Positions 1-64,000 of a stretch of DNA of 64,000 bases are shown here, piece after piece. The stretch covers positions 6,476,208 through 6,540,207 of the forward strand of contig BFEA01000003.1 in NCBI GenBank assembly GCA_003427395.1. The letters run 5' to 3'. The notes under the pieces are model-generated. The model searched no databases. It was not told the DNA's origin and saw only the letters and a program-made list of their open reading frames with translations. The position numbers and the translations under genes are program-made. Within the stretch, counting starts at the first letter, position 1. Each line of letters starts with the position of its first letter. The stretch is from Chara braunii (taxonomy: Eukaryota > Plantae > Charophyceae).

Positions 1-42
<42 letters not shown>
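1..42. repeat. (GA)n microsatellite
   Basis: Pure GA run at the window start. Similar runs at 2781-2815, 7042-7101, 28205-28313 (CT) and 49437-49515; (GT)n at 6877-6949. Confidence 0.95.
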
Positions 43-45
<3 letters not shown>

Positions 46-219
46 TTACAGCTGAAATTGTTGTTTTTATTTGGTTAGTAAATTTTGTAGCTTTTTTTGT
101 TGGTTGTGGTTTTGAGGTTTGGTTATATTTGGTTATGTTCACGGACGCCCTTGTTATGCTCGTACTGACTATAATCATGTATTACTTCAGGGTTCAAACT
201 TGGGTATTTAAAGTTTATT

Positions 220-650
220 AGACACTAATTGGTTTGTGCCTTAGTGTTAGGGTTAACGACGATAATTAAAAATACACTAGTTGGTTTGTGCCTTAGTGTT
301 ATAATTAACGACTGTAATTAGAAATAATAAGGGTGATGTTTATTACTTTTAACACTGTTAAGTATGGTGTGACTCAGCCATGGTGGGTTTATCCCGGGTT
401 GGAGGACTTAGACTTTGGTGAATAAAGTTTAGTAGACGCTAGTTTGTTTGTGCTTTAGTGTTAGGGTTATCGATCTTAATTAGAGATAACTAGAGATAAT
501 TAGGGTGTGATATTAATTAATGTTGTGACTCAGTTTTGTTTGTGCTTTACTGTTAGGGTTACCGAGGTTAAGCTTGTTGGGCTAATTAGTGTGTGATGTT
601 AATTAGTGATGTGACTCAGCCGCAATGGGCTTATTCCAGGTCGGAGAGCT
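220..650. repeat. Degenerate tandem repeat
   Basis: Motif GGTTTGTGCCTTAGTGTTAGGGTTA recurs imperfectly near 231, 283, 445 and 538. The block GTGACTCAGCC...TTAT.CC.GGT.GGAG occurs at ~369 and ~611. Confidence 0.6.
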
Positions 651-774
651 TGGTTCATCCCTGCAGGCCGTGGCTATTGGTGTGAGGGACGCTGGGCCCG
701 TTTGCCAGCTTGTGATGATATAATATACTCCCTTTTTTTGTAAAAAGAAAAAAAAAAAGGAAAAAAAAAAAAAA

Positions 775-931
775 AGTCCGAGTAAGTTCATCAATTTTGA
801 CAAAAGGAATACTAAATAAAACAGTAGCAGCTACAAAATGTACCACAGATTCTATGAAAAATAGAGAAAGTAGAAGTTCATTGTGGCTTATAAATAGTAA
901 TATGAGGTGATAATTGTCTATTGATTTTCAA
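775..931 (-). pseudogene. sdh3: Mitochondrial sdh3 (succinate dehydrogenase cytochrome b560) 5' fragment, NUMT
   Basis: Minus strand reads (L)[30 protein letters not shown], then after a frameshift VLFSIPFVKIDELT. This matches the streptophyte mitochondrial SDH3 N-terminus ([30 protein letters not shown]...). Start codon lost, one stop, one frameshift. Confidence 0.9.
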
Positions 932-959
932 GTAAAAAAACAAATACTCTGATTTTGAC

Positions 960-1030
960 TCAAGGTCACAGAATTCGAACCTATGACCCTCTCTCTGTAC
1001 GCAAAACAGGTGTGCGACCAGACTGCCCTG
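960..1030 (-). pseudogene. trnP: Mitochondrial-type tRNA-Pro(UGG) pseudogene, NUMT
   Basis: Reverse complement GCAGTCTGGTCGCACACCTGTTTTGCGTACAGAG(AGAG)GGTCATAGGTTCGAATTCTGTGACCTTGA follows plant mt trnP. The 5' acceptor strand is missing, the anticodon is mutated and there is a 4-nt insertion. It lies just upstream of sdh3. Confidence 0.85.
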
Positions 1031-1347
1031 AACAATTCACACATGAAGCTTTGTTCTTCCACTGCATGAGGAAATCAGCAGAGTGAGACTTTGGAGCACA
1101 AGCCTCGGATACATGGCATTTTATTGGTAAATCATCCCTGAATGAAATGCATGTGAACACAATTACCTACAGTTATCCAAATTCAGTTTAGAAGTCCGGA
1201 GCGCACTCTGAAGCTTGGGCTGCTTCTGTTTTTCAGTGCCGAGTTTGAGGGCTAAATCCCACATGAATGAATTCTCACATCAGGACCCTTAGATGGTTAG
1301 AAGAGGGGTAAGTGGTACATGCTGATGGGTCTCATTCGACACCCCAC

Positions 1348-1379
<32 letters not shown>

Positions 1380-2778
1380 GCAATGTGCTTGGGGCCCCTT
1401 CCACACCCATGATAGTGTTTTCCGGATGAAAATAGACAATTTTGGACAAATTGGCCTCCCTTCGTTTCTCACGGGCCGGGATCTATCAGCTGAGGGGGGA
1501 ACTCAAGTCCCGTCGCGATCCAAGGCCAACCATCTGCAATGGCTCTGTTCTATTTGTCAGCAGCGCAATGCACTGGAAAAGGGGACCAGCATCCTAGGAG
1601 CTTGCAACGACCATCTAGGCTCCGCTCCGCTCTTCGAACTGATATAATAGTAGTTAGAACAAGAAGGGTGAGTACAATCTGAGAGGGTGGTACACATTTT
1701 TTTCACATCTTGACACTCGAGTGTGCCACCCATAGGAACATGTTCTCACACCAGATCCTTTACACTTTGGGGTACCATGCCAAGGAAAAGCCTAACAAAA
1801 GGGTGGCATCCCTAGAAACAGCCTTACAGGAGTAAACCTGTGACATACTAGAAGCTAAGTACCAACTCTCAAGACTTGGTAGAGATTCTTTTTTGTGTTT
1901 TTCTTCTTTGTTTCAAGAAGGCAAGTACGTTGATGTCACTTTTGAGTATAGAGTGAACGAAAAACACGCACTGACAAAGAAAACAAGCGCCGAGTTTGAA
2001 AAAGCAAAATATGTACCAACAACCATGGTGTCAGTTCGGTGTTATAACTGCAGGCGTCGGTCGTGGTGTCAGGCGGGGACAAGGAGGGGGGGGAGGGAGA
2101 GAGAAATCCCAGCCTGCTGGACACCGGGTCCAGAGTCCCTTGAATACATTCATTCATTTTTTAACAACACAAACTGGGAACTGGGCCCAACGTCCCATAT
2201 GAGGTGTTCAAATCATTAGCATTCCGGGGCAATTACCCGGCTCGGGCTTGCAATTGGAAACTATATATTGGCCAATAATGCAATTATAACTCATTTTTGT
2301 GAGTCGTGCATAGTTCCCCGAAAAATTACTGCTTTTCTTTGGAGAGGAGATGATCATGAGTCATGTGGTACACAGAGTGGCATGGGACACCTGTTTGTCT
2401 TTTGTTGTTGTTGTTGTTTTGTGTCCAAACAAATAAAGTTGGTCTGGGTCTACTCGAGGTAGTGATTCAAGCAACTACCTCTAGCATTCCTATGATGAAC
2501 TGCTGGATCTATTGGTGGGGAGCTTCAGGCTTCAGCTGCCAGAAATTTGGTCTTAGCCTCCCCCCCCCACACAAAAAAAACCCACCTGGAGGTTGGATTG
2601 ATCCTCGAGTTTCGCTTAAACCACCCGTACTTAACCCAGCTATCGACCGCTGGAAAAACAATAGAGTTACTGTGGAAACATTTCTAGTTGTATGAATTCG
2701 GGTGCTTCTGTAGTCGCCCCAATTTATCTAATGCAGTCAGTGGACCAAATACATTCACACTTTTTTTGCCGCGGAGCG

Positions 2779-2819
<41 letters not shown>

Positions 2820-3089
2820 GGGGGAGGAAGAGGGGAAGATGACCTCTGCTTAGGAATTTGAATGGCTACCGGTTTACCTGTTCAACGCTCCACCGCAGGC
2901 CACCTTCCTGCCTTTTTGAACACCGGACCACAGCACAGGGGCAGGCCCTGGGCAACGGCCCAGGTAGAAAATTAAACTGCATTTTGAAACTCCGCGACAC
3001 AGACTTTTCTGCAATGCCAAGTTTCAAGTGTAGTTCGAACGTCGGGCCTGACTGCATTGTAGAAACTGTGTTTCGACCGCATTTTCAAA

Positions 3090-3650
3090 CTCAGTCTATT
3101 TTTGTGACCGCCGTGTAGTTACCCCCCAAAAAAAGTGTGTAAGATGTCTCTGTAGTATGCGTTTTCATGCTTCGGTTCTCTGGTTAAAAACTTGCAACCT
3201 GTGCTCGGATTGCTTTAATTTCCTTCATCTTGCAGTTTTTTGTGTTGGCTATGGGTGGTTTAACCAGTTCTCTTTTGTACTGCATTTTCAAACTGTTTTT
3301 GTGACCGCCATGTAGTTACCCCAGAAAAAAAGTGTGTAGGGTCTCTCTGCATTAATATGCGTGTTCATGCTTGCGTTCTTTGGTTGAACCACTAGTACTT
3401 GGCCCAACTATCGATGCCGATCCTGAAAACGGGCTGCTCGCCGTTTCGCACCGACCCGCCAGCGTAACAAAAAAAACTTGTTTTGGTTGGCGGCGCCCCG
3501 AACCTCCGGAAGTTGTGGGGCATTAAAGACAACGCCCCCCCGGCCGAGGTATAGGCCAAGTACTGGTGGTTTAAAAACTTGCAACCTGTACTCGGATTGC
3601 TCCAATTTCCTTCGTGTTGCAGTTTTTTGTGTCGGCTATGGGTGGTTTCC
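3090..3650. repeat. Tandem duplication (~200 bp unit); second copy carries a MITE
   Basis: TTTTTGTGACCGCC.TGTAGTTACCCC...GGCTATGGGTGGTTT is present twice (from ~3098 and from ~3296). Confidence 0.85.
3388..3570. mobile_element. TTAA-targeting MITE (ACCACCAGTACT TIR family)
   Basis: Ends are ACCACTAGTACTTGGCC and GGCCAAGTACTGGTGGT, flanked by TT(G)A and TTAA. The empty site TGG-TTAA-AAACTTGC is at 3181-3195 in the sister repeat. Confidence 0.9.
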
Positions 3651-6600
3651 ATACTCTGCATCATGTTTTATGTGTTTTTGGCTTTTAACACTACTTTTGA
3701 TGATTCCAAACAATCTGGGTTGATCCAATAATCAGAAAGTTGCTGACGAGGATATGATTTCATATAAGAAATATTGAACAATTGGGAGTGAGATAACGAA
3801 GGTCAAGGGAGAGTTAGTAAGCTGGAAATAGGATAGTAACAAACTCAGTCTGACGACGTTGCATTATTCTAAATAGTATAACCTTAGGAGGGTCACTATG
3901 GTGCTGACGTGGCATTCAAGAATTCTGTCGGGGTGTAGGTGAAAGGGAATAAGTAAAATTGGTTCCTAAGAATAGGAGGAGAGAGAGGGGATGAGGGTAG
4001 AAAGGTTGAAAGGAGGAAGCTCACAGGATCGGTTCAAGGGGAGGAGGTGCAATCTTGAGAAGATGACATCACATGGTGAAGCTTTGGAACATATCCATGT
4101 AGAAGAAGGAGGGGTCTACGTGTTTCGGGAGTCTTGAAAACTGGGTACGTTTTGTCTCTTGCACTACCTATTCTTCCCACCCTCTTGTACCTCGTGATTG
4201 GTTCCCTCCTAGTAATGTGGGGTTCCTAATTGAACTCCACTGCCAGCAAAGATTGGAGGGTGGAAGGAAGGAACTAAGGTGTCGATTAAGTACGAGGAAG
4301 TAATTTCGATAATTTATTTGATAACTTCATTTAATTTATTCTAATTTATTATAATCTATGTAAAACAATTGGCTCTAATTTGACTGTCATCATCTTCAAT
4401 TTCCATTAATCGCCATCAATCAATCATCAATCAATCATCACCAATCAATCATTACAAATCTATCATCATCAAGCAACACAAAGTCACTTTTAGATTCCTA
4501 TGTATAATGAGAATATTGACTAAATATTAATTGCCCAAATCACTAATTAACACACTAAGCTCACTGTCTTTTGAAGTAGAGTCCAACAAGATAAGTTGTC
4601 CCTATAAATTCTAATCAGACTTACGGACTACTAGTAATTACAGATGAAGAGTTGAACGATTCCTAATGGATCCTATGACATTGGTGTACTGATACCTGTT
4701 ACTCTCCCCTCATAGAATCTAGTTGACAAGTAGGTGGGGTTACAATTTTGAGATTCTCAGACTTACCTGATCGCCAACCGGTTTCATTAGTTGAGAAGTG
4801 AAACAGGTCAGTAAGGGATTCGGTAAGAGGGGATATTCAAAAGAAAATCAGGATTATGATGAATTCAAGAAGAATGAGAGGAACAGACTCACTGTTATTC
4901 TATCAGCGGGATATGCGCCACACCCATTTTCGTCAACTAGGCCCTTCCCCCTATACAAAGCCGATAGGTCATCATATAGAGAAGTTGAGTGGGTTGCTGT
5001 CTGATCAGGGGGGCAAGCTGGTAAGAAATGTTCCTTGGTCGAAAGATGAGACTGGAGTATTAGTTGGGGAAAGGAGGAGGGGGGAGGGGGGAGGGGGGGG
5101 AAGGGAGAGAAGAAGGGGATGGCGGCCTGTTGGAGCAACATAGGGACCTTCACAAGGAACGGGGGTGGTTATAGCAAGTTAGCAACCAAGTCATATGACA
5201 ACAGGGAGGTGCAACAAATGCAGGTGGGGAAGGAGAAAGTACTGGTTCTCATTTTGAAAGAATGGGCGATTTAGGAAACTGTTCAACCAGAGGCAACTGT
5301 TCACAAATCAGGAAAGAATGTTTAGAAGGTCGGGTCGAATCAGAATGAACAGAATGAAAGATTCAGGTTTTGAAGATAAAAGAAGGAGATGAGGAGATAC
5401 TCACCGAAGAAGAAACAACGTGTGCACAAAAAAATAGAAGGGCATCAAGATTCGACAACAGGTTCTAACAAAAATGAAGAAAATGCAGAATCACCATCTT
5501 CCTCCTCATCCCACAGTTCTTCTCAACCGTCTTGGGCACAGAAAGTCAGGGCATCTCTTCTCGATAAAACATTAAATATCAAACGCCATGCAATCGACCT
5601 ACCAGACACCCAAGCAGAAGAACTGAAGGTACCACTACGAAATTTGTCGTCAACCAGCGCCTACTTCCTCTTTCTCTTCCTCCTCCCCTCACAACAGTTG
5701 GTCTATGAGCAAGGAGTGAGGAAGACACTGATAAAGTCTTATCCTACAGAGACAAATTGGGTCAAAGAGATGTGATTTATACCAAGCACGTGAGCCATTG
5801 GATATTTTATGATGACTGTGCTTACAAATCTATTAATGATAAACTCAAATGGATATGTAAAAGGCTTGAAGCAATGAAGGACAATTCATAGGTGGTGTCT
5901 CATTTTTTTTTAATATAGCGAGTCCCTCCAACAGTGTTTACAGTCCTTTGTTTATTTTAACAGGACACAAAACAAATCGATGGTTGGACGAAGATATTTT
6001 GGGATAGATCGGAGGTCAGAATATACTCCTATTTGCCGAGGAAGGTAGGGTCGGAGGAAAAAAGGGAACAATTGATGAGAGATTTTTACCGGGTGAAATT
6101 AAGGCACATTCCTATCGACATACAAGTGGTGTTTGTCCATGATTTTGGACAACAGTTCAAAATTGTGGAATTTATTAACCCACTCCCCACATACGTCGCT
6201 GAGAGAGATGACCATCTGATGTTAGCTTTGGACTTACCTAAGGATCGATTATTCTCATTAGATGATATTGTCCCATTCAAGATGGGAAGTAAGATTTACC
6301 AGATTCATACCGGTCGCAAATTCCGCCCATGCTGCTTTAAGTGTAAAGCTTATAGGCACCTCAGCACGAAATTTGCTTGCCCAGTACACCCTCAGCATGC
6401 CTCTTCACAAGGACCCAGGCTCAAACGATATCCACAGCGTCCACACAAATGGGTTCCAGCGGTTCAGGGGTATGAAGGGTGCGTCAGGCAGCAGATAGGC
6501 TGGTTTTGGGAAGGAAGGGGGGACTTGCATAAGGTGCCACGACCACCTGCAGTCTGGGTCCCACCCCAGTCTCCTCAACAAGGCTCTCAAGCTTTGAAGG

Positions 6601-6755
6601 CTGGACAACCAAAGGTTAAGGGTGTACAATGTGTCGACCCCCAACAATAAGTGCGTCCCAATCTAGGGCAATTGGCCCAAGTCAACCTCTCGGGGAAAGG
6701 GGGACCAAGGTTGGGTCCCTTAGCTGATGTAGCAGCCTTTGGATCCCCTGGAGGA

Positions 6756-6913
6756 CTGCGTTGCCGTGCGTTCAATGAATGCGCGTTCTGTGTTCATGTT
6801 TTGAACGCGTCGAACGCGCGTTCACTGAACGCGTTGAACGTGTTTGTGCAGGGTGCAGGGGTGTGGGCTGGGGCCCGTGTGTGTGTGTGTGTGTGTGTAT
6901 GTGTGTGTGTGTG

Positions 6914-6949
<36 letters not shown>

Positions 6950-7039
6950 NNNNNNNNNNNNNNNNNNNNNNCTTTCTGTTCTAAACGACGGGCTGTAGCC
7001 CGGTGGGAGGCACGACAATTCTAGATGTGTATAAGAGAC

Positions 7040-7105
<66 letters not shown>

Positions 7106-7406
7106 GAGAAAGAGGAGGGCAGGTAAGTCTCCAAACGCGCAGCCAACCTCATGGTACTTCCATCGATCTGATGAGCAAAATCGGATGAATCTACCACGAG
7201 AACATGGAAATATACACAACCACACTTTTTTTTTTTTTTTTTTTGAAGAACCAATTCCCCCACCCGTAGTCCGCCATGCGTTCACATCATTGGGTGTGTC
7301 GCGTTCAATAAATTGATGCCACGTGGCGAGCAACGCGTTTTGAACGAGTTTGAAAGTGGGTGTTCGAACGCGAACGAGCGTTCAGCGCGTTTAGACGGTC
7401 ACATAG
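6756..7406. mobile_element. hAT-like non-autonomous element in LINE A ORF1 (spans a gap)
   Basis: Ends CTGCGTTGCC and GGTCACATAG; 8-bp TSD CTGGAGGA (6748-6755) / CTAGAGGA (7407-7414); subterminal GAACGCG repeats. Confidence 0.65.
7023..7041. other. Nextera/Tn5 mosaic-end adapter (assembly artefact)
   Basis: Exact AGATGTGTATAAGAGACAG about 50 bp from an N gap. Confidence 0.97.
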
Positions 7407-9530
7407 CTAGAGGATCCCATGGAGGAGAAGGAGGTATACGAAAAAAAGCGGCTATTCCTAGTATACAAAAAAATCAACAAGAGTTACAGTGTATAGATAG
7501 GGGAAAGGTTGTTATCAATAGCTCAAGGAATATATGTCCATCGGCAGTGGCATACTTACTTCTCATTGGCCCAAATCCAGGTAAAGAATGGATTGAAGTC
7601 TGGCGCAAAGGAAGTGGAAATGATAAAAAAAAAATGAGTTCTGCAAAGCAATCCACACAGTTCACACAATCTTCACAATCTGCGCAATCTGCACAATCTG
7701 AGCAGCCAGTACCAATGGAACAGGAATCACAAACTGCGAACCAATTTGATAGTTTGACACAAGAAGAACAAATGGAGGAACAAGGAGAAATGGAAAGTCT
7801 GTGTGTAGAAGGCAGAGGTGTTTGTTACACCAAAGACCAGTATAAGGAAGGAACAACAAAGAGCATTGACCATAGGGACCCTATGGACACAGACCCATTC
7901 AAGGAGTCCTTTGGTAGCGAGCCCATAGAGGTTGAACAAGTTTTAGCAACCCTGCCAACGTTGGTTGTAGCTAACAAAAAAAAAGGTTTATCCACATGTC
8001 TACAAACAAAATTATTAAAAGGAGCACACTAATTGTTGGTCAATATGAAGCTCAATTAAGCGGGTATGTTGGATATGGTCTAGGGTCAGGTTTTTAGGCA
8101 ACTTATCCCATGCTTGAAAACAACCCTAGTCTCAAGATAGTAATGGAATAAGGACCCAAGCAAGGCATGAATGGAGATGATATTTGTAATTGTCTTTTGC
8201 ATATTATTTTAATTCAATTTCATCCACCCGATGAGAATGATCTCAATCATCTCAAGCATCTGTTGAGAGGAGGAGGAGGATATCAAATGATAGGCCCAAC
8301 TACCTCTGGAATAACCGGGATGTACCATGAGGGGGAAACCAATGATGAAGGAAAGCAGGATGTTCAAGAGGATCAGGAAGATCAAGTTCATTCCACTATA
8401 GATTTACTGCTGAGTAATTGGGCAGCAAAAAGTTTGGGTTCACTACAGGCTGGAACACCTTTGAATGAAAACCAAATCGATAACAAAGAGATAGAAAAAT
8501 ATGTTGTCCCTTACAAACCAGAGGAACCCTATAAGGAGAACCCAAGGACTATCACAAGGTATAAAGGGATTATGGAGCTTATAGAAGTTACTTCTGAAGT
8601 AACCAGTGAGAAAAATTCATGTTGATCAACAGTGAAGGGGTTGTTAAAGGCATGAATAATTAGACTATTAAAACCGAGCAAGAAACAAAGGTGACAAAGG
8701 GTGGGCAGACACAAGAGAAGATTGATTTAAAAAGCAAGTTGGATATATTTACTAAACAAGATCAGAGTAAGAAGCTACTACAACTGCCCCCTCAAGAGAA
8801 GTGATAGGTAGTGGACTTAACTGGTGAATTAGACATGCCTGTTTCATTGGTAGAACGGGATCTTACGAAAATGGATGATAATCATGGTACTCAACCTACT
8901 ATTATGCAGATAACTGAGTTGACAAGTAAGAGGTAGAAATTAAGACACAGATTGTCAATGGGTCAGGGGGAGATGACTCCTACTAAGATTGGTATCTTAA
9001 TTCTGTCAGTGAGAAGGAGAAAGGATATTTGGGAGGTGGGGTTGTCAGAACCTCCGGGAGCTGTATACGGAGATATTACTGTTCTTGACACTTCCTCTCA
9101 AGTCCTCTACAGGTACACAGGCAGGTGAAACTCTAATTCAACAAAAGATTACCACATTCATTAATGATCATTTGCCTAATGGAGTTACAGTCATTCTCAC
9201 ACTTATCACAAAATCAAGTTAGCAGAGATGGATGTCTATCTGAAATATGTCCCATAAAAACAGGTAAATTTCGATTGATGGGAGGAGAAACTCTTAAAGA
9301 AATGCAGCTGTTAAAGGTTGAAGCCAGTAACTTTTGGTCTAAGACAGACGTTGGCACTATTCTACTGAGACTTTTGGGGCAGAGTACATTGGAATCAGGC
9401 GGTTGACTGGATCAGGGAGTTTGGCAACCTTGGAGAGCACCTGAGACTCCTAATTTCCCCATATATTTTTATTATATTTTTCTTATATTTTCCTTCCTTA
9501 GTGTATGAGTTAGAATGTTAGGATAATATA

Positions 9531-11134
9531 ATGGAGGGCATTAAAGTTATAGATGCATTATATAATAAAGATAATGTATGGAAATCTCTAAGGAGGAATG
9601 CAGACTTGGATCTGCGGTCGATGAATGTTAATGGCCTAACATGAGCCCAACATAAAAAAAAACATACAATCTATGATTAGCTAAAAGGTATAGAGCCCAT
9701 GCATCGAGACCAAGCATATGTGGGGGTGGCTATTTTGATTCCCCTAAATTCCAGGGCGGATCCCATTTATGTGGAGGTAGACAAGAAGGAAGGGGGAAGG
9801 ACGTTTGTCCTAGTAATGCTAGAATTGGAGGTGGTGTGTATAATGTAGACATAATGATGTTGGTGAAAGACAAAAAAAATTGAGTCCTCTTTTCCTCGCC
9901 TGCCACAAGGGATATTAATTATTATGGTCGTGGATTTCAATTGAGCACCGAATCGACCCCTGGATCGATGGCAAATTCCATCCCCATGCCTTGCATATAT
10001 TGAGTCAGATGAGATAATAGTAAATAATCTTTGTTAGTCCCTCAACCTCTTTGACTCCTATAGACGACTCAACCTTACTCAGAGTTTATTTTTCTGTTTC
10101 AAGAAAGATCAATCTGATCGGGGGTCTAAATCTCGTATTGATCTCATTCTAATGTCTGAAGCATTACTGAGGGCAATACAGTTTGTCGGGATCTTCCCGC
10201 GAAGTCCTTAAATTTACAAAAACTAGATCGTTCTATGTGTGTTGCAGTTCTATCTTTAAGGAAAAAGTCAGATCAAGGTAAAAAATTCTATGAACTTAAT
10301 ACCTCTCATTTAAATATTGACAACGTTATTTCTTATCTCAAAGATGTGTGGACCTTCTGGCGCAACCAGCGAGACCTCAATCACGATGATATAAAGTGGT
10401 TCAACAACGGCCTAACATTTATAGGTCGTAAATGCAATGAATATTCTAAACTCCTTGCCTCACAAAGACACTCTGAAAAAACAATCCTGCTTTAGAGAAT
10501 TCAACAACTCCAACAACAATAGAAGTTGAGAAGTTGAGAAAACACAAAATGGAAGGGGAGATGGATGCGAGTTTTTTTTCTCTGGCCAAAATTAACTCGG
10601 ATCGCACAATTATCGAAACCCTAAAAGACTCCTTTCGTAGGAACGTTCCATTGGCCACGTCCTCGACATCATGTATGAAAATAGCCAGGGATTTCTTCCA
10701 GGATCTCTTTAAGTCCGAAACTAAAAGTATCCCGAAGAATCAGAGAGTTCCAGAAATAAAATTTTTTCTTACAGCTTCGGTCAAAACACTGGAAAAAAAA
10801 AAAGGAGTTAGAAATGTCTGTTTCAAAAGAAGAAATATAGACAACTACGTTGCATAAAGTACACGTATGGAGGCTTTCCGTACGAAACGTACAGGTAATT
10901 TCTGTACAGGATCATTACGGGAACCTGTACGTCTTGTCGCCCCCGTACGAAAAAGCAACAAAAAAAGAAAAAAGAAAAAAAAAGTCGTCAAAAAAATCCA
11001 AAAAAACAATATGTGATGCAATGACACAAAACAAGCAACATTTGGCTGAGAATCATCTTCANNNNNNNNNNNNNNNNNNNNNNNNNNNNNNNNNNNNNNN
11101 NNNNNNNNNNNNNNNNNNNNNNNNNNNNNNNNNN

Positions 11135-11216
<82 letters not shown>

Positions 11217-14200
11217 ACCTCGTACGGAACCCCTAGCGTACGAGTAGCGTACGAGTACAAGAGTACGAATCCGTATTCGTACGAGGGTATGTACAAGTGG
11301 CAATGCAGATAGACTGCTCTAATACTCATGGAAGAAGGAAAGACCCCAGACATTGATGGTCTCCTTAAGGAATTTTGAGAATTTCTCTCAGAAGATCTTA
11401 TATATTTCTATCATGCAGTTTAGACTTCGGAACAATTGGGAGAATTTGTGGGTCAAGGGGTATTAACTCTTCTTTATAAAAAAAAGGATAAAACTAGCAT
11501 TCGTAACTATCGCCCTATTACCCTCTTAACAGTGGCCTATAAACTGATGGTGAAAGCCCTAGCTAATAGACTAACCAAGGTCATTGTTGAAATTATTCAT
11601 CCAACGCAGACAGGGTTTATTACAGGAAGGAATATCCAAGATAACATATTATGAGTTAATGAGTTGATTATGATATCACGTCAATCTAAACATAATGCAA
11701 CCTTCATATTTATAGATTTAGAGGAAGCTTATGACCATGTAGACTGATTATTTCTAGATAAATATTTAGAAAACTTCAACTTTGGTCCGAACTTTAAAAA
11801 CTGGGTGAAAATGTTGCATAAGAATGCTACAACCAGGGTGATAGTAAATGGTAATGTAGCCCCCCTATCTCCTTACAGAGATCAGTAAGACAGGGAGACC
11901 CAATTGTCCCCTTTCTTTTTGTCATAATCATTAAGGTCTTAGCAGCTAACCTCGAGCAACATAAGGACATTAAAAAAATTCAAATGTCATCTATTCCAAA
12001 GGAAGTCATTCCTGTTTTCTTTTTCTTTGTTGATGATCTGTCCCTGATAGTAGAAGCATCTAAAATGAATTTGGAAACAATAAGCAGCCTGATGGATAAA
12101 TTTTGTAGACTGTCTGATATGAGGGTGAATTGGGGTAATAAGGCGATGGGATGGTGCATTCATCATCAACGAGTAAGGCCCCTCGAACTTCCCCAAGTTA
12201 ACTGACTTTTCTTGGGTACTCCCATTAGGGTATTGCTATTTCCCTTTCAACATCAGAAAAACCATCAACTAGCAATAAGTGAATATTTAAACAAGCATAT
12301 GCTAAGTTGAAACTTTGGAAGAGTAAGCAAACTTCTCTCTTTGGTCGTACTCCGGTAATTAATAATGTAGTTTTAACCTCGATCTGGTATAAATCAGCAA
12401 TATGGACGTTGGATAAGAAAATGTTAAGGGTCCGATAACGTCAATTATCAGTCTTTTTATGGAGAGGAAATCATGACCTCAATAAGGTTATTAGCAGGGT
12501 ACCGTGACAATCAGTGATACAACCTAAGGCTAGAGGAGGGTTAGGCATCATTAATCCTTCTTTACAAGCTATGACTTTATCAATTCAATGGATTAAACGC
12601 CTACTTTTTAATCGCCATACCCCTTGGAGTGTGTTGGCATGAGAGCAGATCAGACGTCTTGCCCCGACGACATCTGACAACATAGATCCTATGATGTGGC
12701 TAGAAAATAAATCTTGGCCTCGTCTAAGAGGAGCAGTGAATGAATCGTTAAATCAATGTATATCAAATAGGAGGGCGGCAAGACTGGATTTACATAATGA
12801 TTCGTTTTGGCCTAACCTTATCAAAACATGGAGGAGATTACCATTAACAGACCGAAACCCTCCTGACAAATGGGAGGAGGTATGTCAACATCCACTGTTT
12901 GATAATAGTCTTCTAAAAGATCCTCAAGTATGTGTCATTAACTGTGCAGATTCCCCTTGGAAAGGGTGGGTTAAAAATTGTATTATTAGGATAAAAGACA
13001 TCTGGAAGAGTGAAAAAAAAGAGTGGATTACCCCTTCACAATTATAGATCCACCTTAAGTATTGTCATCATTATGATTTTTTTTTTAAAAATTTTGATTG
13101 ACTAAATGCCTTTGGATTGAGTAAGGATTCTAAAAAAGGAACCTCAGTTATTAGAAAGTAATTGGGTTGCTATAAAAGATCATTCAAATATCTTAGGTAA
13201 TATTGTTTCAGTTTTTTAGAATGGAATGACCCTCCTCACTTCATATGAAATGGATAGGAATCACATGGTTATAATCAAGGACAATAATAGTATAATGAGG
13301 GTGACAAAATATCAAGTATTTAGGATCAGAGTATTGAAACACAAAGATAAATGGAAAGCCCTTAAACCTAATACACCCATAAGTCACCTGACCTTTGATT
13401 CTGCTAATTGGAAGTGGTCTTATACAAGAAGGAAAGAAATAACATATTATTGTACTCTTCACAAGTTGTCAATGAAATCCACTTACAAGATGCTTCGTCC
13501 TAAGATTGTTTTAAGAGACAAGGTAGAGGAAAGATGAATGAAGCATCTTAATGTTAATAAAGAATCATTAAGAAAGTTAAAATGGTTTAGCAAGTTCAAA
13601 ATTAAACCTGCAAAAGTGGCTTCACTGCAATGATAAATAAATCATAGGTGCCTACCTACAAATGACTTGCTTATAAACATGTCGATATTGGAACAAAGGA
13701 AAAAAATGCTTCCCTGGTGTAAATTTTGTAGGTCAGCGTTTCCATCTAAGTTAATTTCTGAGACAATCGAGCATGTCTTCCTGCAGTGTCCTGGGGCCAT
13801 ATGGCTCTGGAGGTGGTGGGACCGTATTTGGTCTAATATGAAAACATAAATTGAATGACCGTGAAACTAAAGAATCCTTTTTCTTGAAACCTGGTTCCCT
13901 GATTTTATTGATGAATTCTCATAAAATTTCAAGTTGTACAACATGGGTAGGAGAGCGGTATTATGGACCATATGGTTAAGGAGATGTACGTATGAAATGA
14001 GGGGAGTTCGGCTAGATGAACTAGAATTCAATGACACAGTTAAACAATAAATAGAAACTGAAATCATTATAAAATGGAAACAGTGTAAGAAAAATGTACA
14101 GTTTATATCCTCGCGAAAAAAAATCCTTCAACAAATTCAACGATTCAACTAAGGATGATTAGGAGGAACTCATGAGGGAAAGATGGGGAGGGCTAAATGG

Positions 14201-14350
14201 GAAGGGGCAAGGAGAGGAGAAGAGGAGGAATCGAGGCAGGATTTTCGTCTTGCTTTCAATGACTAGACTATGATCGACCCAACAATTCCTTCATGACCAA
14301 TATCGGATTTCCCAGACCTCTTTCCCCCCTCGGCGCTGAGTATGGTTTCA
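9531..14350 (+). pseudogene. LINE A ORF2 remnant (APE endonuclease, RT, C-terminal Cys/His motif)
   Basis: Motifs as listed for LINE A; heavily disrupted by stops, frameshifts and deletions. Confidence 0.9.
10845..11308. mobile_element. hAT-like non-autonomous element in LINE A ORF2 (spans gap/poly-A)
   Basis: Ends CTACGTTGCA and GGCAATGCAG; TSD ATAGACAA / ATAGACTG (6/8); many subterminal GTACG(A) repeats. Removing it rejoins SKEEI-TAL of ORF2. Confidence 0.7.
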
Positions 14351-15682
14351 AGGGCTTCGTTTGGGTATGAATGAATCTAAGACTAGTTGAATGACTTGAA
14401 AAATCGTATCTAGCTGAATGAGAGGAAAAATTGTATACATATATTCCCTGTTAATAAGGATTGGTAGATAAGAAAATAATAGTGCTAGGATGATGTTGTT
14501 TTGATCTGGTGCCGCAATGGGGTGAAGAGGCACATCTTTACCCAACTCTATGGTTATTCATATCATTCACATCATTCATATCATCATGTACTCAAGGAAC
14601 GCTGGACCCGGTTTCTAGCAGGTGTAGCTCCCCACCAATAGAATGGAGCTCCCTACATAAAAGGTAGGAGTGCATGCTCTTATCATCACTCCTATCTGTT
14701 GTTGCGGGTGTTTAAAAAAATAAAAAATAAAAAATCCAATCATCATTTGTGCAAATTGAATGAAAACTATACTATCATATTGAAGCGATGGACAAGGGAG
14801 GATAGATCCTGTGCGGATTTTACGGAACCTACAATATCATATGGAAGCAAGGGACGGACTCAGGGAGGAAAGATCCTGACAAATATTACCATAACAACAC
14901 TTCACCAAAGACTTCGTGTTCATGACAGGATGCCTATACTCGAGTCGAGTGAGGGCAAACCCTGAAAATAAATTGGACTTACCCTACGTGACCAGCAATT
15001 TACCATCACCTCTTCCTCATTTCCCTCTCTACAAAGTGGGGGCTTAGTGGGGGCTTTGTGTGAAACTCATTTGTTGCTTTTTTTTTCTTTTTTTTTCTTG
15101 CATTTTTTTAAGGAAAGGACAAAGAGAAGTATATGACAAAGACATTATAGGGTGTGAGGAGTGGGGTAAATAATATGTTTTCTCATGTATAGTAGAGATA
15201 AATGTGGGACAACAGACAGAGACCCACGAGAGTGAAGGACAAATGCTATGCAGGGGGGGAAAGGGTTGGGTGGGGAATAGGTCAAGGAGATCCAGTTCTT
15301 ATCAAGGGTGAGCTCTACTATGAGCCGGCTGTATCTCAGCAAGTGATGGACAAAAGACCATCTATAAATTCCAGTTTGTACGTGTTGGACCTGATTTGGG
15401 AGCAGTTGCAGTGCCCCACCAATAGGAATGGAGGTAACTCGCTATTAGGACGTGCACAGAAAGGGACAGTAACTTGGACATAAGAAGGCTCTGTAGTGTC
15501 GGACTCCATATAAGCAAAAAATATGAAATAACCATTCAATTTTAATTTTGTATTGTATGCTCTCGTTTTGTTGATGGGTCCGTAAGAGGTCGCGGGCTGC
15601 TTCACAAGTGGAGAGACAAGCAACAAAGCGTTTGTACAACGTCTCTATTCTAAGATGTAACTTCAATAGAGTCACAAAAATG

Positions 15683-15819
15683 AGTTATAATTGCACTATG
15701 GGGCAAGATACAATTTGCAACTGCACTTTGGGCACCCTACCTGGCCAGATAGCTGGGTTGTATACATTGCTCAAACTGCAGTTCGAAACGATATCTGGGC
15801 CCATAGTGCAATTATAACT
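15683..15819. repeat. Fold-back/MITE-like palindrome between two ~120-bp direct repeats
   Basis: Perfect 20-bp inverted repeat AGTTATAATTGCACTATGGG (15683-15702 / 15800-15819), extending inward imperfectly. Direct repeats at ~15540-15653 and ~15870-15985; a related arm at ~2272-2305. Confidence 0.75.
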
Positions 15820-16337
15820 TTTTTTTTTACCCCCGCGTAGTTTCCCCATTCATTATTAGCACAATTTATTTTTCATTTTGTATTGTATGTTTTCTCGTTT
15901 TGTTGTCGGGCCCGTAAGAGATCGTGGGCTGCTTCACGAGTAGCGAGGCAAACAACATCAAGCTTGTACAACGTCTCTTATCTAATCTAATTAAATTAAA
16001 TTAGAATAGAATGTTGGTCGATCGTATAAGTAGAATTTTGAACATAGAACAACTCCCAAGGTTGGACTCGAGCCAACAACCCAATGGATAGGGTACTAAG
16101 CAATGTGTGTAATATGACTATGCTTCCCTCCGAGCCGTGCATGCAAGATTTTCAAGCAGCCGACTCTCTATCAGTTTGGCAAGACTAGTAATCGTTTCCG
16201 TGTTTCCCTTCCAGTTTCAAGTACTATGGAAACTCTGACACCACACTTGGTGCCGGCACATGGAAAACAAAGTAGAAGGTGTTCCCAAATTTTCGTGGTA
16301 GAGGCAACTTCATTGCACTTAGGATCGCCTATATTAG

Positions 16338-16711
16338 AGCATCAGTACTTACTCGAGTCGTGCTCTTTAACGCGCCACAATTTTAAGAAACGTACCGACG
16401 ACTACAAGAGCGCCCAAATTCATCCGACTAGAAACGTTTCTACTCTATGTTTTTTCGCGGCCTATAGCTGGGCCAAGTACCGGTGGTTTAAAGCACCAGT
16501 ACACCACATATAGGCCCGTGGGTGTCAACACGAAACCCGCACCACTTTTGAGGCCGCCGATCTTTTTTCTTCAATGGTGGGCCTGGCCGGGCGGCCTCTC
16601 CGCGTTTTGCTTGTGGCGACAAAAACTTTCTACAAGGCTGGGGCCGTGTACTTGCAGTTTAAACCACCACTCCCCCCAACGAATAAAACTCGGGGAGACC
16701 GGTAGTGTGGT
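16338..16711. mobile_element. Three abutting TTAA-family MITE-like units
   Basis: Units 16338-16487, 16492-16658 and 16663-16711 are separated by single TTAA (16488, 16659) and have ACCACC/AGCACC-type ends. Confidence 0.55.
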
Positions 16712-17277
16712 TTGATGAGTAGGCATCTGACCTACCGGTAGCAGAGACTGCCATGACCTTTGAGGGGTCTGAGCTGTGCCAGCATAAACCCGACCCGTAG
16801 ATGTACTGTTGCCTTGTAGTTCAAGTGAGGGTTGTAGATTGACAAACAACAAAAAGAAAAACAAAAGAAAGAAGTTTCATCCTGCCTTTTTTTTTACATG
16901 TTTTTTCTTTTTTCTACATCCCGCCATCCTTGCATGTATTGACGCGCTGCACAAAAGAGCCTTGCTCCCGTACTCACCACTGCAGGAAAGAAAAGAAAAA
17001 TGGCTGTGCATCTTTCCATTCTCTTGCGGAAGCTTCATTCTCATTTTGCACATATGGTGACTAGTGGAGAGAGGCCGTCGAGAATAGATCTTGCTTAGAA
17101 AATAGGTAGATGCACATCCTTTTGTTTTTGTCATTTTTACCGCTTTTGGTCAACGGGAGGCGCGTTTCTGCACAGGGTCGTTGTTCTGCACAGGGTCTTG
17201 GCTCCACTACTCACCAAGTGCCACCAAATGTCCAAAATAAAAAAGAATCATCCCTACAAAATTGGAAGATGCACAAC

Positions 17278-17314
<37 letters not shown>

Positions 17315-18932
17315 GCACAACCTTTTGTTTTTGTTTTTTTGTTTTGAGGGTAACTACGGCGCAGCCACGAAAATAGTTTGTAAATGCACTTAAAACTGCG
17401 TTTTAGCAGTTCAGTCAGGGCCCAAGTTTGGAATGTAATTCATAGGGGATGAGGGCCTCAGGCACCGCCACGGTTAGCGCACGCTGCGCGACTCGTCGCG
17501 GCTGTCTCGACGACGGGTTCGCTTTCGACAGTCTCGAGGATTGTCATCGCGCACTTGACCACTGTAGCTTAGCTATGGTGGTAGTGGAACGACCCGCTGG
17601 TATTCACCTAGAGTATGCAACATCCCCCGTGGGGTCATGCGGACCCTCCCCGTAGCGGCCTGGAGACTTTGAAACCCCTACCTGGTAAGAGTTGACCCAG
17701 GAACAGAGAAGGCAACAACTGACTACAGATAACATAGGAAGAGAACCCTTAAGCTAGGGACCACATGAAAAGGTGCCTAGCGCACGCGCGGTGACACAAC
17801 GGTGCTGGGCCAGGCCCCGTCACGGGCTGACGGGGAAGACGGTCCGACCCTCCACACAGGTGGGGGTTCCACGTTCGACTCCATACCCGCCACGAGGGAC
17901 GACACGTGGCAACAGGGGAAGGGGAAGCCGATACTAGCGGCTGACAGGGGAGTCACAGTGGAGCGAGCCTTGGGCGATCCAAAGTGCGCGACGGCGGATT
18001 CGGGAAACAAAGTCAAGGACCACGGAAACAGTCTTGCAAGCGGAAGTTGGCAAGAAGAGTACGACCAGATCCGAGCAGGTGGCAGGTAGGACATACAACG
18101 AGCAGACACGTGGCACACGCCGAGCAACAGAGGAGAGAAATGTCAATCTACGACAGGCTGGAAGGGTTCAACGGCAGGCGGCGAGAAGCGGGGGAGAGAA
18201 AATAGCAACGTCCTTGAGACCAGGGTAGGGTCAAACGGGCGGCCCCGCGGGCCCGACACATGCTGGCCGGCGGGAAGGCAGGCAGCATAGCTACCGAGCC
18301 GGGACTGTGAGCGGATGATCACCAGAGAGTAGCAAACCGATGAAGATCTCGACCGGAGGGGGAGGAGTCCGAGCAGGAGATCGGCACCAACGGCGACGAG
18401 GCGGCTGCAATCCGGCTGACTGGGTGGGATAAGAACCGCGGCGGTGTGCGGGAAGGAAAATTGACGAACGGAAGGACACATGACAAGCGGACAAGAGGCA
18501 CATGACGAATAGCAGAGGAGAGCAACGAGCAGCGGAGGAGAGAAAACAACAACGTCATAGCGTGCTGGGCAGGATCAAGCGGGCAGCGCCGACAGAACTC
18601 GAGGAGAATGGGATAAGTGGAGAGGTAGATTACAACACAGCCTGACCGGCGAGGGAAGGATCAGAAAGGATCGGCGGGAGAGGAACGGGAGACGGGCAGC
18701 AGAGCTTCCTGTATGAGAATAGCAGGACAGTAAAAGGTTCAGGAACAAGGGTTGGACGAGGTGCAGCAAAGGAGTGACCCGCGATAAAGACAAGGGAACA
18801 GGAAGGTGGAGGTAATCAACCGCGGAAAGTTGGTATAGTCCCTTCCCCCCCCCCNNNNNNNNNNNNNNNNNNNNNNNNNNNNNNNNNNNNNNNNNNNNNN
18901 NNNNNNNNNNNNNNNNNNNNNNNNNNNNNNNN

Positions 18933-18964
<32 letters not shown>

Positions 18965-19048
18965 ACAAACACAATAAACACCGACCAAGACAAGGAGAAG
19001 AGAAAAAACATTCCCACAGTCAACAACACCACACTGCACACACACAGA

Positions 19049-22000
19049 ATGGTGACACGCGACAAGAGGGTTGGGGGTGCCCGTTCCTTAATATACTATC
19101 GAGGGGCCATGAGACACATCCTGAGCAAACACCATACACTAAACCCGTATGAGAGACCAAACAAAAAAATCACCCCCCGGTTAATCGAACAGAAGGGCGA
19201 CCCCCCACCCCAGGGGACCATGCAACTAGATCAGCACCAATGGCCTCCCCTGCCAAGTAACCAGTGCAGAAGTGCAGCAACGCAATCTGAAAACAGACTC
19301 AAAAGCACAGTGATGGACGAGTCAACTCAAGCATCGGAACAAGAGGAAAGGGGCGCTACGCAAGAAGGAACCTCCCCAACAAGGATCTGATCATGGGCAC
19401 AGAAGGAGCGGATGAAGGAGGCGAGGAGGTGAGGGAGGGAGAGGCTCCGTCCGGAAAGGAAAGGAAGGCGGAAAACTCAGACAGGAAGGAGAAGGTTGAG
19501 GGCTCAGATAGGAAGGATGACTCATGGGCACAAAGGGTCAGAAACACGATCCAGAGGAAAACCCTTACTGTCAAACGGGGGCAGTCGGGCGAGGGCCAAG
19601 GAGGGACTGATGAACTGACCATCCCCCTCCGTAATCTCTCGTCGGCCAAGGCGTACTTCCTTACCCTGTTCCTCCTCCCCTCGGAAAACCAATTGGTAGA
19701 CCAAGGAGGGAGGAAGACAATGATGAAGACGTACCCCGCCGACAAGCTGGAGGAGAGAGACAAAGTATACATCAAGCACGCGAGTAACTGGCTCTTTCAC
19801 GGTGAGGTCGCCCAGAAGTTGGTCAATGATAAGATAAGGTGGATCTGTAAAAGGTTGGAAGAAATGAAAGGCAGTACAGAGGCGGTTCAAGAATGTTTTT
19901 TTATCCAGCCTCTCTCCTCAACAGTCTTCACAGTCCTCAGCTTGTTCACACAAGACAAACAAAGGATGGATGGATGAAAGACAATCAGGTGGGACAGATC
20001 GGATGTACGGATATACCCATGGCAACCCAAGAAACTGACCCCAGAGGAGAAAAGAGAACAACTTATGAAGGACTTCTTCTGGGTAGAACTAAGGCACATC
20101 CCGATCGAGGTACAGGCCGCCTTCGTCTGCGATTTCGGACAGGTGTACAACATCGTTGACTTTATTGATCCCCTCCCCTCCTACGTGGCAAAGAGGGACG
20201 ATTACATGATGTTGGCGCTAGATATCCCAAAGGACCAACCGTTTTCGATAGACGACATCATCCCTTATAGGATGGGAGGGAAGACATATCAGATCCACAC
20301 AACGCATAAGTTCAGGCCCTGGTGCTTCAAATGCCAGGCATACGGACACCTGTGCACGGAGTCGGCCTGCCCGCAACATCCCAATAAGAGGAGTCCAACG
20401 GCAGGACGCCTCCAACGGGACCAGCACAGACCCACCAGGTGGCACACTGTCGACCCGGGCCATGAGGGGTGGGTGTACCTGGAGGACTGGGACTCCAAGG
20501 GTCAAATGAAAGGCTGGGTCTGGGAAGGCCGCGGTGACGTATGCTGGGCCACCCGACCGCCCAATGACTGGACCCCGCCGACCCCAAAAGCGGTAACAAA
20601 GTCGGACAAGAACCCACCCTCTCCTGAGGGGCTGGAGAAAAAGGCACCAGAACCGAAGTCGTGCCCCGCCCCGCAGGCGCAGAACAAACACCCGTGCAAG
20701 CCACCCAACAACAATATGCAACCCAAAAAACTGGACCTCGGACCAGCACCATCACAATATCTACCTGCTGGAGACCAACCAACGGACCGGTCCACACGTG
20801 GGGTGCAGCAGAGGGAGTGGAGGCCAAGAGCCAAGGATACAGATCAACCGAGGGCACAGGCTGAGGCACAGGGGGACCATGGTGATACCACAATGGAGGG
20901 CTAGGGGAAAAGGGACTGCTTCAAAGACGCCTTTGGCCCATCATCAATGGAGGTGGAACCAATCCCCGGCGCCCCGGCACCCCCCCCCCCCCCCCGACTG
21001 CCCCCCCGGACGTCGAGATGGCAGATGCCCACCCTCAACAAGAGAACAGTTCATCGGAACTGAACCTTCAGACTGTTGCAGACTGGCTGATGGAGAGCCT
21101 TCACGCGAGATATAAACAGGGCAACGACGATTTCTGGGATGGTGTGTACCTGTCTCTTATACACATCTAGATGTGTATAAGAGACAGGTTGCAGACTGGC
21201 TGATGGAGAGCCTTCACGCGAGATATAAACAGGGCAACGACGATTTCTGGGATGGTGTGTACAGGGCGTTCATCCCAATGTTGGAGAGCAGCGATAACCT
21301 CCAGAAATCCTTGATGCAGGGTCTCCCTGAGGGGGCAGACTGGCAAAATATATGCCAAAAATTGCTCAGTATTGTGCTCAATCAGTTCCACCCACCATCC
21401 ATAGAACAGAAAGTAAGGGCTGAATACGGAACAGGGGAGGCGAGGGATGAAGAGACCACCACACAAATGAAAGGCGCTTGTTCTGGGGGGAGAATGAGAT
21501 CAACAAGGGGCAATCCCCAGAGGCTCAACCAAGGCAAAAGTCACAAGGGGAGGGGAGTGGGACGTAGGGTGGACAAAACAGGACTGAGGGGCAGCCCTAC
21601 GAGAAAGCGAAGGACAAGAAAGAAAGGGCAGTGGTGGAGGAAGCGGAGAAAGGGACAGGGAGAAAGATTGGGGAAAACAGGGTTGGAGGGAGGCCGCACA
21701 AGGAGGCAGGGCGGGGGGCGGATGAGGCAGAAGCCTTACAGGAGCTCCGGTCAGACTCGCAACTGAGCCGGGGAGAGGAGGGAACACAGCAGACTGAGAC
21801 AAGCCCCCCAGAGGGCTTCTGTTTAGCATTACCTGCCTGGACGGCGGGCCCCCCCCACAACCCTCCAAGCTAGGCCCCCCACCCCCCCCCCAAGCCCCCC
21901 GAAGACGAACTTACCAGTAAGAGACAAAAAGTCTCCCACCTCCTGGAAAAAGCACCGACTGAAGGATCCCCCTCGATGAAGGGGGTCGTGTTTCTGCCAT

Positions 22001-22437
22001 TAAGAAAAAAGGAAGGGAGCTGGGAGCTGGGCCTGATAGCGCCCTCAGGGGCAACACGCGGTGAAGTTTCAATGGGAGGGAGATCCTCCCTCTTTCTTTC
22101 TCTCACATCCTGGGCTGACAGCCTGACATTACGAAAGACCGACATACTGCAATTGGTGCAGGATCAGCTTCCGGAGGGAGCCTCCGCGGCCCTCGTCATG
22201 TCATATGGCCAGCATAGGTTGACAACCAAGGACATCTACCTGCAATACACGCTCACACCCTCAGAGGGCCTACGGTGGTTCAATCAGGATGCCCTCAGGA
22301 ACCTGCAACTGTTAAAAATCAAAGCAGGAGATCTCTGGGTGATCGCGGATATCTGGTCCTTCTTAGTGAAGCTGCTGCGAAGTGACCCACTGCAAAACGG
22401 CGGCGCCGTGGACACAGGGAAGTGGCTCCCCGTTTGA
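19049..22437 (+). pseudogene. LINE B ORF1 (disrupted; true start may lie upstream of the gap)
   Basis: Fragments 19393-19977, 20065-20904 (CFKCQAYGHLCTESAC knuckle) and 21976-22437; homologous to LINE A ORF1. Confidence 0.85.
21150..21187. other. Complete Nextera mate-pair junction adapter (assembly artefact)
   Basis: CTGTCTCTTATACACATCT+AGATGTGTATAAGAGACAG, flanked by an exact 75-bp duplication (21075-21149 = 21188-21262). Confidence 0.99.
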
Positions 22438-25400
22438 AACATAACCCCACCTGGTGATGAATACAGTGGACGCACTGTACGACAGGGACAAGGCGTGGAA
22501 GGACTGCAAACGACAGGCCGACCTCGACGTGCGCTCGTTAAACGTCAATGGCCTGGCTTCAGCTAACCAATCCAAAAGACAGACAATCTTCGACCAGCTC
22601 AAAGGGGTGGAAGGCAGGAAATGGTCGGATGTGGTGTGCCTGCAGGAAACCCACCTCATGGACAATCCAGACCACGGCCACATACACAAAGGGCTTTAAC
22701 CCCACCAAGCCTTCAGGGCCCACGCCCCCGGGTCGGGGAGCGCAGGAGTCGCTATTTGGCTCCCCCCTGATACACGGGTTGAAATGCTTAACTGGGCAGC
22801 AGATCAAGAGGAGGGCAGGTGGGTTTACCTGTTGGCCATGCTGGAATTAGAAGTGGTATGTATACTGAATATATACACCCCAAACGATCCCTCACATCGC
22901 CAGCGCTTCTTGGAGTCTCTGAAAGACAAACTTCCAACGGGTATCCCGATGATCCTGGTGGGCGATTTCAATGCGGCCCCCGATCGAACACTGGACAGAT
23001 GGAAACTTCCCTCCCCCTGCCCAACTTACATACAAAATGACGAAAGGATCATTGCGGAACTCGTCCAGTTCCTCAATCTCTTTGACACCTTCAGGAGACA
23101 ATTCCCAACCGATCGCCGCTTCTCATGTTTCCGAAAGAACGACACTGAGAAATCGACGAGGTCTCGGATCGACCTCATTCTAACCTCAGATGAAATATAA
23201 GGTGCCATACAAATCGCAGACATCTTCCCACGCAGCCCATACCCGGGCCTGGATCACACAATGTGCGTCGCTATCTTTTCGTTCCAAAAGAAACCAGACC
23301 AAGGGAGGGGCTTCTATAAACTAAACACCTCTCTATTGACGATCGACCAATTCAAAGCCTACCTCAAAGACGTATGGTCCTTTTGGCAAGACCAGAGAGA
23401 CCAGATCAACGACGACATCGTATGGTTCAATAACGGTCTGACATTTCTAGGTCGCAAGTGCAATGACTACTCAAAACTCCTCGCCGGCCGACGCCATGCC
23501 GAGGAGGCGAACCTCTTACACGAATTACAATAACTGCAACAACAAGAGGAGGCTGCAATAAATACAACACAGCAAGCCGAGATCACCAATAGCATCCACA
23601 ACCTGGAAACCAGCCTGTTAGGGTACATGGAAAATTGTTGGCAGGGCGTTAGAATCCGGGGCGACCTCTTTAGGCACAACATGGAGGGGGCCATGGACGA
23701 GCGTTTCTTTGCGATGGCCAGAGCTAAGGCAGGACGAACAATAATCGAGGCCCTGGAAGACCCCAAAAGCCACCAAGGCCCATTGCATACATCTACGACA
23801 ATCTGCACCCGAATAGCGAGGGACTTCTGCCAGGACCTCTTCATGTCAGAATGCGGTAATATCCCGAACGATCTACGAATAAAAGAACTAGAGGAATTCC
23901 TGCTCCCACTGGACAAGGCCATACACGAACAACAACGAGACATATTGGAAGAGCGTCTGTCCAAAGAGGAAATATGGACAGCCCTACAACAAATGGAGGA
24001 AGAAAAGACACCGGGAATAAATGGGTTGCCCAAGGAATTATGGGCGGCCATGTGGCCAGTCATGTCACAAGATCTCATGGACTTTTATCGGGCGGTCTGG
24101 GCAACGGGGCAGACAGGAGAAATAGTGAGTCAGGGCGTGCTGACACTCTTATACAAGAAGGGGGCAAGGACTAACATTCGGAATTACAGGCCTATCACCC
24201 TGCTAACGGTTGTGTACAAATTAATGGCCAAGGCCCTGGCCAATCGAATGTTGTCCGTCATGCCCGTCATCATACATCCTGACCAGACTGGCTTCATCCA
24301 AGGAAGGAACATCCAAGACAACCTCCTCCTGGTCAATGAAGTAATCAAGCTAACAAGGCAGTCAAAGAATAATGCGGCAATCATCTTCATCCACTTTGAG
24401 AAGGCATACGACCATGTCGACAGGTCGTTCCTCGATAAATGCCTGGAAAAACTTAACTTCGGACCGGTCTTCAGGCGTTGGGTGAGGATCCTTCACACAA
24501 ATGCAACAACAAGAGTCATGGTAAATGGTAACCTGGCCCCTCCCATTGGGCTCCAACGGTCAGTCAGATAAGGCGACCCCCTAGCTCCATACCTATTTAT
24601 CATAGGCATGGAGGCACTAACAGCCAACCTAAGAAAACACAAGAATATCCGTAGAATACAAGTGTCCTCAATACCACAGGAGGCGATTCCAGTCTGCTCG
24701 TTTTTCGCCGACGATCTTACACTAATGGTAGAAACTTCCCAAGAATCGATGGTTGAAGTCCAACGCATGATGGACCGCTTTTGTAGACTGGCTGATATGA
24801 GGGTCAACTGGGGCAACAAAACCCAAGGCTGGTGGATACACCACCAAGGGGTGAGACCCCCGGAAGAACCCAGAGTCAAATGGCTTCCTCAGGAAACCCC
24901 AATCAGAGTACTGGGGGTGCTCATGTCAGCAGTGGGAAGGCCGGCTACAAATAATGAATGGATCTCTGAGCCCCCGCAGAAAAAAATGTCACTTTGGAAA
25001 AATAAACACACCTCGCTGATCGGGCGCTCCCTATTAATAAATAACGCGATCCTCGCCTCCTTGTGGTACAAATCTGCTATCTGGACCTTGGACAAGAATG
25101 CCCTGCGCCCTTTGAAGAAACAGATAGCCGCCTTCGTGTGGAGGGGAGACCACGAGGAGCCAGACGTAATCAGCAGAGTGGCGTGGCAGACCATAATCCA
25201 ACCTAAAGACAAAGGGGGCTTGGGCATAATTGATCCTGCGTTGCAAACAAAGGCAATGGCACTACGGTGGCTCAAACGTCTGTTGTTCAATCAAGACACC
25301 CCGTGAAAGGGTTTAGCACTGGAACAAAACTCCCGTTTAGCGCCACAAACAGCAGCGGGGATCGACCCGTTGACATGGCTTGAAAACCGGGGATGACCCA

Positions 25401-26884
25401 TCCCGCAGAGAGGAGCGCAACGGTTGCATGGCCATCCCTCCCATGCCTCCTCCAGACAAGCAGCAAGGGAGGACCTACGGAACGACCCGTTCTGGCCAGA
25501 CCTCTTGAAAACATGGAGGAGCCTGCCCCTACCAGACAAAACTCCACTAGAGAGGTGGGAGGAGGTGGCACGGCAACCGCTGTTTGGGAACAGATGGATA
25601 ACAGACTCACAAGGGCAAACACTTCATTGCATGGACTCCTCGTGGCGCGGTTGGGTTCGATGGCGGGTGATTAGGGTCCGGGATATTTAGGACAAGGAAT
25701 AAAGAAATTGGATCTCACCGGAGGAGTTAAGAAAGAGACTACGTTACTGTCATTGCCCGAAGGTGGCCTTGGACACCTTGATTGAAAGGATCCCCCTGGC
25801 CTGGTGGAGGATCCTAAGAAAAGGCCCACCCCTTCACGAATCAGACTGGGTAGCAGTGACAGGTTGCCCAAACCAGGTGGGCAACATAGTATCATGCGCA
25901 TCGGACGGGTCACTTAGTGTCAATCTGTTTCGGGTTGGCTGGAACAACACCCTTCAAAAGGCAGAGCCAGACGAAACAATCCTATGCTGGAAAGAAAATT
26001 TGTATAGAATCAGAATACTCCAAGAAAATGAGCAAATGGTGGCCTATCACCCTCAAACCCAGATCCACTTACTTGCTCTGGACCCTGCGGAATGGTCATG
26101 GACAACATCAACAGGAAAGGGCAAGAAATTTACAAAAACGTTGTACAGCCTCACAGTTAAATCAACGTACAGACTCTTGCGGCCGAGAATCAATCTTCGG
26201 GACCGAGTGGAGGTGCGGTGGATGAACCATTTAAACATCGATAGGAACAAGTTGAGAGGCATAAAATGGTTCAGGATGATTAAGGACAAACCCGCAAAAA
26301 TTGCCTCGCTACAATGGCAGATCGAACATCGTTGTCTGCCGATAAACGAGTGGCTAATAGATAGATAAAACTTAGAACAGAAAGGCCTTGTGCTCCCCTG
26401 GTGTAGGTTCTGCACCGATACCTTCCCTTCCAGGAAAGCCCCAGAGACAATAGAACATATTTTTCTCCAATGCCCGGGAGTGGTATGGCTATTGAGATGG
26501 TGGGACAAAATATGGAACCAACTAGGGACCCATACCTGGTGGCCGTGGGACTGGAAAACCCTCTTGTGTGAAGCATTCCCTATGGACCAGTTAGATGAGT
26601 TCACAAACAATATGCTCAAAATTGGTCGCAGAGCGGTGCTCTGTCTCTCTGGCAACGACGTTGCACATACGAAATGGAAAGAGCACGGTTGGAAGGGCCA
26701 TAACTCATGGAAAGCATTCAACAACAGATCCAAACCGAAATAAGGGAACATTGGGAACAAGTTAGGAAGCAGCTCCAGATACTACAGTTACCAAAAGAGA
26801 TCCAGCAAAAAATCAAGGATTTCAGCCTGAGCTGGCTTGGGGGGGAACAAGGGGGGAGGATAGAGAAAGTAGAATGGAAAGGGA

Positions 26885-29645
<2,761 letters not shown>

Positions 29646-30559
29646 GGGGGCCGATGTGAACCTGGGGAGGGTCAGGGAGAGAGGGTTTTAGTGAGGGATT
29701 ACCGGCTCCTTTTTCATGATTGGACCAAGATCGACTCAGTTATCCCCTTGAGGCCCAGCGACGACTTCCCCAACCCCTTCATCCCCCCCTCCAACTGTTT
29801 GGTGGGTATGGATTGGTACGGGGTGGAGGTGTGAGAACTGGTTATTGGTGTCAGAACAGCCCTCACTGCAAGGACTTCACTTGCCAAGTTCTTTCTCGTC
29901 ACCTCCCAAACTGCGAGAGATGTACTTAAGGGAGGGTAGGGTATACAGCAGGAGGCATATAGCGGCATCCCAGCAGAAGGGGCAATAGCACATGCAAAGT
30001 TTTTTCGCAGTTACCATTCAACAGGACAGCGATACATTTATGGGATGGTAGGGGGAGGGAGGTACTAGGATCTAGCAGGGAGTATTTGGCGCCTGATCTC
30101 GGGTGAAGAGGTCCCTCCCCCCCCCCCGCCCTTCCCCCTGCTCAGTTAATCCCCTGGATGCCAGGGCAATCAATGCTGGCAGGAACTTCTCATTATGTCT
30201 TTTTTCAATCTGTTTATGGGACGCTGGACCCGTTTTCCAGCAGGTGACGCTCCCCACCAATAGATGGAGTCTCTCCCCGGGTGGTGGTGTTGNNNNNNNN
30301 NNNNNNNNNNNNNNNNNNNNNNNNNNNNNNNNNNNNNNNNNNNNNNNNNNNNNNNNNNNNNNNNNNNNNNNNNNNNNNNNNNNNNNNNNNNNNNNNNNNN
30401 NNNNNNNAAAAAAAAAAAAGAAGCTAGGGACCACATGACTACAGGAAGAAGCTGAACGATATATTTTTCTCTTGGAATACCTCGTTTGTGTTCAATGGTT
30501 TGAAAATTGACTATTGACTCCACTACTAGCTGCCTGGGTATATATCTCATAATATCTGG

Positions 30560-32570
30560 TCCCAATGAACTCCGATATCGTCCCACAAGGTCAACATGCA
30601 TGAAGTAGAGAATACACACGGTGACACGGGAGAAAAAAAAACAGATAAATTCTCTCATGGATGCATGTTTTAAGGATGACATCTTCCCGACAGGACTGGA
30701 TATTGGAGTAGTTCGGTTGGGGGAGGATATTGCACGATTTAACCTGAATGAACAATTTTCAAAGTACAATACTGGTTGGCTGAAAGAACATGTCGTGACC
30801 ATTGTCTTCATGCATGATGCCAAAACCCTCTCAAACTCGGTCAAAAATAAATTGGTTCGTGTGTATGAAAATGGATGGTACGATGCGGGTTTGATTGCTA
30901 ATTCAGTTAAATGCAGACGTTACTAAAGTGAAGGGAAAAATCTGGCCTCCTTTGTTTCGAAAGAAACGAAAGTCATCAAATGGATGTCGGAAAAACAAGA
31001 CGATATGATTGAATGCGAAGACAAGGAATATGTGGTTCGTTTTTATCCTTGGATGACGTTAGTAGAAATGAAGGTATTTAAAGAAGTTGGAGCAAAGTTC
31101 TGCTGGGTGCGATGCCCGAGAGTCCCCCTTCAGTTGATGTCAGTCTTTCGGGAAGCAATCGAAAAAAACTTTGGTCCGGTGATAAAAACTCACCCCACCA
31201 AAGAATTTGAGGAGGAACCTGAATTAGGGTCTGTAAGACTGGACCTGGACTGTAGGGCACAGGCGGCGATCAAGCCTCGCCTGGTGGCTGGAATTCCCAA
31301 CCAAGGTGATTATTATTTTGAGATCCTCTTGGCAGATACGCCTTGGTGCGATACCTGCAGAATGTTTTATCACACTGACAATGACGATGTCTGCCCAGCA
31401 AAGGAAATTGACCCCTTCCTAATTCCGGGACCAAGACAACCTCCACCGTAGCCTTCCTTTTCAGGGTTTGTGCCGATGGGGGAGGAAGCCCCAAAATCAG
31501 GGTTCCGCAGACTGCCGGCTCACCTGATGAAGAAGGGAAAGAAGGAAGAAATATCATCCTCACGGAACCAGAAAGAAAGGAACCCCAAGCCAGGTCGGTA
31601 GAAGATTCGGAAAGTAGGGAAAGCAAAGAAAGGGAATAAGCCTAACGAAAAAGGAAAGGCGGAAAAAAATGGTTTGCAAAAAGGTATGGAGAAGGATTGT
31701 AATAAAAAGGAATTGGGAGTTGGCGCTAATAAAGGGGGACAATGAAAGGAAAAGAAGGGACAACTCTCCGAAGGAGAGGATTCCGACACCTCAGTCGGAC
31801 TGACACTGAACAGAGAAAAAAATGGTCAAAAGGGTCAGCCAACAGAGTCCGGGGACCATTCTACGACTAATCTTGAAGAAGTGGTCGTGAGAGTGTTGAG
31901 GGGTAGAGGAAAAAAGAAGAAGCAAGGGGAATAGGAAGAGGGAACAGGGCAAAGCGAATTGGAATAATATTGAGACTTTGAAAAATACACGAAGGGGGAT
32001 GGGGAAGGTTGGGTGGAACACCGAAAAGCAGAATTGTCGGGGAGACTCTTTTTGTCAGAACCAGTTCCAACATTGGACAGAGCAGATGCCAATATTTCTA
32101 AAATATTGATTCCGCTCATTTGTGCTAACTCAAGCAAGGGGGTCGTAGTGCTGGCCAACATGCTGGCCAACAAAGCAATGGAACTGCCATCAGTGGAAAC
32201 CGACACAGCGCTCACGGAACAGTCGATCCTGAATAAGGTGAAAAAACTGATTTCTAACTTTCTAAGTTAGAGTCATTCCACTCCTCAGAGTTGGGTGACA
32301 CAGCAGAAGACGATAATGGAACCAAAGCCCGTCTGTATTTTGTCTTCTTGGATGCCAAAGTGAACAATGAAATCAAAGAGCAGTTGTCGGCTATGAGGAA
32401 GGAATGATTTCCACTCGCAATCCTCGATTCAACGCTTAATGAAGAACTGGACATGCTCTTCTTCAGAAATTCAATATCGGCCAAAGTTATCGCTGAGTGG
32501 TTGACGAACTCTCCCAAACGAGCGGTGATTTTCTCGGCGAACTTCCCTGATATGTTAAGAGCCCCGTGGT
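30560..32570 (+). pseudogene. LINE C ORF1 remnant
   Basis: Fragments 30621-30926, 30984-31451 (WCDTCRMFYHTDNDDVC knuckle) and 32013-32270. Confidence 0.75.
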
Positions 32571-32599
32571 TTGAAGAACAAAATCTGAAAAGGGGGGAA

Positions 32600-33957
32600 G
32601 GAATGAGATGCCGCACACAAACAGAAGGTTCTGCGGCATCTCTTGGTCGGATTCATGGTTCAACCGGCACAGACACGACCTATGCTGCCTAAGGGCAGGT
32701 ATTTCTTCTTGATGAAAGGAAAACCGTGGTCGGCCTGTATACAGGTCGAAACCACTCAGGATTCTTTGTCAGACCACAATCCGGTCACAACGGAGTTTAA
32801 GATAATACAGGATAATAAATCCGGTCCTTCTTACTATAAACGGAATGTGAACCATCTAAAGGACAAGGGGATCCTGGACTGGATCAGTAAGCATCTGGAT
32901 CAATGTCACAAGGCCAAACCGCTGTTTGACAACGAGGAACAATGGACAAAAGTTGGCTTCAGACTTCTACAAGGGGGATTAAGTAATATCTCCCTAATAA
33001 AAACAGCAGTAAATCATAAGAAAGATGCAGATCTGAAGAAGAAAATTCACACAACGGAAATAGAATTGGGGAGACACCCCTTGGAAGTGATTGCTTCTGA
33101 AAACCGAGACGTTGCAATTCTGTTGCTGGACATGGAAAAGGCCTATGACCGAGTAGGTTGAGCCTTTGTGATGACCGCCTGAAAGCACATGGGGTTTGGA
33201 GAAAATTTATCCCGGTGGGTTAAAATTATGTATTCTACTGCATCAGCGGCAGCCATGGTGAATGGCTATGTATCTGGTAAGTTTGAACTGACCCGTTCGC
33301 TAAGACAGGTGTGTCCTTCAGCCCCCCTACTCTTTGTGGTACACATGGAAGTGCTACTGGATAACATAAAACATAACGAAGAGATCAAAGGATTGGAACT
33401 ACAGAATAAACTACAATGGAAGGGGGGAGCTCTGGCAGACGATCTCATGATCGCCTGCCAGAGTAACTGCCCAACATTGTTGTCCCTACGGAAAGTCCTT
33501 AATTCCTATTGTGACCTATCCAAGACATCTATTAATTGGATTAAATCAGTCTATTTCCTGCCAATGACCATAAATTTCAGGTTAACTGGGGATTGAAGCC
33601 GGTACCATCAAATGCATCTGAACACTTTTTGGGTGTCCAAGTGTCACTGGCAGAGAATGCAGACTTCCAGGACTCGCTGCTTGAGGAAAAACTCAGGAAC
33701 AGACTGCTGATTCAGAAGTTCAGCACAAAATGTGAGGCTTTACTCTCGTGGAGGACATAATGTGCCAAATGAAAAAGAAGCACTGGGATGTCTCGTGAAC
33801 ACCCCAGCATCTGTCTCTTATACACATCTAGATGTGTATAAGAGNNNNNNNNNNNNNNNNNNNNNNNNNNNNNNNNNNNNNNNNNNNNNNNNNNNNNNNN
33901 NNNNNNNNNNNNNNNNNNNNNNNNNNTCATGGCTGCCACAGCATCGCCCTTCTGCCT

Positions 33958-33988
<31 letters not shown>

Positions 33989-35895
33989 CACAGACTGGCT
34001 TCATGGAAAAATACCAGACACCTGTCGTTCTTGGGACGAGCGATGGTCATAACTTCAGCAGCCTTTTCAGTATTGTGGTTTGTGCTAGCAGCCCATATGC
34101 TGGGAGAAGACACTCATTAAAGGATCAAGAATGCAACAGCTAGGCTGGTATGGAAGCCAGAGGGTAAAGAAGAACAGAGTTTCTTTTCGAAAGTGGCATG
34201 GGAAACGGTAGCCTTCCCCAGAGACGAAGGGGGTTTAGGCATACTGGATCTGCGCCAACAGAATGTGGCACTGCTAGCTAAGTGGCCGGTGAAGGCACTG
34301 CACGACAAAGAAGACGATCCCTGGTGTATGCTGGCCTGAAATATCCTCTGCAAGGAATGGTCTCTGTCGAGAGTAGAAGATGTACAAGCTTGCTTTCTAA
34401 TTCAATCCTATGTAAACAAGAGACCGAAGTCTACCTTCTGGAGGAACATCTTGAGGGCCTGTCAACAACTTTGCCTGACTTACCGGGAGCAACCTTCGTC
34501 TAAAACGGCAGTTTTGACGCAAGGATTATTTGAAAACCCACTGGTGGATGATAGTCAGGGACAGACCTTTTCGGCCCATGATAGCGCAAACCATTTTGGT
34601 CGGTCCTGGGTTGAGAAGGGAGTGGTGCAGGTAAGAGACATCTGGGACACTCTGAAGCAGACATGGAGGACAACTCAAGAGTTAAGAAGCAGATTGGGGA
34701 GACTCAGGAAAATACCAGAAAAACTAGCGCAGATTCGACAGGCTATACCGCACTGGTGGGTATTGCTCCTCTCGAACATCAGCGGGATCCCAAGGACAGG
34801 GTACTGGTGCAGGGAAAAGGGGGACGAAGATAAGATTTTGCAGGTTACAGATGATCTTGGAGGAGAAGGGTACGCAGCGGTAGAATGGAAGAAGCCAGTA
34901 GACTTTGAATACAACAGAGAGCTAGTTAAAGGGGAGGTACCGAGAGTGGCTTCCTTGAAGGACACGGACTCCAAGGAGATAGTAGCGAGAGTGACCGCGC
35001 ACAGAGCTCCAGAAGGGGGTACTCTGCTACAAAAAGTTTCTCTTCCTATGGGACTCAAACCTCTGCAAGAAGCCCCTGTGGATGTCAGAGCACTAGAGTG
35101 CTGGAGTGATAAGGAAAAAAAGGTGATAACGCTAGACCAGTATTCCTCGAAGAAAGGAACAGATACGCTGACTCAGAGATGGAAAGTTGTCAAGAAGCCT
35201 GTTTTCGTAATTGAAAAACGTAGAAGAAAGCAGGATTTGCTGCCTATCTCGAAAGAGGAAACATGGTCCCTGTGTAGACAGTTTAAAGCTAGACCCTCGC
35301 AAAAGTTGGCAAGTATGTTGTGGCTACAACTGTTCTTGGCAACAGCAACAGCAGTCTGTTTAGTTAGTAAAGGTATGAATGTCTCGGCGAGCTGTGTACG
35401 ATGTAGGTGGATGTGGGAAACAAACAGGTATCTTTGGCTGACCTGCCCAGATGTAGACGCATTTGGGAGTTGTGGATTTACCACTGGAACCGGATCACAG
35501 GAGGAGTTTTTCAGTGGTCTGATGAGTGGATAGTCTCAGGCATTTACAGGGCTTCAGACAAACAGGGGAACAGTTGGTTGTATGTAGCTCAGACGACTAG
35601 AGCAATCATCATGAAAGTAATATGGGACGATAGGAACACTCAACTATTCAAGGGACAACACATGTCAGATCTGGCAATTAAGAACCGGATTGCTCTAGAC
35701 ATTAGGACAACCATCCAGAGTGACTGGTCTCGAAGATCACAGAAAGGACAGACATCAAAGACTGTGAAATGGTTTTGGGACACATGGGGGAGAGAGTCCA
35801 GATTAGCAAAGCTGTACCCGTCAGGTAGGGTCTGTGTTGCGCCATGGCTGCTCTCCCCCACCGGACATGGGGAGCGTTTTAGCTCCCCGCCTTGA
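32600..35895 (+). pseudogene. LINE C ORF2 remnant with large internal deletions
   Basis: SDHNPV (end of EN), LLDMEKAYDRV, SLRQVCPSAPLLF, ALADDL, W...GGLGILDL and CVRC...WLTCP. Most of EN and the RT N-terminus are missing. Confidence 0.88.
33811..33844. other. Nextera mate-pair junction adapter (assembly artefact)
   Basis: CTGTCTCTTATACACATCTAGATGTGTATAAGAG immediately before an N gap. Confidence 0.98.
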
Positions 35896-36818
35896 GAACC
35901 CCTAGTGGAAGGTTAGAGGCAAAAGTCCTGAAGTCGGTCTAGATGATATGGTTTCTGGATGGGTTGTTATATTTCAACCCCCTTTTTTTTCTATTTGGGA
36001 GAACTGCTGCAATTAGACACTGGACCCGGTTCAGGAGCCTACATCTGGGTAAGGGCCCGAGAATGTTTTTGTACCGGGTTGTTTTGTGGGGTGATTCCCA
36101 GGCCCCTGTGTTTGAATTGCAATAAATATGGGGACTGGTTTCCCAAAAAAAAAGAAATGCAGTTCAAACCCGGGCTGCCTTTCGGTAGCAGTTCAGTCTG
36201 GGTCCGAACAGCAGATAAAAAAAAAAAAAAAAAAAAAAAGCATCCCTTATGCTTTGATTGCAGTCCGATACAGGATGCACAGTACTTGTCTGGACTGAAT
36301 GAAATGAGCCTCGCGTGGAATCCGCCTGCCTGGCTGGCAGGGGCCACAGGGAGGCGCCGTTTGGTCGGACCGTGATAGTAGCCCGTAGTTCCTCTGCATT
36401 TCTGTCTTTCTTTGTTGGTCTTGTTTCCTTTGTTTCTTCTGCTTGTTTCTCGGCTCTTTGATTGTTTTCTCGGCTTTTCGATTTTCTTTTGATATATTTT
36501 TCGATTTTGTTCGATTCGGTTTTGTCTTGTTGTGCATTGTGACCTTTCGAAGGCGTAGTGCCTCGGCGGACTGCTTTCCGACCGAGCGGGTTTTTGTCTC
36601 GACCCTGTGACCTTTCGAAGGCGTAGAGAAGTGAGGCTAGACTTGTTCTTTGTTCTTTGTTGTGTTTTTCGCGAAGGTGTATAGGACGTCCTTGCAATTG
36701 ATTCTTTCCTTCAGGACTTACGACCTGTGAATCCTACTGGTGTCCGGAGACCGGTAGGGGGGAGCGGACGGAAGTGGTTTTGGGGAATGTTTGGTGAGTA
36801 CGGGAACGAAGGTGGATT

Positions 36819-36864
36819 TCCCCCTGATGATGACGGCGTGGCGGCCGTCGAAACGCGTCGGGGA
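36819..36864 (+). ncRNA. Type I minimal hammerhead ribozyme
   Basis: TCCCC-CTGATGA-T-GACGGC-GTGGCG-GCCGTC-GAAA-CGCG-TC-GGGGA. Stem I 5 bp, intact core, stem II 6 bp, palindromic stem III. Predicted cleavage after C36859. Confidence 0.9.
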
Positions 36865-37289
36865 CGCCAACTTGTTGCTGTAATATACTATCAATTGCTT
36901 GTCCATGAACTGTGTCCATTCGTGATTCTGCACCATGTATGTCTTCATGTACTCTTGAATTTCATACTAGGGGCCACAAGGACCTCACAACAAGAAGCAA
37001 ACAAAGAAAACCACATGTCTCACGGTCCTCACATACTGGCCAGATACACTCCTCAAAGCACTGGTGTAACTTCCACCTACGTGAGGGTCTTCCCCACATC
37101 GGTGGATTGAAGCTGGATTCATAGTTCCTCTTTTCTTCTCTTTTTTTTTTCTCTTTTTCTTTCCTTTTTCTTCTTTGGCCTCCATCCCTGCACTGTTGAA
37201 ATAGAGACCCTGGTTCAAATGGCTTAATTCTGAATTGTGTGGGGCGGGCCTGCCACACCCTGGCACGTGACATCTGGGCCGTGATCAAT

Positions 37290-37385
37290 CTGGGGTGTGG
37301 CCGTGGCCAATCTGGGGTGTGGCTGAGACATCTCGGGCGTGGCCAGTTTGGGGTGTGGCCAAGACATCTCGGCCGCGGCCCAACC
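37290..37385. repeat. ~38-bp GC-rich minisatellite (2-3 units)
   Basis: GGTGTGGC..AGACATCTCGG.CG.GGCC units, same unit as 38935-39130. Confidence 0.75.
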
Positions 37386-38407
37386 ATGGGGCTGGTTTTT
37401 TTTTTTTTTTCCCTCAGGTGCGGTGCGACGCACAACCAAAAAAAAAAAACAAAAAAAAAACGGCCATTTGCCTGACTGAACTGCTAGAAAAGGCCAGCCC
37501 GAGTTTCAACTGCATTTGAAACTTGGGCTACACTGCTAAAACGCAGTTTGAGATGCATTTACAAACTGTAACCCTGACTGCGCCGGAGTTATTTCTTGTT
37601 TTTTTTTTGCAGCTTTTAGCCAACGGGCACTGCACAGGGCTGTGGCTCCACTGCTCACCAAATGCGCAAACTGAGAAAGAATCTCCCCTACAAAATGGGA
37701 AGATACAGCCCCCATATTTCTTGGCCTTTTGTGATGTTTCCTGCCAACGGGAAGCGCATTTTTCCGAGCACCACAAGCTCATTTTTTTGAAGTCGCGGGC
37801 CATTATTGCTTTTTTTTTTTTTTTTCGTGTCTTCTATTTTCTGTTGCCGCATTTTTCCCTTTGTCCAACAACTGTCGCCGACCTCCCAAAAACCCGGCCC
37901 TTTTTTTTTTTTTTTCGCAGCTCTCACTCACCGGAAACGGCGGAAAGCATAGTTTTGGCCAGCGGGGGGAGTGGTGGGGCCTTGAAATAAGGTAAGGGCT
38001 AGCATATACATTATCTGAGGCACAGCTCATAATGTGCCCGTGCCACCCAATCCAACAAGACAGAATCCCAGATATTATCTGCGGCAGGGCTCACAATGTT
38101 GCTGCGCCAGTGCAGTGAGGGTCTGAAGTTGTAACCTGACATCGGGCGCTTTGAGTAGTAATCCGACCCAATGAAACAAGGCGAAATCCCAGATACATTG
38201 TTTCAAAATCCCAGAGACATTATCTGAGGTACGGCTTATAATGTGGCCGCACTTCGAATAGAATCTGACGCACCACATAAATTAACGTAGCAAGGAAGAA
38301 TCACTTTGCAGGTTGCATGGTATCTCCACCTTTTACGCAGGTGACTCCGTGAGTGGCATTATCATTACTTTTTAATAATTTATCTCATGGCAGAAAATTA
38401 AGAATGT

Positions 38408-38481
38408 CGCTAGAGGGAGGGGTCGAACCTCCGACCTTATGGTTAACAGCCATACGCTCTAACCTACTGAGCTACTCCAGC
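38408..38481 (-). tRNA. tRNA-Asn (anticodon GTT), nuclear type, intact
   Basis: GCTGGAGTAGCTCAGTAGGTTAGAGCGTATGGCT-GTT-AACCATAAGGTCGGAGGTTCGACCCCTCCCTCTAGCG. Full cloverleaf, A and B boxes, upstream CAA, and a T4 terminator at 38394-38397. Confidence 0.97.
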
Positions 38482-38760
38482 CGCTTGGCTGTTTTCTTCG
38501 AGACAGCATTTTGTTTCTTATTCAAATGGTCTACCTAGTGGTCATTCGAGCTCTATGCTCATGCAGGGTGGTGGTGTTTCTTTTTGAGACAACTGCGCCT
38601 GCGACCGGTGCAGAGTTCAGAATTCGCGAATATAACTGTACACTCCATGTCCGAGAGAGGAGCTGTTACAAACTGCAAAAAAAAACAAAAACACATGCTT
38701 CCGACGCCTGCCAGTTCAACAATTGTCATAACTGGGAAGTACGAGTTCGGCTACAGGTCG

Positions 38761-38821
38761 TTTCCCGAGGGCTGGGGCGGGACCAGGTACATTTCCCGAG
38801 GGCTGGGGCGGGACCAGGTAC
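38761..38821. repeat. Exact 30-bp tandem duplication
   Basis: TTTCCCGAGGGCTGGGGCGGGACCAGGTAC at 38761 and 38792. Confidence 0.9.
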
Positions 38822-38934
38822 CGTTACCGTCTTTTCTTTCTTTTTTTGCAGGATCACGGAGGTGGGTTGGAAAAAGAATCGAGGAGGGCTGGGGTTGGAA
38901 AACGACTCGCGGAGACCCCCTTTTGCCATGGCAC

Positions 38935-39130
38935 AGCCACGGGTGTGGCCTAGACATCTCGGCCGTTGCCCGGCCATGGGCGTGGCCTAGACAATTCGGC
39001 TGTGGCCCACCCACAGGTGTGGCCTAGACATCTCGGCGGTGGCCCAGGCACAGGCGTGGCCTAGACATCTCGGCCGTGGCCCACCACGGGCAGGGCCTAG
39101 ACATCTCAGCCGTGGCCCAGCCACGGGTGT
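38935..39130. repeat. ~38-bp GC-rich minisatellite (about 5 units)
   Basis: Repeated GTGGCCTAGACATCTCGGCCGTGGCCCA. Confidence 0.85.
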
Positions 39131-41045
39131 GGAAAAAAAAAATGAAAAAAAACTTTAAAAAAGCAACAACGACTGGCCGCCTGATTTTGCCCCTTTCAAA
39201 CTTCCGACCGGGTAGGCCGTATGGGCCACCTGTGGAGACTGCATGGGGGGGTGGGAAATCGTCACAGGTAGAAACACCACCTGGGGTAGTCCAAGTAGTT
39301 AGGGTCTGCCTGATAGCCAGCAGGTACGAGTCAATGCTTGTCTCATCGAGTAGCTGGCTGGTCGTCTCTAGGCAGTGTATAGACATTGGGGTACTCTCGA
39401 AGCTACGTCATCAGGGTCCTAGGGCCCACCAGGGACCAAAGCAAGGGTGGGCTATGAGATGGGTATAGGGGCTGGAGGGACTAGTAGAGAGGACACCGCT
39501 GAAGTGTAGCTCGGGCAGGACTTGTACTGCGCCTGTCTCCTGTGTAGTGGGTAGGGGATAGGGGTTTTAAGGGGTGTGTACTTTACGTTAATACGAGGGA
39601 GACATGCTCTCTATGCCCGTCCGAGGAGGGATCGGCTAGGGATATGCTAAGTCAATGGTTGGGGGACAAGGCTGCTTAGAGTGGGGCCCCGCAATACATT
39701 TGGAGGTTGGATCTGTAGGGACAGAATCCGATCTCTAGTGGCAAGCTGTAGGTGTGGAAGGGACTGAATCTGCAATAGGACTTCGGGCTTCAAGTGTGTG
39801 GTGGACTCCGTCTAGGAAGGTCCAGAGGGTCAAGTGGATTCCAAACTTCGAGTGACTGAACCCCGGAGAGTACTCCCACGCCTGATACCCTGCCTCTACA
39901 ACAACCTGGGCGTTTAGAAAAAAAAAAGAAAAAGAAAAAAGAAGTGCACAAAGCTGTTCTTTGTTTGCAGTTTCTAACTGGCCTCGGCCCGGATCTGCAT
40001 AGCCCTGTTATTCCTGCAAATTCAAGACTCCACACCTCACTCTCGCACAGTCATTATTATTATTATTTTTTAGGGTGGTGTTTCTGGGTATCACACTCTG
40101 ACATGCCCAAATATCTGACAGAGAAAAACATGGCTTCTGTCCAGTCGCTGTGAGGTTTGGGCGACATGAGAAGATGAAGGTCCACCAGTCCGCGAGCAAG
40201 ATGTGCAGGTTAAGCCGTTTTTCGGAAGAAGGGGACTGTATGCGCCCACTCATATGCATTCATGATAAAAACAATATCAGAGATCAGCAGAAAGTTCCCG
40301 AGTTGGTGCTAGTGGTGCTGATAAGAGCAGAAGGTTCTTGTGAATTACGCACTCATGATGACGGTCCCAGTGTAAATTCAATATACTGTCTAGTGGCTAT
40401 ATATAAGGCTTAGACCCTGGGGTAAGGGTAGGGGTATAAGTCGCTCAGGCCAGTCCGAGTTCCGCCTGGCCTTGGGTAAGCTAGGGGAAGCTTAGGACGG
40501 TAAGACTGCTTCAATGGGTGCTACCCTGTCTGAAACCCAGGGCCCAGAGTCTCTTGGGGCCTGTAGTAGATTGTCTGGGCCTGGCGTCCGAAGTTCCCGT
40601 TCCACAAGACTCGTCCGATTCCGCTTCCACCAGGGCTGGGCAACCTATCAGCCATGGTGCCTATCACTACTGTTGGGTCCAAGTTACCTGCCCGTCGGTA
40701 GGATAATGGTCCTGAGTGCTGGTCACACTGAAGTAGGATAGTGGGATAGGGGGTGCGCTACTAGGAGTATTGACATGAGGATGGGATGGGAGGCGGTCTC
40801 ATATTCCAGGATACCCACGACCTACTGCTCCAGGTGATCACTGTGTACTCAGTGACTGGCCTCTACAATACCATGGACTTAAAAAAAAAAAAAAAAAAAA
40901 CTAAAAAAAAGACCTCCAAAAAAAAAAAAAAAAGATAATAATGAATAAGAAATCAAAATTTCCTTGCAGAGGGGGCCGTGTATTATTTTTTGCTTTTCTT
41001 GTTTAAAAATGGGTCTTCCCCGTCACGAGACCCCACCCACCCCCA

Positions 41046-41608
41046 GGGCGAGGTCCCACTAGCAACGGGATAGGATAGAAACGAGTTTGTGGGGCAGTTG
41101 AGTGACCCAAATCCTGCCATGCAGTACTCGTGATCCCACGGTCAGTACTTTTCATGTATAACCCGAAAAAGTAAGGAGATCTTTGTTCCCCTCCTCCTCT
41201 CCTTAACACCGGGCATGCCCGTGCAAAGAAAGCTTCCCGCCAGAATCTTTTCAATCGGTTGGGGGTGTGGCCAACCCCAAACGAGGTTGGGGTCGGCCTT
41301 AGCCCACTGGATAGAAGATCTTCAGCATTTACTTGCTGTTGTACAATTATCTCATTGGGTGGAGCCCTCCTTCAATCACAGAGTATATGGAAAGTGTCAG
41401 GATCACTGCTGACAGAAGTCGAGTTTATACCAGAAAAGAAGTGGCAGTTAGTTGTTCACTGTTGTTGCAACCACCACCATCAGATCAGATCATTTGTGAT
41501 CTGATGGCTGGGAAGCACTCTGCCGTGATGAACCTGTCAGCCCGCTGCCACTCAGTGTCACACTGGATGGGCCACACTCCTATCCGATTGCTAATGGGAT
41601 CTCACCCC
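41046..41608. mobile_element. MITE with ~29-bp TIRs
   Basis: GGGCGAGGTCCCACTAGCAACGGGATAGGA versus the reverse complement of the end, GGGTGAGATCCCATTAGCAATCGGATAGGA. An empty paralogous site is at 41712-41790. Confidence 0.75.
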
Positions 41609-41802
41609 CGTTTCCTCAATTTCACCCTGAAAAGCCATAATGATTTCGTTAAAATCGGCAAACCAACTTATTTGGCTAAGAAAATGTATTATTTTTTGTT
41701 TTTCTTGTGCAAAAATGGGTCTTCCCCATCACGAGACCCCACCCACCCCTGTTTCCTCAATTACCCCTGAAAGTCATTTCGTTAAAATTGGCACTTTACA
41801 TT

Positions 41803-42240
41803 TTTTTAACGAAACTGAAACCTACTTAGTTGGCTCATAAAATGTCAAAAACTTTCGCTCCTCAGGGTCTGGCGTTCTTCATGTGAGGGACGCCACGAAT
41901 TGGAATAAATGGCTGAAATACATATATACATATATTTAAAAAGAATTAAGTAAAACTCAGGACCCCCTTTATCTGAACTTCCACATACTCTCACTAGCAA
42001 AGAGGATTGGATTGAGCGCCTTAATTTGGCCGTGTTTGTGAATAAGTGCAGAAAATCGAGATTGAACTCCTTTTCTGCATCTCTGCCTAAAACACCCCCA
42101 GATCAGGATCTTAATCCAATCCCCGCTGCTAACGGGACCATGGTCCAGGGGATTCATCGTTTTAAGAATGCCAGACCCTCAGGAGCTTGAAAAATTGACA
42201 ATTTTCAGGCTAAATTAGTCAGTTTTCAATTTCGTTAAAA
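41803..42240. mobile_element. MITE/fold-back with ~77-bp imperfect inverted repeats
   Basis: 41803-41879 (TTTTAACGAAA...GCTCCTCAGGGTCTGGCGTTCTT) is inverted at 42164-42240. Confidence 0.7.
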
Positions 42241-42753
42241 ACTATACAATGTCCATTTTAAACCAGCCATCGTGGCCCGGTAGGCCAAGCCTAGTGCGGA
42301 GGCGACGAGTCGCTTTTTCTGCAAGGCTGGGGCCATGTGCTGCTGTTTTAATGAAATGGCTGTTCTGGCACATCCCCACTCCCTCAGTCCAACCTCAGTG
42401 GCACTGTCTACCACTCGGGACAGTCACCTCTGTACCATTTCTTGGTGTAATGACCTGCCCGGTTGCAGGGACCAGCGCTAACTGGGGTAATATCCTGTTC
42501 AGGCCTGGCTGAAGCATGTTTGAACAAGCCCTGTGGAATGGGTACTTCGGAAACTATCATGCCCTTACGCCTTTCTAGCTGCCAAGGCTTTCCCTCAAAA
42601 AAACAAAACAAAACAAAAAAAACACCTTTTCTAGCAGCCCAGTGAGCAGATCTGAGATAACCCCGAAAATTCTGCAGTTGGGTGGGAAAACTGATCTTAG
42701 AAGCCTGGTCTGAAACCCATTTTCTGAGTGTTTTCTAGATCCAACTGCAGTAA

Positions 42754-43743
42754 GGGCCTTGTTAGACCCTCCTTGGAAATCCGGTTTTTAGGAAATGGGC
42801 GTTGTTACGCCGCGTCCTAATTCACCAAATTCCTTGAATGAATGTGAAAACGCTCCCGATAGATTTCCTTGGATTCCTCAGAATCCCCAGCCAAAGCGTC
42901 CTTGGATTCAAGGGGTCCTCGGGAGGTCCCTTGGGTTCAAGGAGCCGAAATTGACGGAGTGTCCTGGGGCGAGTGCCGGCAGGAAAATTTGGAGTCGATG
43001 TTGGTGCACAGGTCGTCCGTGGTCCATTGGGCGGACATCACCGGCCTCCAGTACCCGACGGGCCCCCAATGGCCTCCCACCGTTACCGTTGGTGTGGAAA
43101 TGCATGGGGGTGGTTCTTCAACTGCAAGGCGCTTCACGAAGCAGGGTTTTCCATACGAGTGTCACTGGCCGTGGTGTCCAACGGTCGAATTTTTTTATTT
43201 TTCTACAAGCGATGTTGAAGCACTGTTGGGCGATTGCAGCCATCTGCCTAGCATGTTTTGTCGGCTCTTGTTGCGCGCATTGATGCAATCTTTGTTTGGT
43301 ACACGCCCCACATGCTGCAATTCATGGCAGATGTCCTCCGGCGGTTCTCGCTCCTGCTGCTGGCCACTCTTCTCCTGGTCGTTGTCATGTTGTTCCATGT
43401 GTGCATCATTGTGCGGGGTCCTGGCAGCGGACAGAAACGACGAACGGTGAGGAAGATGACAATGGACAGGCGGGAAACCTCCAGCAGACAGCCGACGCGC
43501 GCCATTGACAACTCCACAGTGTCTCCGCAACCTCTCCTTGTAGTAGCCCTCCGCAGCGTAGTCAACCTGTCGGAGATCCTCCCATGTCCCTCGCGTCCTT
43601 CTCCTCATCCACCATCTTGGCATCGCCCGAGGGATCACGCCCGATGCCATGGCGCAGCAGAATTGCACAACAGATTCTGATAACGACACACAATTGGGTG
43701 CATCCATCTCTTGTTGCATCAGCTGCCTCTGCCTGTGAACGAA

Positions 43744-43785
<42 letters not shown>

Positions 43786-45399
43786 NAAACCNCCCCGTTG
43801 CTAGGGGTGCTGATAAGAGCAGGCACCTCTAGCACCATCGGGGGAGGCTCCATCTATTGGTGGGGAGCGGCACCTGCTGGAAACCGGGTCCAGCGTCCCA
43901 TTGAGACATCTTGCTGAGAAACGGGCCATTTTATGAACACTGTGGTGGAAAAGATGTATATTGGCCATAGACAGAGCAAGAGTGGAAGGACCCGAAGCAA
44001 TAGAGCAAATTAAACTGCATATACAAACCGAGCTGCAAGCGAGATGGCAGGAGACGGAGAAAAAGTTGGTTCTCCTGAGCGACATCCCCGAAATCCAAAG
44101 GAAGATTGAGGCCTTTAGCAGGGAATGGTTAGGGAGTGATCAAGGGGGATGGATAGCATCTGTCAAATGGGAAGGAAAAACCAGAGGGCTGGTGCTTGAC
44201 CCAGACAGAGGGGAAAAGGGAATGCTGTGCAGGGATTATCAGCTCGTGTTCAACAATTGGACTGCCTTAGACCAAACAGTACCCCTTCGCCCTCCCCAAG
44301 ACTTCCCAGACCCCTTCCCCCCGAATACCCTGGCAATGGTAGATCAGGCTTGGTATGGCCACTAATGGTGGCAAGGGCTTAGGAAACGCCTCAGGGAGTG
44401 CAGTGGCCTTATAGCAGCTGAAAACTCAAGAGGTCTAACAGCGGCACAGTCAGCAATCTGGGGCCCCTCCGAGAAAGGGCGGCGATGAGTGGGGGGAGGC
44501 CCCGACCAAGATACAGGAATACACAAGGACCAGTGGAAAGGTGTTGCAGATCAAAGGAGGAAGACGGTGGAAGAAAGGGGGAAGAAAGGGAGAACTAGGA
44601 GTACAAGGTCTTTTCTGGCGTCCTACCCTGGGCGAAGAGGTTCTCATCCTCAGGCGAATTGTCGTTCTCTCAATGTGATAACGCATGGCGACGACTGACA
44701 TAGCTGCGACCACCGTGTTTCTCTCCAATGCCGTTAATTCCTTTGCACCACCCGGGAGATCTCGTTCCATCATCAGGACTTGCAATGCGCAAGCACCCAC
44801 CAGTCGTTCGCCCCCCGGTGCCCTCACTGCACCTGCACATTGATGGGGACCGCGCTCGCACTCTCCACTTTTCACGGAAGTGTTATCTTTGCGCTAAGCT
44901 GTGATGGCCCAAAGAACATGCAGAACGTGAAGGCGACGTCGCAATAGAGAACCGTTATGCATACACGCTACGTCGCCCAACGTTCCAATGCCCTCCTTTT
45001 AAGCCATGGCCGTCATCACCCCTCCGCATAGATGTTTTGCCTCAGTCTCCAGTCCAGCCTCCAAGACGCCTTACTCACGAATGTGTTACAATGAAGGGTT
45101 CAAAATTTGAAATTGGAACGGGGATGTTGGCGCCCTTTTTTTTCGTCAGCCCGGTAGGCCTCTCCACCGCTGCCACTGGACCACGCCCAAGGACGCACGG
45201 ACATCCCAGCACGATGACGGACATCCAACCTTGCGGACGTGTGTATGCGTATGAAATTGGCCGCTGGAGACATCCAAGGGTTTTCCTTGGGACCCATTGA
45301 ATTAGGACGCAGTTTAGCGACGACGCCGAAAACCAGAAAATCTTCCAAGGACTTCATCCTGATTCCTAAGGATTTTCCAAGGAGGGTCTAACGAGGCTC
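42754..45399 (-). mobile_element. PIF/Harbinger DNA transposon, internally deleted
   Basis: 26-bp TIRs G(G/A)GCCT(T/C)GTTAGACCCTCCTTGGAAA; TAA TSD (42751-53, 45400-02); empty site CTGCAG-TAA-GT at 51754-51764. Minus-strand transposase N-terminus (RWWMRRRTRGTWEDLRQ...YYKERLR) and a Myb/SANT-like remnant (EDICHELQHVG). Confidence 0.9.
43747..44635. mobile_element. 5'-truncated, 5'-inverted LINE fragment (LINE A/B-related) inside the Harbinger
   Basis: Poly-T at 43747-43782 and the LINE 3' motif on the minus strand (43793-43900); ORF2 C-terminus and 3' UTR on the plus strand (43915 to ~44635). Confidence 0.85.
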
Positions 45400-46513
45400 T
45401 AAGTGCCCGCCGAACACAGGACCTGGTAGGGTATACAACATTCTTGGGGACCAAAGTAGAAGAAGGGTTCTGGCATCTGCTCTTCTGTTTTTTTCAGCAG
45501 CCCGGCTGCGGAACGGTAAGTACCCGCCGAAGAAGAGCAGGTCAGCAGATATCGTCGCCAATGCAAGAAGATACGACCAGGACTAAAAAGACAAACGACG
45601 ATGCTGCGCCTACGCCCAAAAGCTTGACAACACAGCAACAAAGAACAGGCATACGACGGAGACAGTGCAAGAGAGTCACGCGACACTCGTGCTCGAACGG
45701 TCAGACAGAGAATGAGTATCCTGATTGATGTCTCTCAAATATTTTCACTATCTTTGCGGTTACTTTCTGCATTTTTATTTCTTTTTTGTACTTTTTTGTT
45801 TTTTTGCATGATATCGGAGTCTACTTGGGAAGCGTGTTCTCATGACAAGGGAACTCAGGGAGGGTAGTGGATTTGAGAGTACATAAAGAGTACTATGAAG
45901 CTAGAGCTTCGAACCAGACTGAGAAGAGTGAGGTAGAAGGTCTGTTGCTTGGAGTATTCCCATTGCACATTCAGTGTGGTTACTCTGTGAGATTAAAGCC
46001 TCTACGACATTGTTTTTTGAGTATTCATCTCTCGTTTGAACCAGGAGAACGACTCTGCAGTTGGGCTGAGGATCACTCGCCTAGCGCCATATCTATTGAC
46101 TCATGTAGGCTGTTATCGCCTCATCGAGTACAATATGAGCATGGTACCCTATCGTTTTTTTTTCATATCTTTGGATTGATTATCGTTATTATTATTGTTG
46201 GTGAATTATCATTAGATATATTGATCCCCAATTTCGGACTTCGATCCATTGAGGATAGTTGATCAATAGATCACCAGTCATTCTGTGTGAACAGCATCGA
46301 TCAGACTAAGTCTTGGAGATCACCGAGATCGCGCTCCTCTCTGACGGACTGTGACGGGCCGTGTCGAAGTGAGTGTGCGAAAACTTCCAAGACCCCAAGA
46401 CACATCCAAGGAGAAGATTCGGACGACAGGAGACTTCAAGGAGCCGTGTGTAAGGACGTGGACATGGTAGAGGGAGAGGCAGGGGGAGGTGGTCAGAGGA
46501 CAAGAGATACTGG

Positions 46514-47793
46514 ATGGAATACCAGGCGACACCACTGGCTAATCCGGCTGTCGTCCCGACACAAAATCTAACTCCTACAAGCGTACCCAACCAGGTTCAA
46601 CAACCTGTCGGTTACCTCCCTCCACCAGTTTATCCATATCCTTGGATGTGGCAGCCCCAACCTCCAACCCCGCCGCCTGCACACAACTGGAACTACGGAC
46701 AACATGGATACGCGCAGACAACGAAGCCAACTCCCAATTCTTTCCCTGGTCCGGGGAACCGCGCGTGGTCATGCGGGAGCACTTGGAACTGATAGAAAAG
46801 TGGAAAAGCAGGGACCCTAGCGAGGAGAAGAAGAAGGAAGAATCCGGGGAGAGTAGTAAGAGCGCAGACACGAAGAAAGGGCAGACGAAGTGTAGCACCA
46901 GCTCAGAAGATGGAGAGAAGAACTTAAAAAAATGGCTCACCGAGAATTTGGGCGTCTCTTTGAAACAGAACTCAGAGAAGCTGGACACTGTCGACAAGAG
47001 GATGCTGGAAGCAGATCGGCAGAATGAGATGCTCGCTAAGTCTGCTAAGAAGATCGAAGATCTCGAAGGCGTTTCGAAGAAAGGAGAAGCAAGCAACAAC
47101 GGAAAAAAAAAAATGTGTCGTCGACATCAACTCACCTGCTCCTGAGGGGTAGAATTTGAGATCACGACCGAGAAGTGGAGGCATTAAGATAAGACAACCG
47201 CGGATAGAAGTTTCCTCTGATGAAGACGCCAAGAAAGGGCGCGCGGAATGCCACTATCAAAGGACCTCCTCCGGAGAACAAGACCCCTCCAAGCACAATG
47301 AACTTGGAAGATGTGATGAAAATGCTAGCGATAATCACCGGCAAGACGAACCAGGGACAGGAGAACAATAATGCAGGAGTGAAGATGGAATGCGGATCAG
47401 GCGCGAAGGCTAGCTGTGGGATGACAAATGCATCCATGGAGGATAATAGTGAAGGGTCTGATGAGGAAGAAGATGAGAAAATGAAAGTGAATCGAGGAGG
47501 ACCAGGAGGAAGGGTTGGAGTAAGGATAGTGTAATACATGAGAAAAAGGTTAAACCACTACATGGAGATGATAGGTACAAAGATAAGGGCACTATGCCTG
47601 AAGAGGGATGAAGTGGGAGTGAAAGGACGAAAGTGCGTGGGAACTGGGGAAACAAGACACTGAGGAATTTACGAAGTTGATCAATGGTGGTACCGGAGAA
47701 GAGGACAAAGCAAAATCGGTGCCTGAAGAGGATGAAGAAGAGGCCAACGAGTTGGACAATGACAACAGTCAGGAAGACGTCAAGGGGAACTAG
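46514..47793 (+). pseudogene. PLE-associated ORF1-like remnant (Pro/Gln-rich N-terminus, coiled-coil/charged C-terminus)
   Basis: Overlapping fragments 46514-46792, 46642-47145 and 47220-47534 form one frameshifted, low-complexity ORF directly upstream of the EN-RT ORF. Confidence 0.6.
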
Positions 47794-48016
47794 GACTCTC
47801 CAAGAGGAGCATGCTTCGCTCCCTCGGACGAATAAGCAATGTGATCACAATGGCAGATTGTGAACTTAAATGTGACTTGCAAACAACATTTCAATTGGGT
47901 TCAATGCTAGCTGCACTCCTAGGATATTATAACTGGGAGTAAACTTACATTAAGTATTGGGCGAATCTTGCTCTTTGAACGTGTAGATTTGGGGAAGGCA
48001 GATACTTGTTTGACGT

Positions 48017-48270
48017 TGTGTCTACGTTTTGATATCTCCTTTCTACAAACAGACGTATGTTGGATAAACCAGTAGAAAACTGAATGACAGATGGAGGGAA
48101 CACATCCATACAACGGAAAGGGAACCAGAATACAAAGTCCACAAAAAGTTGAAGAAAAAGGAGGATACACGTATTCCTAATATTCGATTATCTAGCTATG
48201 GAAGCGCTCTGTATGGATCTAAAAAATGTTGTCTCGAATTATCAATAGTGAGAATCCATGCTTGAATATG
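48017..48270 (+). pseudogene. GIY-YIG endonuclease domain remnant
   Basis: CVYVLISPFYKQTYVG*TSRKLNDRWREH (48017-48103) ... ENPCLN (48250-48267). Confidence 0.88.
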
Positions 48271-48412
48271 AGGAAGTGTAAGAGAAAAAACAAACCCAGC
48301 CCCGCGAGAATAAAGCTATAGAAACCAGCCAAACAGGAGTGTGGAAAGCTATTTTATTCTCCTCTAACCTCTGGAATGATCATGAGACTGTGAATTTGTT
48401 GAATATTCTTAA

Positions 48413-48613
48413 ACCACCAGTACTTGGCCCAGCTATCGATGTCGAGCCGGCCACCCCCCTGCGCGCCGAGTTTTGCCGAACCGGCAGGGCGTCAGTTCAA
48501 TTTTTTTTTGGCCGGCGCTTCCAGCCATTGTGGTCCGGTGCCCCGAAGCCCTGCAGGCGTGGCGCGTTAACGGGGAAGTGCAGCGACCGATAGCTGAGCC
48601 AAGTACTGGTGGT
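48413..48613. mobile_element. TTAA-targeting MITE
   Basis: 26-bp TIR ACCACCAGTACTTGGC(C/T)CAGCTATCG (25/26 identical); TTAA on both sides. Confidence 0.93.
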
Positions 48614-49216
48614 TTAACAACACTAAGGGTATTTGAAAACTAGTCTTAATTAGATACTAGCTAAGTGCCCGCGGTGTGGGCGGTGCAGGCAGTGTGGGCT
48701 ACGCCTGCATAAATAAGAAATGCAGTGGGTGACCTCACACTGCATTTCGGATCGCTCACCTCCAAGATGTTTGTCTGCAGAAACAACGACGGCCTGCTGG
48801 AGGGCTACTGGAGGGCACAAAACGACATGTGCGTGAGGAATGAAAAAAGAAGGAGGGAAAAGAAGGAAAAAATAAGAGGGGGGGGACACAAAACGACAGG
48901 CGTGAGAAATTTAAAAAGGAGAGAATAGGGACACAAAACAACGGTCAACCGGGGAAAACAAAACAAAAAAAAAGCCGCCCACATATTGGATGGCTCGCCT
49001 CCAAGATGTTCATCCGCATCAACGCCAGTCGTGTGGCCCGCCCCCCGGGCATTCGCTCTCGTTTTATTGCGCGCTGTGAACATTTTGGTACGCCCACCCC
49101 TCTGCACACTCCCCCACCCTCGATCGCCTTCATCCTTCGCCCCTCATCAAAACTTTGACCCGAATCCGGCGCAAAGTGCGTCATGGACCTCCCCCCCCCG
49201 AGCAAATACTGCTTAA

Positions 49217-49433
49217 ACCACCAGTACCTACCGGTTGTTAAGGCCCGTGGCTCAGGCTACCGGTAGCCTGGTCATTCCCGAGCCTCGGAGTTTATTGCCA
49301 AGCCTTTGACAACGGGTAGGACACAACGAAAAAAGAAAAAATAGAAAAAAAAACAAAAAAAAATACAACATTTTGCAAAAAAAACAAAACAAAACAAAAC
49401 GAAATCAGACCTTTCCAACGAGAATGAATCTTC

Positions 49434-49515
<82 letters not shown>

Positions 49516-49876
49516 NNNNNNNNNNNNNNNNNNNNNNNNNNNNNNNNNNNNNNNNNNNNNNNNNNNNNNNNNNNNNNNNNNNNNNNNNNNNNNNNNNNNN
49601 NNNNNNNNNNNNNNNNNNNNNNNNNNNNNNNNNNNNNNNNNNNNNNNNNNNNNNNNNNNNNNNNNNNNNNNNNNNNNNNNNNNNNNNNNNNNNNNNNNNN
49701 NNNNNNNNNNNNNNNNNNNNNNNNNNNNNNNNNNNNNNNNNNNNNNNNNNNNNNNNNNNNNNNNNNNNNNNNNNNNNNNNNNNNNNNNNNNNNNNNNNNN
49801 NNNGGTGGGTACCCCGCGCGACACGGCGCGTTAACGGCCGCGTTGAATTCTTCAAGCAGGGAGAGGTACTGGTGGT
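49217..49876. mobile_element. TTAA-targeting MITE (spans gap)
   Basis: 13-bp perfect TIR ACCACCAGTACCT; TTAA at 49213 and 49877. Confidence 0.8.
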
Positions 49877-50049
49877 TTAAGGGATAGGATTAACTAAATA
49901 GTCTTTAGACTACCTCGTGGAGACTCGCTGGACTTTTTTTGGGGGGGGACAAATGCTCCAATCTATTCGTGGGGAGCAGCACGTGACTGATCTGCTGGTT
50001 ATCCAAATCTCGTTCTGAACATGGGATGTGTCTGCTCAAGGATAGGAAG

Positions 50050-51480
50050 ATAGATTTCAAGAACGGAGGTGAATTCGAAGTAACCTGTCTCGTCAAAACC
50101 AAATTTGAAGCAGATCAAAGAAAAGCCGAACTCATTACAATGCTGAGGGGCCCATGAAAACGAAGAAGCTTACTCAAAGAGAAAGACGTTATTGACTTGT
50201 TGAACTCATTAAAAGGACTGATTCAGAAATGTATCCATACAAAACACGGCAGGCAGATCATTAGGAGTTTGATTTCCAATGAATTAAAGAAACGATTGGG
50301 GATGAATCCAAAAGAAATATCTATAATTAAAATACCATTTTGCGAGTCTGTTGACAGACAATGTATTGAGAGAGAAGGCTTAGCACGAAAGTGGATGAAG
50401 GAAATAGTTTAGCCCAAGGAACTCGCCAACCTGATGCTAAGAAAGCTGCGAGCTGTTTGGACGAAATCCGTATCTATCGCTGACATCTTGCATAACCAGA
50501 AGGCCATTGCTTCGGGAATGTCAATGTGACTTGACATTGTTTGATCTGCCCAAAATTGACGGGCATGTACGGGTTAGAATCAACGTCGCCCACAGGACCG
50601 AACTAAGGAATCTCAAGAAGATCGATATCACTGATGAATTCCGAGTAAAACCTATGCAGATTACAAGGACTGGAGCCGTGAAACTAGATCGAAGAATCAC
50701 AACCGAATATGTGTATGGTATCAAACAAGCAATTGATGGGCTTGTCTTGTCTCCTGTGGACCGCAATCCGGGGGCGACTTTGATCAAATGCCCCACATTA
50801 TACCATGAGAGACTGACACGTACCTTCAAGGCTTCAACAGAAATCCAGATTTTGAGATATTGCACGAATCTGAGGAAGACGTTTTGCAAACAATGAAGAA
50901 TGAATTCAAAAGATTGAAACTTGAGCAGATTGGGAGGTGGGATAAAAATGGAAGACTGCAAAATGCTTTTACCATGAGCAAGGACGTAGATTCGGATAAA
51001 AAAACGACCCATATGTCCATCATTTGCTAGCCCAAGGTGATTTGCAGGGGAAACTCTTGTCAATGCTCTGAACCTGATGATAAAAAAAACTCAGACAGAA
51101 ACAGTTCAATCTGATGGCCGGCCAGGACTTAAAGAAATTCCTACGAGGGGTAAATGAGAAAGCAGCCAGGTAGTTCCTTGATGTCGAGACCAGAACATAT
51201 GACATGAAAAAATGTTTTTGAAGGTTCCCCACCAAGGGGTAAGAAATGCTGTAAAATGGATTTTCCCATGAATTCAAAAGCAATAGGCATCATGATTGGG
51301 TACGACCAAAAACCAGAGGGAAGGGTGCCACCTTGCAAGAGAGCCTGGGTGGAAATCTGTCAGATTTTTGAACCAGCTTGAAAAACTAGTTGATTTCCTG
51401 CTAAAAATTATGATTTTCAACGCTGCAGGACATATCCTTAGACAGAACGATGGTATCCCAATGGGTGGGCAGACCAGTCG
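50050..51480 (+). pseudogene. Penelope-type reverse transcriptase remnant, truncated before the YxDD motif
   Basis: GLVLSPVDRNPG (DKG-like motif), K...KRPI, TYDMK (motif A) and LRQNDGIPMGG (motif B). Confidence 0.82.
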
Positions 51481-53567
51481 ATTCGAGCAAACACAAACTC
51501 GGATGCCTTAGTGCCAATTGCACTCATCACTCTGCACAGGGAGTTGAAGGGAGTGAACTTTTCTATAGAAATCTTTCTGAAAGCACTCAATATTATGGCC
51601 AGGCGGGCGGGTGGATTTTGGACAGAACTGGTACCTATTAAGATCGAAGGGTGTTACAGACAGTGGTAGACTACCCAATCATGGGCCCGGCGCAAAAACT
51701 GATCTTAGAAGCCTAGTCAGAAACCCGTTTTTCCAAGTGTTTTCCAGATCCAACTGCAGTAAGTACTCGCCGAACACAGGTAGGCCCAGGGTATACGGAA
51801 TTCTTGGGGACCAAAATAGAAGAAGGGGCCTGGCATCTGCTCTTCTGTTTTTTTCAGAAGTCCGGCTGTGAAACGGTAAGTACCCGCCGAAGACGACCAG
51901 GTCAAAATATATCGCCACCAATCCAAGAACCAAGACTAAAAACTTTAAGACAAACGACGATGCGGCACCTACGCCCGGAAGCTTGGCAACACAGCAACAA
52001 AGAACAGGCATACGACAGAGACAGTGCAAAAGAGTCACGCGACACTCGTGCTCGAACACTCAGATGGCACAGAGAACGCGTCTCCTGGTGTCTCTCAAAT
52101 ATTGTCACCATTTTTGCGGTTACTTTCTGCATTTTTATTTCATTTTTAATTTTGTTTTGTCTTTTTTTTTGCATTATATCGGAGTCTACTTGGGAAACGT
52201 GTTCTCACGACACGGAACTCAGGGAGACTAGTGGTTTGGAGAGTACTTAAAGAGCATGAAGCTAGAGCTTCGAAGCAGACTGGGCAGCGTGGGGTAGATT
52301 CTGAAGGTCTGTCGCATGGGGTATTCCCATCGCACATACAATCATTATGTGGTTACTCTGTGAGATTAAAGCCTCGACTACATTGTTTTTTGAGTATTCA
52401 TCTCTCTGCAGTCGTGACCTCCTATCTGCTCCTTACCCCCTAAAATCTATCCACTAGTTCTCATCTCGGCGCCCCCGTCAGGCAGTGCTCCCTAAGCCCT
52501 CCCCAAGGTTATCCCCCCTGTGCAAGACTGGGCGGCAAGTACACGGGGTGTCATACTGTAACGTCAACCGAGCGTGTGCACAACAGCATTAGGATCGACC
52601 GGAATCAGACCCGCAACCTCTTGGGTGCACCATCTGAGATCCAACCAACTGATGCACCACGCTTACCCCTGCTCTGGGGGCACGGTAATCTTCTCTGTAT
52701 CATTCCAATGGTATCGAATGACACCGTCCGGAATAACTCCTAGTTTAGTTCTGGCGAAAAGTGTACACTGAGATCTAAAATAAGAAAGATGGTTGCTGTA
52801 AACCGTTTAACAGTTTATGTTTCAAACCTGTGCGGATGTCCATTAGAAGAGCTGTGATACTGTCTGAACCTCTGCAGAGTCTGACATGGATAATGGCAGC
52901 ATAGTGACTGTCCTTGTTTTCGGTCTGCTGATGACGCTCAAATAGAAATGAGATTGTTGCCCTTTTCGATTGATCCAGCTCATGTGCCTGAATGGTGCAC
53001 ACATGGAACCATGACAACACCAGTAATTCCGGGCGTCCTCTTCCCAAAGCGGATTTGAGCTGCATGCCAAAGAAAGACTGGACCAGTGTGTAAGCCTTTT
53101 TTCTTTTTGGCTGGCACCGGCAGCTATTTCGGCCTGGACTGGAAAGCCCTGGAAGATGCGGCCTTGCTATGTGGCGCAAGCACTGCTGCACACCTGAGAA
53201 ATTTAGATGTGAAAAGGACTGGTATTTTAATACAGAGCTAATATGAGCTTGAAGGGAAGAGCTGGGGTGGGTCGTGTCGCCCTGTAACTCAGCGTTGGGG
53301 GTGTGAGATGGTAGAGTCCTGCAGTGGCATGAGGACATGGAGCTCAAGGCAGTCTCGGTTGGCTTGGTGAACAGTGCTAGCCTAAGGATAACTTGGTCTC
53401 AGTTTCTGACGAGCTTCAGTGATTATAATGACAGTTGTGTATCATCTGTGCTTTGGCTTGACTCTAGGGTTTTGTTGTGGGTAGCCATTTTTTTCTGAAG
53501 TTTGTCTCTGAGTCAGTAATTTTCTGAATAGCTCAAAATTTTCTTAGCCGAGGCCGGGTAATCGCCC

Positions 53568-53603
<36 letters not shown>

Positions 53604-55164
53604 CGCCCTTGTGTCTCAAACTTTCAATTCTCTGTAAGGTTCCGTATCCGGTGCCGGGCCCGGTTCCCATCACGTGCCGCTCCCCATGAATAGATTGGAG
53701 CCTTGTCCCAAGTGAAAAACAAAAGAAAGAAAGGAGTTTGAACTTTGAAGGGAATAAGATGGATAGAATAAGGTTAGGTGCTTTTGGGTGGGCTGGGAGA
53801 ATTAACGTGGGGCAGGGTAGGGAAGGTGGCCTATAATGTCAGGACAACCATTGGCCGCCGCCGCCAGCGATCACACCGTACGTCTGGTCCTTGGCCTTCC
53901 TGGTCCTTGGCCTCTACAACACCCTGGGCTTTACAAGGGGCGCGGGGAGAGAAGACAAAAAAAAGAGTGCTTTTACCCTGCACAAAACAAAAAAGAAAAG
54001 AACAAACAGTAATGAACCTGAGATGCACGCTCTATGAAAAGCTTGATTGCAAAATGCAGTCGTGGATGCAAAGCTCAGCCATGCAACAACTACCAGGCCC
54101 GGCAGGCCGCTTTTCGATTTTTGAGTGAAATTCGATCTGCTCTCAGACTGCCTGCTCGTGGAATCATGATGGGAAATGGTGCACCCATTGGATTCAGTGC
54201 CGCTCCAAAGGAGCCTTCAAGTTGGCCTCTTCTCAAAAATGCATTGTCGCGGGTGTCCCCCAACCTTTTGCGTCCTGGGGTTGGGGTTGGGGGTTGGGGT
54301 GGAAGGGGCCTATGAGGGTATGGGGGCAAGCGGTTCACACAGGCGTGTGATAAGCCAGGATCCGTACTCAACGGTTTCCCGTAAGGGAAAATCCCGCGTA
54401 AAGCCCCGAAGTACGGATTCAAGATAATAGGGAAGAACGGGGCTTCATTTCTATTTTTTTTCTCTCTTTCTTTCTTCCTTTCCTTTTTTTCCTTGACCAA
54501 AAGAGGGACGGAGTAGAAAATGTAATTCGGGTCTCGTGCGGCCGGTTAGCAGCCGCGCCAAGAAATTCAAGAAGCGGTTGGGAATTAGCGGTGGTAGGAA
54601 TTGTGAATTTTTGCGCGCGCGGTTGTTTCTTTTGAATTTTTGCGCGCCGCGTAAACCCGTTCTCCCGCTCTTCATCCCCGCACCATCTTCCTTTCTTGCA
54701 GCACATCCCCTTCCTGCATGTCTCTTTGTCTTCCCTCTAAGCGAAGTCCGATCCCCCCCCTTCTCCTTTCCCTGTGAATGATTGGCTGTCTGATTGGGAT
54801 GGTCGGGGCAATGTGGTGGTGGTGGGAAGAGCACCCCACTTGGACAACCACCCCAATCACGCAGATCATCCGACTCGCCTACTTCGATTCGTCTAGAACC
54901 TCTGCCCTTCTTCTGTCTTGCTCATCTACGCCCCGTGCTTCGCGCAGCCTCCCTGCCGCTTTCCACGCTATAAATTCTCGCAACCCCTTCCTCTCACTCT
55001 CTTTGATCTCGGCTGCAAGCTGTGCAAGCTATACGTGAAGCCCGCAGCGCCGGAAAGGCTCGACGTGCCCCGTGGTGGACGGAGTGATGGCGGGTGGCGG
55101 AGTTAGCGGTAGACTTGGGGTAAGGCAGCCGGAGGGACTGAGCGGTGGTGGAGATCAGATGCCG

Positions 55165-55878
55165 GCAGCGGCAGCGCCTTGTGGCTATGATTGTCGGTGG
55201 TTTTGACGGTTTGGGGACTGGGCCTGGAGCGGCCAGTGGTGAGAATTCTGTATTTTAAGACGGTTTTTTTCTCCATTACTGCTTTGTTCCCGTGTGATGT
55301 GTGCATGGCTCCAATGTGTGGGCAAATTGAATCCATTATGCATATTCGGGTGTGAAAGTCTATGGATGTTAAATGTCTCATTGAGGGATCTATGAGTAAG
55401 TGTGCGTGTATGCGCCCACAGGCCTGATAACAAGAAGTACCGAAGGTCGATTGCTTGCATGAGTGCATGAGTGCGTCGGTCCTTCCTCCTCTCATTCGCC
55501 TTTTAACCCGCGTGGGTGTGCAGCGGCAGGGCCTTGTGGCTATGGTTGTCGGTGGTTTTGACGGATTGGGGACTGGGCCTGGAGCAGCCAGTCATGAGAA
55601 TTTTGTATTTGAAGACAAGCTTTTTCTCCATTGCTGCTTTGTTCCCGTGTGATGTGTGCATGGTTCCAATGTGTGGGCAAATTGAATCCGTTATGCATGT
55701 TCGGGTATGAAAGTCTATGGATGTTGAATGTCTCATTGAGGGATCTATGAGTAAGTGTGCGCGTATGCGCCCCCAGGCCTGATAACAAGAAGTACCGAAG
55801 GTCGATTGCTTGCATGAGTGCATGAGTGCGTCGGTCCTTCCTCCTCTCATTCGCCTTTGAACCCGCGGGGGTGTGCAG
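55165..55878. repeat. 355-bp tandem duplication inside the LTR
   Basis: Copies start at 55165 and 55520; high identity throughout. Confidence 0.95.
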
Positions 55879-56114
55879 GATACGCGCCAACCTCCTTCCG
55901 ACGTCTCTCTCTCTCTCTCATCGTGCGCAAGTCGGGTCTCCGGGGGGAGGCGGATAATCTCGAATAGAGCGGTCGTTCGCGTTTCCTCAACACAGCCGAC
56001 CTCTCCGCGCCCACCCCGGGGTCCCCGACAACTCGTTCAGGTTGATGCTACAAGGAGAGAGACATAGAAAGGGAGCTAGGCGCATACTTGTCGGTGAGAT
56101 TCGTTGGTCTTTGC

Positions 56115-56564
56115 ATGGAGTCGGGTTTCATCTCGACAGACGGGAGCGCTGGCCGTGGCCAGAGCTCTGACTTTGTCCCAGGGCATCGCAGCACGCTTCG
56201 GCCCTTCCCGATCGCAGACGACGACGGCGTATACTGCGATGCGGATGTGCGGAGCATACTGCGGCGCATTGAGCCAATCCATCTTTATAACCCGACCCAG
56301 GCGTGCCACATAGGAGGGAGGTTTGTGCTGATTGAGCGATTTTCTTCCTCGCCTTTAATCATGCCTTGCACAGACCTCACGGTGTCCCCCTGGTCTGCTG
56401 TGCACACCGCGTGGCGGGCGCAGTTTATTTGCCACGGGTGTCGCCAGGGGGACTCATGCTCGCGGCGACGGTTGGTCCTGGGTACAAAGGAGCCGTCCGC
56501 TTCCTCGAACTCTCCCGCACCGTGGGTGCCCTCCCCGCCTGTTTTCGAACCTGGGTTCCATTGA
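56115..56564 (+). CDS. LTR-encoded hypothetical protein (149 aa from ATG) with a 4-Cys domain
   Basis: Uninterrupted ORF; homologous at protein level to the ORF in the solo LTR (28909-29412). Confidence 0.72.
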   Translation: MESGFISTDGSAGRGQSSDFVPGHRSTLRPFPIADDDGVYCDADVRSILRRIEPIHLYNPTQACHIGGRFVLIERFSSSPLIMPCTDLTVSPWSAVHTAWRAQFICHGCRQGDSCSRRRLVLGTKEPSASSNSPAPWVPSPPVFEPGFH

Positions 56565-56925
56565 CCTGCCCGACCCCGGGCAGACCTGTGTCGTGCCGCC
56601 TGCACAGACTTAAAAGGTTGGACGTCGAAGCCTGAACCCGATTTCTGGGTCTCCGCCCCCAAGGGCCGCACGAACCTGGTGCCTAGGGGAACAAAGCTCC
56701 GTTCCCGTCGGCTTCGTTTCTCCCTTCCCCTCTCGTTTTCTTCTTTTTCCTTTGTCAAGAGGTGATCCGGTCGGGCCGTAGGACACCGTTATTCGCCCTC
56801 GGCCTGAAGCAAGAGTCCCCCGTTTCGTCCAGGTGGTTCAACCCCCACGACCAAAAATCCTCGGTCACGCCCCTAACTACTCTGATCGGCGTCCGAAGTA
56901 CAGAACGCAGCGCGGGGCGTGAGGT

Positions 56926-56937
56926 TGGTATCAGAGC
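56926..56937 (+). promoter_or_regulatory. Primer-binding site complementary to initiator tRNA-Met
   Basis: TGGTATCAGAGC. Confidence 0.93.
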
Positions 56938-57106
56938 TGATTTGTTTCGGCTTCGAGCCTTCGAGGTCTCCTTTGGGGGCAACTATCCATTTAGTTGAAT
57001 TTTCTTATTATTTGTATAAACCTTTTTCTTTTTGCCCAGGCACCGCTGCCCCGCGAACGCCTATCACAACCAACCAAAGGGGCGGGGGTGAAACCAACCC
57101 CACGCC

Positions 57107-58217
57107 ATGGTGGTCCTGATGGAAGTTTTCCTGGAACCAGGACAGGAAGTGGATAATCATGCAGGACTGGCGGACCATCCCCTATACTTTGTTCCTCCTC
57201 CCTCCGAAGTCCCCATCTTCTCGGAATATGAAACGGACCCACGCACCTGGCTGGCGGCCCTGAAGGCTCAGGGTTGGATGGACCAGTTGCTTCGAGAACA
57301 GATTCCGGGAAGGTTAGCTGAGACCGCGTTTGAATGGTATGGACAAAACCTCTATACCAATTGGCCCACCTTCCAGAGGAAATTTCTCGAACGCTTTGAT
57401 CACATCGCGCCCGGGCAGTGTTTACGCCTAATTAAAGAATATACGCAACAACCCTGTGAGACTCTGGCTAGGTGCGCGGAGCACTTTACCTACTTGGCTG
57501 AACGCTCTAGGGTTGATAAGAAAATGGTGCAAACCGATTTTGTCCGCAGATTATCTGATTCCGGATTGCGGAAAAAGATCAGTAAGAAATACAACCCAAT
57601 TGAACATACCTTAACTGAGCTCATTCAGTATGCTATCAAGTATGAAAAATAAAACTATGATGTAGGTTTGGATTCAGAATCCGATGACGATAACCCCATT
57701 AGGTGTCTGGCGCGATAGCTATTCCTCTACGGCTCGGATGTTCGAAGATTGCTTTGGATTAGGAACGACCAAGAAGAATCTCGACCGAAGAGCCCCATCT
57801 TCTTCCTCGGCCTCCCGCCGCCCCCTTACGATGCAAGGAGGACGGGACGTAGACAAACCCTCAATGAGGGAGATAGTCGCACAACTTGTGACGATCGTGG
57901 TGCTTTTAACCGAGTTTGTTCAAAGCTTGCAGAGGCAAAGGGCGGCAGTGGCACAGAGACAACCAGTGGCCAGAGCCGCAGGGGCAGCGCTGCCTAGACC
58001 TGCTGTAGTCGGAGCTACTCAGCCTATCCGATGTTATAATTGCAATCAGCCCATACACTTGCCCAAGGACTGTCCGTGACCCCATGCTCGGGTAGGGTTT
58101 GCTGGCCCATCCCAGATCCCCCTGGTGGCTCCAACAGTTGTAGGATAAGGGGGGGTGGCGACAATTATGAATGCGGGGACCCCAGACATGGTGGCCCTGG
58201 CGGCTGCTGAAATTGGG
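57107..58217 (+). pseudogene. gag: Gypsy gag remnant
   Basis: Retrotransposon gag-like LAETAFEWY...WPTFQRKFLERF; CCHC knuckle CYNCNQPIHLPKDC near 58032-58073. Confidence 0.88.
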
Positions 58218-59718
58218 ATCGATGAATATATGGCGGCTGCGATGCTCGAACCCGGAACCATTGGCGTAATCCGCCATACCCCGCGGGTTACTGGCGAAAG
58301 CAACTAAACAAGGAGTTGTCGGTTTTCACCGAGAGCACGATGGCTATGAGTTGACTGTCCACTGGGCTTATCGGTTCGTTTTCCGTTTCGCTTTCTTCCC
58401 CGAGTTCGACTTCGACCGAGGGTTCTACCAAAAATGCTTGTAGGAGTTCCCTCAGGTCCCATGCACTTTCAAAGGTCCTAGGTTGAAACGCTACCTCTTC
58501 TTCCAAAAGCATTGCAGCCTTGGTGTCAGTGAGAAAGGCTTGCGGGGGCCTAAAATACAAATCGCATAGCCCCCTAAGCTCGACAAATCTCTCCGAGAGG
58601 GAGTCCGTTCTGAGATACAGGGACGCAGGGGGTTCTAGGAGGTCGATTATCCGTGACACCCTTAGCAAAGGTTCCCCTCTCACGGTAGAGGAGAACATCT
58701 GAGACGGTGAGACCAACTAGACTTTCTCTGGATAATCCCCGTGGACACGTGTCGCCCAAGTTGGCGGAACCGGTCTTGGATTCATATCGGATATCGGTCG
58801 AGTTCGTCTGAATCCTCGGTTTCCATTGCGGGTCTTTCTTCGCCCCTTGACACCCATCGAACCATGTTAACTTTGCGAACCTCGGTGAAAATGTGAGGGG
58901 CTGGCTGTGCGCGTACACGCGCATCCATCCTCATGGGTATCGTTTGGGGCTTATGGTGGGCCGAGGTGAGCACTATTTTAGAACTGTTAAAATGCATCCG
59001 CTCCCTCACGGGATTCCTAGGAACACATCGTACGCCTGCACATCCAGTACAATCGCGTCCCATAAGCGATGCACCTGCCCGACTCTTATAGGAACATCCA
59101 TAATCCATCCTTTACAATGAATGTTGTCCTCTGTGGCAGATACATACAGCTCGTCGGGTCGGAGGGGCTGAACCTGTTTCTCCCGACCCAAACGCTTCGT
59201 CAAACTCCAAGAGACAGCTATGGCCAACGGTCCAGAATCTGGGATGGCGGCTGAGGGGCTTCTCCAGGCCTCGCAGTCACACTCGACACTCTTCTAGGTA
59301 ATCGGGTAAGCCTGAAGAAACACCTCGGGTTTCTCTGGAGGTGGATCTACGGCGTGGATCATGTCGACCGGTTGGCCTCGTGGGTTTTCAAAGTTGAGGG
59401 TTAGGCCTCGACCACCACCGATGGGTCGTTGATCACCAACTTCTTACCTCTTCGACCCTCTTCAAACGGCGCCGGTTCTTCAGGTGTCTTTCAATCAATT
59501 TCTCGTTGGCAACCTCTGAAATGGTCACCAGGTAGGGAATAGGTTCTGCCATACTGGTATCCGTAGATCCAGAGCCTTCAAGGCAGCTAGTACGTCGATT
59601 TGGCCATCCTTGTACTCGGGACCCTGTATCGTGGGGTCTTTGAATCCGGGTCTCAGAGGAAACCGCCCGGGTCCCAACTGTCATATCAACGGTCTCCCTT
59701 CCTAGTGGGAGCATCGAT
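58218..59718 (-). pseudogene. Inverted pol segment containing the aspartic protease
   Basis: Minus strand reads AAIPDSGPLAIAVS (DSG at 59239-59231) ... DVPIRVG...AIVLDVQAYDVFLGIP. Confidence 0.88.
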
Positions 59719-62700
59719 ATTCAGATACTTGCCCATGTACCTAGCGAATATCGACACCTCCTCCTTGCGGTAATATGGTCTTACCCCAAGGCGGTCAGTA
59801 TCCAAGATCACGATATAGGACTGGCGCACCTGATAAGGCACACGATTGATACCGGGGACCACACCTCAATACACTGTCGACCGTACCGCTACTCCTTAAA
59901 GGAACGACAACTAGCCTTGGAGAGGGTACGGGAGTTCGAGTGTCTAGGATGGGTGGAACCCTCCCTATGTCCCTGGTCGTTCCCTGTGATCCTCGTGCCG
60001 AAACAAAACGAGACAGTCCGCGTTTGCATTGACTATCGGAAATTAAATGCAATTACCACCAAGGACGTTTATCCTCTGCCTCGCATCAATGATCTTTTGG
60101 ATGCCATTGGTTTTGCACGAGTCTTCTCGAAATTCGATATTCGACACGGGTTTTACCATGTTGCAGTCCGACTTGAAGACAGACCCAAAACGACCTTTCT
60201 CTTATTTGAGGGCACGTGGCAGTGGATCAAATGTCCTATGGGAATGTGCAACACACCCGGGACGTTCCAGCGAGCCATGAATATGGCTTTCGCAGAATTT
60301 GTTAACAAAACCCGCCTGACCCAACCCCTAGTAAATTTTTGTGTGATTGTGTATATGGACGATATTTTGGTTTTTCCAAAACACATGAGTGTCATGTGGA
60401 ACATGTCGAGTGGGTCTTGCATGCATCGAAAATCGCGGGGTTCAAAGTGGCTTTGGAGAAAAGCGGGTTTTTTCTCTCGGAAGTCTCATTCTTGGGATAC
60501 ATCGTCGCGGTGGATGGCTTGAAACCGGATCCAAGGAAGGTGGCCGCTGTACAAGAGGCACCGGTGCCGGTCACAGTCACTCAAGATCGAGCTTTCCTTG
60601 GCCGAGCTTCGTACTATCAACGATTCATCCAAGGGTTTGTCGGCATCGCCAAACCTCTGACCAATTTGCTGAAGAAGGAAGAACAGTCGATCTGGACGCC
60701 GGAGTGCGAGGCGACTTTTCGGGCGCTTAAAAAGGCCCTGACCACTTCTTCGATCCTGGCGCGATCAGATCCGACAAAACCGTTCGCTCTGCACACTGAT
60801 TGGCAGCCGCAGATAATATCGGCGGTGCTGACTCAGCAGGGAGCAGACGGGAAAGAGCACGTCATCGAGTACGCATTGAAGACACTAAGCCAGACGCTAT
60901 GAAATTTTGAAGCTTGCAAGGGCGAGTGTTTGGCGGTGGTGTGGGGAATCCAATATTTTTGACCGTACCTTCACGGCCAGAAGTTTGTCATCGTGACGGA
61001 TCATCAACCGTTGTTGTCCTTGCGAAACAACACAGATTATACGAAACCTTGGGAAGGTGGGCAGTGAGGTTGCAAGACTACAATTTTGACATCCACCATT
61101 GCGCGACCAAACAACACGGAAACACGTACAGACTGACCCGCCTCCAGCCACCGAAGAAGTGCCTACTGAACGAACGACTCATTCCGTGGAAGGAAGCTTT
61201 GCCTTCGACGAAGCCTCGCTACGGAGAAGTACAAGTCGTTCGCAAACCCCCTTAAGGCAACGACTACCCTTTCATCTTACCCCGACTTTTCAACCCACTC
61301 CTCTACCCCTCACTCTCCCTCTAGCCTATCTCTGCATTCCTGTTTTTTCTGCACCTTGCCTATGATACAGGACCGGGGAGATTCACACCCTGGAGGACCT
61401 AGTGTTCTCTCATGGGTGGGATGCGGTCAATGTTGCGTGACGTGGTCCCACAGGTGTTGTATTAGGTACCGGAACGAGAAGAAGTAGGACTCCCCCAACT
61501 GTTGAACAGACCAAGTACCCACGGAGAAGCGAATGTATAGAGGCTAGGACCAAGGACGAATTTTTGCCAAGCGTCCGTAGGGCAGAGGTTTGGACGGATA
61601 TCCTCCTATTGAGGAGACTCAACGGAGACCCGCTGGCGAGGCTTACCAAGGCGGAACGTCGGCGAGCCACGGAACGGGCTCATGATTATCGATGGCAGGA
61701 GTCGGCCTTGCAAAAATGAAAAGACACTCATGATAGTGGGTCTAGCTTGCTGATGGTTCAACACCCTCTCGCTAGGTTCGATTGGACACGAGCTGCCTAC
61801 AAAGAGGATGCGGTCCATTTCGCGGTCAATTACACGGGAAAAGCTATAGAGAAAAACAAATGGTATTGGTCGGGAATTCGGGAGGATGTTAGATACATCG
61901 TCCAGAATTGCCCGGCATGTGCGGGCGATAAAGCGTCGGTATAAATGCCCCGAACAATGGTACCGACTAGGGTAGAACGCCCTTTTCAACGGGTTAGCAT
62001 CACTACGACATATATCAACGGCCCGAGACGTCTAGTCGATTAGAGTGAGCTCAATGTCCTTATAGTGGTCGTCGATCATTTCTCCAAATGCATCGAGGCC
62101 TATCCTATGACTAGTCGGAACTCGCAAGAAGTGGTCTGGTATATTAATTGTTTTTTATGCATGCATTTGGACGTAGAAGAGGTACACATGGATAACGGGT
62201 CAGAATTCCAAGGGGAGGTAGAGCGACATCTCATAAGGGCCGACGTTAGGATTTCGTACTCGCTAGGGCACTGGCCACTGGCCAACGGGCTCGTAGGGAA
62301 CACCAATCGAATGATTAAGACTACCCTTAGACAGAACATCACTGCAGGAGATACCGGGCCCTGGCCTGTCATAGTCAACCACATCTTAGCCGTCTATCGG
62401 GCTAACCCCCACAGCAGTATAGGGGTGTCCCCGTTTCAATTGAGAACCATTAGTGTCCCCCTTGTGCAACTGTCACCTCTAGTAGGTATAGAAGTTAGCG
62501 TGACTCGGGCTCAACACCGATAAAAGGTCCAGCATTACATGGATATGATGGCTAGGACCTACCCCACATTAGCCTGAAGGCGACATAGGGCCTTGGATCT
62601 GACACACCAGCGGCAGATCAGAGACTACGAGAACCGACATGCATCCGCTGGTCCCCTACCCCGCTATAAGATCGGGGATCTAGAGCAGGTACAGAAATCC

Positions 62701-62898
62701 GCGCGCTCCTCCAAGATCCATCCTCGCTATACTGGCATTTACGAGGTGACGGAAGTTGGCGCACAAGGCCAGCACCCCGTGAAGTTGATCCCCCGACACA
62801 ACACGCAGGCCAGGCAGTTGACTCACCACACTGCTGCCCTTCGTCTATTCCAGCCATCGCTGGATCGCAAGCGAGCTCCGGCCCCGTTGTCGGCATGA
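59719..62898 (+). pseudogene. pol: Gypsy pol remnant: RT, RNase H, integrase
   Basis: RT: HTIDTGDH, PWSFPVILVPK, CIDYRKLN, SKFDIRHGF, YMDD (60352-60363). RNase H: FALHTDW, TDHQPL. Integrase: YWSGIREDVRYIVQNCPAC, VVDHFSK, DNGSEF, PRYTGIYEV. Confidence 0.95.
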
Positions 62899-64000
62899 AT
62901 ACCCTTACGAGGGTATCCGCCCTGGTTTTTGCAAATGANAGAAAAATGAGTTTGGTCTAAAGTTAAGTATACCGCGCGAGGCGCGGTTGCGTCTGTGCGG
63001 TTACGATGGCCGGAAGGTTGACTAGAACAAAGGGTGTGTGGGCGCGCAGGTTTGAGGCACGCGTGATTTCGTTTCTGTCGTTGACTATAAAGTCGGCGCG
63101 GGCGCCAGACGGTTCGTTTTTATTTTTTTCTTTATTTTTATTTTTGTTTATTCTTGATTAAACTAGGATCTAAGGGATATTTTCTTTCGATGGCTATGTT
63201 TGACCGAGTCGAGCGCGCGTGCGGAGAACGACCCCGACGACAGCATCGGCAACGACGGTGCGACTTCGTGCGGCGAGCGGGGTGTCGTAGGATGGCACGT
63301 GGGGCAATTATGGCACGGTATAAGCAAGCCAGCGTGGGCACTGGGAGCCGCATAGCCGGTTTGTTGGCCCAAAGCGTCGCGCCGCACTGCCTATGTGGTA
63401 TTCTGCGGGACTTAGTCCCAGGCTTGGGCTTAGCCCTATTGGTTACAAAAGGGGACTAACATGGTAGAGGTTTGGGAATCGAGGCCAGCGAGCGTCGGCG
63501 CAGCGGCAGAGGAGTAGTGTGGAGCGAAAGACTGAGGTCTTGAGGGCCCTGTGGGGCTATCCCCCTCGGTTTTGCTTGTGGGTGCGGCAGTGGGCCCAAT
63601 TCGGAGGGCTGGCAAGGTGCCTGCAACCCCGCGGTTCCTCGAGGTTACTGATATTTTATTTCCCTTATGTTTGTTGTTCTTGGTCCCTTTGCAGGACGCG
63701 AGACTGCGGTAGGAGCGCATGGGGGTGTGTTGTATTCGCGGGGTCGCCTGAAGTGCAGTTACGAACGGTTTTCGTGGCTATGCTGAAGCCCCGCCCGACG
63801 CCGTTTTGATTGGGACGCGGTGCCGTGGGTGTGGCAGGCACCCAAGAGTCCTAGCTCAGTGGGTATACCCACGAACTGTCAGGATACAGACCCAGGGCAC
63901 GGGTGGAGTGGCCTTTGGCTTTTCGTAGGGGAATTGTCCCCATTAATCCTTCGGGACATCCGTAAAATTTGGTATAGAGAAGATTCGCATATGCCCTTCA

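Follow-up and report, generated by a model that had tools for sequence, protein, structure and literature searches.

Does a long terminal repeat (LTR) of a Gypsy retrotransposon in the streptophyte alga Chara braunii contain a protein-coding gene of its own? The usual view is that LTRs are non-coding and that lone LTRs are promoter scars. The question is raised by an open reading frame of 149 aa (ORF A, 56115..56564, forward strand) in the stretch of 64,000 nucleotides analysed here, hereafter called the window. An earlier reading, made from the sequence only, had proposed that this ORF lies within the 5' LTR of a Gypsy element, that a homologous ORF occurs in a lone LTR of the same window, and that both encode a selected accessory protein. 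We estimate the probability that a real, selected protein gene resides inside these Gypsy LTRs at about 0.93.

Position of the ORF within the LTR

Unless stated otherwise, the LTRs, genes and signals of the elements described are on the forward strand. The 5' LTR of the Gypsy element (element A) spans 54346..56927, approximately 2.58 kb. At its TGTGAT start, the summed contig depth of DNA runs X1 and X2, which is not a copy number, increased from 10-20 (up to bin 54228-54341) to approximately 2700 (from bin 54342-54455). At the other end, 53 contigs of run X2 exit the window at 56927 and continue for about 11 bases up to a CA terminus, the mirror image of the LTR start, before entering varied flanks. 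The primer-binding site (PBS; TGGTATCAGAGC, 56926..56937), which is the sole match in the window and presumably of the tRNA-iMet type, comes next. Hence, the depth jump, the contig exits, the PBS and the gag-pol region behind it place ORF A inside the 5' LTR. In the window copy, the LTR joins the PBS directly (56920-56937), without the approximately 11-13 terminal bases present in other copies, and this is likely a small deletion private to the window copy.

Both gag and pol are broken in element A. The gag region (57107..58079) matched Retrotrans_gag (E = 2e-4) and a zinc knuckle (E = 5e-3) in Pfam, both below the curated cut-off. The pol region (59950..62898), which contains stops and frameshifts, matched RVT_1 (3e-20), RT_RNaseH_2 (3e-28), Integrase_H2C2 (8e-6) and rve (1e-7). 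RVT_1 starts at 59950, RT_RNaseH at about 60700 and H2C2/rve at about 61800-62260, and the resulting order gag - RT - RNase H - integrase is that of Ty3/Gypsy elements. No Pfam chromodomain match was found in the integrase frame of this decayed copy (one frame, to 62898). Element A runs more than 1 kb beyond the integrase (62900-64000, with a single N at 62939) and reaches no 3' LTR there. Either its 3' region is long or the assembly has been joined at this place. The 3' LTR lies outside the window and no contig spans the ORF plus a 3' end; we infer that the ORF is also present in the 3' LTR of family A.

Upstream of ORF A, a TATA box at 54969..54975 is located in a CTATAAA..CGCAA context that aligns with the LTR of a second family (LTR B, at 27792), and the bin containing this box is among the deepest in related contigs. 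The U3 region contains an inverted CCAAT/ATTGG pair (54780..54870), which may form a weak hairpin (RNA fold z = -1.9); these boxes are likely promoter elements. The leader contains a 355-bp tandem duplication (55165..55878; 93-94% identity) that is absent from many related copies, as indicated by a depth dip and by joints that skip it in both DNA and RNA. Taken together, the depth boundary at 54346, the TATA box and the PBS at 56926 confirm the original placement of the ORF in the 5' LTR, downstream of a TATA box at 54969.

A lone LTR of a second family

A lone LTR of family B (26885..29645; 2.76 kb) is inserted at the 3' end of a LINE. It has the termini TGTGACG...CGTCACA and an imperfect target site duplication (AGGGA / GGGGG), and its final 35 bp can be aligned with the terminus of LTR A. 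Its TATA box (27792..27798) aligns with that of A. The U3 region contains an inverted repeat with CCAAT arms (27605..27659; 26-nt arms, 81% complementary), which gave RNA fold z scores of -4.8 in the window and -3.1 in a metagenomic contig, L001. This contig carries a second B-family LTR, 81-82% identical to that of the window, with the ORF present, a CA end and no PBS. For family B, the location of the ORF within the LTR is thus observed directly, in the lone LTR of the window and in L001.

ORF B (28873..29412) comprises 179 codons and ends in an Arg/Lys-rich C-terminal tail. Codon 12 is an in-frame stop in the window copy, at a site where the related proteins P0001 and P0005 read through. 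The claim of a homologous ORF in the lone LTR therefore holds for the frame 28909-29412, which aligns with ORF A, but not for an intact ORF. The gene nevertheless survives in the lone LTR together with its likely promoter, as had been proposed, in the form of the ORF frame and the TATA box.

The layout of the two LTRs is similar. The ATG follows the TATA box by 1146 bp in A and by 1081 bp in B, and the conserved core precedes the LTR end by 728 bp in A and by 712 bp in B. In both LTRs the inverted CCAAT pair lies 110-190 bp upstream of the TATA box, at the same distance but with the opposite order of the arms. The presence of this pair upstream of both TATA boxes supports their role as promoters. 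With the transcription start placed by the conserved TATA box, the gene most likely lies in R/U5 rather than in U3.

Several other sequences were found in L001 and in the window. In L001, the B-family LTR contains an AT-rich insertion of approximately 530 bp with inverted ends of approximately 20 bp (1980-2507; MITE-like). It adjoins a copy of a third family, C (2557-4047, minus strand; 74% identical to protein P0004 and frameshifted near the N-terminus), which has a T-rich leader with strong acceptors and LTR ends outside the contig. The B-family LTR seems to have inserted into this family C copy. In the window, a 51-bp near-identical copy of LTR B (29351-29401) occurs at 6972-7041, beside an N run and an adapter-like sequence that we take to be a Nextera adapter end; this copy is likely a mate-pair assembly artefact. 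Several decayed LINE-like elements (5389-13537, 19393-26884 and 30657-35895) were recognised by eye from ORF translations. Direct repeats at 45428-45705 and 51788-52064, 87-92% identical and 6.36 kb apart, are possibly the ends of another element. Finally, a tRNA-Asn(GTT) gene is located on the minus strand at 38408-38481, with 36-37-bp repeat arrays nearby (37269-37412 and 38929-39149).

Similarity of ORFs A and B

Comparison of ORF A with frame 28909-29412 of LTR B by blastp gave 25/86 identities (approximately 28%; pairwise E = 2e-11), in good agreement with the 24/83 identical residues of the earlier hand alignment. When ORF A was compared with the whole window by tblastn, B was recovered at E = 2e-8, while the next non-self match had E = 0.16. 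The Smith-Waterman score of A versus B was 106, whereas 3000 shuffles averaged 29 (sd 4.6) and never exceeded 57. Of the 36 frame pairs of both LTRs, this pair alone aligned. Identity per codon position was 51/53/21% over 98 codons, so that third positions are saturated, and the same codon was used at 4 of the 25 identical residues other than Met and Trp. At the DNA level, blastn found no match across the two ORFs; the LTRs align only at the TATA region and over approximately 35 terminal bases, which bears out the patchy alignment described before. These results imply that the likeness between A and B exists at the protein level and is far beyond chance.

The conserved core of ORF A covers codons 29-111. 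Its stop (56562-56564) is the minority state among related copies, and the frame is open to 56765. Hence, the family A protein is likely longer than 149 aa.

Protein family and database searches

Searches with profile A2 against 1.84 billion representatives yielded four matches in total, with no free-standing host homologue among them. Profile A3 matched two of the 7996 longer proteins that were scored, and P0005 was added. Searches among proteins of near-equal length yielded none of 22 candidates for A and one of 54 for B. All named matches are gene models of Chara braunii, namely P0002 (CBR_g19774, with DCP1), P0003 (CBR_g22074, with RT-RNase H) and P0005 (CBR_g17916), each of which contains pieces of the LTR ORF. 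The other two matches are NCBI proteins without a name. These models are likely annotation chimeras, for which the LTR gene would account; real fusions of LTR and host genes are less probable.

The aligned proteins fall into three groups. Group A consists of ORF A and P0003, with 52% identity over the core. Group B consists of ORF B, P0001, P0002 and P0005, with 70-83% identity. Group C consists of P0004 and the minus-strand copy of L001, which are 32-38% identical to B and 22-25% to A, and of which the LTR ends are not in view. P0003 starts at a Met aligned with Met1 of ORF A and its model continues into RT-RNase H; it is 79% identical to the window element in RT-RNase H and 48% in the accessory part.

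Invariant columns of the alignment are Cys1, FV, F, P and PW. The spacing C-x22-C plus CxxC noticed earlier is kept in A (C41, C64, C106, C109) and in B (C33, C56, C100, C103), but C-x22-C is not kept in family C, where P0004 has a Thr in place of Cys2 and an adjacent His. Overall, Cys1 is present in 7/7 aligned proteins, Cys2 in 6/7, and CxxC in the 6/6 that reach it. Given the substitution in P0004, a C4 site, and with it the zinc binding proposed earlier, is no more than a candidate. The C-terminal tails are rich in Arg and Lys in B (15 of 50 aa), in family C (11 of 56) and in the A frame beyond the early stop (15 of 66), and are not alignable between families. Before the early stop, the A frame has no basic tail (5 R/K in 40). 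The maximum 19-residue Kyte-Doolittle mean was 0.88-1.32, indicating a soluble protein with no transmembrane segment.

As had been anticipated, no described domain emerged. Pfam assigned no family to any of the seven aligned members; a match to HEWD on the CxxC of B (E = 0.21) was rejected. A plant mobile domain, Transposase_28 and an env-like transmembrane segment were not found in the protein, and PDB sequences gave no matches. The ESM Atlas gave no usable match for A or P0001, a result that bears on neither novelty nor absence. AlphaFold2 models had pLDDT values of 37 and 43, too low to be of use. With the second of these low-pLDDT models, a fold search of BFVD gave no matches at E<=0.001, while the best hits of a wide PDB fold search (Z up to 3.7; kinase N-lobes and SH3-like barrels) were taken as noise. 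Metagenome scans recovered none of 202 loci with A and one of 63 loci (L001) with P0001. No match was obtained in viral contigs searched with P0004 or among GTDB genomes (0 of 34). A further locus, L002, matched by the LTR-end motif, showed no homology.

Purifying selection and decay

We compared the window copy of ORF B with that of L001. The frame of 540 bp contained no indels, whereas the flanks (approximately 1.5 kb) contained 29 indel events (P about 3e-5, or about 1e-3 without the indel-rich block). Nucleotide differences were distributed over the three codon positions as 23/19/49, and dN/dS was 0.21-0.34 (Fisher p<=2e-6). A permutation that kept base and CpG context gave 0.36-0.46 (P<=5e-4), also without CpG sites. 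Shifted frames had a ratio above 1. In the antisense frame with the same wobble positions the ratio was 0.41-0.48, similar to the sense frame; this frame is excluded as the gene only by its stops (five in the B core, one in A) and by the absence of an A-B alignment. A 135-aa antisense ORF in B (28837-29244) was likewise rejected, as stops break it in L001 and it shows no constraint.

For family A, we scored singly all 32 variants at a share of at least 20% in 56175-56465, using run X2 only. Among variants with a share of 20-80%, 13 of 23 were synonymous against 6.4 expected (P = 0.003). Variants at a share of at least 80%, which are mostly private to the window copy, included two synonymous changes out of nine (2.5 expected). 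Together, 15 of 32 variants were synonymous (8.9 expected, P = 0.015). This pattern points to constraint in active lineages followed by neutral decay after insertion. Furthermore, frequent frame breaks, named beforehand as evidence against a selected gene, were absent: the A core has no indel at a share of at least 20%, with three single-contig joints showing decayed copies, and the 12 best-supported rows contain a single indel within ORF A, of 3 nt. A dN/dS far below 1 in B and the synonymous excess among shared variants in A thus bear out the proposal of a selected gene.

Every DNA copy examined is damaged, however. ORF A has an early stop, ORF B a stop at codon 12, the B-family copy of L001 stops six codons before the shared end, and its family C copy is frameshifted. 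In combination with the weak RNA support (see below) and with three named matches that are all long Chara gene models, this damage could indicate a host or transposon fragment that is passively carried, or a gene that was formerly useful and has since died in every lineage. We regard such a relic as very unlikely, because selection acted within families A and B and not just between them, and because decay after insertion accounts for the stops. Moreover, the 1.84 billion representatives yielded no free-standing host homologue, and the long gene models look chimeric, combining LTR pieces with DCP1, with RT-RNase H or with unrelated exons.

RNA evidence, leader and candidate splice sites

RNA run X5 contributed 45 reads of 8.9 million, with almost none over the ORF. 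Run X6 contributed 457 reads of 16.7 million, in both directions and across the whole LTR including the ORF; 292 of these 457 reads had less than 90% identity, and the strandedness of the library is not given. Among the joints listed (15 of 226), none was an RNA splice joint, and the sole RNA joint among those listed skips the 355-bp duplication.

The leader from the TATA box to gag is approximately 2.1 kb long and contains 35 ATGs before gag, with 24-30 ATGs before the accessory ATG. Plain scanning therefore cannot reach gag or the accessory ORF. A motif scan identified a candidate splice donor at 55120..55125 and two more at 55396 and 55751; in L001, no clear equivalent of the one at 55120 is present. 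Candidate acceptors upstream of ORF A (55994..56040) have their AG at 55994 and 56039, and rank first and fourth of the 65 leader AGs by our own pyrimidine-tract score. The splice suggested earlier from 55120 to 56040 did not appear as an RNA joint among the same 15 of 226. Between the LTR and gag, a polypyrimidine tract followed by CAG (57018..57039) is a candidate acceptor for gag-pol at 57038. It ranks second of the 525 AGs in 54969-64000 by our own simple score, and no ATG lies between this site and the gag ATG. The strongest pyrimidine tract plus AG of the element is located near the 3' end of the LTR (56737-56761), where it could act as a 3'-end signal or serve as an additional acceptor. 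In family B, 11 ATGs lie between the best acceptor (28531) and the ORF start.

Being located in the genomic RNA leader, where 35 ATGs precede gag, the ORF could also be a translational device, either a conserved uORF or a reinitiation or shunt factor that carries ribosomes across the leader to gag. Caulimoviruses provide a precedent for shunting and reinitiation across a long leader. We consider this quite unlikely here, since the amino-acid constraint over approximately 85 residues across families, with saturated third positions, exceeds the needs of a cis-acting uORF, and since gag could be reached more simply by way of the strong acceptor.

Possible functions of the protein

By analogy, we tentatively assign the protein a role in RNA export or splicing control. 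It would be a nuclear, probably metal-binding regulator that lets intron-retaining genomic RNA exit the nucleus unspliced, in the manner of Rev or CERV. Transcription from the TATA box would produce the leader of approximately 2.1 kb. Splicing from an early donor to 55994 or 56039 would generate the accessory mRNA, and splicing to 57038 would generate a gag-pol mRNA without the PBS. U5 and the PBS would then be kept only in unspliced RNA, making this the sole form that can be reverse-transcribed. An element of this kind would have to regulate the export or the splicing of its RNA. Furthermore, because the gene lies inside the LTR, it would persist with its promoter in lone LTRs, from which the protein could be provided in trans.

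The Cys motif, the basic tails, the lack of a membrane segment and the strong acceptor at 57038 are consistent with this role. Several observations count against it: the RNA is sparse and shows no splice joint among those listed, the donor at 55120 lacks a clear equivalent in L001, 11 ATGs precede ORF B after its best acceptor, Cys2 is replaced in family C, the A frame has no basic tail before its early stop, and the copies in the window and in L001 carry stops or a frameshift. Pfam, PDB and fold searches revealed no sequence or fold similarity of the protein to Rev, Rex or CERV, and no RNA response element was identified in the LTRs. The U3 hairpin is not supported as such an element, as it is built on CCAAT boxes of which the order is reversed between A and B, and fits DNA promoter sites better. 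A more elaborate version of the model, in which the LTR is a complete spliced gene with a U3 promoter, an intron-containing leader and a metal-binding regulator in R/U5, and in which three RNAs are governed by a Rev-like switch, is rather doubtful. If true, an accessory mRNA, a gag-pol mRNA without the PBS and an unspliced genome would all originate from one LTR, and the many lone LTRs would constitute a dispersed, trans-acting gene family.

Alternatively, the protein might be a transactivator or anti-silencing factor for the LTR promoter of its own family, supplied in trans by lone LTRs. VANC proteins are a precedent of the anti-silencing kind, and Tas of foamy viruses is one of the transactivating kind. 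The Cys motif, the basic tail and the lack of a membrane segment would fit such a role. The accessory part evolved faster than Pol (48% versus 79% identity), as expected if a protein and its target site change together. The U3 regions of the families cannot be aligned, yet in each the inverted CCAAT pair is equally far from the TATA box. Of the 91 differences between B and L001, 75 are transitions, in keeping with a host that methylates its DNA. On the other hand, no DNA-binding or activation domain was recognised, a transactivator driven by the very promoter that it must activate would need a basal leak, and the strong acceptor before gag is left unexplained. On balance, this role seems somewhat improbable.

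A role in the particle or in integration is unlikely. The protein could in that case act as a chaperone for the minus-strand strong-stop DNA, which a long R/U5 would make unusually long (approximately 1.9 kb), or as a nuclear-import or targeting factor; the 1.96 kb from TATA box to PBS, the absence of a chromodomain match up to 62898 and the basic tail agree with this. However, Gag already has a zinc knuckle, the ORF is neither fused to nor in frame with gag, and nothing links the protein to particles. Our preferred reading thus remains RNA export or splicing control, at the tentative level given above.

Comparison with known systems

At least two LTR families, diverged beyond recognition at the DNA level, retain a selected protein gene downstream of the promoter, and its products form a new protein family. 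The literature searched, mainly the main texts of open-access articles, contained no description of this family, nor of a protein gene in the R/U5 of a retrotransposon. This accessory gene of Gypsy LTRs is therefore apparently undescribed, and its position downstream of the promoter is unusual. A phrase on 'ORFs within the LTRs' (PMC6673714) proved to be a methods line on the elements' own ORFs and describes no LTR gene. The parts of a paper on Burro elements that we consulted (PMC6431247) do not mention an LTR-embedded ORF. Our results suggest that a streptophyte alga hosts retrotransposons with regulation like that of complex retroviruses. The protein, of approximately 170 aa, offers a handle on the export of unspliced RNA or on the escape from silencing in elements of the plant lineage.

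The extra ORFs of plant Ty3/Gypsy elements (Ogre ORF1, Athila env-like, Grande gene23, Retand) are described as internal to the element, where they either precede gag or follow pol ahead of the 3' LTR (PMC7264820). Like the Chara gene they are element-encoded and kept within a family, and some are nuclear, according to the sections consulted (PMC7264820, PMC6317226). Unlike them, the ORF described here lies upstream of the PBS and occurs in lone LTRs. As far as its consulted text indicates, the REXdb survey set a minimum ORF length of 250 codons (PMC6317226), and with this threshold it would miss an ORF of approximately 170-180 codons.

The C. elegans Gypsy element Cer1 encodes CERV, which is translated from a spliced mRNA and required for export of genomic RNA. 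This Cys-rich, fast-evolving protein of 517 aa may form a C4 finger and has a candidate NLS; in the excerpt available, no homology is reported outside its own lineage (PMC10309623). From that excerpt, both CERV and the LTR protein are accessory proteins of LTR retrotransposons with a possible Cys finger, both evolve fast and neither has a homologue found beyond its lineage, although splicing is only predicted in our case. CERV differs in that it has exons and reading frame in common with gag and is encoded in the internal region, and it showed no sequence match to the LTR protein. Foamy viruses have their major splice donor in R, and express Tas and Bet from an internal promoter in env rather than from R/U5, according to the passages seen (PMC5035957). 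Judged by those passages, a splice donor in R, separate spliced mRNAs and accessory regulators would be shared features, with splicing in the Chara element being only predicted.

ORFs within LTRs are familiar from retroviruses, and it is here that the parallel drawn by the sequence-only reading can be judged. Lentiviral nef overlaps U3, and sag of MMTV is a membrane protein. The ORF of sag/naf lies in the LTR, within U3, according to the portion of the source at hand (PMC9412291). On that description, the MMTV ORF resembles the Chara gene in being internal to the LTR, so that it is duplicated in each provirus and retained in lone LTRs. The comparison with sag and nef therefore stands for an ORF inside the LTR, but not for its place therein. 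Whereas sag is located in U3, upstream of the main promoter, as described in that portion, the LTR ORF of Chara begins approximately 1.1 kb past a conserved TATA box, in what is most likely R/U5. Furthermore, unlike sag, the protein has no hydrophobic segment, and it is encoded by a Gypsy retrotransposon in an algal host.
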